Origin: Thermodesulfobacteriota bacterium
GTDB lineage: Bacteria > Desulfobacterota > Desulfobulbia > Desulfobulbales > SURF-16
DNA length: 64,000 bases
NCBI GenBank assembly: GCA_034723545.1
Contig: JAYEPA010000110.1
Coordinates: 1,242 to 65,241 of the forward strand
Reading direction: 5' to 3'
In this document: positions 1-64,000 of the stretch, one piece after another
How positions within the stretch are numbered: the stretch's first letter is position 1
Layout of the letters: the number at the start of each line of letters is the position of its first letter
Notes under the pieces: model-generated
Database searches by the model: none
The model's input: only the letters and a program-made list of their open reading frames with translations
What the model was told of the DNA's origin: nothing
Program-made: the position numbers and the translations under genes

Positions 1-507
1 GCAAAGGGCATTGTTGTTGCCGGAATGCTTGGCGAAAAAAATCGTTTTTCCCCGGATTTTGTCGATCAGGTTAAGCAAAAAGGATTTCCACGTGAAATAG
101 TGTCTCAAAATCAGTTGACAGGGACGATGTCGCACCAGTCCGGAAATCTGGTGGCCGGAGGTCAGGATATTTATGATGTGGCTGTTCAACTCAATGAAAC
201 CGGTGGAGAAGTCCATGTCGGCCTTTTTTTAGAAGATATCAGCAAACAGCATGTTATGGATATTGTCCCCCTTCTGATCGCTTTGGGCACATTGCTGATC
301 ATTGGAGCATTAAGTTTTCTGCATCTGGCAAATTCGATTTCAAAACCGATTCGGGAGCTTGCCGAAGCCTCACAACGCATCAGCCTGGGAGAACTTGATT
401 TGCCAATAAAAATTAAAGGAAGTGGGGAAATTGTTGAGTTGGCTTCGGCTCTGGAAAGAATGCGCTTTTCAATCAAGTCAGCCATGGAGAGATTGAGGCG
501 GAGATAA
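1..507 (+). CDS. Membrane sensor fragment ending in a HAMP domain (5' end outside window)
   Basis: Frame 1 is open from nt 1. TM helix IVPLLIALGTLLIIGALSFLHL is followed by the HAMP-like SKPIRELAEASQRISLGELDLPIKIKGSGEIVELASALERM. The stop comes directly after HAMP, with no output domain. Confidence 0.6.
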   Translation, partial: AKGIVVAGMLGEKNRFSPDFVDQVKQKGFPREIVSQNQLTGTMSHQSGNLVAGGQDIYDVAVQLNETGGEVHVGLFLEDISKQHVMDIVPLLIALGTLLIIGALSFLHLANSISKPIRELAEASQRISLGELDLPIKIKGSGEIVELASALERMRFSIKSAMERLRRR

Positions 508-511
508 TATC

Positions 512-1345
512 ATGAAACAGACAATGCTGTTGATTTTTTTTCTTTCACTTTTGCCACAATCTGTATTTGGTGAAACCTGGCATATTTCCATGCTGCCTCG
601 CTATGATGCCGACGAAATCAGTAGACGTATTACTCCCCTGGCGGCACATCTGTCCCAAAAGCTCGGTGTCAGTGTCGAACCCCTGCTGATGAGTAACTTC
701 AGTGAATATACCAGCCGCACAAAAAGAGGTGATGTGGAAATCGGATTTCAGAATCCCTACGTTTATACCCAGGTTGCCGATACACATGAGGTTGTGGCTA
801 TGGCAGTCAAGGGTAAAAACGGTGATAGGTTTCGCGGCGTCATCATTGTTCGGAATGACACTAATATAGACAGCCTTGATGACCTGAAGGGGAAAAATGT
901 CGCTATTGTCGGGTTTTCTTCGGCAGGGGGATACCTGTCACAGAAATTAACATTGATGCGTCATGGTATTGACGTTGACAGGGACTGCCGACTGTCGGAA
1001 GCCGTGGAAAACAAACATGAGAATGTTCTGCTCTCGGTTTTCATCGGTGATGTTGACGCGGGATTTATTCGAGAATCAGCCCTATCCCAAGCTGAAAATT
1101 TTGTGCCTGTCTCACAGATTCGAATTGTGAATGAGTCGGCCTGGCTTGCCAACTGGGCTCTTTCCGTCAAGCGCTCTTTGCCGGAGCGGCAGAAAAATAT
1201 CATCCGAAAAATTATAACGGATTTACAGGAGGAGGATGCGGTATTGAAGGCATTGAAAATTAAAAGCTTCAGGTCCGCAACCGATTCTGAATATGATTCG
1301 ATACGTGTGGCAGCGGGTATGGAAAGGGAAAACTTAAAAAAATAA
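512..1345 (+). CDS. PhnD-family (phosphonate-binding fold) periplasmic substrate-binding protein
   Basis: Signal peptide MKQTMLLIFFLSLLPQSVFG. PhnD-like pattern (RGVIIVRNDTNIDSLDDLKGKNVAIVGFSSAGGYL). GGAG lies upstream of the ATG. The gene starts 4 nt after the previous stop. Confidence 0.7.
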   Translation: MKQTMLLIFFLSLLPQSVFGETWHISMLPRYDADEISRRITPLAAHLSQKLGVSVEPLLMSNFSEYTSRTKRGDVEIGFQNPYVYTQVADTHEVVAMAVKGKNGDRFRGVIIVRNDTNIDSLDDLKGKNVAIVGFSSAGGYLSQKLTLMRHGIDVDRDCRLSEAVENKHENVLLSVFIGDVDAGFIRESALSQAENFVPVSQIRIVNESAWLANWALSVKRSLPERQKNIIRKIITDLQEEDAVLKALKIKSFRSATDSEYDSIRVAAGMERENLKK

Positions 1346-1347
1346 AC

Positions 1348-2319
1348 ATGATTATTATTCCAAAAGAAAAACCTGTTCTTTCCGGATTGAACAGTTATTA
1401 CCTCAAAATTGAAAAGCTGGTTGAGCATTTTCAGGGTCAAATAGGCACTGGTGCCATTTTTTTTCGATCACCAACTGCCCAGGCAGTCATTTTTTTTGAT
1501 CAGGACAATATTCTTAATGTCTATTTTCAAAATAAAACAAAATCCCTGCAGGGAAAAGAAGCGCTCAACACTCTGTCCAAGGCAGCCTACAATTTTATTG
1601 TGGAAATTTATGAGCTGGATCCGGATAGAATTCATTTCTGGGCTAATATGCCGGCTGCCCGCCAAATTCATCAGGGTCTCAGTACGGAGTTTGCTGATTT
1701 TGACGTTCTATTAAAAAAAATGACTGAGGAAAAGTTTACCGGTTTTTTTGATGTCAAATTGAATCAGGATCTGGGTGAAGGACTTCTCTTTTTCGATGAT
1801 GGTGAGTTGATAGGAGGTTCGTGTCATCTGGCGGAAACAACTGATAGTGATCCCCACGAACAGCAGCTTACATTGATTCGCCACATCAGGAAGGAAGGAG
1901 CGGTTTTTCATATTTCAACCCTTGTTTTAAAAAAAGAAGAGATAAATTTTGCCTACAAAGAGGATTCTCCGGCGAGTTCATTTGATCTCCTCCAGGCTTT
2001 AGGTGAAATTCTGTACACCTTTGAAGGAATTGTTAAAAAAGAGAAAGCGTATGATTTTAATGTGTTGTTGAAACAGAAGTTTGTCGATAAGGCTCTTAAA
2101 TATGATTTTCTTGATCCATTCGCGGCCGAGTTTTTTTATGAAGGCGGCAAAGTAATTTTTACAGGCCGTGAGGAACACAGGGTTGTGGCAAAAGGAGTAA
2201 TAGAAGCCGTTCTTGAACTGGCGGACGAGCTGGATAAACGAGAACATCTTCTGCAAAGATTGCATATCTGGAGAAAAAAATATGGAAACCATTTTTCTGA
2301 GCTGGGACTCAGAGTGTAA
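1348..2319 (+). CDS. Hypothetical protein, possibly two PATAN/DUF4388-like domains
   Basis: 323-aa ORF starting 2 nt after the previous stop. Two segments (LSGLNSYYLKIEKLVEHFQGQIGTGAIFF...GKEALNTL and FTGFFDVKLNQDLGEGLLFFDDGELIGG) resemble the PATAN pattern seen in the next gene. Assignment is by eye only. Confidence 0.5.
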   Translation: MIIIPKEKPVLSGLNSYYLKIEKLVEHFQGQIGTGAIFFRSPTAQAVIFFDQDNILNVYFQNKTKSLQGKEALNTLSKAAYNFIVEIYELDPDRIHFWANMPAARQIHQGLSTEFADFDVLLKKMTEEKFTGFFDVKLNQDLGEGLLFFDDGELIGGSCHLAETTDSDPHEQQLTLIRHIRKEGAVFHISTLVLKKEEINFAYKEDSPASSFDLLQALGEILYTFEGIVKKEKAYDFNVLLKQKFVDKALKYDFLDPFAAEFFYEGGKVIFTGREEHRVVAKGVIEAVLELADELDKREHLLQRLHIWRKKYGNHFSELGLRV

Positions 2320-2361
2320 CGTTTTTACAGTAATGAGGATATTCAGCCGGATCGGGACGCG

Positions 2362-3396
2362 ATGAAAAAGATTCTTTTTGTCGATGATGACAGGGAAGTC
2401 CGTCGTTTCTTTCAAAACGAGCTGGAACATTTTAATCTCCCTTTCTCGGCTCTAGTTGCCGAGGATGGTGTCAGAGCAATAGAAATTCTGCAACAGGAAT
2501 TTATCTCTGTTGTTGTTACTGACTTGAAGATGCCAAGAATGGATGGTCTGTCTCTGTTAAATGCCATAACCCGTGATTATCCAGATATTTCCGTCATCAT
2601 TATAACTGGTTATGCCACTGAAAAAATTAAAAAAATGGCCTTGCAAAGCGGGGCGGCCGGTTTTATCGAAAAGCCATTTAAGATTGAGAGGTTGATCGGC
2701 CCTATCAATGCGATTCTAAAAAATGAATCTGATGGTGGAACATTGCATGGAGTGACGCCCGGCATGTTTTTACAACTCGTTGAGATGGAGGAGAAAACAT
2801 GTACTATCCGACTGACTGACGGGAATTCAGGTAAACAGGGAGTACTCTTTTTTGACCAGGGTCTTTTGCTCGATGCAAGAACCCCTACACAGCATGGTAA
2901 AGATGCCGCCTATGATATTTTCGCCTGGGATAATGTTTCCGTTGCCATTCAGAATATCTGTTTTCAAAAGCAGGACAGAATCAAAAGTGATTTACAGGGA
3001 ATTCTTCTTGAGGCAATGCGCAGAAAGGATGAACAGGACCAAAATGAAAATGAGGTCATCTGGCTGAATAGTGAAGATGAAGATTCCACTGTGATGGAAA
3101 TCAACCTTTCAAGTGATGTGGATGATCTCTCGGTGGAGGATGTGCGAAAGATGTTGATGGAAGAAATTGGCCAGGAGTGTTCACCTGAAGAAATTATTGC
3201 AAACAGTTCCTGGGATAATTTTCTCTCTTACAGTACACAGCTGGAAAAATATTTGGGAGGAGGCAAGTTGAAAGTTGGATTTGTTGATAACGGCTCCCCT
3301 GGAAATACTATTTTACTTCCCGGCAGGGAGACGATCATTTTGTCCATAAGTCCCGCCTGTCCGCGCGATAAAATTATGGATCTTTTCAGTCGGTAA
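2362..3396 (+). CDS. Response regulator: receiver domain plus PATAN/DUF4388 domain and an acidic C-terminal region
   Basis: Receiver motifs KKILFVDDD, VVVTDLKMPRMDG, IIITGY, FIEKPF. These are followed by GTLHGVTPGMFLQLVEMEEKTCTIRLTDGNSGKQGVLFFDQGLLLDARTPTQHGKDAAYDIFAW (PATAN-like). Confidence 0.8.
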   Translation: MKKILFVDDDREVRRFFQNELEHFNLPFSALVAEDGVRAIEILQQEFISVVVTDLKMPRMDGLSLLNAITRDYPDISVIIITGYATEKIKKMALQSGAAGFIEKPFKIERLIGPINAILKNESDGGTLHGVTPGMFLQLVEMEEKTCTIRLTDGNSGKQGVLFFDQGLLLDARTPTQHGKDAAYDIFAWDNVSVAIQNICFQKQDRIKSDLQGILLEAMRRKDEQDQNENEVIWLNSEDEDSTVMEINLSSDVDDLSVEDVRKMLMEEIGQECSPEEIIANSSWDNFLSYSTQLEKYLGGGKLKVGFVDNGSPGNTILLPGRETIILSISPACPRDKIMDLFSR

Positions 3397-3535
3397 ATAT
3401 GATAAATATTCGGCAGCACTCCACAGGAAGGCGATCAGGCTACTCAGCATACCAATGTATAGCTGATCAGCCCGCTTACCTCCCTGCGAAGCGCCCCGGA
3501 GGAAGTGCCCTTGGGGTGCACTGCCAAATATTCAC
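3393..3535. mobile_element. Palindromic MITE-like repeat, GTAA-terminus family (copy a)
   Basis: Termini AAATATTCGGCAGCACTCC and GGGGTGCACTGCCAAATATTCAC are inverted copies. The core is related to copies at 11257, 34618, 38213 and 62447. GTAA at 3393-3396 contains the TAA stop of the upstream gene. No TSD seen. Confidence 0.55.
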
Positions 3536-3586
3536 AATTTGGTGGTTTTAGCTATTTTTCGGCATTAAACCGAATGCTTACTAAAT

Positions 3587-3940
3587 ATGAAGCAGCTTTT
3601 TAAAGATATTATAGCCATTGACGGCGTGAAAGGTGTTTTACTGTTTTCCGCTGAGGGACGGCTTCATTTTTATGAATTGAATTATCCTTTTCATGAAAAT
3701 CCGGCCCGACAGGATTGGTCTTTTTTGACTTCAATGATGAAAGATGTTCGGGAAGCTGATCTAATTTATGAAAACAGCCGTTTTTATTTTCGATCAACAG
3801 CTACCGGTTATCTTCTGGTCGTGATGGAGAGAGCAACACCCATCTCTCTTATAAGGCTGTCCTGCGACATGGCCATACCTGCCTTAAAAAAACAGGCAGG
3901 GGCGCCAAAGGGTATTATGCGGTTCTTCAAACGTAAATAA
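3587..3940 (+). CDS. Roadblock/LC7-like protein
   Basis: 117 aa with a Roadblock-like pattern: IIAIDGVKGVLLFSAEGRL ... GYLLVVMERATPISLIRL. Confidence 0.55.
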   Translation: MKQLFKDIIAIDGVKGVLLFSAEGRLHFYELNYPFHENPARQDWSFLTSMMKDVREADLIYENSRFYFRSTATGYLLVVMERATPISLIRLSCDMAIPALKKQAGAPKGIMRFFKRK

Positions 3941-3951
3941 GGGATGGGAAT

Positions 3952-4107
3952 TAAATAAATTGCGTCAAATTAGTCGGATTTTTTCCGAGTCTCCCAGGCT
4001 CGCTACCTGTCGTATTCAAGGCGGGAGGAGGGCGCATAACCCAGTTACGTAAGTGACGAGCAACGAAGAAGAAGCAAAAAAGGCAATAATTTGGCGTAAT
4101 ATATTTA
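3952..4107. mobile_element. Palindromic MITE-like repeat, same superfamily (copy b, diverged)
   Basis: Ends TAAATAAATTGCGTCAAATTA and TAATTTGGCGTAATATATTTA are inverted. The interior CCGAGTCTCCCAGGCTCGCTACCTG matches the reverse complement of the 11340-11380 repeat core. Confidence 0.5.
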
Positions 4108-4134
4108 ATGTACGTTCCCAAGGAGAATATGGTC

Positions 4135-4524
4135 ATGAATTATGGCATAGATCAAGATAGATTAGTCGCAATAGACAACATTATAAAAGAGGATCTGATT
4201 GAAATAGGCGTTGACTACGCCATCATGATCGATACAGCCGGAAATACCATCGCAAAATGCGATAGTGGGGGACAAGATTATGATGTAGCGTCTCTCGCGG
4301 CCCTGGCTGCCGGGAATTATGCCACGGTGGATGCCATGGCAAAGATAGTCGGTGAACAGGAATTTTCTCTTCTTTTTCATAAAGGAAAAAACATAAGTAT
4401 TCATTTCAGTACAATTAATGAAGAATTCTTGCTCATCATCTTATTTGGCAAGGAGGTATCACTCGGTTTTTTACGTCTGAAGGTGGCCGAGGCCATTGAA
4501 AAGATAAGAGGGCTCTGGAAATAA
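4135..4524 (+). CDS. mglB: Roadblock/LC7 protein, MglB-like
   Basis: LIEIGVDYAIMIDTAGNTIA...ASLAALAAGNYA...EFLLIILFGKEVSLGFLRLKV. AGGAG lies 9 nt upstream of ATG 4135; in-frame ATGs at 4108 and 4129 are also possible. It sits directly upstream of mglA, as in the Myxococcus mglBA operon. Confidence 0.7.
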   Translation: MNYGIDQDRLVAIDNIIKEDLIEIGVDYAIMIDTAGNTIAKCDSGGQDYDVASLAALAAGNYATVDAMAKIVGEQEFSLLFHKGKNISIHFSTINEEFLLIILFGKEVSLGFLRLKVAEAIEKIRGLWK

Positions 4525-4605
4525 TTACATTACGGAGTTAAGGGTAGTTTATAGCCCTACCTGAACAGTTTATTTTTTTTAATTAGATACGAGAAGGGGA
4601 ACGAG

Positions 4606-5211
4606 TTGGCATTTATTAACATGAAAACCCGAGAAGTTCAGGTCAAGATAGTCTATTACGGTCCTGGCCGTGGCGGTAAGACCACGAATCTGGAATTTAT
4701 CAATGAGAAGTTCCGGGAGCGTATCAAGTCCAAAATGATCAGTATCAAGACCCATGGCGACCGAACTCTTTTTTTCGATTTTTTGCCCTTTGATATCGGT
4801 AAAATTAAGGGATACGATATTAAGATTCAGATGTATACGGTACCCGGCCAGGTAAAATATAACGCCACCCGGAAACTTGTTCTTAAAGGAGTGGATGGGC
4901 TAGTCTTTGTCGCCGATGCCATGGAGGAAAGGAGAAAACACAATCTGCTTTCTCTGAAACAGCTGCAGGAAAACCTGACCACATACAGAAAGAATATTTT
5001 TAAAATACCACTAGTCCTTCAATATAATAAATTTGATTTAAAAGATCAGGATGTTCCTCTTTTGTCTCTTGCAACAATAGAACAGGATCTGAACGGAAAA
5101 TTAAACGTTCCTTCCTTTGCCGCCAGTGCCTTAACAGGAGAAAATGTTGTCCCGACTTTAAAAAAGATTATTTCCGTCACAATGGCAGCGATACAGAAGG
5201 AATTGCGATAG
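4606..5211 (+). CDS. mglA: MglA-type Ras-like small GTPase
   Basis: Near-collinear with Myxococcus MglA by eye: MAFIN, KIVYYGPGRGGKTTNL (P-loop), TLFFDFLP, YTVPGQV (switch II), LKGVDGLVFVADA, QYNKFDL. TTG start with GAAGGGGA upstream. Confidence 0.85.
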   Translation: MAFINMKTREVQVKIVYYGPGRGGKTTNLEFINEKFRERIKSKMISIKTHGDRTLFFDFLPFDIGKIKGYDIKIQMYTVPGQVKYNATRKLVLKGVDGLVFVADAMEERRKHNLLSLKQLQENLTTYRKNIFKIPLVLQYNKFDLKDQDVPLLSLATIEQDLNGKLNVPSFAASALTGENVVPTLKKIISVTMAAIQKELR

Positions 5212-5298
5212 TGACTGTCTGAAAATCCACTTTATACCGGAATAAAGAGATTTTGTAAAAAGTGGTTGTTTAGAAGAACGCGAAATAGGAGGTTGTTT

Positions 5299-7092
5299 GT
5301 GAACACGGATATCAGAAGCGAAGCTGAAGGCCAGTTTGAAGATCTCATGGGCGGATCTGTAGAAATGCCAGAAACGGCGGTAGAAGACTTCATGGTTGGG
5401 GATGTGCAAGAGGCCACATCCCCTGAAGAAGATCTCATGATAGACGATGTGGAAAAAATCGAAATTATTCCCGCCTCTGATGAGCAGAAAGTCAGTGAAA
5501 CAATACAGGCTCTGAAGACAGCAGTATTAGCCTTTGAGTGGGAGATCAACGATGAAAACATGGAGAGATTCAATTTCGAGGTGAGCCACTTAAAGGGGAT
5601 ATGGCGCGATGACAAACTTCTGCAGATTTTTATTCAAATTCTCGAGGCCTTGGGGAAATATATCACTGGTGCCAGGGTAAAAGCGCATCCTGACTCGGTA
5701 AAACTTCTTCTTTCCGTTTATGAGGCTCTTGAAAAAGTCGTTACTTCTCCACGATTAACCCCCAGGGGGAAGAAAAAAATTCTCTATGCCGAAGTTGAAA
5801 AGTACGACGATTTAAAGGCTGAGATTACTAGCCGCCCGGAAAGGGTTCAGAAAACAGGGACTGAAGAACAAGCTGCCGAATCAGCGCCTGCCGGTGCATC
5901 ATCGATGATGGCTTCACATGGTGGAGTTGGAGGTGATGAGCTTATTGTTGAACGTGGTGATCATGAGGAGTTTCCCGAGCTTGATGCCCGGCTTGATTCT
6001 TTTTTTGATGAAGAGTCCCTGCCGGACAGTGGGCATCATGGAGATATTTCCAGTTCTGAAGTGCCGGCCCATCCCGAAACTGAAAGTTGTCCGGCGGTGG
6101 ATAATCTCATTGATGATATGTTTAGTGATGTCATCCACAAGGGAAAGAAGGATTCTGATGTTTCCCCTGAACAAGGATCGGCCGGAGAGGAGGACACTTT
6201 CCTTGTTGGAGAAGATGTTGACGATACCGTTGAGACGGTCACTTCCCTCGATGTGGACCAGGAGGTGATTCTTGGCGTCGCGGAAGAGGAGGAAGGGCCT
6301 TCCGTCATTGGTGACGTAGATTCTCTCAGTCTTGATCTTGGCGAAGAAGATCAGGAGATTGTTTTGGAAACAGCGGAGGAACAAAGTGAAGAATCAGTGG
6401 AGGGCATGATCGATGATTTTTTTGGCGAAGAAGATCAAGTCACTTCCCCTCCGTTACAATCAGAAGTTCCTGATACCTTACCCGCTTCGCTGGAAGAAGT
6501 CTTTACGGATTTAGCCGAGGCCGAACAGGTTGATGATGATTTGGCGGAGCGACTTTGCTCGGAAGTCGCCGAACTGCTGAAGGTCTTGCATGGCCAACCT
6601 TCATTGGTGACGATTGCCGCACTTCTCGCGTCCCTGAGCGGAGATCTAAAAAAAGGGTCTTTACCTTTCCGAACAAAGGCAACCGGTATCCTTCTTGAAA
6701 TACATAAAAGTCTAATCGTAACGGTTGATGCAGACGACACTGAAGTTCCACAGCTTGTATCCAATGCCGTGAAAAAATATCTTCTCTGGAAGGAAGAGAT
6801 GTTTTCGGTCCTCTCTTTGGGAGCTGAAAATTCAGAAGCCCAGCCAGACAAGATTGAGTCTGCCCAATCGGATAATGAAACTTCTGTTGAAGAGGAGGAG
6901 GGAATTTTACTTCTTGAACCCGAGGCCGAGGTTAAAGAAGAGGACGAAGACGTGAGTGGCATGGTTATGGCTGAAGAGGTTCCGGAGCAACTCTGCGATG
7001 TTTCGGGGGAAGAGCAGGTTGCCTCTGAGGCCGATTCTTTTCCCAAAGAAGGTATATGGTCAAAAATAAAAGGTATTTTTTCCAAGAAATAA
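5299..7092 (+). CDS. Hyper-acidic hypothetical protein (about 598 aa)
   Basis: GTG 5299 has AGGAGG 6 nt upstream (the ORF track start is 5266). A D/E-rich centre lies between two helical regions. Motifs LDSFFDEE, IDDMFSD and IDDFFGEE are present. No family recognised. Confidence 0.6.
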   Translation: MNTDIRSEAEGQFEDLMGGSVEMPETAVEDFMVGDVQEATSPEEDLMIDDVEKIEIIPASDEQKVSETIQALKTAVLAFEWEINDENMERFNFEVSHLKGIWRDDKLLQIFIQILEALGKYITGARVKAHPDSVKLLLSVYEALEKVVTSPRLTPRGKKKILYAEVEKYDDLKAEITSRPERVQKTGTEEQAAESAPAGASSMMASHGGVGGDELIVERGDHEEFPELDARLDSFFDEESLPDSGHHGDISSSEVPAHPETESCPAVDNLIDDMFSDVIHKGKKDSDVSPEQGSAGEEDTFLVGEDVDDTVETVTSLDVDQEVILGVAEEEEGPSVIGDVDSLSLDLGEEDQEIVLETAEEQSEESVEGMIDDFFGEEDQVTSPPLQSEVPDTLPASLEEVFTDLAEAEQVDDDLAERLCSEVAELLKVLHGQPSLVTIAALLASLSGDLKKGSLPFRTKATGILLEIHKSLIVTVDADDTEVPQLVSNAVKKYLLWKEEMFSVLSLGAENSEAQPDKIESAQSDNETSVEEEEGILLLEPEAEVKEEDEDVSGMVMAEEVPEQLCDVSGEEQVASEADSFPKEGIWSKIKGIFSKK

Positions 7093-7105
7093 TTTTGATG
7101 AATTC

Positions 7106-7190
7106 GTAAAAACTATAGAAACCACAGAGTCCACAAAGGTAACTTGTTTTAATAATAGAGATTTCTCTGTGGTAAGAAAAAGATTTTTAC
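7106..7190. repeat. CACAGAG-type hairpin repeat (degenerate copy)
   Basis: GTAAAAACTA...CCACAGAGTCCACAAAG...CTCTGTGG...TTTTTAC, between convergent genes. The terminal GTAA (minus strand, 7187-7190) contains the TAA stop of the YcaO gene. Confidence 0.45.
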
Positions 7191-8932
7191 GGATTCAACA
7201 ATTCATCCAACTGATCACGGGCAAAAATAATCTCCGGGTCAAGGGCCAGAGCCAGTTGGAAAAAATGAATCGCCTCTTTATTTTTTTCAAGTTTTCGGTA
7301 GTTTACTGCAAGGTTGGCGTAATCTATGGCCGAAGAGGGTAAAAGTTCCACGGCCCGCTCAAAGTGGCTGATGGCCGTTTCGTACTCCTCCAGTTTAAAA
7401 TTACAGACCCCCATGATGTTATGTATGTCATGCCTTTCTTCATCCACGGCCAGGCCTTTCTTCAGGACAACGAGCGCCTCGGCAAACAGACCGAGATTTT
7501 TCAGGCAATCTCCCATATAAGAATAGATATAGGGCAGATCTTCTTCCTCGGGATGAAGCTCCAGAGCCCGTCGCAGATGCTCAAGGGCTTCTTCCAGAGC
7601 TCCAAGGGAAATAAGATTTTTGCCCAGATAAAATTCAATGTAATAGGCCTGCGGTAGAACTTTTTTCATTCTTCGCAGATATTCATTCGAAAGCGCCGGA
7701 TCAGCGACTCTCTCGGTGACAAGTTTGGCTGCAAAGAGACCCACATTGTGGATTCTGGATCTTTCCCGGAAATGAACGCCCGGCACAAAGACATAAACCG
7801 CCGGGATCTTGAGCCGTGGATGCGTGACATCAACAACATAGACTTCCAGACCCAGTTTCGCCAGGGCCGTCACACAATTTTCAATCTCCTCCCTGATATT
7901 GTCGCTGCTGATATCCACCATTTCCGTCACGGGAATCGATGATTTCCCGCCAGTCACATATTCGGCGTCTGTCATGGACAACGGCTTTGGCAGTCCGCTG
8001 GCAATGTAATTGGACTGGGAATTGAAATCGCCGGCCAGTTGCGCCACTTCTGTAATGGCGCGGATAATTGATTTTTCAGGATGAGGAGTAGTGCCTGCCG
8101 TAAAGACAATTTCACTCGATTCCGGAAAAGTGGCCCGGTCTATGGCCAGGGCCGCTACTGTGGGAATACCGGTATCCAGGGTGAAATCGTTGAGATAAAG
8201 TTCAATATTGCAGTTTTTAAATTTTTCAAGCAGGGCAATGGCCATGGGATCACGCAATGAATCCTTGTCAATGGCTGGTGTTTCCAACTTATCATGACAC
8301 ACCACGGCGGAAACATGTCGTTCCACAACTTCGCAAAGCCCCTGGCTTATTGCCTCTTCGAGTGTGTTGCCGGCCGAGGAGCCGTTAAATTCATTAATGG
8401 CATAAAACCAGCTGAAAGGGATTAGGATCTCTTCCTGATTATTGAGATTTGTGGCCCAGACCCATTGCATGGGAATGTCTGTCAGCAGTTGTTCCAGGAT
8501 TTTCGGTGACGTTGTCTGGTCGTGGACGGACTGCAGCATTTTTTCCAGGGGCAGGAGAGGGTACCCTTTCTTTTTAATCCGGGTGTAACTTTCGGTGAAA
8601 AAATGATCCGTGTCCTGCATAAAGCTGAAGAAACTGAACCGTTCAGCCAGTTCCATGCAGGCGCTGGCCTGGGCCTGTTCCGGAGTGCTGCCCTTGCCCA
8701 TCTGTTTTTTCGTGCCGACAATTTTTTCAGCATCCTTGCCACAGACACTGAAGTAAACCGGAATTTCAAGGCGGCCGTTGTCGATACGTTTCACCTCTTT
8801 TAAGACATCAAGATTTTCTTTTTTTAGTCTTTCCCAAAAATGCTTTACGGTTTCTTCCGGTGAACAGGCCTTGTCAAGATCCTGGGTATAGTTTTTAAAA
8901 CAGTTGGTCAGGCGAATTGTTTTCTTCTGCAT
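7187..8932 (-). CDS. ycaO: YcaO-domain protein with C-terminal TPR repeats
   Basis: YcaO signatures MGKGSTPEQAQASACMELAERFS and SSAGNTLEEAISQGLCEVVERH. The last roughly 130 aa are TPR-like (LGALEEALEHLRRALELHP..., YETAISHFERAVELLP..., KEAIHFFQLALALDP). Confidence 0.85.
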   Translation of the reverse strand: MQKKTIRLTNCFKNYTQDLDKACSPEETVKHFWERLKKENLDVLKEVKRIDNGRLEIPVYFSVCGKDAEKIVGTKKQMGKGSTPEQAQASACMELAERFSFFSFMQDTDHFFTESYTRIKKKGYPLLPLEKMLQSVHDQTTSPKILEQLLTDIPMQWVWATNLNNQEEILIPFSWFYAINEFNGSSAGNTLEEAISQGLCEVVERHVSAVVCHDKLETPAIDKDSLRDPMAIALLEKFKNCNIELYLNDFTLDTGIPTVAALAIDRATFPESSEIVFTAGTTPHPEKSIIRAITEVAQLAGDFNSQSNYIASGLPKPLSMTDAEYVTGGKSSIPVTEMVDISSDNIREEIENCVTALAKLGLEVYVVDVTHPRLKIPAVYVFVPGVHFRERSRIHNVGLFAAKLVTERVADPALSNEYLRRMKKVLPQAYYIEFYLGKNLISLGALEEALEHLRRALELHPEEEDLPYIYSYMGDCLKNLGLFAEALVVLKKGLAVDEERHDIHNIMGVCNFKLEEYETAISHFERAVELLPSSAIDYANLAVNYRKLEKNKEAIHFFQLALALDPEIIFARDQLDELLNP

Positions 8933-9015
8933 TGTTTTTTTCTGGTATCAAATATCGGATGTCAGGTTATCGGGTAAAGAGGAAAGCTGGTGCAAAGATT
9001 CACTGTCACCTTAAT

Positions 9016-9123
9016 GTAAGCGATCACAGGCACCGAATCTTACCGCGATCAGGGCGTCTGACATAGAGGGGCTATAGTCACCCGCCCTGCTTACGGTAAT
9101 CTCAGGCATCTGTGAACGCTTAC
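9016..9123. mobile_element. Palindromic MITE-like repeat with GTAAGCG termini (copy g)
   Basis: GTAAGCGATCACAGGCACCGAATCTTACCG ... CGGTAATCTCAGGCATCTGTGAACGCTTAC are inverted arms. The core GATCAGGGCGTCTGACATAGAGGGGCTATAGTCACCCGCCCTGC is related to the other family cores. One arm plus about 60 bp of flank recurs at 23172-23262. Confidence 0.55.
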
Positions 9124-9187
9124 AGAATAAGGAGTTACTCGAAAGTTTGGTGTTTTTACCCCGTGATTGGTTACATGCTTAATAGCA

Positions 9188-10483
9188 TCAGTCTCTTAAC
9201 GCTGGATTAAAATAGCCAAAGCGTAAATCTGGAAAAAGATTTTTCAACTTACTCAGCCAGTTCTGCATTCCCATGGGCTTTTGTTTGGGACGATACTGGA
9301 CGGTTTCAAGGTACCAGTCCGGATCCATATTTAGATTGCGCAACTGGATTAGATCAGGCCGATAGAGATTGATAAGATCGCAAAGCGCTTGAAATTCATC
9401 CGGGTCATCCGTAAAACCAGGCAGAATGAAATAATTGAGGGATACAAAGCGGCCTGCTTTTTTCATGACCAAAATTGATTCCAGGACGTTTTTAAAACTA
9501 AAATCTTTTGGTCGGTAGTAGAGGGTATGGCATCCCTTGCGGCTACTGTTTATGCTGACTCGGATGGAGTCGAGTCCGGCTGCGGCAAGCCGCTCCACCG
9601 CCGCCGGCAGACTGGCGTTGCTGTTGAGATTGATTGTCCCGCAGTCTGTCTGTTTGCGGATCAATCGTATTCCTTTTTCCAGTGTCTCGGCCTGGAGCAG
9701 TGGTTCCCCCTCGCAACCCTGACCGAAACTTACAACACCTCCTTTTACCTGATTGAGATGTGGCACGGCAATTTCAGCAATTTCTCCTGGAGAGGGCACG
9801 AAACGGATGCGATCCTGGGTGGAAGGGCAGCACCCCGAGGCTTGCAGTGAAATGCAGCCCACACATTTCGCATTACATGCCGGCGAGGTTGGCAAAGGGG
9901 CCTCAAAACGGTTGAGAAAAAAATTTTTCGCGGCAGGACAGCCATAGGTCAGGCAACATTTGCCAAGATGCTGAATGAGGCGGTTACGGGGAAATTTATT
10001 TAATTTTTTTACGGTTTTTTCTCGAAGCAACTGTGGATTGAAACCTGCGAAATCCTGCCTGGGATCATTATCACTACGAAAACCGCAGACCCAGAATTGA
10101 TCCTGATACCAGCCCACCGCAGTATAGGCAAAAAGCGGCAGCGGTATTGGCTCGGGCCTGATTTTTTCAAAGGCAGCGGTGTAAATCGCTGTATGGGCCG
10201 GCGCCATAAATGCCGCTACTGCCTGGATCCCTTCTCTAGCATCGTCAGGGCTGTTGTCAAGCAGAACAGGATCGCCGGTTTCCGGATCAATACCAATAGG
10301 CAGACGGTCCGGCAGGACAAAAAGATCGCTTCCCTCGGGCAGAGGGATCATTTCCGTGAGTTGTGGCTTGAAAAACCAGTGACCGCTTCGGCCGGCCATG
10401 GTGAGGCCCGGGAAATCCTTGATCTCACCCCTGCGATTAGCAAAGACAAGAGAGGGCTGCTTATCGGGATGAATCGGCTTCAT
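9188..10483 (-). CDS. Radical SAM enzyme with a roughly 190-aa N-terminal extension, function unknown
   Basis: CNAKCVGC (CX3CX2C) and GCEGEPLL motifs. Additional Cys clusters CCLTYGC and SGCCPS. Not RimO/MiaB-like by eye. Confidence 0.8.
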   Translation of the reverse strand: MKPIHPDKQPSLVFANRRGEIKDFPGLTMAGRSGHWFFKPQLTEMIPLPEGSDLFVLPDRLPIGIDPETGDPVLLDNSPDDAREGIQAVAAFMAPAHTAIYTAAFEKIRPEPIPLPLFAYTAVGWYQDQFWVCGFRSDNDPRQDFAGFNPQLLREKTVKKLNKFPRNRLIQHLGKCCLTYGCPAAKNFFLNRFEAPLPTSPACNAKCVGCISLQASGCCPSTQDRIRFVPSPGEIAEIAVPHLNQVKGGVVSFGQGCEGEPLLQAETLEKGIRLIRKQTDCGTINLNSNASLPAAVERLAAAGLDSIRVSINSSRKGCHTLYYRPKDFSFKNVLESILVMKKAGRFVSLNYFILPGFTDDPDEFQALCDLINLYRPDLIQLRNLNMDPDWYLETVQYRPKQKPMGMQNWLSKLKNLFPDLRFGYFNPALRD

Positions 10484-10496
10484 TGATTAACGACTG

Positions 10497-10550
10497 GTAA
10501 CTATTCAGGGAAGGTTAAAAATGCGCCTAAGCGCCATGCTGAACAGTTAC
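10497..10550. mobile_element. 54-bp mini hairpin element with GTAAC...GTTAC termini and an 8-bp TSD
   Basis: GTAACTATTCAG ... CTGAACAGTTAC, flanked by AACGACTG at 10489-10496 and again at 10551-10558. Confidence 0.7.
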
Positions 10551-10598
10551 AACGACTGGAGGTTTAAGGTGACTAAGAAACGGCACGGAGAATTGATT

Positions 10599-11030
10599 TT
10601 ACTGCCGGGGGCGAATTTGATTCATTACCGAATCCACTGCTTTATAAACATCAAGATCATCGCCAAAAATATCTTGAATTTTTGGGTGTTTAATCAGGTC
10701 TTCAACAATGTATTGGAGGAGATAAAGACTGATAAAATTCGCATCGGGCACAAGCTGTCTCACCGGGGCGATTTTAAACTGGATGTCAAACTCCTCCATG
10801 TCCTGGAGTTTTTGAAAAAGTGCTGCAAAAACTTCACGGATGGCACTATCGGAGGATGTTTCAATAATGTGTTGATCCAGGAGGCGCTGCACCAGCTTCA
10901 TCGCCAGTTCGTCAGCATATTTGCAGGCAGCCGACAACATGAAGCGTCTTTCTTTTTCCCGTTTCCTGTCAATGCTCCTTACAGCCCTGTCACCAGCACC
11001 GTAAGGATTGTGGGCATGATGGCCACCCAT
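10599..11030 (-). CDS. Hypothetical protein (about 143 aa)
   Basis: AGGAGA lies 7 nt upstream of ATG 11030. The ORF track extends to 11159, but that N-terminal part is AT-rich and not protein-like. The body is helical and acidic/basic. No family recognised. Confidence 0.5.
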   Translation of the reverse strand: MGGHHAHNPYGAGDRAVRSIDRKREKERRFMLSAACKYADELAMKLVQRLLDQHIIETSSDSAIREVFAALFQKLQDMEEFDIQFKIAPVRQLVPDANFISLYLLQYIVEDLIKHPKIQDIFGDDLDVYKAVDSVMNQIRPRQ

Positions 11031-11256
11031 ACGTATTTCTCCTGTAATGTAATAGTCTGTTATTTTAAAATTGTAAGATCTGAATTCTTGCGTACTTGTA
11101 CACTTTGTAAAGTAATTCAGCCACAATTTTTTCTTGTTATCTGGGAAGTTCCAAGTCAACGACGAAAAGCAGCGTGATGAGATTATTTTTGCCTGTCAAT
11201 TTCGTAACAGTTCACCAAGGGCTAAAATTTTTGTGGATACTCCTTATTGTAAAAGT

Positions 11257-11397
11257 TTACCAGTGCCCCAGATGTGTGCAGGTAAGCGAAACATAGCGAA
11301 GACTCCGAGCAGGCTGGCGAACTATAGTAAGCCTATGTGAGCTAGCCTGATCGTGCGCAGGTAGCGAGGGACGAGACTCCGGATGGGGTGCTGGTAA
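11257..11397. mobile_element. Palindromic MITE-like repeat (copy c)
   Basis: TTACCAGTGCCCCA ... TGGGGTGCTGGTAA inverted ends. The core CAGGCTGGCGAACTATAGTAAGCCTATGTGAGCTAGCCTGATCGTGCG is shared with the copies at 35090 and 62540. Confidence 0.55.
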
Positions 11398-11401
11398 TCT
11401 T

Positions 11402-11887
11402 TTACTCAATTTCATCCCGCAGCCATGCCTCGACCTCGGAGATGGTTGGCTGGCGTCCGGTACATTTAATTTCATCATTTATGATCAGGGCCGGGGTGCT
11501 GATCACGCCGTGACGCCAAATCTCATCAAGATCATGGATTTGATCAATATCCGCCTTGACTCCCAGACGCTGGAGGATATCAAAGATCATGCTGTTCAGT
11601 TTGTTACAGCTCACGCAACCGGGGCCGAGGATACGAATTGAAAGGCCTTGCTCATTGTTTTCCTCACTTGCACCGATATGTCGCAGATACTCCCGCTTCA
11701 GCGCCTCACGATAAGCGGTTTCAGCTTGGGGCGGGATATAATTTTGTCCGGCCATCTGTGAATAGATCAAATCAACGGCTTCCTGGACAGGTAGCCTCCT
11801 GCCTGCAGCCTCTTGAAGAGAAATATCCAGGCCAATTAAGCCGACGCTTGCGTTATCAATTTTAATGGTACGCTGATGTTGTTTCAT
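11402..11887 (-). CDS. Thioredoxin-fold protein (small redox-active-disulfide type) with an unknown 80-aa N-terminal domain
   Basis: C-terminal IRILGPGCVSCNKLNSMIFDILQRLGV...TPALIINDEIKCTGRQP is typical of the small glutaredoxin-like thioredoxin family. The gene starts 22 nt after the upstream helicase gene stop. Confidence 0.65.
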   Translation of the reverse strand: MKQHQRTIKIDNASVGLIGLDISLQEAAGRRLPVQEAVDLIYSQMAGQNYIPPQAETAYREALKREYLRHIGASEENNEQGLSIRILGPGCVSCNKLNSMIFDILQRLGVKADIDQIHDLDEIWRHGVISTPALIINDEIKCTGRQPTISEVEAWLRDEIE

Positions 11888-11909
11888 GATCTAACGTCGA
11901 CTCAACCCT

Positions 11910-14900
11910 TTAAAACAGACTCAACTGCGTCGCTTTGGATTTCTTTTTTCTCTTTTGGTGGATGATTTGCAGGTCTTTTGCCGGGAGCTCCCTGATGAAT
12001 CGTGAAATATGCTGCCTGGCGGATTGTCCTCCACCTCGTCCGGTAGAACAGGAGAGGGTCAGTCTTTCCATGGCCCTGGTCATGCCCACATAAAAAAGAC
12101 GCCGCTCTTCTTCAATATCTGTCCGCTCAAAGGCAAGATAAGGGGTCAGCCCCTCTTCGAGACCGGTGATAAAGACCGACGGGAACTCCAACCCCTTGGC
12201 TCCGTGCAAAGTTACAAGAGTTACGGCCTCCGCCCTGTCGTCGTAAATGGTGGATGTCCGATTGTGTCTGAGATGAGCGGCGAAATCGTTCAGGGAACGG
12301 AAAACCATGGCAAGTTCAAGGAGTCTTTTTGCCTGGGGACAGTCCGGCTTGACATGAAGAAAAGACATTGCCGTTTTTAATACCGAAATCAAGCCATCCC
12401 CGCTCACTTTGCTGTTAATCTGTTCGAATTGACCTTTAATTTCTTTGATGATGGTCCGGGCTCTTGGGGGAAGATTTAGCTGGTCAAATCCGCTGAAAAA
12501 GTCAGTATCCGCAAGAGGCGGATGGTTTTCAATTTTACTTGTTGTAGCCGGGCCGATGCCGGGCATTTCTTTCAATAGATTAATGAAATCGACCGGTTCC
12601 GCTTTGCGGACGGCAATCTGCAGCCAATGATAGAGCGCTCTTATTTCTTTTTTCATGAAAAAAGGAGTGGCGCCGACGAGCTGGAAGGGGATCCCTCGTC
12701 GTTCCAGAGCCTCAGCCAGAGGAAGCGCCTGACGGGAAAGCCGGTACAAAACAGCAAAATCACTGAAACCCGTTTCACTTAACCCGTCACCGCCCCGGCC
12801 GCTGTTAATGGAAAAGCTGCTGATGCCGCCCATGGTCTCTTCAATGGTCTTGACAATAAATTCAGCTTCAGCCTTGGGAGATGTTGCCTGATAAAAACTG
12901 ATTTGACCAGGCATCCTGAGCTGGGGTTGCAGCCTGACATCACTGTGTATCGTGTTGTGACGGATCAATTCACTGGCTGACTGCAAAATAACAGGCGCGG
13001 AACGGTAATTACGATTCAGCGTCAAACACAAAGTCTCTTTATTTTCACTGAATTGAAAAAAGAAGTTGAGATTACTTCCCCGAAAAGCGTAAATTGCCTG
13101 GTCAGGATCGCCGATGGCAAACACGTGGGCGGATTCGGCCAGTATTTCGACAAGATCATACTGGGCCTGATTCAAATCCTGGAATTCATCAATAAAAAGA
13201 AAATGAACACTTTTTTTGACACGATCGGCAAATTCAATATCAGTCATCAGAAGACGGACGAAAAAAGGAATGACCGCCTCAAGATCGATAACCTTGCGCT
13301 GCTTCAATTCGGCAAAATAGTCCCGCAGGCGGGAGTCCATCACAGTGAGATCATTTGTGGCGGTTTGCAGCGTGCTGAGATGGGTGTCAATTGCCTTTTT
13401 AAGTTGTGTCAGTTCTTTTCCAGCAGTTGACGGAAAAAGATGACGCAGAACAAGATCCCGGTTTTCATCGCCCAGCACGGTAAGGTCCGTTTCTTTTTTG
13501 CGCAGCCAGCTCAGGCAAAAATTGTGAAAGGTACCGATAAAGACTTTTTCTCTATCCTTTCCGCATTCCCTGATGATGCGTTCTCTGACCTCATCGGCGG
13601 CCCGGTTGGTAAAGGTGATGACGGTTATGTTTTTCGGTGATTTTTTTTGTCTTAGAAGATGGGCGAGACGGGCCACCAGGGTAAAGGTCTTGCCGGTGCC
13701 TGGTCCTGCTGAAACAAGAATTCTCCCGGCCTGGGAGTCAATGGCTGTCTGCTGTTCCGGGTTGATTTTTTCTGTTTTTTGCTGGGGAATCTGAATTGTT
13801 TCAGTAGAAAAAAGTAATGGGGTAATATTTTTTTTCGCGCGACTTTTTCTTTTTTTTGGCCTTTTTCCGCCGAACAGACTGAGCTGACCGGCAAGGGCAT
13901 CAATCTCACCATCCTCGAAAACGTGGATCACGCCGAATTCCCCGTCAAAACCGGGTTTTTTAATCACCTTGTTGGCGCGGATTCTTTTAATCGCCTCACC
14001 AAGTACGGTTGAGAAACCGTTAATCTCTTCAACAGGCGTCTCCAGCAGGAGGGTGAATTCCGAACCGAAACGGGAAATCACCCGGCAATATTCCTTCATG
14101 ACTGTCTTGCTGTTAGGGCCATAACCGGCGATTTCTCCGAGTACTTCGGCCAGGGGAATAAGGCTGTGAAAGCCCGGTGAACCGGGCGGATAGAAGGGTT
14201 TTTTACGGTCAGCCAGATCATAAACCCGGTGACTGACGCCAACGGTCAACGGCCGGCCGCAGACTGGGCAGATTGCGTTGATCCTGCGGGTCTCCAAGGG
14301 CTCCAGGCAGACCTGACATTTTCGGTGGCCGTCAAGATGATACTTACCTTCCTCCGGATAAAATTCAATGGTGGACTGAAACCCTTTGGCCGGATTTTTC
14401 ATGGCCTCCCGCATGGCAAAAAAATTAAAATCCGTATCAAAGAGATTGGCCTCGCGGCCAAGTTTGCCTGGGGAATGACAGTCTGAATTGGATATCAACG
14501 TATAGCCGTCAAGGGCCGAGATCAGCCTGTTCATGTCCGGATCCGATGACAGGCCGGTTTCCAGGGCGAAGATATGGCTGGTGAGGTCTCCGTAACAATC
14601 CTCAATCCTGTCAAAACCGGATCTTGAGCCAAAAAGAGAAAACCAGGGAGTCCAGATATGGGCCGGAACCAGAAAACCCTTCGGACAGTTCTCCAGCAGG
14701 ATTTCTAGAAGATTACGGGAGTCAAGACCAAGAATGGGCCGACCATCGGATTCAATATTGCCGATTCCGGCAAGGGTGGAATTGATTCGTTCCACAGAGG
14801 CAAAGTCCGGGGCAAAAAGGAGATTATGGACCTTGCGAACCTGATCGTGCCGTTTATATATGTTGCTGATCTCGGAAGTAAGGACAAAACGCACCGGCCG

Positions 14901-15146
14901 CTCTTCAGGCGTGACTTGATCAAGAGCAGGGCTAACCTTTTCATCTTTCAGCCTGAAAAAACCCGGTTCGGCCGGAATCAGCTTTTCTTTCAGCTGCGAA
15001 AACCAACCTGGATGAGTAAAATCCCCGGTCCCGATGACCTGGATGCCCTTGACCCGAGCCCAGGCAAAGAGTCCGGCAAGGTTACTGGCCTTGCTGGTGG
15101 CCCTGGAAAAGAGAGAATGGATGTGGAGATCGGCTATGTAATTCAT
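11910..15146 (-). CDS. Endonuclease-Q-like PHP nuclease fused to a UvrD/PcrA-type SF1 helicase
   Basis: N-terminal about 420 aa: ADLHIHS, GTGDFTHPGW, NSDCHSPGKLGREANLF, GKYHLDGH, CPVCGRPLTVGVSHRV, IPLAEVLGEI, FGSEFTLL. Basic linker GGKRPKKRKSRAKK. Helicase motifs SAGPGTGKTFTL, IDEFQDLN, NYRS, LHGAKGLEF, FYVGMTRA. Confidence 0.85.
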   Translation of the reverse strand: MNYIADLHIHSLFSRATSKASNLAGLFAWARVKGIQVIGTGDFTHPGWFSQLKEKLIPAEPGFFRLKDEKVSPALDQVTPEERPVRFVLTSEISNIYKRHDQVRKVHNLLFAPDFASVERINSTLAGIGNIESDGRPILGLDSRNLLEILLENCPKGFLVPAHIWTPWFSLFGSRSGFDRIEDCYGDLTSHIFALETGLSSDPDMNRLISALDGYTLISNSDCHSPGKLGREANLFDTDFNFFAMREAMKNPAKGFQSTIEFYPEEGKYHLDGHRKCQVCLEPLETRRINAICPVCGRPLTVGVSHRVYDLADRKKPFYPPGSPGFHSLIPLAEVLGEIAGYGPNSKTVMKEYCRVISRFGSEFTLLLETPVEEINGFSTVLGEAIKRIRANKVIKKPGFDGEFGVIHVFEDGEIDALAGQLSLFGGKRPKKRKSRAKKNITPLLFSTETIQIPQQKTEKINPEQQTAIDSQAGRILVSAGPGTGKTFTLVARLAHLLRQKKSPKNITVITFTNRAADEVRERIIRECGKDREKVFIGTFHNFCLSWLRKKETDLTVLGDENRDLVLRHLFPSTAGKELTQLKKAIDTHLSTLQTATNDLTVMDSRLRDYFAELKQRKVIDLEAVIPFFVRLLMTDIEFADRVKKSVHFLFIDEFQDLNQAQYDLVEILAESAHVFAIGDPDQAIYAFRGSNLNFFFQFSENKETLCLTLNRNYRSAPVILQSASELIRHNTIHSDVRLQPQLRMPGQISFYQATSPKAEAEFIVKTIEETMGGISSFSINSGRGGDGLSETGFSDFAVLYRLSRQALPLAEALERRGIPFQLVGATPFFMKKEIRALYHWLQIAVRKAEPVDFINLLKEMPGIGPATTSKIENHPPLADTDFFSGFDQLNLPPRARTIIKEIKGQFEQINSKVSGDGLISVLKTAMSFLHVKPDCPQAKRLLELAMVFRSLNDFAAHLRHNRTSTIYDDRAEAVTLVTLHGAKGLEFPSVFITGLEEGLTPYLAFERTDIEEERRLFYVGMTRAMERLTLSCSTGRGGGQSARQHISRFIRELPAKDLQIIHQKRKKKSKATQLSLF

Positions 15147-15252
15147 GATACATTTTTGACATTTGTAGAGTTCATCATTAAGGTAGGAGGCATATTAAAT
15201 GGTTTAAAATGAGCTGTCCATGGTTTTAATATTTCCCTTACAGGAGTTGAAC

Positions 15253-16161
15253 ATGTCTGAATATATTGATGTCATCATTGTCGGTGCCGGTCCCGCCGGT
15301 TTACAGGCCGCTGTCCATGCAGCCAGAAAAAAGGCAAATGTCCTGATTCTGGGAAAACCCGAGCAATCTAATATTTATCGGGCCCATGTGGAGAACTATC
15401 TTTGCGTTGACGGTGTGACGGATGGGGGTGAAATGGTCACGATCGGTCTGGAGCAGGCCACCCGTTTCGGCGCCGAATTTGTGGAGGAGGATGTCCTTGG
15501 CATCGAACAGGAAGGTAATTTTTATATCGTCAGGTCGGAAAACAGAAAATACATCGCTCGCAGTGTTATTCTGGCAACCGGAACGTCGAAAAAAAAGCTG
15601 AAAGTCAAAGGTGAAAAAGAATTTACAGGCCGGGGAGTCAGTTACTGCGTAGATTGTGACGCCAATTTTTTTCGAAATGCCAAGGTCGCGGTGGTGGGCA
15701 ATGGCAGCGGTGCCGTGGACGGAGCCTTGACCCTTCTTAACTATGCCTCTGAGGTTTATCTTGTTGCCAAGGAACTTAATGTTTCACGGGGGTTAAGGGA
15801 GAGATTGTCCGTCAGCGAGGTGAAGCTAAAGGAAGGCGTCTGGCCCAGTGCAATCGCAGGTAAAAACAACGTGGAGTTCTTTATTCTTGATGATGGCTCT
15901 TCTCTTGAAGTAGAAGGGGTCTTTGTCGAGCTTGGCGCCAAGGGCGCCATTGAACTGGCCACAACCCTCGGGGTCACGCTTGACATGGAGACTTTCAGCC
16001 ATATAGAAGTAAACAGAAAGATGGAAACCAATCTGCCTGGGGTTTACGCTGCCGGTGACATCACCGGTCAGCCGCACCAGATGGCAAAAGCCGTGGGAGA
16101 GGGTTGCGTGGCAGGCTGGAATGCAGCCAATTATGTCAATAAGCTGAAAAGAAAAGAGTAG
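15253..16161 (+). CDS. Thioredoxin-disulfide-reductase-family FAD oxidoreductase
   Basis: VIIVGAGPAGLQAAVHAAR (FAD), SYCVDCDANFF (CxxC), VAVVGNGSGAVDGAL (NAD(P)H), GVYAAGDITG. AGGAG lies upstream of ATG 15253 (the ORF track start is 15220). Confidence 0.75.
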   Translation: MSEYIDVIIVGAGPAGLQAAVHAARKKANVLILGKPEQSNIYRAHVENYLCVDGVTDGGEMVTIGLEQATRFGAEFVEEDVLGIEQEGNFYIVRSENRKYIARSVILATGTSKKKLKVKGEKEFTGRGVSYCVDCDANFFRNAKVAVVGNGSGAVDGALTLLNYASEVYLVAKELNVSRGLRERLSVSEVKLKEGVWPSAIAGKNNVEFFILDDGSSLEVEGVFVELGAKGAIELATTLGVTLDMETFSHIEVNRKMETNLPGVYAAGDITGQPHQMAKAVGEGCVAGWNAANYVNKLKRKE

Positions 16162-16180
16162 TAATCTGCAAAATCGTAAT

Positions 16181-16627
16181 ATGAATTTTATGGAGTTGGC
16201 CTTGATCGAGGCAGAAAAAGCGGCTGGCCGTGGAGAGGTTCCTATAGGCGCCGTACTTGTTGATTCGGAAGGTTATATACTGGCCGCGGACAGCAATCGA
16301 ACTATCGAACTCCATGATCCCTCCGCCCATGCCGAAATTCTCGTCATGCGGCGGGCTGGTGCAAAAACAGAAAATTACCGGCTCACCGGCACCACCCTTT
16401 ATGTGACGCTTGAGCCCTGCGTCATGTGCGCCGGAGCCATGGTTCATGCCCGTATTGACAGGTTGATTTTTGGCGCATTCGACCCCAAGGGCGGTGCTGT
16501 GCTGTCCTGCTATCAGGTCGGACAAGACAGAAATTTAAACCATTCATTTTCCGTGCAGTCCGGGGTGATGGCCGAAGAGTGCGCTTCTCTTCTTCGCTGT
16601 TTTTTTCAGCAGAGAAGAAAAAGGTAA
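16181..16627 (+). CDS. tadA: tRNA adenosine(34) deaminase
   Basis: HAEILVMR and TLEPCVMCAGAM zinc-deaminase motifs, about 148 aa. Confidence 0.9.
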   Translation: MNFMELALIEAEKAAGRGEVPIGAVLVDSEGYILAADSNRTIELHDPSAHAEILVMRRAGAKTENYRLTGTTLYVTLEPCVMCAGAMVHARIDRLIFGAFDPKGGAVLSCYQVGQDRNLNHSFSVQSGVMAEECASLLRCFFQQRRKR

Positions 16628-16714
16628 TTTTTTACTAAAAATTTTCATTTTTTTCTTTCAAAACCATCTTTTTAAGGGTAAGTTATCCCGCTTGATTGGG
16701 TTAATTCCCAACAA

Positions 16715-16802
16715 GGAGAGGTGACCGAGAGGCCGAAGGTGCACGACTGGAAATCGTGTGTACGGCAACGTACCGAGGGTTCGAATCCCTCCTTCTCCGC
16801 CA
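16715..16802 (+). tRNA. tRNA-Ser (anticodon GGA)
   Basis: GGAGAGGTGACCGAGAGGCCGAAGGTGCACGACTGGAAATCGTGT...GGGTTCGAATCCCTCCTTCTCCGCCA. It has a class II long variable arm, the acceptor stem pairs, and CCA is encoded. Confidence 0.9.
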
Positions 16803-16818
16803 AATTTGATATCGGTTT

Positions 16819-16931
16819 GATAGCCAGGTCCCGCGCAACAGAGGCTCATGAACTCCGTCAGGTCCGGGAGGAAGCAGCGGTAATGAATCCCTTCTGTGTG
16901 CCGCGGGGGTGCCTGGCTATCATTTTTTTTA
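16819..16931 (+). ncRNA. ffs: Signal recognition particle RNA (small 4.5S type)
   Basis: Conserved GTCAGGTCCGGGAGGAAGCAGC domain IV motif. The 5' GATAGCCAGG pairs with the 3' CCTGGCTATC, and a T-run follows. Confidence 0.8.
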
Positions 16932-16955
16932 CCTTTGATGAACCCGTAAAAAGTC

Positions 16956-17061
16956 TTTTTTTCACCACAGAGCACACAGAGCACACAGAGAGCACTGAGA
17001 ATTTTTTTTATTATAATTAGTTGTCTCAGTGCGCTCAGTGTACTCTGTGGTTAGTTTTTAC
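16956..17061. repeat. CACAGAG-type hairpin repeat
   Basis: GTAAAAAGTC...CCACAGAGCACACAGAGCACACAGAGAGCACTGAG / CTCAGTGCGCTCAGTGTACTCTGTGG...TTTTTAC. Close homologue of the copy at 48350-48460. Confidence 0.7.
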
Positions 17062-17088
17062 GAAATCATCACCTTTCCCCTGTGATGC

Positions 17089-18909
17089 ATGTCCTATCTT
17101 GTCCTTGCCAGAAAATGGCGACCTCAGCATTTTAATGAAGTGATCGGCCAGCAACCGGTTGTCCGCACGCTGCAAAACGGCTTGAAGCGGAACCGGGTGC
17201 CCCACGCCATGCTGTTCAGCGGTGTAAGAGGGGTTGGAAAGACCACTCTTGCCCGGATCATGGCCAAGGCTTTGAACTGCCGGAGTGAGAAAGAAGACCG
17301 GCCCTGCAATCAATGTGATTCATGCCTGGAAATCACAAAGGGTTCTTCCGTAGATCTCCATGAAATCGACGGCGCTTCAAACCGCGGTATCCAGGAGATC
17401 CGTGAACTTAAGGAAAATATACGTTTTTTCCCAACCAGGTGTCGCTATAAAATTATCATTATTGATGAAGTCCACATGCTCACAACCGAGGCCTTTAATG
17501 CTTTGCTCAAGACCTTGGAAGAACCGCCCAAACATGTTTTTTTCATGTTTGCCACGACTGAGCTGCATAAAATCCCCATCACCATTCTTTCCCGATGTCA
17601 ACGTTACGAGTTGAAGAGAATCCCGTTTGCCGAGCTTCACGCTTTTTTCAAAAAAGTTGCTGAAAAGGAGGGTGTGGCTGTTTCCGCCAAGGCCTTATCC
17701 GTCATTACGCGTGAAGCGGACGGCAGCGTTAGGGATGGATTGAGTCTGCTGGATCAGATGTTTTCCTTTGGCGGTGACCAGGTGAGAGATGAGGACGTAA
17801 CCGAGGTCCTTGGTCTTGTTGATCATACGGTTTTTGAAAAACTGGCTGCAAGTCTGCTAAGCGGCGATCTGGCCCAGGGTCTTGAGTTGCTTGACCGGAC
17901 CTATCGAGCCGGCATTGACATAAAGAGGTTTGCCAGCGATCTCTTAAGTTTTTTCAGGACTGTCCTGATCTGTAAGACAAGCCCCCATCCCGGTGAGCTG
18001 CTTGATATCTCGGATATGGAGCTTCAGGCGGCGGAAAAAATCGCGGCCGGTCAGAGCGCGGAAACACTGTATCAGTATTTTCATCTTCTCCTTCAAGGGA
18101 TTGAGAAGATGCATTATTCCCCGCGTCCCAGGATGATTCTTGAAATGGCCCTGATCAAGGCAGCTCAGTCCGGTCAGGTTGTTCCTGCCTCAGTCCTGCT
18201 TGAACGCTTTGATGATTGCTTTCGTCAGTCACTTTCTTTACCCATACAGCAGGTTGCTCAAACAGAACCTGTTGTCGTTGAAACGAATCAGCCAGGGGAT
18301 ATCAAAGAGAAAGATGGCTTAGATTCACGGGAACCGTCCGCAGTTAAAGAGAAAGTGAGTGAGAAGCAAATTCTTTTCCCAAAACCGGCGAAGATAGAAA
18401 AGGATGAGAACAGGGCATCTTCTCCCAAAGCAGAGAAAGAAAAGTCAGCCTCAGGGGACGAGGAAAAGACAGAAATAACTCAACCCGAACCCTCCGGAGC
18501 AAAATCGCTTGCCCCTGCCACGCATCAGAAGGATGTCCGGAAAAACTGGAATGATTTCGCCGCCTATGTCAAGGAGCGAAAACCGTGGATGTCCCATGTT
18601 TTGCAGCTGTGTGACCGGGTCGAGGAGCATGATAACGCCCTGATTATGATATTTTCACAGCCGACGGACTCTAAGATCCTCGAGCAGAGTGAAAACATGA
18701 AATTGTTGACCCGCTATGTCCAGGATTTTTTTCAAAAGGAGTTGAAGCCGAGGCTGCGGGTACGGGGGGGAGAGGATGCTTCCGGAAACAGTGACGACAG
18801 TGTCCGTGAAGAACGACGCGCTCTGGCTAATGATCCCCTTGTCCGCATGGCAACGGAGGTCTTTGGCGGCCGGGTGGCTAGTGTACGAACGGGCCCGAAA
18901 TTCAGATAA
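17089..18909 (+). CDS. dnaX: DNA polymerase III subunit gamma/tau
   Basis: HAMLFSGVRGVGKTTLARI (Walker A), IIIIDEVHMLT, SRCQRYELKR. Low-complexity K/E-rich linker before the C-terminal domain. Confidence 0.9.
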   Translation: MSYLVLARKWRPQHFNEVIGQQPVVRTLQNGLKRNRVPHAMLFSGVRGVGKTTLARIMAKALNCRSEKEDRPCNQCDSCLEITKGSSVDLHEIDGASNRGIQEIRELKENIRFFPTRCRYKIIIIDEVHMLTTEAFNALLKTLEEPPKHVFFMFATTELHKIPITILSRCQRYELKRIPFAELHAFFKKVAEKEGVAVSAKALSVITREADGSVRDGLSLLDQMFSFGGDQVRDEDVTEVLGLVDHTVFEKLAASLLSGDLAQGLELLDRTYRAGIDIKRFASDLLSFFRTVLICKTSPHPGELLDISDMELQAAEKIAAGQSAETLYQYFHLLLQGIEKMHYSPRPRMILEMALIKAAQSGQVVPASVLLERFDDCFRQSLSLPIQQVAQTEPVVVETNQPGDIKEKDGLDSREPSAVKEKVSEKQILFPKPAKIEKDENRASSPKAEKEKSASGDEEKTEITQPEPSGAKSLAPATHQKDVRKNWNDFAAYVKERKPWMSHVLQLCDRVEEHDNALIMIFSQPTDSKILEQSENMKLLTRYVQDFFQKELKPRLRVRGGEDASGNSDDSVREERRALANDPLVRMATEVFGGRVASVRTGPKFR

Positions 18910-19071
18910 AGGAACCAACATCCTCACTCCGGTTGTCTCGAAGTCTACGCTTATCGGCTGAATAATTATCAGATACAGTCATTTCGTTGTCCAAAATTTT
19001 ACACTTTCTCGGCTTCAATTTACGCTGTTAGAGATAGAGATAAATGCATCAATATAAGGAGAAAAATTGAA

Positions 19072-19389
19072 ATGAATATGGAAGATATTATGAAACAGGC
19101 CCAGCAGTTTCAGCAACGCATGGGCCAGGTTCAGGAAGAACTTGCCGCCCAGACCATCACCTCATCAGTGGGCGGAGGCATGGTGACAGCAACAGTGAAT
19201 GGGAAACATGAACTTTTGTCTCTAACTATTGAAAAAGAGGTCATTAATCCTGATGACCCAGCCATGCTTCAGGACCTGGTTGTGGCGGCTGTCAACGATG
19301 CCATGAGCAAGGCCGGGGAAATGGCCCAGTCCGAAATGGGTAAGTTGACCGGCGGTTTGAATATCCCCGGTCTTTCCGGCCTGTCATGA
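19072..19389 (+). CDS. ybaB: Nucleoid-associated protein YbaB/EbfC
   Basis: 105 aa, MKQAQQFQQRMGQVQEELA...GGGMVTATVNGKHELLSLTIEKEVI. AAGGAG upstream. Confidence 0.9.
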   Translation: MNMEDIMKQAQQFQQRMGQVQEELAAQTITSSVGGGMVTATVNGKHELLSLTIEKEVINPDDPAMLQDLVVAAVNDAMSKAGEMAQSEMGKLTGGLNIPGLSGLS

Positions 19390-19988
19390 ATGTTGTCCCG
19401 CCACCTCTTGAACGGCTCATTGCCGACCTGAACCGTTTGCCGGGCATCGGTAAAAAAACCGCCACCAGGCTGGCCCTGTATATGCTCAGGAGGCCCGCAG
19501 TCGAGGCTCGGAATCTGGCCAGGGATCTTGCCGAACTGCATGACTCGATCAAACTCTGTTCCAACTGTTTTGCCTTTTCAGAGACAGATCCCTGTGTTAT
19601 CTGCGCCGATCCCCGCCGGGACAGCAGAATGATCTGCGTGGTGGAAGAACCGGCGGATATGATGGCCATTGAAAAGACCGGCGCTTTCAAGGGAATGTAT
19701 CACATCCTGCACGGTGTCCTTTCCCCCATGGACGGCATCGGTCCTGCCGAAATCAAGGTAGAGGCCCTGCTTGCCAGGATCGGCCGCCAGAAAACCTCCG
19801 AGGTGCTGATTGCCACAAGCTCCACGGTTCCTGGAGAAGCCACTGCCGCCTATCTGATTCAGCGTCTCCAGGAAAAGCCGGTGAAGCTCACCAGGCTGGC
19901 CTGCGGCATTCCCATGGGCATGGATATCAAATACGCTGATGATCTGACTTTGAGCCGGGCTATTGAATCCCGGGAAAAAGCTGAATGA
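19386..19988 (+). CDS. recR: Recombination protein RecR
   Basis: HhH LNRLPGIGKKTATRLALYML, zinc finger CSNCFAFSETDPCVIC, Toprim ICVVEEPADMMAIE. ATGA overlap with ybaB. Confidence 0.95.
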   Translation: MNVVPPPLERLIADLNRLPGIGKKTATRLALYMLRRPAVEARNLARDLAELHDSIKLCSNCFAFSETDPCVICADPRRDSRMICVVEEPADMMAIEKTGAFKGMYHILHGVLSPMDGIGPAEIKVEALLARIGRQKTSEVLIATSSTVPGEATAAYLIQRLQEKPVKLTRLACGIPMGMDIKYADDLTLSRAIESREKAE

Positions 19989-20105
19989 AAAATATTTTCT
20001 GAAAACAAGCTGTTCCCACCTATATTTTCTATCACCACGGGGAAAACATCCACGTTCTGACCAGCTCTCTCTGCAAATTCACTAATCTCCGTGCTGTCTT
20101 ATTAT

Positions 20106-20897
20106 CTAATCGCTTTTCAGGCGGTCAAGACGTAATCGATGACGCTCGTCAAAGAGATGTTTCGAGGTGAGAAAAACAGAGGCCATGACGCCGAATCCGG
20201 TGCCGGCGGCAATAAGAAACATGATCATGATCTGATATTTCACCGCCTCATAGGGCGGGCTGCCGGCCAGGATTTGACCGGTCATCATTCCTGGCAGGCT
20301 GACAATGCCGCAGGTGGCCATGGAATTGATAATCGGGATCATACCGGTGCGGATGGAATCGATACGGATATCACCAATAGCCTGGCCGCGATCCTGGCCA
20401 AGGAGAAGGCGTTGTTCAATGATTGCCTTCTGCTGCCAGGCAGTCTGGGTCAGCTGGTTCATGCCCAGGGAGACGCCGTTCATGGTGTTGCCCAGCAGCA
20501 TGCCCAACAGCGGGATGGCATATTGCGGCGTATACCATGGTGTGACCGACACCACCGCAGTCAGGGCAAAGAAGGTGACGGCAAAGGATGAGATGAACAT
20601 GGAGCTTGTGCCGATCCCGTACCCCCACAATCCCTTTAAGCGCCTCTTCTGCCGGGACTGCACGGCACGACCGGCAACGGTCAGCATGACAAAGGCCATG
20701 AGCATGATCCAGCCTAGCTGGCTGGTTCTGAACAGCTCGCGCAGTACCATTCCCACCAGCAGGAGCTGGATTACGGTCCGGCTCGCTGAGATCAGGAGCT
20801 GATTGTGCAGCCCGAGGCGCATTTTAAAGCTGATTCCGGCCAGGGCAAGAACGAGTAGGGAGGCTGCGCCGAGATCAAGGTAGGAAAGAGTGATCAT
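20106..20897 (-). CDS. fetB: FetB/YbbM-family ABC permease (putative iron export)
   Basis: 263-aa polytopic membrane protein with a YbbM/UPF0014-like N-terminus (ASRTVIQLLLVGMVLRELF). Overlaps the upstream ATPase gene by 4 nt. Confidence 0.75.
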   Translation of the reverse strand: MITLSYLDLGAASLLVLALAGISFKMRLGLHNQLLISASRTVIQLLLVGMVLRELFRTSQLGWIMLMAFVMLTVAGRAVQSRQKRRLKGLWGYGIGTSSMFISSFAVTFFALTAVVSVTPWYTPQYAIPLLGMLLGNTMNGVSLGMNQLTQTAWQQKAIIEQRLLLGQDRGQAIGDIRIDSIRTGMIPIINSMATCGIVSLPGMMTGQILAGSPPYEAVKYQIMIMFLIAAGTGFGVMASVFLTSKHLFDERHRLRLDRLKSD

Positions 20898-21523
20898 CGT
20901 GAGCTCCTGTCGTGATCTTCTTCAATGATTAGATCACCTTTAATGCGGTAACGCCTGGAAGCGATACGTTTCTCCTGCTCCGGGTCATGGCTGACCCAGA
21001 TCGTCGGGGCGCTGTTTTCTTTTCTGTACACTGTTAAAAGGTCTTCCACCTTTTCGATGTTTCTTTTGTCAAGGCTGGCCGTGGGTTCGTCAAGGAGTAA
21101 TGCTTTGGGCCGATTTGCCAGCAACCTGACAATCGCCAGCCGCTGCTTTTCCCCGGTTGACAGCCGATTAACCTGCCAGTTCATGACCTCAGGATTAAAG
21201 TCAAGTTGCGCCAGCCAGCCATTGACATCCTTTGAATTTTCTAAAAGTCCAAAATGGTCGCCCACCGTATCAAACCACCAGCAGCTTTCGGCCATGAGCA
21301 ACCCCACCTGTTTGCGCCACTGGGGAGCGCTGAACTCATGACATTCCTTCTGATCAAGGTAAATTCGGCCCTGGTATTCATCAAGATCGGCCAGGGCCCG
21401 CAACAGTAGAGATTTTCCGGATCCGGACGGACCGGAAAGGCTGATGCATTCTCCGTCGTTAATGAAAAAATCAACCGGCGGACGGCCCATATAACTTAAT
21501 GATTCTATGCGTAGCTGGCTCAT
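20894..21523 (-). CDS. fetA: FetA/YbbL-family ABC ATP-binding protein
   Basis: SLSGPSGSGKS, LSTGEKQRLAIVRLL, LLLDEPTASLD. Start taken at MSQLRIESL (21523). The longer ORF-track N-terminus is not protein-like. Confidence 0.8.
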   Translation of the reverse strand: MSQLRIESLSYMGRPPVDFFINDGECISLSGPSGSGKSLLLRALADLDEYQGRIYLDQKECHEFSAPQWRKQVGLLMAESCWWFDTVGDHFGLLENSKDVNGWLAQLDFNPEVMNWQVNRLSTGEKQRLAIVRLLANRPKALLLDEPTASLDKRNIEKVEDLLTVYRKENSAPTIWVSHDPEQEKRIASRRYRIKGDLIIEEDHDRSSR

Positions 21524-21568
21524 GAGGTTATGTTTGATGTTTGGCAGAGAAAAAAAGAATAAAAACTG

Positions 21569-21680
21569 GTAGCTGTTCAGGTTGATAGGCTGTTGGCATT
21601 TAGACTGAAGAAGAAAGGTATAAACCAACTTCGAATACTAATAGCCTTTAGCCTACAGCCTAAACAACCTGAATAGTTAC
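21569..21680. repeat. Hairpin repeat with GTAGCTGTTCAGG / CCTGAATAGTTAC ends
   Basis: Arms CAGGTTGATAGGCTGTTGGC and GCCTACAGCCTAAACAACCTG are inverted. It ends 1 nt from the stop of the DEAD-box gene. No TSD seen. Confidence 0.5.
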
Positions 21681-21681
21681 A

Positions 21682-23166
21682 TCATTTCTTCCGGTAATTT
21701 GTCCTTTTATATCTGGGTTTGCGCGGACTTTGTTTTTTTTTGCTGACCGATTCAGGCAGGGTCAGCCATTCCTCCGGCGGTTCCGTGCAGGGGAGTTTCT
21801 GGGACATATATTCTTCGATGTCCGGAATGTAAAAGGAGCCCTCTTCACAGGCAAAGCTGATTGAGGTGCCTTTTTTACCGGCCCGTCCGGTTCTGCCGAT
21901 GCGATGAACATAATCTTCCGGATCATAGGGAAGGGTAAAGTTGATCACATGGCTGACATTATCGATATGGATTCCGCGCCCGGCTACATCGGTTGCCACC
22001 AGTACCCTGGTTCTACCGGCTTTGAAATCCTCCAGAGTTTTGATTCTTTTTTTCTGGGGCACCTCGCCGGACAGCATGGCACAGCTGATATTGTTATGCT
22101 TGAGCAGTTCCGTCAGTCTGCGGGTTTCGTCCCGACGATTGGCAAAAACCATCACCCGTTCAAGTTTTTGTTGCGTAATGATGTTGTAAAGCAGGGCGTA
22201 TTTGGCATCAGCTGTGACAAGATAAACAATCTGCTCCACCGTATCCACGGCAACGGTTTCCGGTTCGATTTCCACGAGCACGGGGTCTGTCGTCCATTGG
22301 GCCGCCAGATCGTTGACATCCGGGGTCAAGGTGGCGCTGAAGAGCATGGTCTGACGCTTCTGCTTGGCCGGCATATGATGGATGATCTGCCTGACATCAG
22401 GGATAAATCCCATGTCCAGCATTCTGTCTGCTTCATCAATCACGAAGATCTCGACATGACCGAGATTGATGACTCGACGGCGTTGAAAATCAAGCAGCCT
22501 GCCTGGAGTCGCCACCACAATGTCAACGAAATCTTCCAACTGGTCCTGTTGCTTCTGGTAATCCATGCCCCCGTAAACAGCGACGATGTTCAAGCCGGTA
22601 TATTTGGCCAGCAGATGGCCGTCTTCGGCAATCTGCATGACAAGTTCCCTGGTGGGGGCAATGATTAAAGCTCGGGGACAACCGTTTTTTGAATCTTCAG
22701 GAGGTTTATTTTTGAGAAAACGGGCCAGAAGGGTGATGAGAAAAGCCGCTGATTTTCCGGTCCCGGTCTGAGCCCGTCCCAAAGCGTCCTGCCCGGCCAG
22801 TGTTTTATCAAGAACCTCTGCCTGGATCGGGGTGCAATATCGAAAGGAAAGATCGGCAATGCCATGCATGATCTGAGCCTGAATATCAAAATCATGAAAT
22901 CGTTTTCTGCCTTCCTGGGGTTCGACCTCAAAATCACCAAGAGTCCAGGAACCATGGTCAACAGACCGATCAAATTTCTTTTTTTGTACTTGTGTTTTAG
23001 CAGCCGGTTTGGTTTTCGGTTTCCTCTTCCTGGGTTTAGGGCGGGAACGGCTGGTTTTGACTTTCATGACAGGCAGGCCGAAGATCGGGCCAATCACTGT
23101 CGATGCATCATTTTTATTGTTTTCCACTGAATTTGAAACTGGTTTTGATGCAGGTTTTTTTTTCAT
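21682..23166 (-). CDS. DEAD-box ATP-dependent RNA helicase with basic N- and C-terminal tails
   Basis: [37 protein letters not shown]. Lys/Arg/Pro-rich N-terminus. Confidence 0.9.
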
Positions 23167-23171
23167 ATGAT

Positions 23172-23262
23172 GTAAGAAGAAGATTCGGTGCCTGTGATCG
23201 TTTACAGAATAAGGAGTTGCTCAAAAAAATGGCTATTTTAGCCGTGATTGGTTGCGCCGTTT
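23172..23262. repeat. Partial copy of the 9016-9180 repeat (one arm plus flanking module)
   Basis: AAGATTCGGTGCCTGTGATCGTTTACAGAATAAGGAGTTGCTC...CCGTGATTGGTT matches the right arm and flank at 9095-9175. Confidence 0.45.
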
Positions 23263-23318
23263 GTGGCTCTCCTGAAAAAGATTCTATAAACTTTGTGAGG
23301 GAAGACATGGGGTGAAAT

Positions 23319-23394
23319 GGAGCCACCTACCAGAGTCGAACTGGTGGCCTTTCGATTACGAATCGAATGCTCTACCAACTGAGCTAAGGTGGCT
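23319..23394 (-). tRNA. tRNA-Thr (anticodon CGT)
   Basis: The reverse complement reads GCCACCTTAGCTCAGTTGGTAGAGCATTCGATTCGTAATCGAAAGGCCACCAGTTCGACTCTGGTAGGTGGCTCCA. It folds as a cloverleaf, and CCA is encoded. Confidence 0.9.
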
Positions 23395-23476
23395 CACTGC
23401 CTTAACCGGTTTAAAACAGATTGAAGTTAGGTATCAATTTTTTATCCGGCTGTCAAGAAAACTCAATAAGAGTTCA

Positions 23477-24481
23477 TCAACGTAGCCATTGACCAATTTC
23501 ATCCTGGTAGGAACCGGTTTTGATTTCAAAAGCTTTGTTCAGGCCTTCAATGTTGACCACGACCGCAGTCAGCGCACCCCCTGTTTTTTTGCCATAGCGC
23601 ACCACAAGTTGAGCCGCAAGTTTTTGATCCTCGGGATGATGTCCATAGCGCAGCAGTCCGGTGGGGCCGGGCCTGTCTTTCATGTTGAGCAGATAATCAC
23701 CGCTCTGCCGCAGGGCAGTGATTCTGCTGTTTTCCTGCTGCTTTCGGCCCAATGCCAGCCAGCCTCCATGGGGAAGAAGGAATTGCCGGCCGACAAGAAG
23801 AAATCGGATATCCTCCGGACTGATCTCCCTGGCTGATTTAAAAAACTTTTGCAGTCTTTTACTTAGCACCGGATCAGCCAGTACACAGCCGCCGGCCGGA
23901 TTGGGATAATCACGGATACCAAGCTTTTCCGCAAGGCGGATCTGGCCGCTTCTGCCCCGGCCGCTGAAATCGGGGAGCTGATCTCGATCGACAACTCCGT
24001 TAAGCTCGACCTGGGTGGGTTTCTGGGACCTGGCACATAAGGGGCGAAGCAGAATCAGGTCCGTGTCGCTGTCTCGTTCTATGACCCGCAGGGTATCCTT
24101 ACGCTGGGACATGGGCCGTTGACCAATAACCTCTCCACTGATAATGAATGCGGCATTGAAATCAGCCATCATTTTTTTGATCTCGGAGACCATCAGAATT
24201 TTGCAGTCAATGCAGGGGTTGAAATACTTACCGTAACCGTGGGACGGTTTTTTTAACATATCCAGATAGGGCAGGGTGATGTCCCTGATCAAGACATCAA
24301 TGTTGTATTTTTTTTTGATATAAGACCGATACTCATCTTCCTGCTGAAGGAGATCATCATGAAAAAAAGGGGTAACAAACTGAACAGCCTGAACGTGGAC
24401 ATTCTGCTCCTGGATGACCCGACAGGCCAGGATGGAATCAAGCCCACCGGAAAAAAGGGCCAGCGCGGTTATCTCAGCCAT
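23477..24481 (-). CDS. PP-loop ATPase (ThiI/MnmA-like adenine-nucleotide alpha-hydrolase family)
   Basis: ALFSGGLDS PP-loop and NPCIDCK. Start taken at MAEITALALF (24481). The ORF-track extension to 24778 overlaps recN and is not protein-like. Confidence 0.7.
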   Translation of the reverse strand: MAEITALALFSGGLDSILACRVIQEQNVHVQAVQFVTPFFHDDLLQQEDEYRSYIKKKYNIDVLIRDITLPYLDMLKKPSHGYGKYFNPCIDCKILMVSEIKKMMADFNAAFIISGEVIGQRPMSQRKDTLRVIERDSDTDLILLRPLCARSQKPTQVELNGVVDRDQLPDFSGRGRSGQIRLAEKLGIRDYPNPAGGCVLADPVLSKRLQKFFKSAREISPEDIRFLLVGRQFLLPHGGWLALGRKQQENSRITALRQSGDYLLNMKDRPGPTGLLRYGHHPEDQKLAAQLVVRYGKKTGGALTAVVVNIEGLNKAFEIKTGSYQDEIGQWLR

Positions 24482-26153
24482 TATTTCGATGTCTCCGCAA
24501 AAGTTCTCCGGCATAGGCCAGGGTTTTTTCGGTGACGGAATCACCGTCAAGCATACGGCCGAGTTCATGCACCTGCTCGTCCGGCTGCAGACGTGAGATA
24601 GTTGACCTGGTCCGTTGGTCATGGACTGATTTGGCGACCAGGAAATGCTCCTCGGCATATGAAGCGATCTGGGGGAGATGGGTGATGCAGAGAACCTGGT
24701 GATGGGCGGCAAGTTCTTTGATTTTTTTGGCCACGGCCTCGGCTGCCTTGCCGCTGATTCCCGCGTCAATTTCATCAAATATCACGGATTCCACCTGGTC
24801 TTTACTGGCCAGAAGGCATTTCAGGGCCAGCATGAGGCGGGAAAGTTCGCCGCCTGATGCCACCTTGGCCACGGGTTTTGGCGGTTCACCCGGATTTGCC
24901 GAAAAAAGAAACTCGGGCCGGTCTATTCCTTTCCGGGTCATGCGTGCGAGTTTGTCTTTTCCCGGTTCATGGAAGAAAATTTCAAAGACCGCCTGGTCCA
25001 GGGCCAGAAAGTGAAGCTCATTGATAATTTTTTTTGTGATCTCCCGGCCATGTTTTTTTCTCTGCTCTGAAAGTTCCGCAGCCTTTAGCAGTAGTTGTTG
25101 TTCGCTTTCAGCAAGCTCCGTGGCCAACCGGTCGAGATTATGCTCAAGTGCGTCAAGTTCGGCCAATTCCTCTTTAGCCTTTTTGCCATATCGGATGACG
25201 TTATCAAGATGTGGACCGTATTTTCGTTTCAACTGCTGGAGAAGATCAATCCTGGCACAGATCTCATCAAGCCGAGCCGGATTATTGGGGATGGAGTCCA
25301 GATAATCACGCAGGCCTGCGAGTTGATCCTCAAGCTGGTAGCAGTAACCAGCCACATCTTCACTTAAATCCGCGATGGACTGATCCAGGGCAGCCATCTG
25401 ATCCATGTTTTTTCTGAGCAGGGATAAATTATTCCCTGCAGCATCCTGCAGCAGGGAGTAACTTTTACGGCCGAGCCGATTCAACTCATCACTGCTTTTC
25501 AGTCGATCTTTTTCTTCTACTAATTTTAAATCCTCGCCCGGAGTCAGTTTTGCCTGGCTGATCTCCTGACACTGAAAATTGAGAAAATCCCGGCGTTGCT
25601 CCTTATCCATCTCCTGTGTACGCAGCTCCTCGAATTTTTTCTTTTTCACCTGCCAGTCGTCATAGAGATCCGTAAACTGTTCACGCCGGTTTTTGAGTTC
25701 CGCCACCGAATCGAGGAAATCAAGCTGAAAACCGGGAACAAGGAGCTGTTGATGGTCATGCTGGCTGGCAACGTTAAGAAGATTTTCGCAGAGCTCACTG
25801 ATCAGTCTGGCTGTTGACAGGCTGCCGTTCAGGTAAAAACGGCTCCTGCCCTTAGCAGACAGAATACGTTTAATGATGATTTCACCATCACTGTCAAAAC
25901 CTTTTTCCCGAAGCAGGTTGAGAAGTTGTGAGTGGCTTGGGCCGATTTCAAAAAGAGCCTCAATTATTGCCTGCTCTGCTCCACTGCGAACCCAGGTCGC
26001 TGAGGCCTTTCCGCCTGAGAGCAGGTGAATTGCCTGGAGAACAATGGATTTTCCGGCACCGGTTTCACCGGTAAGGACAATCAACCCTTCACTGAAATCG
26101 AGATGAAGCTCCTCGATCAGGGCCAGATTGGATATTTTTAATTCTCTGAGCAT
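24474..26153 (-). CDS. recN: DNA repair protein RecN
   Basis: LTGETGAGKSI, long coiled-coil middle region, ASGGELSRLMLALK, VIFDEIDAGISG. Confidence 0.95.
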   Translation of the reverse strand: MLRELKISNLALIEELHLDFSEGLIVLTGETGAGKSIVLQAIHLLSGGKASATWVRSGAEQAIIEALFEIGPSHSQLLNLLREKGFDSDGEIIIKRILSAKGRSRFYLNGSLSTARLISELCENLLNVASQHDHQQLLVPGFQLDFLDSVAELKNRREQFTDLYDDWQVKKKKFEELRTQEMDKEQRRDFLNFQCQEISQAKLTPGEDLKLVEEKDRLKSSDELNRLGRKSYSLLQDAAGNNLSLLRKNMDQMAALDQSIADLSEDVAGYCYQLEDQLAGLRDYLDSIPNNPARLDEICARIDLLQQLKRKYGPHLDNVIRYGKKAKEELAELDALEHNLDRLATELAESEQQLLLKAAELSEQRKKHGREITKKIINELHFLALDQAVFEIFFHEPGKDKLARMTRKGIDRPEFLFSANPGEPPKPVAKVASGGELSRLMLALKCLLASKDQVESVIFDEIDAGISGKAAEAVAKKIKELAAHHQVLCITHLPQIASYAEEHFLVAKSVHDQRTRSTISRLQPDEQVHELGRMLDGDSVTEKTLAYAGELLRRHRNNG

Positions 26154-26232
26154 GGGAACTCTATACCGTATTTTTTCAGGAATGCAAGACGACAGAATAA
26201 ATAGAGAACAATTTTAAAAAAGTAATTGTCTG

Positions 26233-26241
26233 ATTATAACA
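26233..26241 (-). promoter_or_regulatory. Possible extended -10 element (TGTTATAAT) for recN
   Basis: The minus strand reads CTGTTATAATC about 80 nt upstream of the recN ATG. No convincing -35 element. Confidence 0.3.
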
Positions 26242-26261
26242 GTCTTATTAATTTTATTGGT

Positions 26262-26369
26262 TAAACTTGTTAAATTAGTTTTAGTGGTTAAACTGATTTG
26301 ACGAGTTTTGAACCAATTCAACCAATTCAACCAGTTTAACCAGCAAAACCAACCAGACCAGTTCAACCA
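26262..26369. repeat. Long imperfect palindrome built from AACCA(A/G)TT-type 7-8-mers
   Basis: The left arm ATTGGTTAAACTTGTTAAATTAGTTTTAGTGGTTAAACTGATTTGA aligns with the reverse complement of the right arm ...CAACCAATTCAACCAGTTTAACCAGCAAAACCAACCAGACCAGTTCAACCAAT. The palindrome abuts ATG 26370. Confidence 0.5.
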
Positions 26370-27779
26370 ATGAAACTAAAACGCTGCATCAGCCTGACAA
26401 TTCTCTTTTTCTTTCTCTTTTCAGAGTTCACCTTTTTGAGTGGCAATGGATTTGTGCGGGCCTTCTCAGTGGGGGAGGAGCGTGAATATGGAGAAAAATT
26501 GCTCACGGTCATCCGTCTGCAATTCAGGTTGCTTGATGATCCGGATGTTTCTCAGTATATCAATGGTATAGGCGATGAAGTCCTTTCTGTGACCGGTTCT
26601 CAGTACTTTCATTACCATTTTTACATGATCGCTGATAAGGCTTTTAATGCCTTTGCCGCTCCTTCCGGTCTTGTGTTTATTCACTCCGGTCTGCTGAAGA
26701 AAATGGATAATGAAGGGGAGCTCTTCAGTGTTGTCGCCCATGAGTGCGGGCATGTCTCGTGTCGCCATATTGCCGATCGTATCGGTAAGTCCTCTAAAAT
26801 CAATACCAGCACCGTGGCCCTCATGCTTGCCGGTGTACTTATGGGCGGCGGCGCTCTTTCCCAGGCCCTGATCACAGGCGGCATGGCAACAGGAACCTCT
26901 ATGAGCCTGACATTCAGTCGTCAGGATGAGGAGGAGGCGGATCGTGTAGGGTATAAATCCATGGTTGCAAATAAACGCAACCCCGAAGATATGGTGTCCA
27001 TGCTCAAAAAAATGTACCGGATTAGCAAAATCAGCATGGGCAGACCGCCCCCTTACCTTTTGACTCACCCTGAACCCCAGGTCAGAATGGGATATGTTGA
27101 AGATTTGATTATCCAGGATCCCGGCGCTGAATACAGGATGACCGATCAATTCAATTTTAACCGTATTCAGAATAGAGTTTACAGCTTGACGGAAAATCCT
27201 ATGAAGCTTTTTCCCCGCTATCGGAAAATTCTCCGCACAAGCGAGAATGTAACTGAAAAGATCATGGCCTACTATGGTCTGTCTCAGGCTTATTTGATGA
27301 ATAACGAGTTTGACAGGGCCAGAGAAAATTTACTGAAAGTGATTCAATTTTTTCCGGATAAACCGATTTTGCTGACGGATCTTGGCGTCATAGATTTTCA
27401 ACAGGGAAATTTCGATCATGCCCTGTCTCATTTTCAGGAGGTGCGTAATCAAGAACCGGGAAACTGGTATAATACCTTTCATCTGGCAAAAACTCTGCAG
27501 AAAACCGGTAATCCCGAAAGAGCGCTTGTGCTCTACGATCAACTGTCGAGCGTGATTCCGGATTATCCCGGCCTCTATTATCAGACCGCCGAGATTTTCT
27601 CCGGTTACGGCGATAAGGGCGATGCCCATTTTTATCTGGGAAAGTATTATTTTTGTGATGGGAATTTTAATACTGCAATCTTTCATTTACGTAAGGCCAG
27701 AGAATTACTCCCTGCTATCAGTAAGTTACAGAAAGAAATTGATGAAATACTCACTAAAATTAATGATGTGAAAGGATAG
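26370..27779 (+). CDS. M48-family zinc metalloprotease with C-terminal TPR repeats (BepA-like)
   Basis: Signal peptide, HECGH (HExxH), downstream EEEADRVG, TPR-like C-terminus. Confidence 0.85.
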   Translation: MKLKRCISLTILFFFLFSEFTFLSGNGFVRAFSVGEEREYGEKLLTVIRLQFRLLDDPDVSQYINGIGDEVLSVTGSQYFHYHFYMIADKAFNAFAAPSGLVFIHSGLLKKMDNEGELFSVVAHECGHVSCRHIADRIGKSSKINTSTVALMLAGVLMGGGALSQALITGGMATGTSMSLTFSRQDEEEADRVGYKSMVANKRNPEDMVSMLKKMYRISKISMGRPPPYLLTHPEPQVRMGYVEDLIIQDPGAEYRMTDQFNFNRIQNRVYSLTENPMKLFPRYRKILRTSENVTEKIMAYYGLSQAYLMNNEFDRARENLLKVIQFFPDKPILLTDLGVIDFQQGNFDHALSHFQEVRNQEPGNWYNTFHLAKTLQKTGNPERALVLYDQLSSVIPDYPGLYYQTAEIFSGYGDKGDAHFYLGKYYFCDGNFNTAIFHLRKARELLPAISKLQKEIDEILTKINDVKG

Positions 27780-27783
27780 CCAG

Positions 27784-27880
27784 CTGCGCTGAAGGCTTAT
27801 GGGATAAGGCATAAGGTGTATGGCTTAGGGGAAAAAGGCCCCTTTTCCCTTCAGCCTTATACCTTAAGCCTTCACTGCAG
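27784..27880. repeat. Hairpin repeat built from AAGGCTTA-type words
   Basis: CTGCGCTGAAGGCTTATGGGATAAGGCATAAGG...GGGGAAAAAGGCCCCTTTTCCC...CAGCCTTATACCTTAAGCCTTCACTGCAG is an imperfect palindrome immediately after the protease stop. Confidence 0.55.
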
Positions 27881-27930
27881 GTCGCTTAAATCTTCCCATT
27901 AAATATGCTGTCTTCTGAATTCTGTTTCCC

Positions 27931-29946
27931 ATGTCCACCTTAAAACCACATCAGCCCCTTCTTAAATTTGGAATCGACACGGGCGGCACCTTTACCGATT
28001 TTTTCCTTCAGACCATTGAGGCCATTCAAACCTTCAAAATTTCCTCAACCCCGGATGATCCAGGTCGGGCCATTCTCAAAGGATTAAGCCATTTTTTTGC
28101 TGAACTTCCTCCTGAACTAGAGATCATTCACGGTACCACGGTGGGAACAAACAGCTTCCTGGAAAGAAAGGGGGCGAAAACCCTGCTCGTCACCACCCAT
28201 GGCTTTGAGGATATCCTCACCATCGGCCGGCAGAATCGTCCGAGTCTTTATGATCTGAACGTGGAACGTCCAGTAAAGATCATTCCTCGGGAAAATATTG
28301 TCGGGGTCAAAGAAAGGGTACTGTGGGACGGTACTGTTCAGACTCCCCTGGGCACAAGCGTCGGCAAAAGGCTGAGACGCATCTGCCGCTCTCTTGAGGT
28401 TGAGTCTGTTGCCGTCTGTTTCCTCCATTCCTATGCCAATCCGGATCATGAAAAGCGGATCAGGGACGAGCTTGCCCCATTGGGATTGCCCCTAACCCTG
28501 TCTTCTGAATTGTTGCCGGAATTCCGTGAATATGAACGATTGGTAACGACACTGATCAACGCTTATCTTGCGCCGGTGATCTCCTCCTACATTCATCGTT
28601 TAAACGATAATCTGACAACGGCCTCTCTTTCCGTGCAACAGTCAAACGGGTCTGTGCTGCCGGCTCGTTCCATTGAAAAAAGAGCCGTACATACGGTACT
28701 GTCCGGCCCGGCCGGTGGCGTTCAAGGTGCTTTTTACCTGGCCCGGGAAATGGCCATGGATAAAATCATCACCTTTGACATGGGGGGCACCTCCACGGAT
28801 GTGTCCCTCTGCGACGGCAGGCCGACCCTGACCCGTGAGCATCAAATAGACGGCTACCCGGTGGGGATTCAGGTTATGGACATTCATACCGTGGGCGCCG
28901 GCGGCGGTTCAGTCGCCAGGATTGATCAAGGCGGCCTGCTCCATGTCGGTCCTGATAGCGCGGGCGCTGATCCCGGACCGGTCTGTTACGGCAAGGGAAC
29001 GAATATTACGGTAACTGATGCCAATCTTTTCCTGGGCCGTCTGCTGCCCGACCGTTTCCTTGGAGGACGGATGGTCCTGGACTGTGAAGCCGTGGAGCGC
29101 TGCATGGCAGAACTGGCCGATCGCCTCGACATGAAAAAGACCCAGGCCGCTCTTGGGATCATCAGGATCGTCAATGTGGGCATGGCCAGGGCGATTCGGG
29201 CGGTCTCGGTGGAGCGGGGATATGATCCCAAGGATTTCACCCTGTTTTCCTTTGGCGGCGCATCCGGTCTGCACTGCTGTGCCCTGGCCGAGGAACTTGA
29301 AATTGACACAATTGTCGTACCGGCCAGGGCCGGTATCCTTTCCGCCCAGGGTATGGCCCAGGCTGATCCGGCTCTTGATTACAGCAAACCCCTTTTCCTG
29401 GCGGGAGACAAACTGCGGAGCAGGAAAATTGACGCAGCCTTTGCAGGTCTTATCAAAAAAGGCAGGGTCGAAATGGAGGATATTTGCGGCAGGGGCGATC
29501 TTGAAATTGAGCGTTTTCTTGATCTGCGCTATCAGGGACAGTCCTTTGAGCTCACCATTTCCTATGACAAGGATTTTAGAAAAAAATTCCATCAGCTTCA
29601 TAATCTCCATTTTGGCTACGACATGGAAGATGCTCCTCTTGAGCTTGTCTCAATTCGCTGCACCCTGCGGCTTAAAAGAGAAAAACAGCCTCTTCCCAGA
29701 CAGTTGCGGCAGGTTTCTTCCCCTCCGGAGATAGCGGGACAACGTACTGTTTTTTTTGGAGAGGGCAGGGCGCAGGTCAATCTTTACCTGAGAAAACGTT
29801 TGTCCTTCGGCCATTCCTTTTTCGGCCCCGCCCTGATTATTGATGACTATACTACAATCCTGGTTACACAAGATTTTCAGGTCCGAGTCGATTCTCTTGC
29901 CAATTTGATTATGGAAAGAAGATCAGCATCCAGCCGGCTGAGTTGA
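27931..29946 (+). CDS. Hydantoinase/oxoprolinase family protein (HyuA-type)
   Basis: KFGIDTGGTFTDF, VLSGPAGG, ITFDMGGTSTDV. 671 aa. No HyuB-type partner in the window. Confidence 0.85.
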   Translation: MSTLKPHQPLLKFGIDTGGTFTDFFLQTIEAIQTFKISSTPDDPGRAILKGLSHFFAELPPELEIIHGTTVGTNSFLERKGAKTLLVTTHGFEDILTIGRQNRPSLYDLNVERPVKIIPRENIVGVKERVLWDGTVQTPLGTSVGKRLRRICRSLEVESVAVCFLHSYANPDHEKRIRDELAPLGLPLTLSSELLPEFREYERLVTTLINAYLAPVISSYIHRLNDNLTTASLSVQQSNGSVLPARSIEKRAVHTVLSGPAGGVQGAFYLAREMAMDKIITFDMGGTSTDVSLCDGRPTLTREHQIDGYPVGIQVMDIHTVGAGGGSVARIDQGGLLHVGPDSAGADPGPVCYGKGTNITVTDANLFLGRLLPDRFLGGRMVLDCEAVERCMAELADRLDMKKTQAALGIIRIVNVGMARAIRAVSVERGYDPKDFTLFSFGGASGLHCCALAEELEIDTIVVPARAGILSAQGMAQADPALDYSKPLFLAGDKLRSRKIDAAFAGLIKKGRVEMEDICGRGDLEIERFLDLRYQGQSFELTISYDKDFRKKFHQLHNLHFGYDMEDAPLELVSIRCTLRLKREKQPLPRQLRQVSSPPEIAGQRTVFFGEGRAQVNLYLRKRLSFGHSFFGPALIIDDYTTILVTQDFQVRVDSLANLIMERRSASSRLS

Positions 29947-29989
29947 AGAGAAAAGGGCTATGTTCCATGGCGTTCCCGGCCAGTCGCCG

Positions 29990-30017
29990 TTGACTTTTCC
30001 TTGATTTGCGTTATTGT
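29990..30017 (+). promoter_or_regulatory. Possible sigma-70-type promoter (TTGACT-16 nt-TATTGT) upstream of livH
   Basis: Sequence match only, about 100 nt upstream of the livH start. Confidence 0.3.
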
Positions 30018-30119
30018 GCACGGGTCAAATTTATGGAATAATTGAACATTCATAAGCCCTTTTGTATCATCTTTGCCTTTACGGCAAATTAGCTGGTTTT
30101 CATATTCAAGGCGAAATCT

Positions 30120-30986
30120 TTGACCCCTTATCAGGATTTACTGCAATTTATCTTTGCCGGGCTGACCAGCGGAGCTATCTATTCCCTTATCGCCCTTGGG
30201 TTCTGCGTGGTGCACAATACCATGGGCATTGTCAACTTTGTCCAGGTGGATTTTGTCACCCTGGGCGGCATGCTCCTGTTCAGCGGTCTTTTTTCTTTTG
30301 GCCTGCCCATGCCTCTTGCCTTGGCAGCGGCCATCATTGGCGTCACCCTCATTGCCATGCTGGTGGAGTGGATCGGCATCCGGCCTTCACGTTCCGACAA
30401 TCATCTGGTTCTTATTTTTTTGACCATTGGTATTTCCATCATCCTGCGGGGTTTGATGAAACTGATCTGGGGAAAAAACCGGATGGCGGTTCCGCCCCTG
30501 TCCGGCGAGGAGCCGATCCGGATTCTGGGGGCCACCATCATGCCCCAGGCCATCTGGATTTTGGTTCTTACAGCTCTTGCCATCGGCGGCCTTGTTTTGA
30601 TTTTCCGCCATTCTTCCATTGGTCTGGCCATGCGCGGCGTAGCGGCCAACCAGGAGGCAGCCGCTATTGTCGGTCTGCATACCGGCAGGGTCAAAGCCGT
30701 GAGTTTTGGCCTGGCCGGGGCTCTGGGCGGCTTGGCCGGGGTGCTGGTCACCCCCATCACGACCCTGAATTATGATGTGGGTGTGCTCCTTGGCCTTAAA
30801 GGTTTTGCCGGCGCCATTCTTGGCGGTTTTGGCTCATTTCCCGGCGCCATCCTCGGTGGTGTAAGTCTTGGCTTGATGGAATCCCTGACTGCCGGTTATC
30901 TGAGCAGCGCTTATAAGGATGTGGTTGCCTTTGTGGTTTTATTACTGATTCTTTTTGTCCGGCCCAAAGGGTTGTTGGGGAGATAG
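30120..30986 (+). CDS. livH: Branched-chain-amino-acid-type ABC transporter permease (LivH family)
   Basis: LLQFIFAGLTSGAIYSLIALGFCVVHNTMGIVNFVQVD is a typical LivH N-terminus. Polytopic, 288 aa, TTG start. Confidence 0.85.
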   Translation: MTPYQDLLQFIFAGLTSGAIYSLIALGFCVVHNTMGIVNFVQVDFVTLGGMLLFSGLFSFGLPMPLALAAAIIGVTLIAMLVEWIGIRPSRSDNHLVLIFLTIGISIILRGLMKLIWGKNRMAVPPLSGEEPIRILGATIMPQAIWILVLTALAIGGLVLIFRHSSIGLAMRGVAANQEAAAIVGLHTGRVKAVSFGLAGALGGLAGVLVTPITTLNYDVGVLLGLKGFAGAILGGFGSFPGAILGGVSLGLMESLTAGYLSSAYKDVVAFVVLLLILFVRPKGLLGR

Positions 30987-31098
30987 AAAGGGAAGGGGCA
31001 GAGGTGCAACAGACCTCGTAAGCTTTTTTGTTATTGATTAAAACCCCTTTACCGTCAAGGAATTTGAACAAAATTGGACAGTTGGTCTGGGTTAAAAG

Positions 31099-31171
31099 GT
31101 TCAGGGTTCAGGGTTGCTGATTCCCTCTAAACCTTGAACCTCTGAACCTTAAACCTTAAACGAGACTAAAT
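31099..31171. repeat. Hairpin repeat built from GGTTCAG words
   Basis: GGGTTAAAAGGTTCAGGGTTCAGGGTT ... AACCTTGAACCTCTGAACCTTAAACCTTAAAC, directly upstream of the iorA ATG. Confidence 0.5.
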
Positions 31172-33022
31172 ATGGCAGATAAAAAACAGAAACTACTCAT
31201 GGGAAACGAGGCCATGGGCCGCGGCCTGGTCGAGGCCGGCTGCACCATGGTCTCAGCCTATCCCGGCACCCCATCCTCAGAAATTCTCGGCAGCGTGGTC
31301 GCCAATATGGGGGATGCGGTTGAGCCGCTTCATGTTGAATGGTCGGTGAATGAGAAGGTTGCCTTTGAGGTGGCGCTGGCCAACAGCTACACAGGCAAAC
31401 GCTCGGCCGTGATCATGAAACAGGTGGGACTTAATGTGGCGGCTGATCCCTTTACCCGCTCCACCTATCTCGGCGTCAAGGGTGGCTTTGTGTTGATTGT
31501 CGCCGATGATCCCGGCCCGCACAGCTCACAGACCGAGCAGGACACCCGTCTTTTCGCCCTCTTTGCCAAGGCCCCGGTCTTTGACCCCAGTAGTCCGGCA
31601 GAGGCCAGGGAGATGATCACGGCTGCCTTTGAACTCTCCGAACAATACGAGATCCCGGTTATCCTGCGGCCCACCACCAGAATCTGTCATTCCCGCCAGA
31701 ACATCACCATGGGAAAACCGCTTCATCTGCAACGGCAGGCAGCTTTTGAGAAAAACCCCGGCCGCTGGGTGGCCACGCCTGCCTTTCTCACCGGCCTGCA
31801 CGGTGAATTAAATGAAAAACTTGGCGCCATCAGCGCGGAAGAAAGCCTCAAACCCTTTCCGGTCGTTAATGTCGATCCGGAGAAAGAGGGCAGGGCGCCC
31901 TGCATTATTGCCTCGGGCATGGCTTTTGCCAATGTATTTGATCTGCTCGATGAGCTGAATATGTTGAATCAGGTTCAGCTCTATCAGGTCAAGATGCCTT
32001 TTCCTCTCAACAGTGAATTCTGTCGGAAGATCAGGGAGATGGATGAAAAGGTTCTGGTTCTGGAAGAAACCGACACAGTAATTGAAATGCAACTGGGACT
32101 GGACGGAGCACAAGGTCGGCTTTCCGGTCACGTGCCGGGACAGGGTGAGTTGACGCCTGATGTAATCATGGCCCTTCTGCTCGATTTTCTTGATCTGCCC
32201 AAACCGGAGGCCGTGGAAAGCGGCCCGCCTGCACGGGGCCGAAGGCCTTCATTATGTCCGGGCTGTCCGCATCGCGCCTCATTTTTCGCCATCAAAAGAA
32301 CCTTTCCCAAAGGCATTTTTCCCAGCGATATCGGCTGCTATACACTGGGCATGAACCTGGGAGCCGTGGACACTTGTCACTGCATGGGGGCCTGTATCAG
32401 CATGGGGGCCGGTTTTTATCATGCCTATGCCCAGGACGGACCTGATTATCCCACCATTGTCGTTACCATCGGCGATTCCACTTTTTTCCATGCCGGTATC
32501 CCGGCCCTGGTTAATGCCGTAACCCAGAAAGCGCGGATCATCGTTACTATCCTGGACAACTCCACTACGGCCATGACCGGTCAGCAGCCCACTCCCCAGA
32601 GTGGTGTTCTGGCTGACGGCAGCCCCGGCAATCAGGCCTTTATACCTGATCTGGTCAAGGCCAGCGGTGTCCGTTTTTTGCGGGAATGTGATCCTTACGA
32701 TATCAATGGTTTTTCCGCCCTGCTTAAGGAAGCGGATCAATTCTGCCGCGGCGACCAGGGCGGCGTGGCCGTGCTCATTGCCAAACATCCCTGCCTGATG
32801 GATAAGAGCAATCAACTCAAGCAGGACGTGATTGAGATGGAGATCAGCGATGACTGCATTGGCTGCGGCATCTGCGTCAATCAATTTGAATGTCCGGCTA
32901 TCAGTTTGGATGAGGAGGAAGAACAGGCCGCAATCGATCCTGATATTTGCGTGGGCTGCGGCATCTGCGATCAGGTTTGTCCAACGGGTTCCATTGTCCG
33001 CAAGGGAGAAAATCAATCATGA
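31172..33022 (+). CDS. iorA: Indolepyruvate:ferredoxin oxidoreductase subunit alpha
   Basis: SAYPGTPSSEI N-terminus, TPP-binding region, C-terminal 2x[4Fe-4S] motifs CIGCGICVNQFECP and CVGCGICDQVCP. Confidence 0.9.
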   Translation: MADKKQKLLMGNEAMGRGLVEAGCTMVSAYPGTPSSEILGSVVANMGDAVEPLHVEWSVNEKVAFEVALANSYTGKRSAVIMKQVGLNVAADPFTRSTYLGVKGGFVLIVADDPGPHSSQTEQDTRLFALFAKAPVFDPSSPAEAREMITAAFELSEQYEIPVILRPTTRICHSRQNITMGKPLHLQRQAAFEKNPGRWVATPAFLTGLHGELNEKLGAISAEESLKPFPVVNVDPEKEGRAPCIIASGMAFANVFDLLDELNMLNQVQLYQVKMPFPLNSEFCRKIREMDEKVLVLEETDTVIEMQLGLDGAQGRLSGHVPGQGELTPDVIMALLLDFLDLPKPEAVESGPPARGRRPSLCPGCPHRASFFAIKRTFPKGIFPSDIGCYTLGMNLGAVDTCHCMGACISMGAGFYHAYAQDGPDYPTIVVTIGDSTFFHAGIPALVNAVTQKARIIVTILDNSTTAMTGQQPTPQSGVLADGSPGNQAFIPDLVKASGVRFLRECDPYDINGFSALLKEADQFCRGDQGGVAVLIAKHPCLMDKSNQLKQDVIEMEISDDCIGCGICVNQFECPAISLDEEEEQAAIDPDICVGCGICDQVCPTGSIVRKGENQS

Positions 33023-33519
33023 AACAGCAAATTATTGTAAGCGGCATAGGCGGGCAGGGGATTCTGTTTTTGACTCGGATCATCGCCGGCGCCGGCGTGA
33101 GCATGGGGCTTGAAATTTTGACATCCGAAACCCATGGTATGGCGCAACGCGGCGGCAGTGTTATTTCTTTTGTCAAGGCCGGCTCCTTTCGCAGTCCCTT
33201 GATTCGCCAGGGCCAGGGGGATATCGGCCTCTTTCTCCATGTTGACAATCTTGATGTTCACCAGGGACTGCTGCGGTCCGGGGCGGATCTTTTTGTCAAT
33301 ACCTCAACAACCGGACCCTACAGCAATATTGCCGCCACTGAACTGGCCAGGGAAATGGGCAGTGGTGTGTTGACAAACCTGATCATGCTTGGTTTTGCTG
33401 CGAAACATGACTCTCTGTTCTGCGGGCCGGAACAGCTGGAAATAGCCATCAGGGAGATATCCAGGGAGCGTTTTATCGACTCGAACCTGGCTGCCTTCCG
33501 TCGGGGGCTTGAGGGATAA
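33019..33519 (+). CDS. iorB: Indolepyruvate:ferredoxin oxidoreductase subunit beta
   Basis: MKQQIIVSGIGGQGILFLTRII. ATGA overlap with the iorA stop. The ORF-track start at 32947 lies inside iorA. Confidence 0.85.
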   Translation: MKQQIIVSGIGGQGILFLTRIIAGAGVSMGLEILTSETHGMAQRGGSVISFVKAGSFRSPLIRQGQGDIGLFLHVDNLDVHQGLLRSGADLFVNTSTTGPYSNIAATELAREMGSGVLTNLIMLGFAAKHDSLFCGPEQLEIAIREISRERFIDSNLAAFRRGLEG

Positions 33520-33528
33520 TTGGGATAA

Positions 33529-33596
33529 CCACAGAGCACACAGAGATCACAGAGATTTTTTACTTTTTTTCTCCGTGTGCTCTGTGATCTCTGTGG
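33529..33596. repeat. CACAGAG-type hairpin repeat
   Basis: CCACAGAGCACACAGAGATCACAGAG ... CTCCGTGTGCTCTGTGATCTCTGTGG. Confidence 0.65.
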
Positions 33597-33632
33597 TTAA
33601 AGATGTTTTTTGAAGGGCTTCACTGACAGATC

Positions 33633-34634
33633 ATGACCACCAGGGACAGGCTGACATACTTCATTTATCATCACCGGACCGGACTCTCCGTCTGGGCTCT
33701 GGTTCTGGTGCTTTCGCTGTTTCCCTTTTACTACGACAATCCCTATATTCTGGGAATCACCAACCTGGTAGCCATTAACGTTATAGTTGTTCTCGGCCTG
33801 AATCTTTTTATCGGCTATGCCGGCCAGATTTCCCTGGGCCATGCCGCTTTTTTCGGTCTGGGGGCCTACGGTTCGGCTATTTTTACCGTTTATTATCATA
33901 TCTGGCCCTGGCCGGCCATGGCTCTCTCGGCTTTACTGGTGGCCCTGACTGCTCTTATCATCGGCGTTCCTGTTCTTCGTCTCTCCGGCCATTACCTGGC
34001 CATGGCCACCCTGGGCTTCAATATCGTCATCTATACCGTTCTGGTGCAGTGGGACGAGGTCACCGGCGGGCCCAGCGGTTTTGCAGGAATCCCGCCACTT
34101 TCCATCGGCAATCTTGTTATTGATGATGAGTTCCGTTTCCATTATGTTGTCTGGGGTGTGGCTCTGGTTCTTTGCACCCTCAGCCTCAATCTGGTACGCA
34201 GCGGGGTAGGGCGCGGGCTGGCGGCCCTGGCGGTTGATGAAAGGGTTGCCGGTTCCCTGGGGGTCAACCCCGGCAGGGAAAAGGTGAAAGTCTTTATTCT
34301 ATCGGCGGTCTTTGCCTCCCTGGCAGGTAGTCTCTATGCCCACTGCTTCTGTTTCGTTAATCCCGACACCTTTGGCATTTTCGCTTCGGTGGATTTTGTC
34401 ATCATGGTGGTGGTGGGCGGCATGGGTTCCATCTGGGGAAGCCTTCTGGGTGCCGGTCTCCTCACTGTGCTGCCGGAATTTCTCGATACATTTGAAACCT
34501 TTAAAGATATTATTCATGGCATGATTCTCGTTTTGATCCTGCTGTTTCTGCCCCAGGGCTTTGTCACCGGACTGCTTGATCTCATCCGCACCAACCTGGC
34601 TCTCAGACGGCGGAAGAGTAAATATTCGGCTTAA
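33633..34634 (+). CDS. livM: Branched-chain-amino-acid-type ABC transporter permease (LivM family)
   Basis: Polytopic, 333 aa, GYAGQISLGHAAFFGLGAY signature. The last 5 codons plus the stop (SKYSA*) lie inside the repeat that starts at 34618. Confidence 0.85.
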   Translation: MTTRDRLTYFIYHHRTGLSVWALVLVLSLFPFYYDNPYILGITNLVAINVIVVLGLNLFIGYAGQISLGHAAFFGLGAYGSAIFTVYYHIWPWPAMALSALLVALTALIIGVPVLRLSGHYLAMATLGFNIVIYTVLVQWDEVTGGPSGFAGIPPLSIGNLVIDDEFRFHYVVWGVALVLCTLSLNLVRSGVGRGLAALAVDERVAGSLGVNPGREKVKVFILSAVFASLAGSLYAHCFCFVNPDTFGIFASVDFVIMVVVGGMGSIWGSLLGAGLLTVLPEFLDTFETFKDIIHGMILVLILLFLPQGFVTGLLDLIRTNLALRRRKSKYSA

Positions 34635-35171
34635 TGCAAGATTGTTACTAAAACCACTGAAATATTGTAACTATTCAGCATCCTAACCGAGGGTGAAAAT
34701 ACCGGCGTTTATTATAAAAGTGACAAAAGAATATATCGTCATTCCGGCATGTCCTTAGCCGGAATCCAGAAAGTAGCCATACACACCATCCTGGATCCCG
34801 GCTAAAAACATGCCGGGATGACGTGAGTGGCAATTTCAACTTATCGTGCTGATTCTGCGTTTTTTATACAGGCTACTCAGAATCTTGTTACTTAGAAGCG
34901 TATGTACACATGTTACGAAAAACTCGGTCTGTAACTGTTCAGATGTGCTTCATATTCGTTCATTTGGGCTTTGAAGCATACTGGTGCTATTCGAAAAGAC
35001 CAGGTAAGCGTAGACTCCGAAATGGACGAAGATGGAGTGCAGCTGAATAGTTACGAAATATTAATGTTTGACCAGTGCCCCATATTCGTACAGGCAGGCT
35101 GGCGAACTATAGTATAGTCCTATGTGAGTCAGCCTGATCGTGCGAAGATGGAGTGCTGGCCGAACATTTAC
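34618..35171. mobile_element. Composite MITE: outer GTAAATATTCGGC...GCCGAACATTTAC element carrying a nested insertion
   Basis: The outer sequence is collinear with the 172-bp copy at 62447-62618, except for a 388-bp insert. The flanking 8-mers are GCGGAAGA and GCAGAAAA (6/8 identical). Confidence 0.75.
34667..35054. mobile_element. Nested 388-bp element with perfect 13-bp TIR and an 8-bp TSD
   Basis: GTAACTATTCAGC (34667-34679) and GCTGAATAGTTAC (35042-35054). GAAATATT is present on both sides (34659-34666, 35055-35062). The element contains a further 87-bp palindrome at 34737-34823. Confidence 0.75.
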
Positions 35172-35179
35172 GCAGAAAA

Positions 35180-35944
35180 ATGTTAAAGCTTAATAATATC
35201 AGCAAGAGATTCGGCGGTCTGCCCGCCTTGAGCGAAGTTACATTTGATGTGGCGAAAGGCAAAATCACCGCCCTCATCGGTCCCAATGGCGCCGGCAAGT
35301 CCACCCTGATCAACTGTATCTCAGGCATCATTTCGGCGAATCACGGCAGCATTTTGTTTAAAAAGAAGGAGATCAGTGGTCTGCAGGCCCACGAGATTGC
35401 CAGGCTTGGCGTAGCCCGTACCTTCCAGAACCTGAGGGTTCTGCCCAGATTGTCCGTGCTGGAAAATGTCCTCTGCGGCCTTACCGTCAAAAGTGACCGC
35501 TCTTTTCTCAAGGCCATGCTGCGATTGCCTGCACTACGTCATCAGGAACGCTTTCTGCGCTTAAAGGCACTGGAGAGTTTGGATCTTTTCGGCTTGACGA
35601 AGAAGGCGGACTGGCCCATGGCGGCCTTGCCTTACGGTGACAAAAAAAAGGTGGAGATGGCCAGGGCCTTTGTCGCAAATCCCGGCATTGTTCTGCTTGA
35701 TGAGCCGGTGGCAGGTTTGAACTCCGAGGAGACGGCTCGAATCGGCGCGCTTGTCAAACAAATGCGGACAGCCGGCCACACCATGCTTCTCGTTGAGCAT
35801 GACATGGAGCTTGTCATGGATATTTCCGATCATGTCGTTGTTCTGGACAGCGGCCGCTGCATTGCCCAGGGTACTCCTGAAGAGATTCGCCATAATCCCC
35901 TGGTTCTTGAGGCCTATCTGGGTAAGATCGGCGCGGCGGCGTGA
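35180..35944 (+). CDS. livG: ABC transporter ATP-binding protein (LivG family)
   Basis: IGPNGAGKSTLINCISG, LPYGDKKKVEMARA, VLLDEPVAGL. ATG 35180 is chosen because the GTG at 35153 lies inside the repeat. Confidence 0.9.
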   Translation: MLKLNNISKRFGGLPALSEVTFDVAKGKITALIGPNGAGKSTLINCISGIISANHGSILFKKKEISGLQAHEIARLGVARTFQNLRVLPRLSVLENVLCGLTVKSDRSFLKAMLRLPALRHQERFLRLKALESLDLFGLTKKADWPMAALPYGDKKKVEMARAFVANPGIVLLDEPVAGLNSEETARIGALVKQMRTAGHTMLLVEHDMELVMDISDHVVVLDSGRCIAQGTPEEIRHNPLVLEAYLGKIGAAA

Positions 35945-35998
35945 GGATATCAGAAGTCAAAGGACAGAAATAAGCTTTAGCCAAACTTCAAAATTTAT

Positions 35999-36072
35999 CT
36001 CTCACAGAGGCACAGAGTTCACAGAGAAAAATTCTAATTCTGTGTTCTCTGTGTCTCTGCGCCTCTGTGAGA
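35999..36072. repeat. CACAGAG-type hairpin repeat
   Basis: TCTCACAGAGGCACAGAGTTCACAGAG ... TCTGTGTTCTCTGTGTCTCTGCGCCTCTGTGAGA. Confidence 0.65.
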
Positions 36073-36115
36073 AAATTAGAATCGGGTTCTTACTTTTTAA
36101 CGATTTTATCCGATC

Positions 36116-38206
36116 ATGCTAAAAATTCAAAACCTTCAAGTTCATTGCGGGGCAGCCCAGGCCCTGTTCGGCATTGATCTCGATGTCAGCCAGGGAGAAA
36201 CCGTGGCCCTGGTAGGAGCTAATGGCGCCGGCAAGAGCACTTTGCTGAAAGCTGTCATGGGACTGGTGCGTCCGAGCCGGGGTTCCATCTTCTTTGAAGG
36301 AACTGATGTAACCGGTTTTTCGGCCGTGCGCATGGTGCGGCAGGGGCTGGCCCTTTCACCCGAGGGCAGGCAACTTTTTGGCGAACTCACGGTTTTCGAA
36401 AATCTGCAACTCGGCGCTCTGGCCCTGAAACTGAACAAGTTAAAGGTCAAACAGGGGATGGAGGAAGTTTTCTCACGTTTCCCCAAACTTGCGGAGCGAA
36501 GAGATCAGCAGGCCGCCACCCTGTCCGGCGGCGAACAGCAGATGGTGGCCATGGGCAGGGCCCTGATGGCCCGGCCCCGGCTCCTTCTACTGGACGAACC
36601 CAGCCTGGGGCTTGCGCCGTTGATCACCGATGAGATTTTTGCTATCATCCGTCAACTTTCCCGTTCCGGTGTGACGATTTTACTGGTGGAGCAGAACGCG
36701 GCCCGGGCCCTGTCCGCCTCCACCTCCGCTTACCTGCTGGCCAATGGCCGGATTATCCATTCGGGCAACAGTGAAAAGCTGCTGGCCGACCCCAAACTTC
36801 GCCAGGCCTTTCTCGGGGCCGGAAGCGACAGCAGACCGGAGGCAAGCCGTCTTGGCGCCGCCGGTCTGACAAATATCAGATTGGAGAAACCCGATATGAC
36901 AAATCAGTCATTTATGCCCTCTTTCAAGAGTGAAGAGGAGCTGCACGCCCATCAGCTCAAGGGACTGCAATGGACGATTAATCATGTTTATCAAGGTTCG
37001 AGTTTTTACCGAACGCAACTGGAAAAGGTCGGAGTTCAACCGTCGGACATTCAATCGCTGGATGATCTGCAGAAACTGCCCTTTACCTCGGCCCATGACC
37101 TGCGCGACGGCTATCCTTTTCCCCTGCGATCCGTACCCTACGAGCAGATCACCCGTATCCATGCCAGCTCCGGCACCACGGGCAAGCGCAAGATCCTGGC
37201 TTACACCCAAAAAGACGTGGACGACTGGACCGACTTTTTTGCCCGCTCCTATGAAATGGCCGGTGTCACACCTCTGGACCGGATTCAGATTGCCGTGGGT
37301 TACGGCGTCTGGACAGCGGGCATGGGTTTCCAGCTCGGCTGTGAAAGAATTGGCGCCCTGGCCGTGCCAACCGGACCCGGCAACATTGATTTGCAGTGCC
37401 AGTTCATGCTTGATTTTCAATCCACTGTCTTCTGTTCCACTGCCTCCATGGCCCTGCTCATGGCCGAAGAAATTCATAAACGGGGGATTGCCGATAAAAT
37501 CAATATTAAAAAAATTATCTATGGTTCGGAACGTTCTTCCGTGTCCATGCGCCAGAAAATTTCCGAGCTTTTCGGCGGAGCGGAACTCTTTGACATTCCC
37601 GGCCTCACCGAGCTGTACGGTCCGGGAACCGGCATTGAATGCCCGAATCATGACTGCATTCATTACTGGGCTGACTATTACATCCTGGAAATTCTTGATC
37701 CAGAAACATTAAAACCGGTGGAACCAGGTGATTGGGGAGAGATGGTGGTCACCACACTCTGCAAGGAGGCGGCTCCCCTGATCCGTTACCGGACACGGGA
37801 TATCACCCGCATCATTCCCGGGCCCTGCACCTGCGGCTCCATCATGCCGCGTCATTCCCGAATCAGGGGGCGCAGCGATGATATGATGAAGTTTCGCGGC
37901 GTTAACATCTATCCCTCCAGCATTGACTCCATTCTTTCGGAAATTCCGGGCCTGGGTTCTGAATACCAGGTCCATCTTTCCAGGGATGACGCAAGCGGCC
38001 GCGACTCAATGAAACTTATGGTGGAGCAGGGGGAGCATTGTGACAAAAAGAGAAGTATTGAGCTTGCCAGGGAAACAGTGCATCAGATGAAGAAGAAATT
38101 GCTGGTCACGCCGGATGTTGAGGTGGTTAAATACGGATCTCTGCCGCGCTCCGAGCGCAAGAGTCAACGGGTTTTTGATACGCGTCTTCAAGATGATATT
38201 GTCTAA
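36116..38206 (+). CDS. Fusion: LivF-type ABC ATPase (aa 1-234) plus phenylacetate/arylacetate-CoA ligase (PaaK family, aa about 261-696)
   Basis: LVGANGAGKSTLLKAV, LSGGEQQMVAMGRAL, LLLDEPSLGLAP, ...AFLG. A 26-aa linker with no stop follows. PaaK-type motifs: IHASSGTTGKRKILAYT, GLTELYGPG, YRTRD. An internal ATG at 36896 has GGAGA 9 nt upstream. Confidence 0.85.
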   Translation: MLKIQNLQVHCGAAQALFGIDLDVSQGETVALVGANGAGKSTLLKAVMGLVRPSRGSIFFEGTDVTGFSAVRMVRQGLALSPEGRQLFGELTVFENLQLGALALKLNKLKVKQGMEEVFSRFPKLAERRDQQAATLSGGEQQMVAMGRALMARPRLLLLDEPSLGLAPLITDEIFAIIRQLSRSGVTILLVEQNAARALSASTSAYLLANGRIIHSGNSEKLLADPKLRQAFLGAGSDSRPEASRLGAAGLTNIRLEKPDMTNQSFMPSFKSEEELHAHQLKGLQWTINHVYQGSSFYRTQLEKVGVQPSDIQSLDDLQKLPFTSAHDLRDGYPFPLRSVPYEQITRIHASSGTTGKRKILAYTQKDVDDWTDFFARSYEMAGVTPLDRIQIAVGYGVWTAGMGFQLGCERIGALAVPTGPGNIDLQCQFMLDFQSTVFCSTASMALLMAEEIHKRGIADKINIKKIIYGSERSSVSMRQKISELFGGAELFDIPGLTELYGPGTGIECPNHDCIHYWADYYILEILDPETLKPVEPGDWGEMVVTTLCKEAAPLIRYRTRDITRIIPGPCTCGSIMPRHSRIRGRSDDMMKFRGVNIYPSSIDSILSEIPGLGSEYQVHLSRDDASGRDSMKLMVEQGEHCDKKRSIELARETVHQMKKKLLVTPDVEVVKYGSLPRSERKSQRVFDTRLQDDIV

Positions 38207-38212
38207 TCTAAA

Positions 38213-38347
38213 GTAAATGTTCAGCAGCACTCCATCTGCACTCGATCAGGCTGATTCACATAGGACTACTATAGTGTTCCAGCCTGCTCGGAGTCTTCGC
38301 TACGTTTCGCTTACCTGCGCACATCTGGAGCACTGCTGAACATTTAC
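38213..38347. mobile_element. Palindromic MITE-like repeat (copy e)
   Basis: GTAAATGTTCAGCAGCACTCCA ... TGGAGCACTGCTGAACATTTAC are near-perfect inverted ends. The core is shared with the other copies. Confidence 0.7.
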
Positions 38348-38599
38348 AATCCGAGTTTTTCGTGACATTTTTCACATACGCTGAACAGAATAGCCATGCC
38401 CTTTACTCACAAATTTAAGCACACAAGCAAACATTAATTCCTGTATAAAAGCACTCGGGGATGACGATAGTGACGAAAAAGCCCATCTTATGACTTATGG
38501 TAAAGGGTAGGGCTAGCCCCTTTATTTGCAGAAACAAGTCCATCGTGTTAAAAAAAACAGCACTTGCCACCCAAAAACACTTTTAAGGAGATGAGAAAA

Positions 38600-39769
38600 A
38601 TGAAAAAAATCAAATTTTACTTTGCCATTATGGCGGCTCTGTGCATGACATTGCCCACTGCTTCCGCCCTGGCGATGGAGAACATCAAAATAGGGGCCTT
38701 CTTTGACCTCTCCGGCCCGGCCAGTTTTATCGGGACGCCCACCAGGCTTGTGGCTGAAATGGTCGTGGATCAAATTAACAGAAATGGCGGCGTTAACGGC
38801 AAGGAAATCATATTAATTATCGGCGACACCGAAGGCAATCCGGCCAAGGCGGCCACTATTGCCAAAAAATTTATCTATAAAGACAAGGTTGCGGCCATTG
38901 TCGGACCCACCCGAACCGGTACCGGAATGAATGTAAAGAGCATTGTCGAGAAGGCCGGCATGCCCACATTCATGACCGTGGGCGGCGATCCGGTGATCAT
39001 GGGCGGTAAATTCGGCCCTTACTCCTACATTTTTAAATCCCCCCAGCGTTCTTCTGTTGCGGTTAAAAGGCTGTACAGCTATCTGCAGGAAAAAGGATTG
39101 ACGAAAATTGCGCTGCTCACCGCCGCTGATGGTTTTGGTAAGGACGGCGGCCGCTGGCTCGACAAACTGGCCGGGGATTACGGCTTGACCGTTGTCGCAA
39201 AAGAATCATTCGGTCCCAAGGACACCGATATGACGGCCCAGCTCACCAACCTCAAAAACAGTCAGCCACAAGCCATTGTCTGCTGGACCATTGGTGCGGC
39301 CGGTTCCATCGTGGCCAAGAACAAGGTTCAGCTCGGCATAACCGCGCCTCTTTTTCAATGTCATGGCCTGCCTGATCCAAAATACATTGAACTGGCCGGC
39401 AAGGCTTCCGAGGGCGACCGCATGCCCGCCACCAAGCTGATGGTGGCTGACCAGCTGTCGGATGATGATCCCCAGAAAAAGGTGATTAATGAATTTGTTC
39501 ATCTTTACCGGGATGTCTATCATTTTGATGAAAAATTTCCCATCAATACCCATTCCGGCTATGCCTGGGACGCAATCAGCATTGTGGCCGAGGCCATGAA
39601 AAAAGTCGGCACCGAACCCAAGGCTCTGCGCGTGGCTATTGAAGAGACGAAAGGCTATGTCGGCATCTCCGGTATCTATAACATCACCCCGGAAGATCAC
39701 AACGGCCTGGATGTAGATTCCATGGTTATTGTTCAAGTGAAAGACGGAAAATTCACCATGGCCGACTAA
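38600..39769 (+). CDS. ABC transporter periplasmic substrate-binding protein (LivJ/K-type fold)
   Basis: Signal peptide MKKIKFYFAIMAALCMTLPTASALA, IKIGAFFDLSGPASFIGTP. AAGGAG lies 9 nt upstream of ATG 38600. Confidence 0.85.
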   Translation: MKKIKFYFAIMAALCMTLPTASALAMENIKIGAFFDLSGPASFIGTPTRLVAEMVVDQINRNGGVNGKEIILIIGDTEGNPAKAATIAKKFIYKDKVAAIVGPTRTGTGMNVKSIVEKAGMPTFMTVGGDPVIMGGKFGPYSYIFKSPQRSSVAVKRLYSYLQEKGLTKIALLTAADGFGKDGGRWLDKLAGDYGLTVVAKESFGPKDTDMTAQLTNLKNSQPQAIVCWTIGAAGSIVAKNKVQLGITAPLFQCHGLPDPKYIELAGKASEGDRMPATKLMVADQLSDDDPQKKVINEFVHLYRDVYHFDEKFPINTHSGYAWDAISIVAEAMKKVGTEPKALRVAIEETKGYVGISGIYNITPEDHNGLDVDSMVIVQVKDGKFTMAD

Positions 39770-39797
39770 TCAGTTTCATCTATTCTCAACAAAAAAA

Positions 39798-39840
39798 GGG
39801 TGCAGAGGGATTTATTGATTTCCTCCGCACCCTTTTTTTA
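39798..39840 (+). terminator. Rho-independent terminator
   Basis: GGGTGCAGAGGGA-loop-TCCTCCGCACCC followed by TTTTTTT. Confidence 0.75.
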
Positions 39841-39867
39841 TAAACCACGACATTAACCGGATTAAAC

Positions 39868-40057
39868 GTAACTTCTCAATAACTGGTGACAATTTTATCA
39901 AAAGAGATCAGGCTTACGAAATTACTAGCTGTGTGCGAATGCGTAGGAGCCCGGCCCCCGGGCGATATAATGATGTTTTGCAGTATCAGCCGAACATAAT
40001 CGCCCACAGGGTGGGCGCTCCTACACCAAACAAGCACCCCATTTATTGAGAAGTTAC
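39868..40057. mobile_element. 190-bp MITE with a perfect 15-bp TIR (GTAACTTCTCAATAA)
   Basis: TIRs at 39868-39882 and 40043-40057. Flanking 8-mers are GATTAAAC and GATTGAAC (7/8). The internal palindrome GTAGGAGC...GCTCCTAC (39943-40024) recurs at 46789-46870. Confidence 0.7.
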
Positions 40058-40069
40058 GATTGAACGGGT

Positions 40070-41326
40070 TCAACGAAGGATCTTTGTTTTTGTTTCTTTA
40101 ATGATTCGGCAAAACTCCTCCTTACTGTCAACAGCGCAGCTTCGCACCACTGATCTTTTTAGAAGTATAGGAGTCAGAAGAGTGGTGATAAATGCCATCA
40201 GGACAAGGGCTGAAAACTGGTGATCAGTCAACAGCGGTTCATCGATTATATTCTTTTGCAGAAGCTCATTGCTCAACTTGATCACAACCGTGGCGACAAC
40301 AAGTTCCACCGCGCCCCTGCCGTTCATGCCCAGGCCGATCAGCAGTGATTCTTTAGGGGCCTGTCCAACCAGCCTGGCCGCTCCGGCGCAGCCGAAAACT
40401 TTGCCAAAAATCGCCACCAGGATCAAGGTGGCCACAAAAAACAAAAAAGACAGATCCCAGCTGATGTGGAGATGAAAAGCCAGAGTGGCAAAGAAAATCG
40501 GCGTCAAAAAACCATAACTTATGCCATAAAACCGATCACTGATGGCATCGTACACCTTCTCATTCATGGTTTCTTTTCTGACAAATTGTCCTGCCAGAAA
40601 TGCGCCGATCACCAGATGTAATCCGGCAAGCTCTGCCATGTAAGCCATCACCAGGGCTGACACCATGGCAAAAGTAAATCCCTTGCCGTGGTAATCGTTC
40701 AGCCTTCTGGTGAGATGAGGCATAATAAAATGGCCGATGGAAATTGTGACACCAAAAAACAGCACCACCTTGCCGATAATAATGGCAACGGATGTCACGT
40801 CGACAGTGCCGCTTTTCGCCAGTCCCAGCAGGATTGAAAGTGTGCACAATGAGAGAATGTCATCAACGATGGCCGCTCCCATAATGATGTTGCCGATGTT
40901 GGTTTTGTGGATTTGCAGCGACTGAAGGATCACGGCCTGAACGGCAATCGCCGTTATCGACAAACCCATGCCGACAAAAAGCGACTGATAGAGGGTGCCG
41001 CCGAAAGCCTTGCAGACAAAATAGCCCAAGATAAAGGGAATAAAGAAGCCGCCCAGGGCCACCACAACCGAAGGGAAAAGGTTTTTGATAAGATTTTTAG
41101 GGTCCATCTCCATGCCGGCATAGAACATGGCAAAGAAAATGCCCATTTCCGCCAGAAATTCGAGAGTTTCCGATGGTTGAACAATGCCAAACAGGGGAGG
41201 GCCCAGGATGAGTCCGGCAGTGAGTTCCCCCAGCATTGGCGGCAGTTCGAGTTTGATAAAAACGGTTCCAAGAATCCATGCCAACCCTAAAATAAGCAGG
41301 ACCTGAATGATAAGGTGTTCGTTCAT
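40070..41326 (-). CDS. Cation:proton antiporter (CPA2 / Na+/H+ exchanger family)
   Basis: 418-aa polytopic protein with a typical Kef/NapA-like N-terminus (LLILGLAWILGTVFIKLELPPMLGELTAGLILGP). Confidence 0.85.
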   Translation of the reverse strand: MNEHLIIQVLLILGLAWILGTVFIKLELPPMLGELTAGLILGPPLFGIVQPSETLEFLAEMGIFFAMFYAGMEMDPKNLIKNLFPSVVVALGGFFIPFILGYFVCKAFGGTLYQSLFVGMGLSITAIAVQAVILQSLQIHKTNIGNIIMGAAIVDDILSLCTLSILLGLAKSGTVDVTSVAIIIGKVVLFFGVTISIGHFIMPHLTRRLNDYHGKGFTFAMVSALVMAYMAELAGLHLVIGAFLAGQFVRKETMNEKVYDAISDRFYGISYGFLTPIFFATLAFHLHISWDLSFLFFVATLILVAIFGKVFGCAGAARLVGQAPKESLLIGLGMNGRGAVELVVATVVIKLSNELLQKNIIDEPLLTDHQFSALVLMAFITTLLTPILLKRSVVRSCAVDSKEEFCRIIKETKTKILR

Positions 41327-41700
41327 AATATTACGTTTCGTTTAGATGGCTTTTTTTGCCTGGATATGAAACAGGCTTGTTCAGCAATTTTCAGGGTTTC
41401 GCGTTGATCTGCGCAAAACCATTCCATTTTCCAATATACATTTATTCCGAAATTCTGTTTTTTGCATCATTATTAGTGGGTTTCAATTGGTTTGACAGAT
41501 AAAAGAAAAAAATGGTATAAAATGATGTTCCTTTTTTTTATTATGTTCAAAAAAGTTTTTTAAATCTATACGGCAAAAAAAAAATTCAATAATTTTCTTA
41601 GTTGACACGATAGGGATAGAGAATTTTTCCCTCTATATGGTTTGATAATTGCATGTTTATTTCTGAAAAGTGAGCACATAAAACAACATCCAGGCACATT

Positions 41701-42579
41701 ATGAAAAACAAACTCCATATAGTTATTACCGGCGAAAGGGAAACAACCAGATCGTATCTAATATCAAAGAGTTCACTGATTACTCTGTTTTTTTCCTCAT
41801 TGTCACTCGTTATTCTGCTGGCTGTTTTTTCCTTTCTCAGTCTAAAAGATACCTGCCAAACTGTCCAACTCAAGGCATCTCATGATCGTCTTGTAAAACA
41901 AATTGCAGAAAAGGAGGCGGAGTACCAAACCATTCTTGATGATCTTAAGGTTAAGGATGACGAAAGGGAGAAGCTGTTAAGTACAGCCCTGAGTGAGCTG
42001 AAAAACAGAAGTGAAATAGTTGAATCTATCCTGAAAACTGTCGGTATTAAGACCTCAATTAAGGAAAGTACAAAGCATAGTGGTGGTCCTTTCACCCCTC
42101 TTGGCGAGGATTCCTACGAAGACCTTATTTTTAGACTGGATCATTCACTGGATATTATTAAGTCGGTTCCCCTCGGGACACCTGTTCTCGGAACCATTAC
42201 CTCACTGTATGGTCGACGAGTAGACCCAATCAACAAAAAAGCAGCTTTTCATAGCGGCATTGACATTAGAAAAAAAAGTGGTGCCGAGATTACCACAACT
42301 GCTGACGGTAAGGTTCTCAAGAAGGGGTATAACAAAGGTCAAGGTAATTATGTCACCATTGGTCACGGCAAAGATTTTAAAACCCGTTATTTTCACATGA
42401 AAAAAAGTTTCGTTGAAAAGGGAGACCAGGTAAAGCGCGGCCAGGTGATCGGTCTTGTGGGTAATACAGGCCGCAGTACCGGACCTCATCTTCATTATGA
42501 AATTCATTATAATCAAAAAAGTGTAAATCCCCTGAAATTTGTTCGAGTTGCCCGCAACATGCCCTCTGTTAAAAAGTAA
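41701..42579 (+). CDS. M23 (LytM-type) peptidase with N-terminal TM helix and coiled coil
   Basis: FHSGIDIRKKSGAEITTTADGKV and GNTGRSTGPHLHYEI metal-binding motifs. Confidence 0.85.
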   Translation: MKNKLHIVITGERETTRSYLISKSSLITLFFSSLSLVILLAVFSFLSLKDTCQTVQLKASHDRLVKQIAEKEAEYQTILDDLKVKDDEREKLLSTALSELKNRSEIVESILKTVGIKTSIKESTKHSGGPFTPLGEDSYEDLIFRLDHSLDIIKSVPLGTPVLGTITSLYGRRVDPINKKAAFHSGIDIRKKSGAEITTTADGKVLKKGYNKGQGNYVTIGHGKDFKTRYFHMKKSFVEKGDQVKRGQVIGLVGNTGRSTGPHLHYEIHYNQKSVNPLKFVRVARNMPSVKK

Positions 42580-42631
42580 TTTTTTCCACGAACTTATGTC
42601 TCAAAGTGACCAACAATCTTAAGGAGTTTTT

Positions 42632-43072
42632 ATGAGTTTTTTTAAAAAAAATGATAACAACCCAGAGATGAATTTCGACGGTAACAACGTTGCCATCAGC
42701 AGCATTATCGGCAATGGAATGAATTTCACCGGCAATGTCAATTTTACCGGTAAACTTCGTCTTGATGGTTCTATTGAAGGAAATGTCAAAGGAGACCATC
42801 TTGTTATGGGTGAAACAGGCAGTATCACAGGTGATGTTGATATAGACACCTTTATCTGTCAGGGTAGGGTTCAGGGTAATATCAAGGCCTGTAATCTCAA
42901 TGTCGTCAAGGGGTGTCGGATTGATGGCAATGTGGAGGCTGTTAATCTCCTTGTGGAAGGTGGTGCCTCTCTCAATGGCGAGGTGAAGGTTGAAACCAGT
43001 GATTTGCGTCTGCTCAAGGGCGGAGCCCCGGAAGAAGAGCAAGAAGAAGCTATTGCGCAAGCAGCTCATTAA
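42632..43072 (+). CDS. Bactofilin (polymer-forming cytoskeletal protein)
   Basis: Beta-helical repeats GNVNFTGKLRLDGSIEGNVKGDHLVMGETGSITGDVDIDTFICQGRVQGNIKA..., acidic tail, AAGGAG upstream. Confidence 0.85.
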   Translation: MSFFKKNDNNPEMNFDGNNVAISSIIGNGMNFTGNVNFTGKLRLDGSIEGNVKGDHLVMGETGSITGDVDIDTFICQGRVQGNIKACNLNVVKGCRIDGNVEAVNLLVEGGASLNGEVKVETSDLRLLKGGAPEEEQEEAIAQAAH

Positions 43073-43116
43073 AATGTGATCCGGAAGTCGCCATGCTCTG
43101 CTTTACGAGACCCCGA

Positions 43117-45426
43117 CTAAAAGCGGATTTGCAGACCAGCTCCAAACCCGTAATCATTGTGCCATTTGGTGATGAGGGAAAAAGAATTATCAAGCAGGTA
43201 AGAAAAACCTGCACCGCCTTCCCATTTATCGTGTGTGTCATACTGGGTTTCACCAAAAAGTGAAAGGCGCGGTGTCAATTCAAATGATTTTTCCAGATTC
43301 AATCTTGCCCCGCCATCGGTATCAACCCACATCCGGGACTCCAGATTAAAGGGCAGCAAGTAACGAATCCCTGAAACCCCCCGTGTTTTGTCGAGATCAT
43401 CATCTTCACCGAGCATGTCAGCTCCAGCGAAAATAGAAAAAAAGCGGTTGATGCAGCGATCCCAGGCAACGATTGCTTCCCACCCTGTCTCGTCCACATC
43501 CTGCCAGCCCACCTCCCATTCAGCAGTCAGAATATTGCGGCTGTTGGAAAGTGTCAGAAACCCTTCCGTCATGTTGCTGATTGCGTCGGCCTGACCCCAA
43601 AAATACCAGGGATCCTTGTAAAGTTCAGGCCGAAGGGCGGTCACTTCACGCTCGGGTGTAAAACCCTCGTAATGAACGACTCGGGCCATGCCGCTCTTCA
43701 TATGATAAAGCAAATGACAGTGGAAGAACCAGTCGCCGGGCTCATTGGCGTCAAATTCAATGACAGTGGTGGACATGGGGGCAACGTTGACGGTGTGCTT
43801 GAGTGGGGCGTAGTCGTTCTGGTCGTTTATGACTCGGAAAAAGTGACCGTGGAGATGCATCGGGTGGTGCATCATGGTACGGTTAATCATGATAAAGCGG
43901 ACGACTTCGTCCTCGCGGATGAGGATCGAATCGCTTTCCGCGAGAGGTTTATTGTTCAAAAACCAGACATAGCGCTCCATGTCTCCGTCAAGGGTAAGAC
44001 GAATTTCCTGGAGGGGTTTGTCCCTGGAAAAAGCGGTTGGCTCGATGGCCCGTAATTTTGCGTAGGGCGGCCATGGGCGGCTGGAATCCATACCGTCAAT
44101 GGCCAGATTGTCAGATGCGGAGACATCAGCGGCAAGAAAGCGGAAATTTGCGCCATATTTTTTGCCAACCCGCGAGGACTGAGAAGGCATGGTCATGGAA
44201 TGACCATCATGCGCCATCCCGGCCATTTTCATTTTGTTAGGGGCTGTGGTGTGAACCATGTTTTTCATGTCGTGTTCGGCAGGCATGTCCATGGAGCTCA
44301 TGCCCGTCATTCCCGGCCGGTCGAATTTGCCTGCCTTAACCTCGCTATCGGGCATGCCCATGGCTCCGGCTGGATCGAGGGAGACGATTTTTTTCAGGCT
44401 CGAGCTTCCCATGGTGTGATAAAGGTTGGGTCTTGGTACATCGGGAGCCGGGTAGCGCTCACCGGAACCAACCCACACCGAGGAATACCCTGATCCGTCG
44501 TGGGCAGTGGCGCGAAATTCATAGGACCCGGAGGCGGGGACTGTAATCAGCACATCATAGGTTTCCGCAACCCCGATGAGAAACCGTTTTTCCTTGATCG
44601 GCTCTACATCCTGACCGTCTGCAGCCACGATTCTCATTGGGCCGCCAGCGAATTCGAGGTGGAAATAGGTGGTGGCGGAACCGTCAATAATGCGTAACCG
44701 CACTGTTTCATCTGCTTTGGCCGGGATGGTCATTTCAGATTGACCATTGGCAAGAAAGCAATCATAGGCCACGTCCGCGATGTCCATGGGCTCCATCCGC
44801 AGGAGTTCGCGCCTGAAGTAATCACCGAGCATACCAAGTCGGGCAGCGCCAATAATGCTTTGACTACTGCCCTTTTCAAGGGCAAACCATTCGCTGCCGC
44901 GCTTCAGGCTGCGGAGTACTTCGTGGGGCTCTTCATCGGTCCAGTCGGAGAGAAGGACAACATGGTCGTGATCTGCCCTTGAATCCTGCCGAGACGCCTC
45001 AATAACGATGGAGCCGTAAACTCCGCGCTGTTCCTGCAGATCAGTGTGGGAGTGATACCAGTAAGTGCCGTTCTGGCGAATGGGGAATTCATAGGTAAAG
45101 GTCGTGCCGGGCTTGATGGGCGGGAAGCTGATGTTCGGTACGCCGTCCATGCCCGGGGGCACGAGAAGGCCGTGCCAGTGAATGGAAGTGTCCACACTCA
45201 TCCTGTTGTGGACGTCAATACGGGCGACATCTCCCTCTTTGAACCGCAGTGTCGGACCGGGAATGGATCCGTTGACGGTCATGCCCAGGACAGATTGACC
45301 GGTGATGTTGACCTCTTGCTCGGCAATGGTGAGCTCATATTCGACTGTTGCCGCATGAACCTGAATTTGTGCCAGAAGAACAAAGAATAAAAGACCGGCA
45401 ACTGCGGCAGTTTTCACGCTCGACAT
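43117..45426 (-). CDS. Multicopper oxidase (CopA/PcoA-like) fused to a C-terminal CopB-like outer-membrane domain
   Basis: Cu sites HWHG, WYHSH, HPMHLHGH, HCHLLYHMKSGM. Met-rich insert GMTGMSSMDMPAEHDMKNM...MAGMAHDGHSMTMP. The C-terminal roughly 170 aa (RFFSIFAGAD...GIRYLLPFNLESRMWVDTDGGARLNLEKSFELTPRLSLFGETQYD...GLQIRF) resemble CopB and end in an aromatic residue. The signal peptide is Sec-type. Confidence 0.8.
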   Translation of the reverse strand: MSSVKTAAVAGLLFFVLLAQIQVHAATVEYELTIAEQEVNITGQSVLGMTVNGSIPGPTLRFKEGDVARIDVHNRMSVDTSIHWHGLLVPPGMDGVPNISFPPIKPGTTFTYEFPIRQNGTYWYHSHTDLQEQRGVYGSIVIEASRQDSRADHDHVVLLSDWTDEEPHEVLRSLKRGSEWFALEKGSSQSIIGAARLGMLGDYFRRELLRMEPMDIADVAYDCFLANGQSEMTIPAKADETVRLRIIDGSATTYFHLEFAGGPMRIVAADGQDVEPIKEKRFLIGVAETYDVLITVPASGSYEFRATAHDGSGYSSVWVGSGERYPAPDVPRPNLYHTMGSSSLKKIVSLDPAGAMGMPDSEVKAGKFDRPGMTGMSSMDMPAEHDMKNMVHTTAPNKMKMAGMAHDGHSMTMPSQSSRVGKKYGANFRFLAADVSASDNLAIDGMDSSRPWPPYAKLRAIEPTAFSRDKPLQEIRLTLDGDMERYVWFLNNKPLAESDSILIREDEVVRFIMINRTMMHHPMHLHGHFFRVINDQNDYAPLKHTVNVAPMSTTVIEFDANEPGDWFFHCHLLYHMKSGMARVVHYEGFTPEREVTALRPELYKDPWYFWGQADAISNMTEGFLTLSNSRNILTAEWEVGWQDVDETGWEAIVAWDRCINRFFSIFAGADMLGEDDDLDKTRGVSGIRYLLPFNLESRMWVDTDGGARLNLEKSFELTPRLSLFGETQYDTHDKWEGGAGFSYLLDNSFSLITKWHNDYGFGAGLQIRF

Positions 45427-45566
45427 TATGTTAACCCCTGAACCCGTAAACCCATGGGTGATCCCTTTTTCTAATGAGCTTTGATCAACGCTTCCTTATC
45501 AAACCGTGCATGAGGAACCTGAAGATAGAATATAGAGTGGAATAATAGCAGAAAAAGAGAAGTGGG

Positions 45567-45599
45567 AAAACAAAAACGGCAGGACCGATTGGTCCTGCC
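45567..45599 (-). terminator. Rho-independent terminator of the PEP-CTERM gene
   Basis: The minus strand reads GGCAGGACC-AATC-GGTCCTGCC followed by GTTTTTGTTTT. Confidence 0.7.
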
Positions 45600-45628
45600 G
45601 CTTGTATGCAAGAGGGAGGTGGAAAAAA

Positions 45629-46333
45629 TTATGCGCGTTTTATCTTTCTGCGGCGAATCGTCGCCAGGCCGGCCAGGCCGGTGCCAAACAGCAGCATGGT
45701 GGCTGGTTCCGGGACGGGGGCTCCGCCGCCGATAACGTCGTTGGCGCACCAGGGGGCATAGGAAACAAAGAAACCACCGTCTATCTTTAGATCGGTAGAA
45801 CCAAATGTGTAAGAGATGGTATTGGCCGCAAAGTTGACAGTAGAAGAAAGACTAGTAAGGGTCAGGTTGTTGGCATCAATACCATTCGGATTGTTTTCCC
45901 GAACATTCCACCCGCCACCATCTTGGGTTAAAGTGTAGCTGTAACTTGATGGGTCGTCCACCGACCAGAATCCATCGCCTACCTCATTTCCTATGGTGTT
46001 GACAGCATGTCCACTACCGTGTCCATCCCTTACTAAATAATCCCAAGCCTGCCAATTGCTGCCATCATAAGAGGTGTTAATAAAAAGAGTGTCATACAGT
46101 TGCCGGGTGGAGGTGCTGAGATTAATATTTACATCCGTAAGGTAGCCATTTGTCACGATGACGTCCATGGAGGAAATATTCGGTGTGCCGAGTTCGTCAT
46201 TTAGGTGGGTGCTGCTGTATTCGGGCCAGTCTATCCATGTGTCATCAAAATGATAGGTGTCAGCCTGTGCGTTATTGGCAGCAAATTCGAGGGCTACAGT
46301 TAAAGCGATTGCGGTGATAAATTTCTTTTTCAT
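45629..46333 (-). CDS. PEP-CTERM sorting-domain secreted protein
   Basis: Signal peptide MKKKFITAIALTVALEFAANNAQA. C-terminal VPEPATMLLFGTGLAGLATIRRRK. GGAGAC upstream. Confidence 0.85.
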   Translation of the reverse strand: MKKKFITAIALTVALEFAANNAQADTYHFDDTWIDWPEYSSTHLNDELGTPNISSMDVIVTNGYLTDVNINLSTSTRQLYDTLFINTSYDGSNWQAWDYLVRDGHGSGHAVNTIGNEVGDGFWSVDDPSSYSYTLTQDGGGWNVRENNPNGIDANNLTLTSLSSTVNFAANTISYTFGSTDLKIDGGFFVSYAPWCANDVIGGGAPVPEPATMLLFGTGLAGLATIRRRKIKRA

Positions 46334-46403
46334 TACTTTTGTCTCCTGGCCGTTATGTATTCAAACTGAAGGAAGGTGTTTGATTTCTTTTTACATGAAG
46401 ATT

Positions 46404-46419
46404 AGCAAACGCTGTGCCA
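46404..46419 (-). promoter_or_regulatory. Sigma-54 (-24/-12) promoter
   Basis: The minus strand reads CTGGCACAGCGTTTGCT (TGGCAC-N5-TTGC), about 70 nt upstream of the PEP-CTERM gene ATG. Confidence 0.65.
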
Positions 46420-46506
46420 GAGATAATAATTAAAAGGTAATATGTCATAATATAAAGAGGTTATCTTTTATTGCTGGTAAAATGGGGGCAGCTCAAGAAG
46501 AAATGG

Positions 46507-46565
46507 TTCCGAGAAAATAGATATTTTTTCCGGAAAAGCAATTATTGTTTCCGTGAAGGCGGAAC
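46507..46565. promoter_or_regulatory. Candidate upstream activator sites: three TTCCG(N)GAA motifs at exact 21-bp spacing
   Basis: TTCCG at 46507, 46528 and 46549. The third is part of the palindrome TTCCGTGAAGGCGGAA. The array lies 90-145 bp upstream of the sigma-54 element. Confidence 0.35.
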
Positions 46566-46788
46566 GGGGCTCAATATTCGAGCCGATCACGGACACGGCT
46601 GCCGCACCATAACTGAAAAAAACTCCAGTCACAGCTTTCAGGATCACGGCGATGGCCGCGCTTGATAACAGCATTATGCAGGTGAGCAGAAAGTCGACGT
46701 AGATAAAAATTAGTGATTACCACTAATCTTCAGCCTCATATGTAATAGCTATCGAAAAACGTGGGGTGGGGCACGAATAGCATGAAAC

Positions 46789-46870
46789 GTAGGAGCTCAC
46801 CCCTGTGAGCGATAAGGGGATCAGAGCAAAAGATTTACCCTTTTTCGCCCGGAGGGCTGGGTGCTCCTAC
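46789..46870. repeat. GTAGGAGC...GCTCCTAC palindromic repeat
   Basis: GTAGGAGCTCACCCCTGTGAGCGATAAGG ... CGCCCGGAGGGCTGGGTGCTCCTAC. Same core type as 39943-40024. Confidence 0.5.
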
Positions 46871-47102
46871 AGCACCGTGCCTAATTGTGGCTGAATTTCG
46901 TTGGAAATCATATAAAAATAAGGACGGAACGGGAACTTGCTATTCGAGACAGGCAGCTGTGTAACGGCGAAATGGGCGAAGAGATAAGTACCATTAAAGC
47001 CAGGGTTGGTCTGACTCCGTTGGTACTACCGTTAAGCAAGAAGTGCCTTGATATGTCCTATAAAGGACGTGAAGTCAATTTGATAGGAGTGGCAGGCTTT
47101 TT

Positions 47103-47208
47103 GAACGTCGAACATCGAACGTCCAACATTGAATAAGGATGGAATCTAATCGGATTTTCTTTCGATGTCGGAGTCTTCGCTTACCTGGACGTTCGATGTT
47201 CGACGTTC
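47103..47208. repeat. Hairpin repeat with 22-bp perfect arms built from GAACGTC/GAACATC heptamers
   Basis: GAACGTCGAACATCGAACGTCC (47103-47124) and GGACGTTCGATGTTCGACGTTC (47187-47208). The loop contains GGAGTCTTCGCTTACCTG, which is also found in the 38213 repeat. Confidence 0.6.
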
Positions 47209-47277
47209 GTCTTTTTTTGTTATTTTTAAAAAAATGCCAGGATCTTCACCCCGGTTGATGTACTGGATAGTTACCTG

Positions 47278-48327
47278 TTATTTACCAAAACCGCAGACCG
47301 GATATTGACAGATTTTGCAGTTGCGGCACAGGCCGCCATGGCCGAGTTCGGCCAAATCGGCACGATCAATTGATTCTCCGGCCAGAATCCGGGGCAGAAC
47401 AAGGTCAAAGACCGTGATGCGATGGAACATGCCGCAGGCCGGCAGGCCCATGATCGGCACGTCGTTGATTCGTCCCACCAGGAACATGGCGCCGGGCAGA
47501 ACCGGGGTGCCGTAAACAATATCCGTGGCCCCGGCCCTGGCAATGCCCAGCCTGGTAACATCATCGGGGTCCACCGACATTCCGCCGCTTGTGACAATGA
47601 GATCAGCACCATCTTCAAGACAATTTGTAATTTCTTCAGCAATTCTGTCGATATCGTCCGGCGCGAAACAGACCTTCTTCACCTTTGAACCGATCTGATC
47701 CAGTTTCTTACGCAGAACAGGTTCAAAACGATCCTCAATCCGGCCATGATAGACCTCGTTGCCGGTGATGACGAGGCCGGCTTTGGCGCGGCGCAGTTTG
47801 ATGACCTGGGCAATCCCATTTTTTTCTTTGGATATTTCAACAGCCTGCTCAACAATTTTTCTTTTTGAGGTAAGGGGAATCAGCCGGGTGGCAGCCACCT
47901 GTTCTCCCTTTTTCACCGGAGTATTATTGTGCAGGGTGGCACACATCACCTCGCCAAGCAAATTGAAGCGGAAGAGGGCATCTTTGTCGAGTTTAAGCAG
48001 ACCATCGTGTTCGGCAAGCAAACCGATTTTACCTTCAACCGGTTTGCCGGAACAGATAACGCCGTTTCCGGCCAGTCCATCAGCCAGCAGTTTGGCCGCT
48101 TCATTTTCATGGATATCATCCGGGCCAAGGTCAAGGACATAGATATGGTCTTTGCCAAGCCTGCGTAAATGATCGATATCTTCATATCTGATAATGTGGC
48201 CTTTGCGGAAGGCCGGGCCTTTGAAGCCCGAATCCTTATTCCCGGCCTCTTCCTGCCTGATTTCAGTGATGTCATGGGGAAGGACCATGCCGACGGCCTG
48301 GTCAATTGGGATAGTTTTCGTTGTCAT
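47278..48327 (-). CDS. MoeA-related molybdopterin-binding (MoCF-biosynthesis domain) protein with a C-terminal Cys motif
   Basis: LVITGNEVYHGRIEDRF...GADLIVTSGGMSVDPDDVT. C-terminal CRNCKICQYPVCGFGK. Start at MTTKTIPID (48327). The ORF-track start lies in the hairpin repeat. Confidence 0.7.
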   Translation of the reverse strand: MTTKTIPIDQAVGMVLPHDITEIRQEEAGNKDSGFKGPAFRKGHIIRYEDIDHLRRLGKDHIYVLDLGPDDIHENEAAKLLADGLAGNGVICSGKPVEGKIGLLAEHDGLLKLDKDALFRFNLLGEVMCATLHNNTPVKKGEQVAATRLIPLTSKRKIVEQAVEISKEKNGIAQVIKLRRAKAGLVITGNEVYHGRIEDRFEPVLRKKLDQIGSKVKKVCFAPDDIDRIAEEITNCLEDGADLIVTSGGMSVDPDDVTRLGIARAGATDIVYGTPVLPGAMFLVGRINDVPIMGLPACGMFHRITVFDLVLPRILAGESIDRADLAELGHGGLCRNCKICQYPVCGFGK

Positions 48328-48349
48328 GGGTGTTTCTCTTTGCAGTTCC

Positions 48350-48460
48350 CGTAAAAAGTCTTCACCACAGAGCATACAGAGAGCGCAGAGAAATTCTTTT
48401 TACTACAACTAGTTGTCTCTGTGAGCTCTGTGTGCTCTGTGGTTATTTTTTAGTTTTTAC
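48350..48460. repeat. CACAGAG-type hairpin repeat
   Basis: GTAAAAAGTCTTCACCACAGAGCATACAGAGAGCGCAGAG ... CTCTGTGAGCTCTGTGTGCTCTGTGG...TTTTTAC. Close homologue of 16956-17061. Confidence 0.7.
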
Positions 48461-48474
48461 GAGTTCATTAATTA

Positions 48475-49056
48475 TTAAATGACACTATAATATCGGCCAT
48501 GGGCGCAGCTTTGACACAAAGTTTTTCCATCGACCTCAACCTCGCGGCAGTCCTGAACCCAGTCACCGCATCCATCACATTGGACGCGTTTCATGGGACG
48601 GCCCGGCATGTCACATTTCGGGATATTTATTTTCACCTGTTCGATTTTAAACAACTCCTCCTCAGGCATAACCCGGTAGGCTTCGAGCTGCTGTTTGTAT
48701 TTACCCTCAATATCCGGGGAATATTTCTTGGCCAGTTCCCTGGACTCTTCCCGGCACGTGATCCGAACCGCCTTACCAGTGGTCAGGTTAACAAAAGTCG
48801 CCGCCATGATACCGTAATCAAGCCATTTCATGGCTCTTTTGCCCAGAGTACAGCCGGTCACGCTCTGAATGGCGTCCGTGGCGCAGCGATCGATTTCGAC
48901 CAATACATATAAACTTTTACGCTGAGTCCCCTTGGGGTCGTCGATATCTATTTCACGCAGACCGATCATGGCCATGCGTACCCCGATAACCTGGCCGGCA
49001 CAGATATGGCCATGGATTTTTGTTGAGTATTCGAGTAGATTTTCAAATGATTCCAT
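48475..49056 (-). CDS. FmdE-family protein with a C-terminal zinc ribbon
   Basis: HGHICAGQVIGVRMA motif. C-terminal CDGCGDWV...CQSCA. AGGAG upstream. Confidence 0.8.
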   Translation of the reverse strand: MESFENLLEYSTKIHGHICAGQVIGVRMAMIGLREIDIDDPKGTQRKSLYVLVEIDRCATDAIQSVTGCTLGKRAMKWLDYGIMAATFVNLTTGKAVRITCREESRELAKKYSPDIEGKYKQQLEAYRVMPEEELFKIEQVKINIPKCDMPGRPMKRVQCDGCGDWVQDCREVEVDGKTLCQSCAHGRYYSVI

Positions 49057-49385
49057 CTCGGTTTCTCCTAACCCACTAAAGCGGAAAAAATATCATATTT
49101 TTCAGGATAAGTGCCTTAACAGTAGGTATAAGTATTTAATTTTAATGTAAATTATTTATTTCTTGTTTTTTTATTACAGAGTTTCAGGTGTAAGGCTCTA
49201 AAAAAGTGCAGGCAAAATAATAAATAATTTTCTATTTTAACATTGCAGGCCGGAGACGCAAGGAATTACAAAAGAAAATAATGAAATATTACGCAATGAC
49301 TCATGTAGCGCCTTTTGCGTCTCTTGCGTTAACAAATGGCATTCTCGGACAAGCTCCTGGCTAACCACATTGACAAATTCTCCAA

Positions 49386-51215
49386 TTGAACAAATTAAAA
49401 TTAAAAAAACATCCTGTTCTCACGAAAGAATTTTTGAAAACTGTAGCCCATCATCCAGGTGTATACCAGATGAAGGACAGTCATGGAAAAATTTTTTATG
49501 TGGGAAAGGCACGGGACTTAAGGAAACGTCTGGCCTCTTACGCGGCTGCTCCGGCAAAACAGAGCAAGACTGCAGCTCTTCTCTCCCACGTCACGGCCAT
49601 CGAGACGATTCTTACCCATACCGAAAAAGAAGCCCTCATTCTTGAGGCCTCGCTGATCAAAAAACATCGGCCCAAATATAATGTCATTCTGCGGGATGAT
49701 AAAAATTATCCTCTGATCAAGGTCACGATCAGGGATGCCTGGCCCCGGCTGGTAATGACCCGGCGGCGGATCAGGGACGGAGCCCGTTATTTTGGCCCTT
49801 ATTCGTCGATTTCCGCTATGTGGAAGACCCTGAAACTTCTCCATTCCCTCTTTCCCCTGCGCCGCTGCAAGGGAAAAGAGGTGAAAAAGAGAAATCGTCC
49901 CTGCCTGAACCTCCAGATCGGCCAGTGCCTTGCCCCCTGTTGCGAAAACCCGGACCGGGAAAAATACCAGCACATGGTTGACAATATCATCATGGTTCTT
50001 GAGGGGAGCAAGAAAAAAGTTCTTCAAGATTTACGAAAACAGATGAAGGCGGCATCGGAAAATCTTTATTTCGAGGAGGCAGCCGGGTTTCGTGACCAAA
50101 TTCAGGCTCTGGAAAAAACCCTTGAAAAACAGATCGTGGTCGCGGAGCATCGCAGGGATCAGGATATTTTTGGTTTTGTCCATAAAGAAAATTCCATCGC
50201 GGTTGCCGTTATCCATGTCCGTAAAGGGAGGGTGAGTGGACAACAGGGTTTTTGGATCAGCAAAACCATCGGTGATGACCAACAGATTCTCGCCCATGTT
50301 CTGAATCAGTATTATTCCGACGTTCATGAGGTCCCCAGGGAAATTTTGCTTCCCTTTGCCCCTGATGACAGTGAGCTGCTGGCGGAACGGTTTTCTGATC
50401 TTAAAAAAGGAACAGTCGTTCTTCATGTTCCCCAACGGGGGAATTTAAAAAAACTCGTTAACATGGCACAGAAAAATGGCGAACAGATTCTTGCCGACCG
50501 GCAAAAGAAGCTCCAGTCCTGGCAGGAATTTTCTGCTGCTCTGCAAAGCACCCTTCGTTTGTCTAAAAGTCCTGACAGGGTAGAATGTCTTGATATTTCC
50601 AATATCGGCGGTGAAAAGGCGGTGGGCGCCCTGGTCTCTTTTTTCAATGGCGAAAAAGACAGCAAAAAATATCGTCATTACAAGATCAAAACCCTGGACG
50701 GCCCCGATGATTACGGGATGATGGCCGAATCACTGAAACGGCATCTTAAGCGAAAAAAGGAGGAAGATAATCTTCCTGATCTTCTCATGGTGGATGGCGG
50801 CAAGGGTCAGCTGAACGTCGCGGTTAATGTCCTGGTTTCCCTAGGTTTGTCAACCAGGATTGATTTGGTTGGCATTGCCAAGGAAAAAAAGAGCGAAGGG
50901 GAGAAGCTATACCGACCAGGCCGAAAAAATCCCATTCTGCTGCCCGGTCACAGCCCCCTGCTTCTTTTTCTAATGCGGATAAGAGATGAGTCCCACCGCT
51001 ATGGCATCATTTTTCATCGCAAATGGCGACGCAGAGATACTTTACATTCAGATCTGGATGAAATTTCCGGTATTGGGCCGGGGCGTAAAGAAATTTTGCT
51101 TGCAAAACTGGGCAGCCTGAAACGGATAAAAAAAGCCTCTCTTGCCGAACTGGCAGGTGTGGAGGGGATCGGGCCGGAACTGGCCAAGCAGATCAGGGCC
51201 TATTTTGATGATTAA
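49386..51215 (+). CDS. uvrC: Excinuclease ABC subunit C
   Basis: GIY-YIG PGVYQMKDSHGKIFYVGKARDLRKR, UVR domain, RNase-H-like endonuclease region and C-terminal (HhH)2 ISGIGPGRKEILL...VEGIGPELA. TTG start. Confidence 0.95.
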   Translation: MNKLKLKKHPVLTKEFLKTVAHHPGVYQMKDSHGKIFYVGKARDLRKRLASYAAAPAKQSKTAALLSHVTAIETILTHTEKEALILEASLIKKHRPKYNVILRDDKNYPLIKVTIRDAWPRLVMTRRRIRDGARYFGPYSSISAMWKTLKLLHSLFPLRRCKGKEVKKRNRPCLNLQIGQCLAPCCENPDREKYQHMVDNIIMVLEGSKKKVLQDLRKQMKAASENLYFEEAAGFRDQIQALEKTLEKQIVVAEHRRDQDIFGFVHKENSIAVAVIHVRKGRVSGQQGFWISKTIGDDQQILAHVLNQYYSDVHEVPREILLPFAPDDSELLAERFSDLKKGTVVLHVPQRGNLKKLVNMAQKNGEQILADRQKKLQSWQEFSAALQSTLRLSKSPDRVECLDISNIGGEKAVGALVSFFNGEKDSKKYRHYKIKTLDGPDDYGMMAESLKRHLKRKKEEDNLPDLLMVDGGKGQLNVAVNVLVSLGLSTRIDLVGIAKEKKSEGEKLYRPGRKNPILLPGHSPLLLFLMRIRDESHRYGIIFHRKWRRRDTLHSDLDEISGIGPGRKEILLAKLGSLKRIKKASLAELAGVEGIGPELAKQIRAYFDD

Positions 51216-51421
51216 TGTTGCTTTTTAGGCATCAAAAAATTATGTTATCTTGTTTCTGATAAGACATTTATTCAAAATTTTGATTAATTTCCAGATCAGC
51301 TGGATTGGCTTGAAGGTGCAAGGCTAATGGCATAAGGGAAAAGAGCTAAAACTAAAAGCTATTCTCGTATTTGGCTGATTTTTCTGACTGACACTTTTTT
51401 TGGCAGGGAGTTTACAATATC

Positions 51422-52261
51422 ATGTGGGAGTATACGGACAAGGTTAAACAGCATTTTCTTCATCCTCACAATGTCGGTGAGGTTGAGAATCCGGATGGAA
51501 TAGGGGATGTGGGCTCCCTGGCCTGTGGCGATGCGTTGAAGTTGACCTTTAAACTCGGTGAAGACGGCCGCATCAAGGACGCTCAGTTCAAAACTTTCGG
51601 CTGCGCCAGCGCCATTGCTTCTTCCTCGGCACTGACTGAAATGATCAAGGGCTTGACTTTGGAGGAAGCTGAAAAGATAACCAACGAAGATCTTGCCGAC
51701 TATCTCGGAGGGCTGCCCAAAGAAAAAATGCATTGCTCGGTGATGGGACGGGAGGCCCTGGAAGCAGCCATTGCCAACTACCGTGGCATCGAACTGCCCA
51801 TGGCTGAAGGTGAGGTGGTCTGTGAGTGTTTTGGGGTAACGGACATTGAAATTCGGCGGGCCATCGAGGAAAGTAATCTCCATACGTTGGAGGATGTGAC
51901 GAATTTCACCAAGGCCGGCGGCGGTTGCGGCAAGTGCGAGGAGCGAATCGAGGAGTTGCTTGCTGAAGTTCGGCATGAAGCGAAGCTGCAAAGCGTTCCA
52001 ATGGGTGGACCCAAACGGATGACCAACATCCAGAAGATTAAGAAAATCGAGGAAGTTCTGGAAAGAGAAATCCGCCCAACCCTGAAAAAAGACGGCGGCG
52101 ATATTGAACTTGTGGATGTGGACGGTGATTTTGTCATGGTCTCCCTGCGCGGTGCCTGTGTCAGCTGTGCCAAGTCTCAGATCACCCTGAAAGAATATGT
52201 CGAGAAAAAGCTTCGCGAGCAGGTGCTGGAGACTCTGATTGTTGAGGAGTATAAAGAATAG
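51422..52261 (+). CDS. nifU: Fe-S cluster assembly scaffold NifU (three-domain type)
   Basis: IscU-like [24 protein letters not shown], central [2Fe-2S] CECFGVT...GGGCGKC, C-terminal Nfu [10 protein letters not shown]. Confidence 0.9.
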
Positions 52262-52395
52262 AAGTCAGGAGTCAGGAGACAGAAGTCAGGAGACATCAAA
52301 TAAGCGAATGTTAGGTGTTAGCGGTTAGCTTACTGATTGTTACATGTTGTTTTTTGCTAAAAGCTAACAGCAAATAAAGAGAGAATGAATCGCCC

Positions 52396-53607
52396 ATGAA
52401 TGACAAAATCATCTATATGGATAACAATGCAACGACCAGAGTGGCGCCCGAAGTGCTGGAAACCATGCTGCCCTATTTTTCTGATTTATACGGCAACCCC
52501 TCCAGCATGCACTCTTTTGGAGGCCAAGTCGGCAGGAAGGTTGTTGAGGCCAGGGAAAAAATCGCTAGGTTGCTTAATACCACTCCCGATGAACTGGTCT
52601 TTACCAGCTGCGGCACGGAAAGTGACTCAACGGCCATTCTTTCCGGCCTCCAGGCTAATCCGGGAAAACGTCATATCGTTACCACCCGTGTGGAACACCC
52701 GGCAGTTAAAAATTTATGCGAAAACCTCGATATCCTGACCGGTCACAAACACCGTGTCACCCAGCTTCCGGTTGAGCAGGACGGCACCCTGGACTTGAAG
52801 CGTTACGAGGACAGCCTGACCGATGAAACAGCCATTGTCAGCGTCATGTGGGCCAATAATGAAACAGGCGTAATTTTTCCGATTAAGGAAATGGCGCAGA
52901 TCGCCAGGAGCAGGGGAATCCTCTTTCATACCGACGCAGTCCAGGCCGTGGGAAAGATTCCCATTGACCTTTCTGATGTGGAGGTGGATTTTCTCTCTGT
53001 GTCTGGGCATAAACTCCATGCCGCAAAAGGAATCGGCGTCCTCTATGTTCGCAAAGGAACACCCTTTTATCCCTTTCTGATCGGCGGTCACCAGGAACAT
53101 GGCCGGCGGGGCGGAACGGAAAACGTGGCATCGGTTATCGGTCTTGGCACAGCCTGTGAGCTTGCGGCAAAACATATCACCAAGGAAAACACCACGGTCA
53201 AAATGTTGCGTGATAAATTGGAGAACGGCCTGCTTGAAAAAATCCCCAATGCGATTCTAAACGGTCACAAAACCGAACGGCTGCCCAATACGACAAATGT
53301 TAGTTTCGAGTTTGTCGAAGGAGAAGCCATCCTGCTTCATCTTGATCGCTTTAACATCTGCGCTTCATCCGGATCGGCCTGTACCTCCGGTTCCCTTGAG
53401 CCTTCCCATGTCCTGCGGGCCATGGGAGTTCCTTTTACTGCTGCTCACGGTTCCATTCGCTTCAGCCTGAGTGTCTATAATACGGAAGATGAAGTCGATT
53501 TTATTTTAGAGAAACTGCCGCCGATCATTGCCGAACTACGGGAAATGTCACCTTTCTGGAAAACAAACCATAAGGGCCGCGTTGGTGGATCCGGCTGTAA
53601 GTGCTAA
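52396..53607 (+). CDS. nifS: Cysteine desulfurase NifS
   Basis: SVSGHKLHAAKG (PLP lysine), SSGSACTS (active-site Cys), 403 aa. Confidence 0.9.
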   Translation: MNDKIIYMDNNATTRVAPEVLETMLPYFSDLYGNPSSMHSFGGQVGRKVVEAREKIARLLNTTPDELVFTSCGTESDSTAILSGLQANPGKRHIVTTRVEHPAVKNLCENLDILTGHKHRVTQLPVEQDGTLDLKRYEDSLTDETAIVSVMWANNETGVIFPIKEMAQIARSRGILFHTDAVQAVGKIPIDLSDVEVDFLSVSGHKLHAAKGIGVLYVRKGTPFYPFLIGGHQEHGRRGGTENVASVIGLGTACELAAKHITKENTTVKMLRDKLENGLLEKIPNAILNGHKTERLPNTTNVSFEFVEGEAILLHLDRFNICASSGSACTSGSLEPSHVLRAMGVPFTAAHGSIRFSLSVYNTEDEVDFILEKLPPIIAELREMSPFWKTNHKGRVGGSGCKC

Positions 53608-53699
53608 GGGACAAAGAAGTTATCTGATAAGAAAACACCAAAATTCATAATTTTTAATTATTAATTCATAATTCCGCCAACGGCGGCTGAGGAAACGTC

Positions 53700-54650
53700 A
53701 TGCTTGTTATTCCCCCGTCATTTAAAATTCTGCATGATTTAGACCAGGAAAGTCTTGCTGTTCGTATCGAACGTTGCGGACGTCTCTGTTATAAAAGTGA
53801 GGACAAAATAACAGAGGATTCAGCCCCGCCGTTTATTCGGAGAATATTAAAGCATGGCCATAACTCTGTTGCTGAAATGGCTGTTTTAACGCTAAAAGTG
53901 TCTCCTGGTAGCGAGTCTGATGTGACAAAATTATGTGGAGCACTTCCCAGGTATCTCCATATAGACAGAGTTGAGAAGAATCTGTTGATCAGCGGCTCGG
54001 TCCGGGCCTTCCGGGAGTTGTACCAGGCCCATCCAAACCTGAAAATCGTCAAGGGGATAACCGGTTGTCTGCATACGCGTCATCCTCTTTTTTTTGAGGA
54101 TATTGTCCCTGAAAAAGGCATTGTCCGCCAAGGCGGGATGGCTGTGGAAAAAATACCCTTGGATGAGATAGAACAACTGCCTGCCTATCTTCTGGCGAAA
54201 CATCGTTTTGTCGCGGTCTCGTTTACCGTCAACCGAGCCGTAACCCATGAAATGGTACGCCACCGGCCCTGTGGCTTTCTTCAGGAAAGTCAACGCTATT
54301 GCCGATACAGTGAAAATAAGTTCGGCAACCAGCTTACCTTTATCAAACCTCTTTTTTATAAAGAAAACAGTGAGGAATATCGTCTCTGGGAAGAGGCCAT
54401 GGTCGAAAGCGAGAGGATATATCTAAAACTGCTTGAAACTTCAACGCCCCAGGCTGCCCGCACTGTTTTGCCCAATGCCTGTAAAACAGAACTGATAGTG
54501 TATGCCAACCTGCTGCAGTGGGTGCATATGTTTAAATTGCGGACCTCAAAAGGGGCCGATCCTTCCATGCGCGAGGTGATGATTCCTTTGCTTGCAGAAT
54601 TTAAAAAATTATTTCCCGCAGTTCTTTCCCATATCTTTGCCGAAGAATGA
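53700..54650 (+). CDS. thyX: FAD-dependent thymidylate synthase ThyX
   Basis: ThyX motif RHRPCGFLQESQRY. GHNSVAEMAVLTLKV near the N-terminus. Confidence 0.85.
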   Translation: MLVIPPSFKILHDLDQESLAVRIERCGRLCYKSEDKITEDSAPPFIRRILKHGHNSVAEMAVLTLKVSPGSESDVTKLCGALPRYLHIDRVEKNLLISGSVRAFRELYQAHPNLKIVKGITGCLHTRHPLFFEDIVPEKGIVRQGGMAVEKIPLDEIEQLPAYLLAKHRFVAVSFTVNRAVTHEMVRHRPCGFLQESQRYCRYSENKFGNQLTFIKPLFYKENSEEYRLWEEAMVESERIYLKLLETSTPQAARTVLPNACKTELIVYANLLQWVHMFKLRTSKGADPSMREVMIPLLAEFKKLFPAVLSHIFAEE

Positions 54651-54923
54651 TCGTTGTTATCTGTGGAAAGATCCTCTTTAATTATTTGAAATTATTGATA
54701 ACTAAAACGGATCATACCCCACGATGTTTTGTGCATAGTCTCACACGTTCACCTGTTTCAGATCATAATAGTTTGCATAACACGTTCAACTAAGTATTTT
54801 TGCGGATTGTTTTCAGTTTAAATATCGATTAGATAGTTCTTTCTTTGTATTTGTATGGGTTATATATCCTGATTGTCTGGATAATATTTATTTTATTATA
54901 ACACGAATGTTAAGGAGGTAGTA

Positions 54924-56687
54924 ATGGCTCTTGATCCAACCAAACATGCTGATTGGGAAATCGCTGCTGATGCGGAAACCCGGATGAAAACAGTTTACGA
55001 ATTGGGCGATGCCCTGGGCCTGGAAAAGGAAGAGCTCCTTCCCTATGGTCATTATGTGGCAAAACTTGATTACCGGAAAATCATGGAGCGCCTGAAAGAC
55101 AAGCCGGATGGGAAATATGTCGATGTAACGGCCATTTCACCAACTCCTCTTGGCGAAGGGAAAAGCACATGCGCCATGGGCCTGGTTCAGGGACTTGGTA
55201 AACGGAACAAGAGCGTGATCGGCGCCATTCGTCAACCATCTGGTGGCCCCACCATGAATATCAAGGGTAGTGCCGCCGGCGGCGGTCTGGCCCAGTGTAT
55301 TCCGCTGACCCCGTTTTCCCTAGGTCTCACCGGTGATATTAACGCCATTATGAATGCTCATAACCTCGGCATGGTAGCCCTTACTGCCCGTATGCAGCAT
55401 GAGTCGAATTACACCGATGAGCAGCTGGCCCTGCGGAACCTGAAACGGCTCGATATTCATCCCAAGAAGGTTGAGTTTGGCTGGATCATGGATTTTTGTG
55501 CCCAGGCCCTGCGGAATATCACCATTGGTATTGGCGGTAAAATGGACGGCATGACCATGCAGTCCAAGTTCGCTATTGCGGTAAGTTCCGAAATTATGGC
55601 CATTCTTGCCGTTGCCTCCGACTTGAAAGACATGCGCGAACGTATCGGCAAAATCGTTGTTGCTTACAATAAACAGGACAAGCCCATCACCACTGCTGAT
55701 CTGGAAGTTGACGGCGCCATGACCGCCTGGATGGTTGAGGCACTGAATCCCAATCTGATGCAGACCCTTGAAGGTCAGCCGGTTATAGTGCATGCCGGAC
55801 CTTTTGCCAATATCGCCATTGGCCAGTCATCGGTTATTGGCGACCGGGTCGCTCTGAAACTGGCTGACTATAACGTCACGGAAAGTGGTTTTGGCGCTGA
55901 CATTGGTTTTGAGAAATTTTGGAATTTGAAATGTCGTTACAGTGGGCTCAAACCCAACTGCGCCGTGGTCGTTGCCACAATCCGTGCCTTAAAATGCCAT
56001 GGCGGCGCCCCGATTCCGGTTCCGGGCAAGCCTATGCCTGAAGAGTATAATTCAGAAAATGTCGGCTGGGTTGAAGAAGGCTGCAAGAACCTGATTCACC
56101 ACATTGAGACCGTTAAGAAGGCCGGTATTAACCCGGTTGTCTGTATTAATGCCTTTTACACCGATACTGATGCCGAAATTGCTGCTATTCGCCGTATTGG
56201 TGAGGCTGCCGGGGCCCGGGTGGCCCTGTCACGCCATTGGGAGCATGGCGGTGACGGAGCCTTGGAATTTGCCGACGCAGTCGTGGATGCCTGTGAAGAG
56301 CCCAATGACTTTAAATTCCTCTATGACCTTGACACCCCGCTTTCCCAGCGCATCGAGCTTATTGCCAAGGAGGTTTACGGAGCCGACGGCGTCAGCTACA
56401 GTCCCGAGGCCCGGGTTAAGCTGAAACGGATGGAGGCTGATCCGGATCTGAAGGAAATGGGAACATGCATGGTTAAAACCCATCTTTCTCTTTCCCACGA
56501 CCCGAAACTCAAAGGTGTACCCAAGGGCTGGACTCTACCCATCCAGGATATCCTCACCTATAAAGGAGCAGGATTTGTTGTGCCGGTCGCCGGCGCAATC
56601 AGCCTGATGCCGGGTACCGCTTCTGATCCAGCCTACCGCCGTGTTGACGTTGATGTTGAAACCGGCAAGGTTAAGGGCGTATTCTAG
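54924..56687 (+). CDS. fhs: Formate-tetrahydrofolate ligase
   Basis: 587 aa, [10 protein letters not shown]-loop, collinear FTHFS pattern. AAGGAGG upstream. Confidence 0.95.
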
Positions 56688-56752
56688 AATCAGAAGTCAG
56701 AAGACAGGACTCAGAAAACAAAATTTGTTTTTTCTGATATTGTAGTAAAAAA

Positions 56753-56795
56753 ATACCCCCTGAGAATGTAATGATTCTCAGGGGGTATTTTTTTG
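56753..56795 (+). terminator. Rho-independent terminator after fhs
   Basis: ATACCCCCTGAGAAT-loop-ATTCTCAGGGGGTAT followed by TTTTTTT. Confidence 0.8.
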
Positions 56796-56989
56796 TTATA
56801 AAATTTTGTTAAGAAAATAACTATTTATTTGAAATTACCCGGCAATATCACTAAACTAAAAAAATAAGGATTAGAGGTTAAAGGTTTAGATGTTTTTTAT
56901 CCTTTGCCCTCAGTCACTTCGAATATCTTGCAGGCTCGTCATTTGTCCCTGCCCAACAACCTGTTGAAAATAAAACATAGTCACCATAC

Positions 56990-59191
56990 ATGCCAAATCC
57001 TGCTGCTACAAAATCCAATTTAAAAGCATCTGTCAAGGATCAGTCCGGGGCCGGAAAGCTGAAAATCGGTGAAATCCTTCGCAAGGAAGGGCAAATCACC
57101 AGTAATCAGCTTGAACATGCCCAATCCATACAGAAAAAAAATAAGATGAGTCTGAGCAGCATTCTGCTTAAGCTCGAATATATCGATGATGACACTATTT
57201 TAAACGTCCTCAGCAGATCCTATAATTTTCCGGCGGTGAAAATTTCCCAGGAACCTCCCAGTCCTGATGTCTTCAAGGTTATTCCCTATGACGTTGTAAA
57301 AAAATACATGGCTCTGCCCTTGCGTATGACAGGCAAAGCCCTGCAGGTTGCCATGGCGGAACCCACCGATACCGCCGCCGTGGAAGACTTGCAGACCGCA
57401 GTCAAAAAAGGGCTGTCAGTCTCTGTTGCCACCCAGAAGGATATTGTAGAAGCTTATCGAAAATATTATCAAATCAGTGACGATGAGTATAAAGAACTGC
57501 TTGATGTCGAGGAGGAGGAAGAGGAAGAAGAAGTAACCAACATCGACGACTTTGGCTCCCTTGCCGCCGAGGTCGCTGACGATATGGCCATTGAGGCCCT
57601 GGATGAGGAAGAGGGGCCTGATCAGTACGCGGCTTCGGACGCTCCCATCATCAAGCTGGTCAACGGTATTCTGGTGAAGGCGGTAACAGACGGTGTCAGT
57701 GATATTCATATTGAACCGTATGAAAAGACTCTGCAGATTCGTTACAGGATGGATGGATCGTTATATAAATCCATGAATCTGCCGTTATCCATTAAAAATG
57801 CTCTGACTTCCCGGTTAAAAATTCTTGCCTCCCTTGATATTACAGAGCGGAGGGTTCCCCAGGACGGCAGGATCAAGATGCGGGTGGGACGGAGCAAGGT
57901 GGTGGATTTCCGCGTCTCCTCCCTGCCAACTCTTTTTGGCGAGAGTATCGTCCTGCGTATTCTTGACAAGAGTTCTCTGAACGTTGATCTGACCATGCTG
58001 GGATTTGAGCCTGAAACTTTTGAAATGCTTAAAAGATGTGTGGCTAAGCCCCAGGGATTGCTTCTGGTTACCGGCCCAACCGGTAGCGGCAAGACAGTAA
58101 CTTTGTATTCTGTCTTGAATTCATTAAATAATGACGCTATTAAAATTTTAACCGCTGAAGATCCTGTTGAGTTTAACTTTAAGGGGATTAACCAGGTTAA
58201 TGTTCACCAGGAAGTGGGCATGACCTTTGCTGCGGCCTTGAAAGCGTTTCTGCGTCAGGATCCGGACATTATCATGGTGGGAGAGATTCGCGATATGGAT
58301 ACTGCGGAAATTGCCATCAAGGCGGCCATGACCGGCCATCTTGTTCTTTCCACCCTGCATACCAATGATTGCGCGGCCACCATCGGCCGTCTGGTGGATA
58401 TCGGCATTCCTCCCTTTATGCTGTCTTCAGCCATCACCATGGTACAGTCCCAGCGGCTTGGACGGCGTCTCTGTCCAAATTGTAAAACCCTGATTGATCT
58501 GCCTGATACGGCCAGCCTGCTGGAGATGGGGTTTTCCGAAATACAGATCCCCGATCTGCAGCTTTATGGTCCTAAAGGCTGCTCCAAATGCAGGGGCAAC
58601 GGTCACAAGGGCAGGGTGGGCCTGTTTGAATTAATGGAGGTCACTGAGGAGGTGGCCAAGGCCATCAGCGCTGAAGTGCCGGAAGATCAGCTCAGAAAAA
58701 TTGCTATTCAGGAAGGTATGACCCCCCTGCGGGATGCCGCTCTGCTCAAGGCATCACAAGGAGTTATCTCCATTGAAGAGGTTCTGAAAAAAACAGTGAT
58801 CACCAAGGAAAGTCTGCCCGCCTATCTGGTCAATCCGGATGTAGAAAAATACGATGACGGAGATTATATTATCCGTCAGGGCAACACGGATATTGACTTC
58901 TTCCAGTTGATCCATGGCGGGGTCATGGTCATCGTCGATGGCAAGAAGATTGCCGAAATTCACCAGCCCAATGACTACTTTGGCGAAATGGCCGCCATTT
59001 CCGGTGAAGAAAGGTCAGCCTCCATTGTTGCCAAAGGAAGATGTACGGTCAAGCGCTTTCCCGGAGATAAAATCATGGAAATTATTGAAAAGCATCCCGA
59101 TGTCGCCAAGCATCTTTTTTCAACGATCATTGAACGGCTTGGCCAGGCCAATGACATTATTGTTAAGCTTGCCAGTAACAAGGTGCGTTAA
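56990..59191 (+). CDS. GspE/PilB-family secretion ATPase with an MshEN-like N-domain and a C-terminal cyclic-nucleotide-binding domain
   Basis: N-domain KIGEILRKEGQITSNQLEHAQSIQ. Core VTGPTGSGKTVTLYS, IMVGEIRD, tetracysteine CPNCK...CSKCRGNGHKGR. C-terminal about 125 aa with FGEMAAISGEERSASIVA (CAP-type cNMP-binding signature). Confidence 0.85.
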   Translation: MPNPAATKSNLKASVKDQSGAGKLKIGEILRKEGQITSNQLEHAQSIQKKNKMSLSSILLKLEYIDDDTILNVLSRSYNFPAVKISQEPPSPDVFKVIPYDVVKKYMALPLRMTGKALQVAMAEPTDTAAVEDLQTAVKKGLSVSVATQKDIVEAYRKYYQISDDEYKELLDVEEEEEEEEVTNIDDFGSLAAEVADDMAIEALDEEEGPDQYAASDAPIIKLVNGILVKAVTDGVSDIHIEPYEKTLQIRYRMDGSLYKSMNLPLSIKNALTSRLKILASLDITERRVPQDGRIKMRVGRSKVVDFRVSSLPTLFGESIVLRILDKSSLNVDLTMLGFEPETFEMLKRCVAKPQGLLLVTGPTGSGKTVTLYSVLNSLNNDAIKILTAEDPVEFNFKGINQVNVHQEVGMTFAAALKAFLRQDPDIIMVGEIRDMDTAEIAIKAAMTGHLVLSTLHTNDCAATIGRLVDIGIPPFMLSSAITMVQSQRLGRRLCPNCKTLIDLPDTASLLEMGFSEIQIPDLQLYGPKGCSKCRGNGHKGRVGLFELMEVTEEVAKAISAEVPEDQLRKIAIQEGMTPLRDAALLKASQGVISIEEVLKKTVITKESLPAYLVNPDVEKYDDGDYIIRQGNTDIDFFQLIHGGVMVIVDGKKIAEIHQPNDYFGEMAAISGEERSASIVAKGRCTVKRFPGDKIMEIIEKHPDVAKHLFSTIIERLGQANDIIVKLASNKVR

Positions 59192-59500
59192 TCCGTCCTT
59201 TTCCTTCCTGTTCCATTTCCCTAAAAACATTTCTAGGTAGAACCTCCCAGATCTTTTAGGTATGAATACCTACCTCTTTTTTCTGCTAGAATGTTACCTT
59301 TTTGTTAATTTTATTATTTCCTGTGTTTCATGAAATCTCCTTGAAAAAACAGCGCTTATTTTGTAGTGTCATTGGTTCGTAATTTGTACAAAAGGATAAA
59401 TATTTACTGATCAGATTTGTTTGAGGTCATTCAAATCTATCATTAATTCTGATCTAATTATTTCGAAAAAAATAGTTACAATCGACAAGAAGGAGAAATA

Positions 59501-60388
59501 ATGACTGCCAAGATTATCAGCGGAACTGAAACCGCCAAGGCTATACGTGAGGAGTTGAAAGCAGAGATTTCTGAACTAAAGGAAAAACATGGTATTGTTC
59601 CCGGTCTGGTGACCATCCTGGTGGGCAGTGATTCCGCCTCCCAGGTTTATGTCGGCGCCAAGGAGAGAACATGCAAGGCCCTGGAGATGTATTCCGAACG
59701 TTATGATCTCCCTGCGGATACCCCTGAAGAAGAGGTTCTGGCCCTTGTTGAAAAATGTAACAAAAATGACAAAATTAACGGTATTCTTGTCCAGCTGCCA
59801 TTGCCGAAACATATCAATGAAGCCAAGATTCTTTATGCCATAGATCCAAATAAAGATGTTGACGGTTTTCATCCTGTCAATATCGGCAAGATGATGCTTG
59901 GCGAGGACTGCTTTCTGCCCTGCACTCCCCATGGGATGCTGGAGCTTTTAGAGCGTAACGGGATTGAAACCAGCGGCAAGGAATGTGTTGTTATCGGTCG
60001 CAGCAATATTGTCGGCAAGCCCATTGCCAATCTGATGCTGCAGAAACGGCCGGCCGGCAATGCCACGGTAACCCTCTGCCATACAAGAACAAAGGATGTG
60101 GATTTTCATACCAAACGGGCTGATATTCTGATTGTCGCAGTCGGCGTACCGAACCTGATCAAGGCCGACCAGGTTAAGGAAGGCGTTGTGATCCTCGATG
60201 TTGGCGTAAACCGTATCGGCAAAACCAAAGAAGGCAAGGGTATTCTTGCCGGTGACGTGGATTTTGACTCTGTTAAGGAAAAAGCGGGAGCAATTACACC
60301 TGTACCAGGCGGCGTTGGCCCCATGACCATCACCATGTTAATGAAAAATACGGTCCAGGCGGCTAAAACGGCTGCCGGACTTCTATAA
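59501..60388 (+). CDS. folD: Bifunctional methylene-THF dehydrogenase / methenyl-THF cyclohydrolase
   Basis: VGSDSASQVYV, VIGRSNIVGKP, PVPGGVGPMT. AAGGAG upstream. Confidence 0.95.
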   Translation: MTAKIISGTETAKAIREELKAEISELKEKHGIVPGLVTILVGSDSASQVYVGAKERTCKALEMYSERYDLPADTPEEEVLALVEKCNKNDKINGILVQLPLPKHINEAKILYAIDPNKDVDGFHPVNIGKMMLGEDCFLPCTPHGMLELLERNGIETSGKECVVIGRSNIVGKPIANLMLQKRPAGNATVTLCHTRTKDVDFHTKRADILIVAVGVPNLIKADQVKEGVVILDVGVNRIGKTKEGKGILAGDVDFDSVKEKAGAITPVPGGVGPMTITMLMKNTVQAAKTAAGLL

Positions 60389-60406
60389 CATTAAAGAGAG
60401 GTTGCT

Positions 60407-62395
60407 ATGACAAGACAAACAGGATGTGAAAGCTGTACAGATTTAACCTGTTCATCAACGATTGAAGTTCTTGGCAGTGATGTCTCCAAAGATGTGGTCA
60501 CAGCGTATGACCGTGTTCAGTCCAGGGGAATGTCGGCATGTCTTTTCGGCTCCGGCGGAACCTGCTGCCGAAATTGCAATATGGGGCCATGCCAGATCAT
60601 TGACGGTGTAGAAGAAATGATCGGTATCTGTGGTGCTACCGCTGAAACCGTGGCCGCGAGAAATTATGCGAGAACAATAGCGGCCGGAACCGCAGCCCAT
60701 GCCGACCATGCCCGTGAAATGATTTTTGGTTTCATTGCCACGGCCAAGGGCGAGACCCCCCATGGTATCAAGGATGAAGAAAAACTTCATATGCTGGCCA
60801 AGGTGTTCGAGATTGAAACCGAGGGCAGAGACAAGAATGAGATTGCCCTGGAGTTGGGAGAAAAAGCCCTTGCTGAGTTTGGTAAACAGAAGGGCACCCA
60901 GGTTATGTTGAAAAGGGCGCCGAAAAAACGACAGGAACTCTGGAAAAGACTTGGAGTTGAGCCTCGTGGTATTGATCGTGAGGTGACGGAAACCATGCAT
61001 CGAACCCATATGGGCGTTGATCAGCATTATGAAAACATCATGCTCCAAGGTGCCAGAGTCGCTCTGGCTGATGGTTGGTCCGCCTCTATGCTCTCCACTG
61101 ATCTGACCGATATCATGTTCGGCACTCCGGTGCCTATTCGGGCCATGGTTGACCTTGGTGTACTCAAAGAGGACATGGTCAATGTTACCGTTCACGGTCA
61201 TGAGCCGCTCCTGGCCGAATCACTTTGCATGGCAGCAGCGCAGGAGGACATTCAGGCTCTGTGTAAAAAGGTAGGCGCCAAGGGCGTCAACCTGGCAGGG
61301 GTCTGCTGCACCGGAAACGAGATTCTCATGCGGCGCGGCATTCCGGTGGCAGGAAGTTTTATTCAGCAGGAAATGGTTCTTGCCACGGGAGCTGTCGAGG
61401 CCATGGTTGTTGATGTCCAGTGCATCATGCAGTCGGTTGCCGAGGTGGCCAAAAATTTTCATACGGAGATCATCACCACCAATTACCGGGCCAAGATGCC
61501 GGATGCGGTTCATCTACAGTTTAACGAAGAAGACTCTATGAACTCCGCCAAGGACATCCTTAAAAGAGCAATCGGCAACTTCAAGAAACGCCGTGATTTC
61601 CATATCCCTCAGGATACCAAGCTTGACGTCGTTGTCGGTTTCAGCCATGAAACCATCAACTATATGCTGGGCGGACGATTCCGCAACAGCTACCGGCCTT
61701 TAAACGACAATATCATTAACGGCCGGATTCGCGGCGTTGCCGGCATTGTCGGCTGCGAAAACTATAAACTTGCCGATGATGTCCATGTGACCGTTGCCAA
61801 GGAACTGATTAAAAACGATGTTCTGGTCCTTGCCACCGGCTGCGCGGCACAGGCTTTGGGTCGGGCAGGACTGCTCAATCCCGAGGCAGCCGCAAAATAT
61901 GCTGGTCCGGGACTGGCCGAGGTCTGCGAAACCGTGGGCATGCCGCCGGTACTGCATATGGGATCCTGTGTTGACAACAGCCGTATTCTGATTGCTGCAA
62001 CTGCCATGGTCGAGGAAGGGGGTCTTGGAGATGATATTTCGGATCTGCCTGCCGCAGGCACGGCACCGTTGTGGATGAGTGAAAAAGCCGTTTCCATTGG
62101 CGAATATTTTGCCACAAGCGGCATGTATGTCATCTTTCAGAATTTACCTGTCAGCGGTTCAAAGGTAATGAAAAAATATCTCTACGAGGATATGGAAGAG
62201 ATGTATGGCGGTATGTGGGATACCGAAGAAGATCCAGTCAAGCTGGCCCATAGAATGATTGCCCATATTGACAAAAAACGAGCTGCTCTTGGTATTGACA
62301 AGAAACGCGAACGTGTACTTTTTGATATGGAGATGCGTCGAGATCTGACCTCCGGCACAGGCCTGACCGATGTGGGCTGCCACGGTCCGGCGTAG
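60407..62395 (+). CDS. cooS: Anaerobic carbon-monoxide dehydrogenase catalytic subunit
   Basis: CLFGSGGTCCRNCNMGPCQI cluster-B/D motif, VHGHEP, GVCCTGNE. 662 aa. Starts 18 nt after folD. Confidence 0.9.
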   Translation: MTRQTGCESCTDLTCSSTIEVLGSDVSKDVVTAYDRVQSRGMSACLFGSGGTCCRNCNMGPCQIIDGVEEMIGICGATAETVAARNYARTIAAGTAAHADHAREMIFGFIATAKGETPHGIKDEEKLHMLAKVFEIETEGRDKNEIALELGEKALAEFGKQKGTQVMLKRAPKKRQELWKRLGVEPRGIDREVTETMHRTHMGVDQHYENIMLQGARVALADGWSASMLSTDLTDIMFGTPVPIRAMVDLGVLKEDMVNVTVHGHEPLLAESLCMAAAQEDIQALCKKVGAKGVNLAGVCCTGNEILMRRGIPVAGSFIQQEMVLATGAVEAMVVDVQCIMQSVAEVAKNFHTEIITTNYRAKMPDAVHLQFNEEDSMNSAKDILKRAIGNFKKRRDFHIPQDTKLDVVVGFSHETINYMLGGRFRNSYRPLNDNIINGRIRGVAGIVGCENYKLADDVHVTVAKELIKNDVLVLATGCAAQALGRAGLLNPEAAAKYAGPGLAEVCETVGMPPVLHMGSCVDNSRILIAATAMVEEGGLGDDISDLPAAGTAPLWMSEKAVSIGEYFATSGMYVIFQNLPVSGSKVMKKYLYEDMEEMYGGMWDTEEDPVKLAHRMIAHIDKKRAALGIDKKRERVLFDMEMRRDLTSGTGLTDVGCHGPA

Positions 62396-62446
62396 TTAAG
62401 ATCAGAAGACAGATTGAGCATAGTAGTCTAACTTCATTAACAGATA

Positions 62447-62618
62447 GTAAATATTCGGCTTAATGTAAAATTGTTACTAAAACCACCGAAATGTAAATAT
62501 TTGATCAGTGCCCTATATTCGTACCCTGAAGGGCATAAATTCCAGCAGGCTGGCGAACTATAGTAGTCTTGTGAGTCAGCCTGATCGTGCGAAGATGGGG
62601 TGCTGGCCGAATATTTAC
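62447..62618. mobile_element. 172-bp MITE with a perfect 13-bp TIR and a perfect 8-bp TSD
   Basis: GTAAATATTCGGC (62447-62459) and GCCGAATATTTAC (62606-62618). AACAGATA on both sides (62439-62446 and 62619-62626). Confidence 0.8.
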
Positions 62619-62639
62619 AACAGATAAGGATCATTCCGA

Positions 62640-64000
62640 ATGAAATCGGGTAGTCGATTAGAGCGTATTTTGACCGCTGGAAAATTTGCGGTTACTGGTG
62701 AACTTGGGCCGCCGAAAAATGGCGACTCCGAGGTGGTGCGTGAAAAAGCCCGCACTCTCAAAGGATATGTCGATGCAGTCAATATTACCGACTGCCAGAC
62801 AGCCATTGTCCGAATGTCATCCATTGGTGCCGGGCTTATTGCCCAGCAGGAGGGCGTTGAACCTGTTATTCAGATGACCTGTCGTGACCGGAATCGAATC
62901 TCCATGCAGAGTGATCTTCTCGGAGCCTCGGCCCTGGGATTGAAAAACCTGCTCTGTCTCACAGGTGATCATCAGAAATTCGGCAACCATCCCGGTTCCA
63001 AGGGCGTTTTTGACATGGATTCCATCCAGATGCTCGGCATGGTCAAATCCATGCGGGATGACAAGAAATTTCAGTGCGGTGAAGAGATTAAAACGGCTGA
63101 GCCTCATTTTTTTCTTGGCTGTGCTGCGAATCCCTTTGCCTATCCGTTTGAATACAGGGCAGCAAGACTGGCTAAAAAAGTAACCAACGGCGCCGACTTT
63201 GTCCAAACCCAGATCATTTATAATGTAGAAAAGTTCGCCAAATTTATGGAAATGGCCCGAGATCTCGGCCTCCATGAAAAAGTTCATATTCTTGCCGGCG
63301 TAACACCGCCGAAATCACTTGGCATGGCTCGCTACATGAAAAAATTTGTGCCGGGCATGGATGTCACCGATGATGTACTGCAACGAATGCAGGATGCCAA
63401 AGACAAACAGGATGAAGGTATCAATATCTGTGTCGATATCATCAACCAGGTCAAGGAAATAGAAGGTGTTTCCGGTGTCCATATCATGGCCATTGAGTGG
63501 GAGACTGCTGTTCCGGAAATCGTTAAACGAGCCGGAATTGAAGAACGTCCCGTCCTTGAAGACGAACCTGTTGTTGTGGTCGAAAAGGCAGCGAAACAAA
63601 CCATAGAGGTTCGACCGACTGAGACTGGAGAAACTGTTGCTGATCGTGATGAAATTCTTGCCCAGGCAAAGGCCGAGGCTGAAAAAATTATAGCTGCAGC
63701 GAAGGATGAAATTGCCGGACTACGGGATCGGGCAGCACAGCAGCCTGTAACGGCAGTACCCGGGGCTGAGCAGGAAACCATAGAACTTGATGATGCAGGA
63801 GAACATGAGATGAATGAAAAAGAACGCCAAGTGGCGTTAGAGTCTGTTCGCATGGGTCTTGACTCTCTTAAAAAAGCCTTTGGCCTGTCAGACGATCAAT
63901 TTGAGGCACTTTCGAACTTTGCCGGTGCTGAAGCTGTGTTGAAAAAAGAACCGCAAGTATCATCAGCCGCTCCGGCAGCACCGGCACCAGCACCGGTCGT
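62640..64000 (+). CDS. metF: Methylenetetrahydrofolate reductase (acetogen/SRB type) with a long C-terminal extension; 3' end outside the window
   Basis: My own translation reads MKSGSRLERILTAGKFAVTGELGPPKNG...ITDCQTAIVRMS...QMTCRDRNR...GADFVQTQIIYN...GVHIMAIEW. After about aa 300 comes a coiled-coil/Ala-Pro-rich tail (DEILAQAKAEAEKIIAAAKDEIAGL...AAPAAPAPAPV) still open at nt 64000. This ORF is not listed in the ORF track because it runs off the end. Confidence 0.85.
   Translation, partial: MKSGSRLERILTAGKFAVTGELGPPKNGDSEVVREKARTLKGYVDAVNITDCQTAIVRMSSIGAGLIAQQEGVEPVIQMTCRDRNRISMQSDLLGASALGLKNLLCLTGDHQKFGNHPGSKGVFDMDSIQMLGMVKSMRDDKKFQCGEEIKTAEPHFFLGCAANPFAYPFEYRAARLAKKVTNGADFVQTQIIYNVEKFAKFMEMARDLGLHEKVHILAGVTPPKSLGMARYMKKFVPGMDVTDDVLQRMQDAKDKQDEGINICVDIINQVKEIEGVSGVHIMAIEWETAVPEIVKRAGIEERPVLEDEPVVVVEKAAKQTIEVRPTETGETVADRDEILAQAKAEAEKIIAAAKDEIAGLRDRAAQQPVTAVPGAEQETIELDDAGEHEMNEKERQVALESVRMGLDSLKKAFGLSDDQFEALSNFAGAEAVLKKEPQVSSAAPAAPAPAPV

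Follow-up and report, generated by a model that had tools for sequence, protein, structure and literature searches.

A YcaO-TPR protein and an uncharacterised radical-SAM enzyme in a loosely conserved, order-specific gene neighbourhood of Desulfobulbia

Do four consecutive genes of a Desulfobulbales bacterium, encoding in transcription order a thioredoxin-fold protein, a 143-residue protein (p143), a radical-SAM (rSAM) enzyme and a YcaO-TPR protein, make up a dedicated post-translational modification system? A sequence-only reading of the 64,000-nucleotide stretch of DNA that we analysed (the window) had proposed such a protein or peptide modification set. Its description of the genes was accurate: all four lie on the minus strand, and the domains and cysteine motifs that it listed are present.

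The YcaO-TPR gene (positions 7187-8932, minus strand) encodes 581 residues, with a Pfam YcaO domain at residues 78-386 (E 2e-79) followed by about four canonical TPR_1/TPR_2 repeats spanning roughly residues 430-575. We took a YcaO domain above its curated cutoff together with the motif Sx6-7Ex3Qx3ExxER as the mark of the superfamily; PF02624 scores 267.6 bits (cutoff 25.7), TIGR00702 scores 131 bits (cutoff 75.65) and the ATP-binding motif Sx6Ex3Qx3ExxER is unbroken at residue 186. The whole protein has a computed pI of 5.21, its YcaO domain one of 5.38. The top NCBIfam match is TIGR03266, the McrA-glycine thioamidation equivalog, to which the protein cannot be assigned at 157.9 bits against a cutoff of 365. 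An azoline cyclodehydratase or TOMM assignment (TIGR03604, SagD type) was likewise rejected (125.3 bits versus 219.25), as was identity with the E. coli-type YcaO (EcYcaO), to which the protein had been likened: NF040716 (YcaO_for_S12) scores 64.6 bits against a cutoff of 700, and the EcYcaO structure (PDB 4q84) aligns only over the ATP core at residues 161-297. The PDB matches include LynD, TruD and MJ1094, so that by NCBIfam and PDB matches the protein is closest to McrA-thioamidation and azoline YcaOs and distant from EcYcaO. No gene for TfuA, an E1-like protein or Ocin-ThiF occurs among the nine ORFs scanned between 4.1 and 16.2 kb, in agreement with the partnerless arrangement first described, and we rejected a TfuA-dependent thioamide system at this locus because no TfuA adjoins it. 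TfuA is also missing from the called genes of two related loci, L083 and L164.

The rSAM gene (9188-10483, minus strand) encodes 431 residues, of which PF04055 covers only 198-363, at 47.3 bits against a cutoff of 29.5, which places the enzyme in the radical SAM superfamily. A beta-rich N-terminal domain (residues ~1-140) is followed by a helical linker that carries C176 and C182 within the motif CCLTYGC (starting at 176), by the CX3CX2C motif CNAKCVGC (203-210) and by SGCCPS (starting at 216) with its CC pair at 218-219; C257 is a further cysteine. Foldseek searches with the AF2 model (pLDDT 88.5) retrieved generic rSAM cores only (HydE, BlsE, PFL-AE, LipA and NifB; E 1e-7 to 1e-9, 13-21% identity), which have in common with the enzyme a partial TIM barrel bearing CX3CX2C. 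Relaxing the Pfam threshold to E<=10 still left the N-terminal ~190 residues without a hit, and together with the C176/C182/C257 pattern they are unmatched in Pfam, NCBIfam and the PDB. With this beta domain at its N-terminus and three or more additional conserved cysteines, the enzyme likely carries an auxiliary Fe-S cluster. It stays below the cutoff of every named family and is rightly called uncharacterised: assignment to MoaA, PFL-AE, BlsE, NrdG or TIGR04100 was rejected at 15-30 bits against cutoffs of 131-400, and assignment as a SPASM/twitch RiPP maturase or as MiaB/RimO (UPF0004 plus TRAM) was rejected since PF04055 was the only Pfam match at E<=0.01 for the whole protein. The family is broad, with 944 cluster representatives, 219 clusters at E<1e-30 and full-length matches whose identity falls as low as about 33%; Deferribacter DEFDS_0200 is a member at 41% identity. 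The Desulfobulbia subfamily is distinct, because its CC pair at 218-219 is invariant there and missing from several distant members. With its wide distribution, distinctive N-terminal domain and extra cysteine ligands, this family of ~430-residue enzymes merits study in itself.

Between the rSAM and thioredoxin-fold genes lies p143 (10599-11030, minus strand), a helical protein whose ATG at 11030 agrees with the starts of its homologues and has AGGAGA 7 nt upstream; we prefer it to an upstream TTG, which gives the 186-residue version of the mechanical ORF list. Pfam searches returned nothing above noise, and the AF2 model (pLDDT 90.2) has no fold match in the PDB (best E 0.66). Homologues number 1061; among the 120 matches listed, lengths range from 138 to 200 residues, nearly all 139-144, no Pfam domain is present and only Desulfobulbales-type sequences are seen. 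p143 is thus a lineage-specific orphan, and as a structural orphan of 143 residues it too merits study in itself. In 44 of 73 loci it precedes the rSAM gene by at most 300 bp. Elsewhere its most constant neighbour is a small gene of siroheme sulfite-reductase-like type, which adjoins it in 31 related loci, also where p143 is parted from the rSAM gene, and which is not found in the window. This neighbour and the sat-linked phenotype of DVU2210, a YcaO-TPR protein of Desulfovibrio vulgaris, are two hints towards the possible tie to dissimilatory sulfur metabolism considered below.

The thioredoxin-fold gene (11402-11887, minus strand) encodes 161 residues with an MTH895/ArsE-type thioredoxin domain at 83-156 (TIGR00412, 77.7 bits, cutoff 62; Thioredoxin_3, PF13192, E 2e-20) and CVSC at residue 91; residues 1-80 match nothing in Pfam or NCBIfam. 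Its membership of the proposed set did not survive comparison. The closest relative, L164 (90-93% nucleotide identity), lacks the 718-bp segment 11191-11908 that holds this gene and keeps p143, rSAM and YcaO; in the other loci that have it, the thioredoxin-fold gene adjoins a PHP-UvrD helicase gene and TrxR. The protein belongs with these TrxR and PHP-UvrD neighbours and is probably not a member of the p143/rSAM/YcaO set.

The repeat elements that had been reported between the genes are real in two of three cases. A MITE-like element at 9015-9136, with inverted ends (9015-9041 and 9110-9136), separates the rSAM and YcaO genes; each end matches 23180-23218, the two in opposite orientations, and a related copy spans 23180-23243. 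Its insertion widens the gap from 80 to 255 bp, and positions 9026-9177 have no counterpart in L164. Between the thioredoxin-fold gene and p143, positions 11246-11360 hold a dispersed repeat with four copies in the window, one at 38236-38350 (86-87% match, inverted) and two partial (35068-35171 and 62544-62618). For 10497-10550, no second copy was found within the window.

We compared the locus with about 160 related loci. Within Desulfobulbia, 36 of 41 loci have YcaO downstream of the rSAM gene, on the same strand and no more than 10 kb away, and 32 of 36 have p143 at up to 10 kb from the rSAM gene; the order p143 > rSAM > YcaO and the strand are constant. Other flanks fall within this distance in 0-22% of loci (thioredoxin-fold gene 8/36, UvrD 8/36, MglA/MglB 0/41). 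The genes belong to the core set and have been inherited vertically throughout the order, at 60-78% identity. Co-occurrence of the two enzymes, whose lack in other genomes the sequence-only reading had named as a ground for its own refutation, is common in Desulfobulbia but fails at the level of the family, which counts in part against that reading: among 80 distant rSAM loci (34-48% identity), none has a YcaO domain, p143 or a thioredoxin-fold gene within 10 kb, and they are flanked by housekeeping genes, among them rho, pth and dnaX. On this basis the rSAM chemistry would not depend on YcaO. A tight operon is not borne out either. Of 60 Desulfobulbia loci, just 16 have YcaO directly next to the rSAM gene; elsewhere 1.4-9.6 kb of intervening genes, unrelated to the set and in some cases on the opposite strand, keep the two apart, and in GCA_975972275.1 they are separated by about 450 kb. 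The cable-bacteria (Electrothrix) clade retains p143-rSAM but shows no YcaO in flanks of up to 10 kb; L044 pairs rSAM with YcaO and has no p143 over 10 kb, and L040 and L057 have rSAM-YcaO and no p143 in their shorter upstream flanks. The window's own subclade is compact (gaps of 50-300 bp; 114 and 80 bp in L164), as are other loci with gaps of 8-150 bp, and its short intervals would fit both co-transcription and a functional link peculiar to the lineage. What we observe is a loosely conserved, order-specific neighbourhood and not a demonstrated modification machine; of the set first proposed, the recurring order of p143, rSAM and YcaO in Desulfobulbia is supported.

We lean, if only slightly, towards reading the four genes as a stretch of a Desulfobulbia syntenic block in which YcaO-TPR is a stand-alone enzyme of the DVU2210 kind and the rSAM enzyme is separate, rather than as a dedicated four-gene operon. 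Most likely the YcaO acts alone and uses ATP to modify the backbone of a protein. Its YcaO domain would bind ATP and activate a backbone amide, and the canonical TPR tail would recruit a folded protein, rather than a leader peptide, as the putative substrate. Attack of sulfide on the activated amide would then yield a backbone thioamide in a sulfide-rich cell. We infer a thioamide as the most likely outcome because a TfuA or E1 partner is absent and the cell is sulfide-rich, and by analogy with the precedents set by TfuA-less methanogen YcaOs and by EcYcaO acting on uL16. The rSAM enzyme, which comes from a separate and widespread family, is probably functionally independent and would work without YcaO. 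The rSAM enzyme, p143 and the thioredoxin-fold gene should accordingly not be presumed partners of YcaO-TPR.

The constant order and strand, the high frequencies of YcaO and p143 relative to other flanks, the compact spacing in the window's subclade and L164, and the CC pair that marks the Desulfobulbia rSAM subfamily could instead point to a functional module specific to Desulfobulbia, in which the rSAM subfamily and the YcaO would work on one shared protein or in successive steps and p143 would be their partner, chaperone or substrate. Inserted genes would be tolerated in it since each gene would have its own promoter. We consider this module possible but doubtful, given the 80 distant loci that lack the association, the long and partly opposite-strand insertions in most loci, the one ~450-kb separation, the clades in which p143-rSAM lacks a nearby YcaO or rSAM-YcaO lacks p143, and the persistence of p143 beside the siroheme-protein gene once it is apart from the rSAM gene. 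Rather unlikely, in our estimate, is the specific form in which p143, the Desulfobulbia rSAM subfamily and the TfuA-independent YcaO-TPR jointly place a backbone thioamide and a radical-derived modification on one protein, possibly in dissimilatory sulfur metabolism. YcaO and rSAM enzymes are found together in some RiPP pathways, and the gaps do contain ORFs of 12-32 codons; even so, an overlooked gene for a small ribosomal peptide matured by both enzymes is scarcely credible. None of these ORFs is conserved, which upholds the claim that no precursor peptide is present, or visibly Cys-, Ser- or Thr-rich, and the 32-codon one falls within the MITE-like insertion that L164 lacks. Other compact loci, with gaps of 8-150 bp, are too tight to house a conserved peptide gene. 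An RRE, E1 or Ocin-ThiF partner, a SPASM domain and a nearby protease or transporter are all missing, and the genes are core and vertically inherited, unlike RiPP islands.

Being stand-alone, TfuA-free and fused to a C-terminal helical-repeat domain, the protein resembles EcYcaO, and JGI auto-annotation labels its homologues 'S12 methylthiotransferase accessory factor'; a YcaO acting on a ribosomal protein, by uL16 thioamidation or by assisting S12 modification with the rSAM enzyme in the RimO role, might be imagined from this. We judge it very improbable. The NF040716 score and the short 4q84 alignment speak against it, and the rSAM enzyme has no MiaB/RimO methylthiotransferase match in Pfam or NCBIfam. 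YcaO-TPR has a pI of 5.2 and EcYcaO one of ~4.4; a low pI, complementary to basic uL16, has been used to flag uL16-modifying YcaOs, described for Pseudomonadota (PMC13063428). The link of EcYcaO to RimO and S12, on which the sequence-only reading drew, is itself now doubted and superseded by thioamidation of uL16, a folded protein, without TfuA (PMC13063428). DVU2210, a YcaO-TPR protein tied to molybdate sensitivity and of unknown native function, suggests another substrate: its deletion, or S195R in its ATP motif, confers molybdate resistance in a sat-deletion background (PMC7774982), and moaE (DVU2212) is found at a distance of two locus tags (PMC10102598). Its authors favour direct action on molybdate, and the YcaO domain studied here might similarly act on a small-molecule oxyanion, for instance by using ATP to activate molybdate or sulfate analogues. 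This is improbable in our view: E. coli expressing DVU2210 did not gain molybdate sensitivity, and the same authors also allow an indirect effect (PMC7774982). The TPR domain, moreover, suggests a protein partner. We know of no YcaO with a non-amide substrate.

Set against known systems, the stand-alone YcaO-TPR protein that we favour shares parts with each. The cyclodehydratases LynD, TruD and SagD (TIGR03604) align with it at ~90 bits over residues 175-391, whereas E1-like and RRE domains, fused or neighbouring, and a precursor peptide are missing here. The methanogen McrA-glycine thioamidation YcaO MJ1094 (PDB 6pe3) aligns over residues 21-299; in contrast, the methanogen matches show no TPR domain (the TIGR03266 model has 376 positions, MJ1094 385 residues), and the present host is not a methanogen. 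Some McrA-glycine thioamidation YcaOs function without TfuA, with sulfide. EcYcaO likewise has neither TfuA nor an E1 partner, goes without a precursor peptide and carries C-terminal helical repeats; the repeats found here are canonical Pfam TPR_1/TPR_2, and the host of EcYcaO belongs to a different phylum. Stand-alone YcaOs that act on whole proteins are now gaining substrates (McrA in methanogens; uL16 in E. coli, in 2026). The YcaO-TPR family is conserved across the sampled Desulfobulbales and reported in Desulfovibrio too, and its molybdate- and sat-related phenotype precedes any substrate. DVU2210 of D. vulgaris Hildenborough differs in its reported nearby gene, moaE rather than the rSAM family seen here, and in being known by a genetic phenotype alone. 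Both proteins place canonical TPRs after a YcaO domain and keep the conserved Ser of the ATP motif, and both hosts are Desulfobacterota of the sulfur cycle. By hand count, 14 of 20 motif residues are identical (SAGNTEEESILQGSCELVER in DVU2210, SAGNTLEEAISQGLCEVVER here), a likeness of architecture and of the 20-residue fragment quoted in PMC7774982 rather than of full-length sequences.

The four genes at 7187-11887 are best read as separable members of a conserved, order-specific chromosomal neighbourhood; the data do not fit a dedicated four-gene modification system. The coordinates and features given for the genes in the sequence-only reading were correct. All four lie on the minus strand. 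YcaO-TPR (581 aa, 7187-8932) contains a PF02624 domain (268 bits, residues 78-386) and canonical TPR_1/TPR_2 matches at about 430-575, and the radical-SAM enzyme (rSAM, 431 aa, 9188-10483) matches the generic Radical_SAM model only (residues 198-363). The small protein p143 starts at the ATG at 11030; we read it as 143 aa, given that every homologue is about 140 aa long and that an AGGAGA sits 7 nt upstream. In the thioredoxin-fold protein (161 aa, 11402-11887), residues 83-156 form an MTH895/ArsE-type thioredoxin domain with a CVSC motif, and the N-terminal 80 residues had zero matches, including in a permissive Pfam scan. Upstream lie a minus-strand PHP-UvrD fusion helicase (1078 aa, 11910-15146), which joins a TIGR00375/MJ0043-type PHP-like domain (residues 5-407) to a full UvrD/PcrA-type helicase, and a divergent TrxR-like gene (15220-16161); the two are syntenic in several Desulfobulbia. 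Downstream, plus-strand genes for an MglB-like Roadblock protein, an MglA-like small GTPase and a 608-aa protein that is very acidic (pI 4.1) and without a match to any family converge on the YcaO gene (4108-7092). The nearest relatives are all from Desulfobulbia. A promoter and terminator scan of 7000-12100 gave counts not above those in shuffled sequence and hence was uninformative on co-transcription. Rfam returned a sub-threshold match at 12043-12131 (minus strand; 36 bits against 65, E 0.003) to n00280, a Clostridioides sRNA itself found inside a helicase gene; this match lies inside the UvrD-like gene and was rejected as probably conserved helicase coding sequence or chance, rather than RNA.

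In the closest related locus, L164 (GCA_029933005.1, 90-93% nucleotide identity), PHP-UvrD, p143, rSAM and YcaO are consecutive, with gaps of 158, 114 and 80 bp, and the window carries two extra segments, 9026-9177 and 11191-11908, from which we read two of its wide gaps as recent insertions. The first segment corresponds to a MITE-like element between the rSAM and YcaO genes (9015-9136), with 27-nt inverted ends at 9015-9041 and 9110-9136, both of which match 23180-23218 in a related copy at 23180-23243; as the element is missing from so close a relative, it is a recent mobile insertion. The second consists of the thioredoxin-fold gene and a dispersed repeat at 11246-11360. Judged by the near-identical L164, which does without it, the thioredoxin-fold gene is dispensable. 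The dispersed repeat (about 115 nt, 84-96% identity, both orientations) has four copies in the window (11246-11360, 38236-38350, 35068-35171 and 62544-62618). The first of these copies lies between the thioredoxin-fold and p143 genes, at the site of a siroheme-protein gene in related genomes. A further repeat suggested earlier at 10497-10550 has no second copy within the window. We also found a family of imperfectly palindromic elements between genes (7095-7138, 16928-17049, 33525-33622 and 48333-48471) of the form CGTAAAAA...CCACAGAG; their centre is A/T-rich and they contain tandem 9-bp CACAGAGCA units. One of them is found directly 3' of the YcaO stop, at the convergence with the acidic 608-aa gene, and the family may represent bidirectional terminators or be REP-like.

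We then scanned one genome per species, which gave 432 species with an rSAM relative, and used the best 80 of these, all Desulfobulbia, counting co-occurrence within 10 kb of the rSAM gene. YcaO-TPR was encoded downstream on the same strand at 36 of the 41 loci where downstream sequence extended for at least 9.9 kb, and directly adjoined the rSAM gene at 16 of 60. The p143 gene was found within 10 kb upstream at 32/36 loci and within 300 bp upstream at 44/73. Retention upstream was far lower for the thioredoxin-fold gene (8/36), PHP-UvrD (8/36) and TrxR (7/36), and genes for the acidic protein, MglA and MglB were present at none of 41 loci; the acidic protein occurs in L164 and is absent from the other 80 Desulfobulbia loci. 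At non-adjacent loci, rSAM and YcaO are separated by 1.4-9.6 kb filled by unrelated genes, which by eye, from their ORF sequences, include a cytochrome-c-peroxidase-like gene on the opposite strand, along with DnaJ-like, PAS sensor kinase, metallophosphoesterase, ferredoxin, MreB-like and cupin genes. On the rSAM tree, only the window's subclade has the compact arrangement, and the Electrothrix/cable-bacteria clade has p143-rSAM, no YcaO lying within up to 10 kb. Conversely, locus L044 has rSAM-YcaO without p143 within 10 kb, as do L040 and L057 over shorter upstream flanks, and in GCA_975972275.1 rSAM and YcaO lie about 450 kb apart on one 922-kb contig. A PHP-domain protein upstream of rSAM in the nearest outgroup was considered as kin of the window's PHP-UvrD and rejected, as it gave no tblastn match at 1e-3.

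The neighbour that most consistently accompanied p143 was a gene, here called d3, whose product of about 200 aa is similar to siroheme sulfite/nitrite reductases (CX5C...CX3C) and which is divergent beside p143 at 31 Desulfobulbia loci (L013 4720-5322, L026 8763-9365, L001 4571-5203 and 28 others). The d3 ORF in L001 matches NIR_SIR, and d3 remains with p143 where p143 stands several kb from the rSAM gene. It is absent across the whole window and is lost or moved in the window's lineage. As for p143 itself, 1061 homologues were found. Among the 120 listed, almost every one is about 140 aa long, and those that carry a name are from Desulfobulbales-type MAGs. The protein belongs to no Pfam family, a permissive scan returning scattered noise, and DUF507 (1/16 members, E 0.03) was not accepted. 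Its model (pLDDT 90) had no PDB fold match, and a PDB sequence search with its profile gave generic or noise matches only. Together, the d3/p143 and synteny data suggest an ancestral block of TrxR / PHP-UvrD, thioredoxin-fold gene / d3 / p143, rSAM ... YcaO, which would later have been altered by lineage-specific losses and insertions. We place the thioredoxin-fold protein with TrxR and UvrD. A Desulfobulbia-specific functional trio of p143, rSAM and YcaO would account for a trio neighbourhood retained far better than its flanking genes and for the tight spacing of these genes in the window's subclade; set beside the loci where members occur apart, we regard it as rather unlikely, and favour the separable neighbourhood.

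The pairing of the YcaO and radical-SAM families did not recur at the loci sampled outside Desulfobulbia. Metagenome contigs from gut, rumen, bioreactor, soil, wetland and marine samples, scanned with a profile of distant rSAM family members, yielded 80 loci with rSAM proteins 34-48% identical to the window's (like the Desulfobulbia set, a best-scoring subset of a larger match set). Neither tblastn nor HMM searches placed a YcaO domain, the thioredoxin-fold gene or p143 within 10 kb at any of the 80, the sole match being a TPR-only protein. Neighbours annotated by eye were housekeeping genes with no shared theme (rho, murA, fba, pyrG, pth, dnaX-ybaB-recR, rpmE, uppP, rpoD and sbcCD). At loci with Firmicutes-like neighbours (L092, L099, L100, L104, L111, L112, L121, L126 and similar), rSAM directly follows rho, with dnaX-ybaB-recR a few genes further on; the window has tadA-dnaX-ybaB-recR (16181-19988) on the other strand, at a distance of 6-9 kb from the rSAM gene, a proximity that may be coincidental.

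Cluster representatives at 50% identity were searched exhaustively and gave 944 rSAM relatives, 219 at E<1e-30; DEFDS_0200 of Deferribacter desulfuricans (41% identity) is one member. Full-length matches at 33-55% identity are numerous, so the family includes the N-terminal domain, which matched nothing in a permissive Pfam scan. Among the Cys motifs (CCLTYGC at 176, CNAKCVGC at 203, SGCCPS at 216), C176, C182, the CX3CX2C triad and also C257 are invariant in distant members, and CC at 218-219 is invariant in the Desulfobulbia subfamily only; the enzyme probably carries an auxiliary Fe-S cluster. Its AlphaFold model (pLDDT 88.5) has a beta-rich N-domain, a helical linker and a partial-barrel rSAM core, for which Foldseek found generic cores only (HydE, BlsE, PFL-AE, LipA and NifB; 13-21% identity). 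No curated family scored above its cutoff, and a PDB sequence search with its profile gave generic or noise matches only. We take rSAM to be an independent member of a broad uncharacterised family.

YcaO-TPR has an intact ATP-binding motif, Sx6Ex3Qx3ExxER, at residue 186 (SAGNTLEEAISQGLCEVVER). It is not of the E. coli type to which it had been likened: YcaO_for_S12 scored 65 bits against a cutoff of 700, and alignment to PDB 4q84 was limited to residues 161-297, making an E. coli YcaO (EcYcaO)-like role a less likely reading. The best NCBIfam models were the McrA-thioamidation YcaO TIGR03266 (158 bits, under its cutoff of 365) and the generic YcaO kinase domain, and the best solved structures by sequence were LynD, TruD and MJ1094. 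A RiPP pathway, also less likely, was rejected because the gaps between the genes hold no conserved small ORF. The earlier link of EcYcaO to RimO and S12 is outdated; a 2026 study reports that EcYcaO thioamidates ribosomal protein uL16, that RimO alone is sufficient for S12 modification and that TfuA is absent from such YcaO systems (PMC13063428). YcaO-TPR most likely acts stand-alone as an ATP-dependent amide-activating enzyme, with its TPR domain recruiting a protein substrate. The absence of partners, the families it lies nearest to and the examples of EcYcaO and the methanogen enzymes point to thioamidation by sulfide as its most likely chemistry.

Among described proteins, the closest is the 'YcaO-like TPR protein' DVU2210 of Desulfovibrio vulgaris, likened here by architecture and ATP motif. 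It has no assigned native function, and a sat-deletion strain becomes molybdate-resistant upon its loss or upon S195R in the same ATP motif (PMC7774982). Direct activation of molybdate, which this phenotype could suggest, is a less likely reading. MoaD-type carriers are ThiS-like thiocarboxylate sulfur donors. Two locus tags from DVU2210, and the only neighbour we found in the literature, is DVU2212, or moaE, the molybdopterin synthase large subunit (PMC10102598); its position near DVU2210 is a possible lead to where the sulfur comes from and to the molybdate phenotype.

Follow-up and report, generated by a model that had tools for sequence, protein, structure and literature searches.

Endonuclease Q joined to a UvrD-type helicase, with putative beta-clamp docking motifs, as a long form of the enzyme in bacteria

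The window, a 64,000-nt stretch of DNA from a metagenome-assembled genome, carries a minus-strand gene in which an endonuclease Q (EndoQ) module is followed, in the same polypeptide, by a UvrD-type helicase, and this gene is best explained as the 'long form' of EndoQ found in bacteria, a chromosomally encoded housekeeping enzyme of DNA repair. Judging from its homologues, the fusion is real and ancient. The architecture itself is not new; the long form is the common bacterial version of EndoQ and has been in the literature since 2016. The reading frame is a single one from ATG to stop, without internal break, and its product is identical to the protein-collection entry GenBank MEA3547164.1, from a Thermodesulfobacteriota MAG, which is annotated as 'UvrD-helicase domain-containing protein'. 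The features discussed below are as follows.

11910..15146, minus strand: EndoQ-UvrD fusion protein, whole ORF, 1078 aa plus stop codon (ORF list)
13893..15146, minus strand: endonuclease Q module, residues 1-418 (phmmer, TIGR00375, Foldseek, conserved metal ligands)
13872..13886, minus strand: internal motif of beta-clamp-binding type, QLSLF, residues 421-425 (translation, column conservation, pLDDT <50)
13773..13871, minus strand: Lys/Arg-rich flexible linker, residues 426-458, GGKRPKKRKSRAKKNITPLLFSTETIQIPQQKT (translation, low pLDDT)
11952..13772, minus strand: SF1A helicase of UvrD/PcrA/Rep type, residues 459-1065 (Pfam, PcrA alignment, Foldseek)
11913..11951, minus strand: basic disordered C-terminal tail, residues 1066-1078, RKKKSKATQLSLF (translation, pLDDT <50)
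11913-11927, minus strand: terminal QLSLF, residues 1074-1078, at the end of the basic tail

The nuclease and helicase modules

A first-pass annotation of the sequence had described an EndoQ-like PHP nuclease linked to a complete helicase, and all the motifs it quoted are found in the translation: DLHIHS, GTGD, SDCHSPGKLGRE, GKYHLDGH, CPVCG, PLAEVLGEI and FGSE in the N-terminal half, and GGKRPKKRKSRAKK, GPGTGKT, DEFQD, NYRS, GAKGLEF and VGMTRA in the linker and the helicase. HMM and structure comparisons of the N-terminal half favour EndoQ over other PHP families, as that annotation had proposed. In phmmer, residues 5-412 align with residues 5-385 of PfuEndoQ (5zb8/7k30) at E 3e-55, with the next PDB match at E 0.37, and in Foldseek the AlphaFold2 model of the module matches 5zb8 with TMt 0.87-0.88 (rmsd 2.8 A, ~417 columns) and 7k30 with TMt 0.84, so that the three-domain EndoQ fold, including the C-terminal helical domain, is matched by the model. 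TIGR00375 covers the module over positions 2-374 of the 374 in the profile (E 7e-51) at 173.7 bits, short of its curated cutoff of 326.6 bits, by which sequence criterion the module is a divergent subfamily; the Pfam PHP family gave no match on the N-terminal half.

With the archaeal enzymes (PfuEndoQ PF1551 and TkoEndoQ TK0887; 5zb8, 7k30) the module shares the layout of PHP catalytic, Zn-binding and C-terminal helical domains, identical metal ligands and a near-identical lesion pocket, at 33-37% identity. The two-metal site ligands of PfuEndoQ (H8, H10, E76, H84, H139, D193, H195) all have counterparts in the window protein (H8, H10, E92, H107, H163, D222, H224); among 119 close homologues each of these is conserved at 99% or above, and the 61 cross-phylum homologues show no exception. 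Counterparts of the Pfu pocket residues T142, W144, E167, G169, L170, S171 and N191 are present too and likewise invariant in these two sets, the lesion pocket of the window protein having H163, T166, E196, G198, L199, S200, N220 and D222 conserved; seven of eight pocket positions are kept, and the sole change, from Leu at archaeal position 168 to Thr (T197), is invariant across the bacterial family. The essential active-site and pocket residues of EndoQ have been defined by mutagenesis (Miyazono 2018). The zinc ribbon with its CPVCG is present, and its ligand set is most likely H274, C277, C293 and C296, an HCCC variant of the C4 site, with His in place of the first of the four Cys ligands (C249, C252, C268 and C271, including a CPxCG) that PfuEndoQ has in its Zn-binding domain; we choose H274 over C280 as the ligand because the former is 98-100% conserved and the latter 71%. 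Taken together, the sequence comparisons and the model fully support the N-terminal half as a complete EndoQ and not a member of another PHP family. Other PHP families were considered for this half and ruled out, since it has no other significant PDB or Pfam match.

The first-pass annotation was also right in calling the C-terminal half a complete UvrD-type SF1 helicase: all motifs are there and residues 455-1066 align to PcrA (1pjr) at E 7e-71. They comprise Q (Q465), I (AGPGTGKT, 480-487), Ia, Ib, II (DEFQD, 653-657), III (GDPDQAIYAFRG), IV (NYRS), V (HGAKGLEF) and VI (VGMTRA), with a GIG motif in the 2B domain, and the core motif residues (Q, I-VI) are invariant in 61 fused proteins from many phyla. 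Pfam UvrD-helicase (462-702, E 1e-54) and UvrD_C (E 6e-45) score above their cutoffs, AAA_19 is matched as well, and residues 459-872 align to D. radiodurans UvrD at E ~6e-63. In Foldseek the modelled helicase half matches the UvrD-DNA complexes 2is1, 2is6 and 4c30 (TMt 0.73-0.76, rmsd ~5 A), consistent with the four-subdomain 1A/1B/2A/2B fold. The alignments and the model thus fully support a complete UvrD-type SF1 helicase, which has all motifs, the four-subdomain fold and the GIG motif in common with the 3'->5' SF1A enzymes UvrD, PcrA and Rep (2is6, 1pjr, 1uaa), at an identity of 26-29%. That family unwinds from nicks in nucleotide excision and mismatch repair.

Could the C-terminal half simply be the UvrD, PcrA or Rep that this lineage uses for general purposes (nucleotide excision repair, mismatch repair or replication restart), with an EndoQ acquired on top and the two halves working in unrelated pathways? 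The best sequence and fold matches of the C-terminal half are indeed PcrA, UvrD and Rep, but its scores against the NCBIfam equivalogs, 258-321 bits overall, lie far below the cutoffs of 911-1168 (PcrA 321 bits vs 911; Rep 312 vs 951; UvrD 259-271 vs 965-1144), so the properties of UvrD, PcrA and Rep are not simply transferable to it. Furthermore, the alignment with PcrA (724 residues) reaches no further than its residue 653, what follows residue 1065 of the window protein is no more than a disordered tail of 13 residues, and neither this alignment nor the AlphaFold2 model has a counterpart of the Tudor-like domain at the C-terminus of PcrA/UvrD, the region of interaction with RNA polymerase / UvrB. 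In the window protein a basic tail with a clamp-type motif replaces that domain, and a nuclease is added at the N-terminus. Considering also that the two halves co-evolve as a unit (see below), we regard this explanation as improbable.

AddA, RecB and AdnB likewise combine a UvrD-like SF1A motor with a nuclease in one polypeptide, but theirs is a C-terminal PD-(D/E)XK nuclease acting on DNA ends in double-strand-break resection, within heteromeric complexes and without lesion-specific nicking, and their matches to the helicase half are much weaker (E 1e-36 or worse, TMt ~0.33).

The basic linker of the first-pass annotation corresponds to the 33 Lys/Arg-rich residues 426-458, which the AlphaFold2 model leaves without secondary structure (pLDDT 30-47) and which vary in length and sequence among homologues. 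The model of the whole protein has a pTM of 0.56 and no confident inter-domain geometry; given this and the disordered linker, we make no structural argument for hand-off of a nick from one module to the other.

Reality, spread and descent of the fusion

Could the fusion be an artefact, two adjacent genes wrongly joined, or an N-terminal half that belongs to a non-EndoQ PHP family? The DNA comes from a metagenome-assembled genome, TIGR00375 falls below its curated cutoff (174 vs 327 bits) and Pfam PHP is without a match, all of which might arouse suspicion. Nevertheless, no stop or frameshift lies between the halves, and the same one-ORF architecture recurs in more than 120 full-length homologue clusters (53-94% identity), complete genomes of Thiovibrio, Sorangium and Ca. 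Electrothrix among them; the junction sequence is itself conserved, and EndoQ is the sole significant PDB match of the N-terminal half. We therefore consider the probability of this explanation negligible. So many full-length homologues, together with the conserved junction, rule out an assembly artefact or frameshift in particular. A precomputed Pfam accession, PF27218, is carried by all homologues of the fusion protein.

The implication of the first-pass annotation that the architecture is rare or novel is not supported. At least 600 species genomes contain the EndoQ module, and among the best 80 reference-genome loci that we surveyed, spanning more than 12 phyla, the helicase lies in the same ORF as EndoQ at 67 of the 78 informative ones. 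The fused form is the dominant bacterial EndoQ. In the EndoQ tree eight stand-alone short forms are nested among fused clades, from which it is evident that the nuclease can function without the helicase. Vertical inheritance is suggested by the agreement of this tree's clades with phyla. Across 1891 pairs of proteins the identity of one half correlates with that of the other (r = 0.86), and by this measure the halves are conserved and co-evolving as one unit, with the helicase half evolving much faster (mean identity 38% vs 58% for the nuclease half).

Stand-alone bacterial EndoQ, such as that of Bacillus pumilus or B. subtilis, is ~400 aa long, without the helicase, and only distantly related to the window module (a Brevibacillus homologue is 27% identical). 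Nicking on the 5' side of dU, dI and AP sites has been demonstrated for such enzymes, and that of B. pumilus is active alone (Miyazono 2018). In the published classification the Bacillus enzyme belongs to a different family from the window protein; according to Miyazono 2018, citing Shiraishi 2017, EndoQ families are sorted 'based on the domain organization'. A full-text literature search found no biochemical study of any long-form EndoQ and no characterised fusion, in agreement with the first-pass annotation. One bacterial EndoQ 'family' is reportedly defined by the helicase domain.

Long homologues were on record earlier. Shiraishi et al. 2016 (Sci Rep 6:25532, Suppl. Fig. S1) tabulated 34 bacterial EndoQ homologues of 945-1244 aa with the same terminal motif as that discussed below, among them Desulfobulbus japonicus WP_028582461 (1096 aa), Geobacter metallireducens WP_004512662 (1075 aa) and Desulfovibrio vulgaris WP_012612878 (1244 aa); the word helicase is not used in that paper, and only the terminal motif is reported. 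The window protein shares with this group its length class and the terminal QLxLF, the taxa overlap with those of the present family (Desulfobulbus, Geobacter, Desulfovibrio, Sorangium, Saccharopolyspora, Opitutaceae), and the Geobacter, Desulfovibrio and Sorangium loci in our survey are EndoQ-helicase fusions. By these sequence features the window protein is a further member of the group. The present analysis adds the motif at the junction, shows both catalytic sets to be invariant, and establishes how far the family extends.

Clamp-type motifs at the junction and the C-terminus

The window protein contains two exact copies of QLSLF, both at pLDDT <50, neither of which figured in the first-pass annotation. 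They fit the bacterial consensus QL[DS]LF, which was given by Shiraishi 2016 together with the terminal motif in long homologues. The internal copy lies directly after the EndoQ module, at the domain junction, and is strongly conserved in the 119 close homologues (G420 99%, Q421 97%, L424 93%, F425 99%); across phyla conservation drops to 44% for Q, 77% for L and 79% for F, the motif being degenerate outside the Desulfobulbia-type clade. At the C-terminus, the pattern Q[LMIV]x[LM]F occurs within the last eight residues of 111 of 118 close homologues, compared to ~0.03 occurrences per protein elsewhere, and the cross-phylum fused proteins retain it in 39 of 61 cases by the strict pattern and in 58 of 61 by a looser one.

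Where the window protein has the internal QLSLF, archaeal EndoQ has a PIP box (QRTLLQYI). This C-terminal PIP box of the archaeal enzyme binds PCNA with a KD of 55 nM and stimulates cleavage. By analogy with the PIP-box/PCNA tether, and from their match to the consensus, we infer that both QLSLF copies are putative beta-clamp docking motifs. Unlike archaeal EndoQ, the window protein continues from here with 650 residues of linker, helicase and second clamp motif.

Genomic context and proposed function

The neighbours of the fusion gene are thioredoxin-family and thioredoxin-reductase-like genes, tadA, a tRNA-Ser, ffs and dnaX, a housekeeping setting, and the thioredoxin-family/thioredoxin-reductase-like/tadA/dnaX synteny is confined to the two closest relatives. 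When the ORFs of the 80 loci, taken with flanks of 6 kb, were clustered all against all, no neighbour recurred in over six loci, and the larger clusters turned out to be shadow ORFs within the fusion gene. Nor was a flap nuclease, polymerase or ligase found as a conserved neighbour at these loci.

This context bears on the idea of an anti-phage or anti-foreign-DNA nuclease-helicase that nicks and then unwinds or degrades uracil-containing or deaminated DNA, for instance that of dU-DNA phages or that attacked by deaminase toxins. Defence systems often contain nuclease-helicase fusions, PADLOC models of GajB/DRT type match the helicase half with E values down to 3e-71, and a review relays a suggested antiviral role for Bacillus EndoQ, which is insensitive to Ugi. 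But the PADLOC matches reflect the generic UvrD fold (239 bits vs 321 for PcrA) and none covers the EndoQ half; the neighbours listed above form no defence island, with no PADLOC match among them and no partner gene such as GajA; 50,697 phage genomes contain no match to the EndoQ module and 72,556 plasmids a single one; the tree follows phyla, as expected of vertical inheritance; and the conserved clamp-type motifs point to host replication/repair machinery. We consider a defence function very improbable. As a formal assignment to a defence system it was rejected, PADLOC giving generic helicase-half matches only, with no phage and a single plasmid match.

Both modules are complete with their catalytic residues conserved, and clamp-type motifs are conserved in segments predicted to be disordered. 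Given these features, we favour, with middling confidence, a clamp-tethered excision enzyme for dU, dI and AP sites that would nick and then unwind, and the suggestion of the first-pass annotation, a self-contained nick-and-unwind enzyme of alternative excision repair, is plausible. The nicking specificity, the loading and polarity of the helicase at the nick, the clamp binding and the coupling of these activities would, on our proposal, be as follows. The lesion, a deaminated base (dU, dI or dX) or an AP site, would be flipped out by the EndoQ module, which would cut the phosphodiester immediately 5' of it, leaving a 3'-OH and a lesion-bearing 5'-phosphate. The tethered UvrD-type 3'->5' helicase would then load at this nick, most likely on the intact strand, and peel away the lesion-bearing 5' end, freeing the 3'-OH for resynthesis, and a 5' nuclease and ligase would finish the repair. 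Through its QLxLF motifs in the flexible linker and at the C-terminus, the enzyme would dock on the beta sliding clamp, which would place it on freshly replicated or clamp-marked DNA beside polymerase and ligase. A helicase step downstream of the EndoQ nick has already been postulated (Shiraishi 2015 Fig. 10; also a review).

Several observations speak against coupled excision. With a 33-residue linker predicted to be disordered and a pTM of 0.56, the model offers no fixed geometry in support of a hand-off, the helicase half evolves faster and scores far below the UvrD, PcrA and Rep equivalog cutoffs, and no flap nuclease, polymerase or ligase neighbour is conserved in the 80 loci. Stand-alone forms exist, and outside the Desulfobulbia-type clade the internal clamp motif degenerates. 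Perhaps the helicase is a turnover or scanning motor, which would serve the search for lesions by ATP-driven translocation along DNA, or on the clamp behind the replisome, or would release tightly bound EndoQ from the nicked DNA, much as UvrD displaces UvrC during nucleotide excision repair, the lesion being removed by ordinary strand displacement by a polymerase. The domains, their conservation and the clamp motifs agree with such a motor as well as with excision; a flexible linker without fixed nick-to-helicase geometry would suit it, stand-alone EndoQ forms exist and the B. pumilus enzyme is active alone, and in the model of the archaeal pathway a strand-displacing polymerase and Fen1 are sufficient. 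The present data, however, fit excision-type unwinding equally, UvrD-family enzymes start unwinding at nicks, and a turnover role makes no obvious demand for a covalent fusion kept across more than 12 phyla. We consider the turnover or scanning motor fairly unlikely.

Returning to the nick-then-unwind enzyme, we offer, tentatively and with some doubt, a broader extension: long-form EndoQ may be a widespread (more than 12 phyla) bacterial machine of excision repair, distinct from base excision, nucleotide excision and mismatch repair. Riding the beta clamp by its two docking motifs, it would nick 5' of deaminated or abasic bases and evict the damaged strand with its own UvrD-type motor, so that recognition, incision and excision would be coupled in one polypeptide, and on a single clamp dimer the tandem motifs could mediate hand-off among nuclease mode, helicase mode and polymerase.

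Descriptions of EndoQ usually present it as archaeal, with occurrence in only "a few bacteria". A helicase-fused, clamp-motif-bearing EndoQ in hundreds of bacterial species from many phyla puts the emphasis the opposite way to 'archaeal enzyme', and for a family annotated merely as "UvrD-helicase domain-containing protein" the survey gives a better name and a testable function, with tractable carriers of the fusion in Geobacter, Desulfovibrio vulgaris, Zymomonas mobilis, Streptomyces and Sorangium. Should nicking prove to be coupled to unwinding, uracil, hypoxanthine and AP sites would be excised by a compact route consisting of this one protein, which would also supply the helicase step postulated in models of EndoQ-initiated repair.

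The fusion protein and its two modules

The EndoQ-helicase fusion is a real and ancient architecture with a very wide distribution, and the window protein has the long form that is standard for EndoQ in bacteria, with a helicase fused to the nuclease. From sequence alone, the first-pass annotation had proposed an EndoQ-like PHP nuclease joined in one reading frame to a UvrD-type helicase, and both the single ORF and the assignment of its two halves are borne out.

11910-15146, minus strand: EndoQ-UvrD fusion ORF, uninterrupted, ATG start, 1078 codons
14262-14327, minus strand: Zn ribbon of the EndoQ module, residues 274-295, with CPVCG present

All the motifs quoted in that annotation are found in the translation of 11910..15146, and the public protein collections hold an exact match to the protein (MEA3547164.1, on an 81-kb contig). 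At least 120 full-length clusters of the same architecture (1060-1110 aa, 53-94% identity) emerged from a homologue search covering 5.8 billion proteins, stemming from Desulfobulbaceae, Desulfurivibrionaceae and Thiovibrio and including complete genomes. The Pfam family PF27218.1, which presumably covers the EndoQ region, appears in the precomputed domain lists of all homologues from this search. In an AlphaFold2 model derived from a 50-sequence alignment (mean pLDDT 81, pTM 0.56), a disordered segment connects two well-folded modules, and pLDDT falls below 50 at residues 421-458 and 1066-1078.

An end-to-end alignment pairs residues 5-412 with Pyrococcus furiosus EndoQ (PfuEndoQ; PDB 5zb8, 7k30) at E 3e-55, and since the second-best PDB match has E 0.37, no rival PHP family contends for the N-terminal half; Foldseek superposes this half of the model on PfuEndoQ with a TM score of 0.87-0.88 and an rmsd of 2.8 Å. 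The NCBIfam EndoQ model TIGR00375 is matched over its full length (E 7e-51) with 174 bits against a curated cutoff of 327, which marks a divergent EndoQ subfamily. With residue roles assigned by the Pfu numbering of Miyazono et al., 2018, the metal ligands H8, H10, E76, H84, H139 and D193 (together with H195) correspond to H8, H10, E92, H107, H163, D222 and H224 of the window protein. In the same alignment the lesion-pocket residues T142, W144, E167, G169, L170, S171 and N191 are all kept, the sole substitution in the pocket being Thr for Pfu L168. Metal-ligand and pocket positions are conserved at 99% or more in 119 close homologues and show no variation among 61 fused homologues drawn from many phyla. 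The first ligand of the Zn ribbon is His274 (conserved at 98-100%), where archaeal EndoQ has Cys249, and the nearby C280, which resembles a member of a CxxC pair, is conserved at just 71%; we therefore predict an HCCC-variant Zn site.

The C-terminal half resembles PcrA across residues 455-1066 (E 7e-71), and UvrD and Rep from residue 459 on; the Pfam families UvrD-helicase, UvrD_C and AAA_19 each score above cutoff. Helicase motifs Q, I, Ia, Ib, II, III, IV, V and VI are complete, their core residues are invariant across phyla, and Foldseek matches this half of the model to UvrD-DNA complexes with TM scores of 0.73-0.76. The NCBIfam models for UvrD, PcrA and Rep give 259-321 bits against cutoffs of 911-1168; judged by sequence, the helicase half is not an orthologue of any of the three. 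Unlike PcrA, UvrD and Rep, the fusion has no counterpart of their C-terminal domain: the alignment stops at PcrA residue 653 of 724 and is followed by a 13-residue tail.

Clamp-type motifs at the junction and the C-terminus

The sequence QLSLF occurs twice, at residues 421-425, between the last EndoQ element and the Lys/Arg-rich linker, and as the final five residues of the protein. The bacterial beta-clamp-binding consensus is QL[DS]LF (Shiraishi et al., 2016), and in the AlphaFold2 model both putative clamp-type motifs lie in disordered segments. A C-terminal Q[LMIV]x[LM]F is found in 111 of 118 close full-length homologues, against about 0.03 occurrences per protein elsewhere; across phyla, 39 of 61 fused proteins keep the strict terminal pattern and 58 of 61 the loose one, the actinobacterial variant being QLRLL. 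At the junction, close homologues share G at 99%, Q at 97%, L at 93% and F at 99%; across phyla this motif decays, with Q at 44%, L at 77% and F at 79%, so that an xxxLF core is left. One stand-alone EndoQ of 428 aa (locus L070) ends exactly in QLALF, which suggests that the junction motif once formed the C-terminus of an EndoQ without a helicase. At the position equivalent to the junction motif, archaeal EndoQ carries a PIP box that binds PCNA with a KD of 55 nM and is required for PCNA stimulation of cleavage (Shiraishi et al., 2016).

Among the best 80 reference-genome loci of the EndoQ-module scan, a dnaN ORF adjoins the fusion gene in six, from two phyla; it lies upstream and divergent in L026, L031, L041, L067 and L077, and downstream and convergent in L021. 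This adjacency is suggestive in that it fits the clamp-type motifs; alternatively, it may just reflect origin-proximal gene order.

Distribution, history and gene neighbourhood

A profile-free HMMER scan with the EndoQ module alone against 1.84 billion 50%-identity representatives found 3685 relatives, 1064 of them with E <=1e-30. Among the best 150 of the 3685, 126 are at least 950 aa long; those below this length mostly resemble fragments cut off at a contig end. The module is present in at least 600 among 185,579 species genomes. The best 80 loci include Thermodesulfobacteriota (among them Geobacter, Ca. Electrothrix and Desulfovibrio), Bacteroidota, Verrucomicrobiota, Melainabacteria, Chloroflexota, Alphaproteobacteria, Planctomycetota, Clostridia, Acidobacteriota, Binatia, Spirochaetota, Rhodothermaceae, Myxococcota (Sorangium) and Actinomycetota (Streptomyces, Saccharopolyspora). 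When these 80 loci were surveyed for fused versus split architectures, the helicase lay within the same ORF in 67 and in a separate or frameshifted ORF immediately downstream in three (L040, L064, L066); eight are genuine stand-alone EndoQ of 417-454 aa (L005, L008, L010, L015, L034, L042, L070, L073), and two are too truncated for judging.

When the EndoQ modules were placed in a neighbour-joining tree with PfuEndoQ as the root, clades tracked phyla and the stand-alone forms were dispersed within fused clades, a nesting that implies repeated helicase loss. On the evidence of this tree, the fused state looks ancestral within this bacterial group and inheritance looks largely vertical. One stand-alone sequence, L005 (JBAYZR010000225.1), comes from a 6-kb contig binned as 'Pedobacter sp.'; its EndoQ module shares 67% identity with that of the window and pairs in the tree with its sister sequence from Geobacter argillaceus, and the contig looks mis-binned.

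The neighbours of the fusion gene are as follows.

9188-10483, minus strand: radical-SAM protein, 431 aa, after the 186-aa ORF
10599-11159, minus strand: ORF of 186 aa
11402-11887, minus strand: Thioredoxin_3-family gene, 161 aa, downstream of the fusion gene across a 22-bp gap
15220-16161, plus strand: thioredoxin-reductase-like gene, upstream of the fusion gene and divergent
16181-18909, plus strand: upstream housekeeping cluster, containing tadA (tRNA adenosine deaminase family)
16715-16802, plus strand: tRNA-Ser(GGA), in the same cluster
16822-16921, plus strand: SRP RNA (ffs), in the same cluster
17089-18909, plus strand: dnaX, in the same cluster

The gene order around the fusion is conserved solely in its two closest relatives (L001, L003), and with synteny so limited the thioredoxin genes are probably not functionally linked to the fusion gene. 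The EndoQ-helicase protein of one homologue cluster (P0110, 1254 aa) carries an extra Thioredoxin_3 domain at its end. Likewise, as tadA-ffs-dnaX is an ordinary gene order, a deaminase gene beside a nuclease for deaminated bases is probably a coincidence. The 186-aa ORF lacks Pfam and PADLOC matches and has no homologue in the 80 related loci; any given neighbour recurs in at most six of the 80.

One might suppose that the fusion acts against foreign DNA. PADLOC does return matches, generic UvrD-fold ones alone and confined to the helicase half; the EndoQ module has zero matches in 50,697 phage genomes and, among 72,556 plasmids, one weak match, to a stand-alone "endonuclease Q family protein" on a 733-kb Brevibacillus replicon. 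Together with the neighbours, these results point to a chromosomal housekeeping gene.

Possible mechanism and relation to earlier work

For such a housekeeping enzyme, we favour a scenario in which the EndoQ module would nick 5' of a dU, dI or AP site and the tethered 3'-to-5' helicase would load there; the intact strand would be the most economical one to load on, and the lesion-bearing 5' end would then be displaced. In nucleotide excision repair, UvrD acts in this way from the 5' incision. The clamp would perhaps retain the enzyme at the site and pass the 3'-OH to a polymerase, and a 5' nuclease and ligase could then finish the repair. Strict coupling of nicking and unwinding is argued against by the flexible linker, by the nesting of stand-alone forms among fused ones and by the faster evolution of the helicase half (mean identity 38%, versus 58% for the far more conserved nuclease half). 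The helicase might instead be a turnover or scanning motor, or serve an unrelated general helicase function. At the same time, pairwise identities of the two halves correlate with r = 0.86, so the halves travel together; both modules are complete, their catalytic residues are under strong purifying selection, and they are inherited as a unit.

The helicase-fused form is reportedly one of the EndoQ families recognised in 2017. According to the account in Miyazono et al., 2018, Shiraishi et al., 2017 distinguished three families "based on the domain organization", of which two are bacterial. Bacterial homologues had been noted in Bacillus and Desulfovibrio (Shiraishi et al., 2015), and beta-clamp motifs at their C-termini, the terminal motif of the long form included, were listed by Shiraishi et al., 2016. 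Supplementary Fig. S1 of the latter contains 10 short (405-464 aa) and 34 long (945-1244 aa) homologues, the long ones including those of Desulfobulbus japonicus (1096 aa, QLSLF), Geobacter metallireducens, Sorangium cellulosum, Zymomonas mobilis and Desulfovibrio vulgaris; the word "helicase" is absent from its text. A helicase step following the EndoQ nick has already been postulated (Shiraishi et al., 2015, Fig. 10; also in a review). [quoted passage not shown] The present analysis extends this picture: it identifies the helicase half and shows it to be complete, it brings out a second clamp-type motif at the domain junction and a predicted HCCC Zn site, it documents how large the family is and how widely it is spread across phyla, and it provides evidence that the short forms arise through helicase loss.

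Follow-up and report, generated by a model that had tools for sequence, protein, structure and literature searches.

In the usual view, an ABC importer releases free solute into the cytoplasm and metabolism takes over afterwards. One route that begins from free aryl acids in anaerobes pairs indolepyruvate:ferredoxin oxidoreductase (IOR) with an aryl-acid-activating ligase. As Porat et al. are said to have found in 2004, Methanococcus maripaludis uses these two enzymes to turn aryl acids into aromatic amino acids, and Allison reportedly described the same IOR and ligase route in rumen bacteria in the 1960s. The BT_0428-BT_0430 cluster of Bacteroides thetaiotaomicron encodes the same pair, working in the oxidative direction, with aryl acids as the products. 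None of these systems is known to have a dedicated transporter fused to the enzymes or interleaved with their genes, as is found in the locus described below.

Uptake has been tied to CoA activation in other systems. In the CouPSTU-type importers of Rhodopseudomonas palustris, which are built from a Peripla_BP_6 binder and LivHMGF-type subunits, aromatic-acid uptake is genetically coupled to CoA activation by ligase genes lying beside the transporter genes; the ligase is separate and the pathway is degradative (PMC3610893). In the FadL/FadD system of E. coli and in the eukaryotic FATPs (TCDB class 4.C), uptake of a carboxylic acid is tied to immediate CoA thioesterification, by which the acid is trapped inside; esterification itself gives directionality, and no ABC ATPase takes part. 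The peroxisomal ABCD transporters (Comatose/ABCD1) link an ABC transport cycle to reactions of acyl-CoA at the trans face of the membrane, but they have a eukaryotic exporter-type fold with an intrinsic thioesterase that cleaves CoA esters during transport, and the acyl-CoA synthetases with which they work are proteins of their own (PMC6642094). MalK, MetN, ModC and OpuA carry an extra, regulatory domain at the C-terminus of the ATPase, in each case a small ligand-binding module.

The locus lies on the plus strand of a 64,000-nucleotide stretch of DNA from a SURF-16 genome of Thermodesulfobacteriota (the window, to which all coordinates refer). Seven genes follow one another in the order livH, iorA, iorB, livM, livG, livF::ligase and binding protein, an order proposed in a first-pass annotation and borne out by the coordinates and domain matches. 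The LivH-type permease has 288 aa and a TTG start (30120-30986; BPD_transp_2, 4.5e-34; best NCBIfam match LivH, under the equivalog cut-off). It is followed by the IOR alpha subunit IorA (31172-33022; 616 aa; POR_N, TPP_enzyme_C and Fer4, the last in a C-terminal 2x[4Fe-4S] domain) and the beta subunit IorB (33019-33519; 166 aa; a gamma-type POR domain), the start of iorB overlapping the iorA stop as ATGA. The LivM-type permease (33633-34634; 333 aa; BPD_transp_2, 2.5e-42) precedes a LivG-type ATPase of 254 aa counted from the ATG at 35180 (35180-35944; ABC_tran and BCA_ABC_TP_C, PF12399), whose N-terminus, MLKLNN, agrees with that of its relatives. The fusion gene comes next, and the module ends with a periplasmic binding protein of 389 aa (38600-39769; Peripla_BP_6, PF13458, 9.5e-52). 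The open reading frame of the binding protein spans 38564-39769, with a likely start at the ATG at 38600, after AAGGAG; its hydrophobic N-terminal leader, the signal peptide MKKIKFYFAIMAALCMTLPTASALA, ends in ASALA.

The identical interleaved gene order is present in five other loci (L001, L002, L004, L081 and L082) with unrelated flanks, and in L081 the neighbouring module genes mostly overlap or abut. The window's livH product is 69-78% identical to that of the first module gene in all of these except L081, its LivM is 64-70% identical to the module LivM of relatives, and its binding protein is 69-79% identical to theirs. As judged from this shared order, the seven genes are a self-contained module of anaerobic Desulfobacterota and Desulfuromonadota. 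A hydantoinase_A gene just upstream (27931-29946) was considered as a further member and rejected, because the flanking genes differ in relatives.

The transporter has two BPD_transp_2 (PF02653) permeases, one LivH-like and one LivM-like, two distinct ATPases, one LivG-type with a BCA_ABC_TP_C tail and one LivF-type, and a Peripla_BP_6 binding protein with a signal peptide, which places it in the HAAT family (TC 3.A.1.4). All NCBIfam scores fall below the equivalog cut-offs (145 bits against 379 for LivH, 182 against 366 for LivM, 251 against 362 for LivG, 244 against 441 for LivF and 50 against 477 for LivJ/K), so the transporter is a HAAT family member and not an orthologue of the E. coli-type LIV-I system. 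The module shares its subunit types with the CouPSTU-type importers, but its ligase is fused to LivF and an IOR partner is encoded between its permease genes.

The spacers of the window's operon contain repeats. A palindromic, REP-like repeat of the CACAGAG type occupies the iorB/livM spacer (33525-33601), with copies at 16960-17053, 48364-48446 and 36000-36072; L081 and L082, whose operons are compact, lack it. The copy at 36000-36072 lies in the livG/livF spacer and, aligned with its reverse complement, shows a 77% match along 78 nt. A dispersed, MITE-like repeat is inserted at the livM/livG junction (34617-35171), and livM takes its final five codons and its stop from it; the two genes overlap in relatives. 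The ends of this repeat are found again at 62446-62501 and 62487-62618, and parts of it at 11246-11360 and, inverted, at 38213-38382. This inverted partial copy, which fills part of the spacer between the ligase and the binding protein, was matched by blastn to 35094-35171, 34897-34955, 11246-11360 and 62544-62618.

The fusion gene is a single open reading frame of 696 aa (36116-38206) in which a LivF-type ABC ATPase is joined by a 26-aa linker to a complete CoA ligase of the PaaK/BT_0428 type. The ATPase domain (aa 1-234; 36116-36817) gives an ABC_tran match at 3.9e-32 and a full-length match to NF008626 (LivF), and PDB entry 1ji0 matches aa 2-235. No stop codon follows its last residues, AFLG, and the reading frame runs through the linker (aa 235-260; 36818-36895) into the ligase domain (aa 261-696 plus stop; 36896-38206), which aligns end to end with 4r1l and 2y4o. 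Pfam places ABC_tran at aa 19-163, AMP-binding at 336-546 and AMP-binding_C_2 at 595-690. The motifs of both enzymes are intact: GANGAGKST, LSGGEQQ and LLLLDEPS in LivF, and SSGTTGKRK (aa 351-359), YGPG, YRTRD (aa 558-562), RSDD and the C-terminal lysine in ERKSQRV in the ligase. The earlier reading, that LivF continues into the ligase without a stop, was confirmed by the frame, the Pfam domains and these motifs. The ligase lies beyond LivF aa 234, on the C-terminal side of the ATPase, the position of the extra domains in MalK, MetN, ModC and OpuA, but it is a whole enzyme of 436 aa in which no catalytic motif is missing. In AlphaFold2 models the LivF domain has pLDDT values mostly of 70-93 and both domains fold; the whole model (pTM 0.49) has no confident mutual arrangement of the domains and carries no docking information.

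A fusion seen in one genome could stem from faulty assembly or sequencing, or from a recent loss of a stop codon, as in a pseudogene, restricted to this SURF-16 genome. Nothing in favour of such an artefact was found, though the operon spacers do contain the repeat insertions described above. Full-length homologues with the same linker form at least 120 protein clusters (at 90% identity), with 74-97% identity; they come from Desulfolithobacter, Desulfuromonas, Pelobacter seleniigenes, Malonomonas, Geoalkalibacter and many MAGs, and for Desulfolithobacter and Pelobacter the genomes are complete. Among named relatives, Desulfolithobacter is the nearest (80% identity). In the proteome of D. dissulfuricans, the orthologues of the fusion (GF1_31050), of the binding protein (GF1_31040) and of IorA (GF1_31090) were detected (PMC9751629). 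The first-pass annotation had asked for an assembly error to be excluded, and the independent clusters and complete genomes do so; the probability of an artefact is negligible. Judging by this spread and by its conservation, the LivF::ligase fusion is genuine and strongly selected. A word-index search with a short junction peptide returned two candidates only and gave no usable count of fusions. In the searchable literature no description was found of a fusion between an ABC-importer ATPase and a CoA ligase, nor of the interleaved operon; the first-pass annotation likewise knew of no vectorial acylation by ABC importers.

The linker had been taken as a 26-aa spacer. Its length stands, but it is not passive, being among the most conserved segments of the fusion. 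At least 90% conservation is reached by 77% of linker positions, the corresponding figures being 57% for LivF and 62% for the ligase. The core ASRLGAAGLTNIRLEKP (aa 243-259) ranks fourth among all 17-aa windows of the protein, on a par with the Walker B, signature and adenylation motifs. Synonymous variation occurs at nearly every linker codon among relatives, so that it is the read-through peptide which is selected. An RNA element or a Shine-Dalgarno sequence as the main cause of the conservation was rejected on this ground and by the loss, at three of nine loci, of the GGAG that precedes the ligase, with the amino acids unchanged; an Rfam search of the linker region gave no match. The linker is modelled with pLDDT below 50. 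In GF1_31050 the predicted tryptic peptide AFLGAGSEDRPEASR would span the end of LivF and the linker, and IGAAGLTNIR would fall inside the linker. This conservation, as read from the aligned family, is the new finding of the analysis. The linker is probably a docking or coupling peptide. Its partner may be LivG, IOR, a loop of a permease or another ligase; alternatively, it might act as a conformational relay between the ATPase and the ligase.

The ligase domain begins at codon 261, an ATG (36896-36898) with GGAGA (36883-36887) 8 nt upstream, from which a free ligase had been suggested to be translated. This codon is ATG at seven of nine loci and TTG at the other two, GGAG precedes it at six of the nine, Met261 is at least 90% conserved amid variable neighbours, and the closest stand-alone ligase, P0124, begins near the position of fusion aa 259. 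By these signs codon 261 is a former start codon of the ligase. The earlier suggestion holds as to the position of the ATG and the GGAGA. As an additional start of translation in the present gene, the ATG is possible but weakly supported: the Shine-Dalgarno match is missing at three of nine loci, as noted above, and in the window the anti-Shine-Dalgarno pairing upstream of the codon lies only among the top 9% of the gene's in-frame positions.

The state before the fusion may survive in Rhodobacterales. Distant candidate fusions found there by tblastn with residues 1-688 (about 30% identity) were rejected, as a stop follows a 264-aa LivF and the ligase has a gene of its own. In these ABC operons the livF and PaaK-like genes are separate and adjacent, which indicates that the pairing of importer and ligase is wider than the fusion; adjacent, separate genes are likely the ancestral state. 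One could then suppose that loss of the livF stop merely fixed a 1:1 output, with free ligase made from codon 261 doing the work and no channelling taking place. The separate genes of Rhodobacterales and the conserved Met261 with its upstream GGAG fit this account of co-expression. A neutral linker would, however, drift, and the real one is held at the level of catalytic motifs through synonymous codon changes, while the Shine-Dalgarno match and the pairing at codon 261 are no stronger than stated. We regard co-expression alone as quite unlikely.

The closest solved relative of the ligase is BT_0428 of B. thetaiotaomicron (4r1l, 349 bits), followed by 2y4o (317 bits), with 2y27 also aligning end to end. 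The domain has the PaaK-type ANL fold, its aromatic pocket positions are kept (GYGVWTAGMGF), and its motifs are invariant across the fusion family. The label arylacetate-CoA ligase, given in the first-pass annotation, can be retained in the sense of a complete PaaK-family ligase, but not as a phenylacetate-specific one: the score against the PaaK equivalog TIGR02155 (EC 6.2.1.30) is 392 bits and the cut-off is 646.3, so phenylacetate specificity is unproven. Members of the PaaK family may have other specificities, such as isophthalate (PMC9516798). IorA and IorB fall just under their own cut-offs (630 bits against 650.9 for TIGR03336, IOR_alpha; 197.5 against 227 for NF004916). Elsewhere, on four contigs, an IorB::ligase fusion directly follows iorA, a Rosetta-stone arrangement. 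As this arrangement and the co-encoding in the window indicate, the ligase and IOR are functionally linked, in agreement with the pairing proposed at the outset.

The best solved relatives of the binding protein are the aromatic-acid binders 3uk0, 3sg0, 3tx6 and 4jb0 (CouP), of the Rhodopseudomonas type, with E values of about 1e-31; amino-acid binders match more weakly (1e-14 to 1e-23). By these scores the protein is more like the binders of aromatic acids, CouP among them, than those of amino acids. Identity to the solved binders, judged by eye from the alignment, is low; one of the three carboxylate ligands of CouP is kept (Thr, as T118), and Arg197 and Ser222 are replaced by P218 and I243.

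These observations are best accommodated by aryl-acid scavenging, to which we assign a probability of about 0.5. The binding protein would capture an aromatic carboxylic acid present at low concentration, candidates being phenylacetate, 4-hydroxyphenylacetate, indole-3-acetate or a close relative, and the importer would bring it in at the expense of ATP. At the cytoplasmic face of the transporter, the ligase would at once convert it into a membrane-impermeant CoA thioester. IOR, with reduced ferredoxin and CO2, would then carboxylate the aryl-acetyl-CoA to arylpyruvate, and housekeeping aminotransferases would complete the aromatic amino acid. The substrate class, the reductive direction of IOR, the channelling and the part played by the linker are what we infer. 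The term vectorial acylation had been used for this coupling. In its strict sense, esterification drives transport, and an ATP-driven importer has no need of that. The module differs from FadL/FadD and the FATPs in that ATP already powers its transport. What the ligase would contribute is thus not a driving force but trapping or channelling, and we prefer to speak of metabolic trapping or channelling.

The module might instead be catabolic: imported aromatic amino acids or arylpyruvates would, after transamination, be oxidatively decarboxylated by IOR to aryl-acetyl-CoA with formation of reduced ferredoxin, and the ligase would run in reverse (aryl-acetyl-CoA, AMP and PPi giving acid and ATP) or channel aryl acids taken up alongside into a CoA-dependent degradation. 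The classical cargo of HAAT transporters is amino acids, and the NCBIfam names that match best here are those of LivHMGF; IOR is generally known to work oxidatively in B. thetaiotaomicron and in fermenting archaea. Moreover, casamino acids can serve D. dissulfuricans as a source of energy (PMC9751629), so IOR may have an oxidative role. The same organism is a strict chemolithoautotroph that did not grow on any tested organic carbon source (PMC9751629), which fits salvage rather than catabolism. It also makes prephenate dehydratase and carries another iorAB-paaK set that is not fused, so its module does not compensate for an auxotrophy. The leaning of the binding protein towards aromatic acids speaks against the catabolic account, as does the lack, in or beside the module at any locus, of genes for an aminotransferase, a phosphotransacylase/kinase or the benzoyl-CoA pathway. 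Tethering a ligase to an importer would also have little point unless the imported molecule is the ligase substrate. Catabolism is, on balance, unlikely.

The ligase could also act mainly as a regulatory domain, gating the ATPase through the linker according to whether acyl-AMP, CoA or acyl-CoA is bound, so that import halts when CoA or ATP is short or product builds up (trans-inhibition). The C-terminus of the ATPase is the usual place of regulatory domains in ABC transporters, ANL ligases are generally known to rotate a domain widely during catalysis, and the conservation of the linker is that of a functional element. The AlphaFold2 model lends no structural support, however, and the invariance of all ligase motifs means that catalysis is retained. 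Regulation would be compatible with scavenging; as the main function it seems to us very unlikely. More ambitious is a membrane-anchored transport metabolon, in which the linker would recruit IOR or a second ligase to the transporter, or mechanically couple the rotation of the ligase to the LivG/LivF ATPase cycle; import, thioesterification and reductive carboxylation would then depend obligatorily on one another, as true group translocation. We know of no group-translocating mechanism in the ABC importer superfamily, and this version is, like co-expression, quite improbable.

The fusion is a natural, widespread and strongly conserved design in which a metabolic enzyme is covalently joined to the motor subunit of an importer, and the genes of the next enzyme, IOR, sit inside the transporter operon. 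It suggests a pump that traps its cargo chemically on entry into the cell. If the coupling is physical, the module would offer a tractable bacterial model of transport-metabolism channelling and would show how weak acids that leak back through membranes can be scavenged at trace levels. If aryl-acid scavenging is correct, abundant sediment anaerobes, strict autotrophs among them, would rebuild aromatic amino acids from the aryl acids that fermentation releases, which would bear on the reading of carbon flow and of isotope-labelling studies in anoxic sediments.

The module consists of seven plus-strand genes in the window: livH (30120-30986), iorA (31172-33022), iorB (33019-33519), which overlaps the iorA stop, livM (33633-34634), livG (35180-35944), a single ORF of 696 codons (36116-38206) and a gene for a Peripla_BP_6 binding protein (ORF 38564-39769, probable start 38600). 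The 696-codon ORF encodes a full-length ABC ATPase of the LivF type (aa 1-234, with AFLG at its end), then 26 residues and a complete PaaK-family ligase (aa 261-696) that aligns end to end with solved structures of its family, and the catalytic motifs are intact in both halves. This gene order and the read-through from LivF into the ligase, with no intervening stop codon, were described in the first-pass annotation and are confirmed in the window sequence.

A survey of other genomes for LivF-PaaK fusions and liv/ior interleaving, which the same annotation had proposed, returned both. In a search space of 5.8 billion proteins, homologues of the fusion form at least 120 clusters, each with 100% query coverage, 74-97% identity and both domains, from Desulfolithobacter, Desulfuromonas, Pelobacter seleniigenes, Malonomonas, Geoalkalibacter and many MAGs; clustering at 50% reduces the family to a single representative (P0121). 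Since the same fusion occurs in all these clusters and in the complete genome of Desulfolithobacter dissulfuricans, an artefact behind it has a negligible chance. The order livH-iorA-iorB-livM-livG-livF::ligase is identical in five further loci (L001, L002, L004, L081 and L082), and the binding-protein gene follows in four of them, a TetR gene taking its place in P. seleniigenes (L082). The flanking genes are unrelated between loci, and in D. dissulfuricans (L081) neighboring module genes mostly overlap or abut. Together, these features indicate that the module is a conserved, self-contained unit. A single hydantoinase_A-family gene (27931-29946) precedes livH by 174 bp in the same orientation, and an unrelated iorA-iorB::ligase locus has a hydantoinase_B gene ahead of iorA (L084 48-1787); neither L081 nor L082 keeps the hydantoinase_A-family gene beside the module, and the proximity may be coincidence.

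Unlike the compact operons of relatives, the module in the window carries insertions in its spacers, although all reading frames are intact. The long copy of a MITE-like dispersed repeat (34617-35171) sits exactly at the livM/livG junction, where it supplies the last five codons and stop of livM; in relatives the two genes overlap and lack this insert. Other members of the repeat family are a partial, inverted copy (38213-38382), a short copy of ~173 bp (62446-62618) and one at 11246-11360. CACAGAG-type palindromes (REP-like hairpins) occupy the iorB/livM (33525-33601) and livG/livF (36000-36072) spacers, with further copies at 16960-17053 and 48364-48446. A terminator scan gave no terminator-like site in the repeat-bearing module spacers and an overall frequency no higher than in shuffled sequence. 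One clade of relatives has an IS200/Y1-transposase-like ORF (weak Pfam match) and a ~200-aa ORF inserted directly 5' of livF::ligase (L004 8643-9984; L003 581-1906). Mobile elements seem to insert readily between the genes of this operon. The only Rfam matches in the whole window are a tRNA followed by the small SRP RNA (16715-16921, plus strand) and a second tRNA (23321-23393, minus strand).

The linker is one of the best conserved stretches of the fusion. Across 121 sequences (the window and 120 homologues), conservation reaches at least 90% at 77% of linker positions, against 57% of positions in the LivF part and 62% in the ligase part. Its core, ASRLGAAGLTNIRLEKP (aa 243-259), ranks fourth among all 17-residue windows of the protein, on a par with Walker B/D-loop, the ABC signature and adenylation motifs A3, A5, A7 and A8. 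In seven loci compared at the DNA level, synonymous changes affect almost all linker codons (Ser AGC/TCC/TCG; Arg CGC/CGG/CGT or AGA/CGC; four codons each for Leu and Pro). This indicates selection on the peptide, and on sequence grounds the codon pattern shows the read-through LivF-ligase polypeptide to be the functional product. P0124, the stand-alone ligase nearest in sequence (52% identity), starts near fusion residue 259, so the linker is new sequence, derived from neither parent protein. AlphaFold2 folds both domains (overall pTM 0.49) and gives the linker a pLDDT below 50, which would fit ordering induced by a partner and a shallow alignment equally well.

The internal ATG at 36896 reported in the first-pass annotation is present, with GGAGA upstream at a spacing of 8 nt. 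Codon 261 is ATG in seven of nine loci and TTG in two; GGAG precedes it in six, and GGAA or GAGA in three, with the amino acids unchanged. Met261 stands out from its variable neighbors with at least 90% conservation, and in the window anti-SD pairing at this site is within the top 9% of in-frame positions, no higher. Free ligase from this start is possible but not established, and it is distinctly unlikely that the fusion is only a co-expression device with the work done by such free ligase.

The best match of the ligase is BT_0428 from B. thetaiotaomicron (4r1l, 349 bits), followed by Burkholderia PaaK2 and PaaK1. The positions of the aromatic pocket (GYGVWTAGMGF) are preserved, and the score of 392 bits is well below the PaaK equivalog cut-off of 646; specificities differ within the family, one of them being for isophthalate (PMC9516798). 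Cys/His residues C509, H512, C514, H516, C571 and C573 (aa 509-516, 571-573; window 37640-37663, 37826-37834) are invariant in the fusion family. BT_0428 also has the CxC motif, which is missing from aerobic Burkholderia PaaK2; in the ligase of anaerobes these residues may bind a metal or be sensitive to redox state. For IorA and IorB, the domain composition is that of IOR and the scores fall slightly below the equivalog cut-offs. IOR and aryl-acid ligase are an established pair, and a Rosetta-stone connection between the two comes from an IorB fused to a PaaK-like ligase (P0147, 635 aa), encoded immediately 3' of iorA on contigs from several samples.

Rhodobacterales have a livG-livH-livM-X-livF-ligase operon that lacks IOR and in which the livF and PaaK-like ligase genes adjoin but are separate. 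Importer-ligase pairing is therefore broader than the fusion, and separate adjoining genes are likely the ancestral state. In these loci (L008-L010, L012, L013, L021-L023, L026, L079) a ~1.9 kb gene lies between livM and livF, and LivF (264 aa) has a conserved basic tail ...GMSDEGRKSFRDVRSYRRRKRWLS just 5' of the ligase gene. A second, distant LivF-ligase fusion has a different linker (P0125, 761 aa, 38% identity). P0129 (364 aa), a LivF ATPase with only the small C-terminal ligase subdomain (AMP-binding_C_2), represents either a decayed fusion or a separate short form. P0240 (1017 aa) and P0267 (1119 aa) carry an N-terminal MFS_1 domain and two ABC ATPase domains of the LivG/LivF type in a single polypeptide, an odd predicted combination of a secondary-transporter fold with ABC motors.

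The transporter has the full set of HAAT-family components and scores far under the equivalog cut-offs of the E. coli LIV-I system. The best solved relatives of the binding protein are the aromatic-acid binders 3uk0, 3sg0, 3tx6 and 4jb0 (CouP), at E ~1e-31 versus 1e-14 to 1e-23 for amino-acid binders; E. coli LivJ/K-type proteins were not among the solved relatives retrieved. CouP holds the ferulate carboxylate through Thr102, Arg197 and Ser222 (PMC3610893). Only the Thr is identical in the alignment (T118), so aromatic acids are suggested rather than proven as the ligand class.

Starting from the observed architecture, conservation and expression, and drawing on family knowledge and context, the best-supported reading is aryl-acid scavenging, to which we give a probability of about one half. 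Aryl acids would be captured at high affinity and imported with ATP; the LivF-tethered ligase would make the CoA thioester at once, trapping a membrane-permeant weak acid and feeding the next enzyme; IOR would carboxylate it reductively with ferredoxin, and transamination would yield aromatic amino acids. It is improbable, though compatible with scavenging, that the ligase is a regulatory domain gating the ATPase. Vectorial acylation, which works via FadD and FATP, had been invoked for the fusion; it is a fair analogy, but in the strict sense esterification drives transport, which is unnecessary for an ABC importer. In CouPSTU and its relatives, aromatic-acid ABC importers are encoded next to CoA ligases (PMC3610893), whereas here the ligase is covalently fused to the ATPase. 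In the literature searched we found no description of such a fusion, in agreement with the first-pass annotation, nor of the motif-grade linker or of IOR genes between permease genes; IMG automatic names do give both domains ('PaaK-like adenylate-forming protein/ABC-type ... ATPase component').

In D. dissulfuricans, mass spectrometry detected the 703-aa fusion (GF1_31050, annotated hypothetical), the binding protein (GF1_31040) and IorA (GF1_31090) under both growth conditions (PMC9751629 supplement). A second, unfused iorA-iorB-paaK set (GF1_03260-03280), a further PaaK (GF1_03350) and prephenate dehydratase are also expressed (PMC9751629 supplement). Given the second set, the transporter-linked one is a specialized paralogue. 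Casamino acids can serve the organism as an energy source (PMC9751629), which keeps an oxidative role of IOR open; a catabolic, oxidative module is nevertheless unlikely. D. dissulfuricans is a strict chemolithoautotroph, and none of the organic carbon sources tested supported its growth (PMC9751629); for an uptake-ligase-IOR module expressed in an autotroph, biosynthetic scavenging fits better than growth on aromatics.
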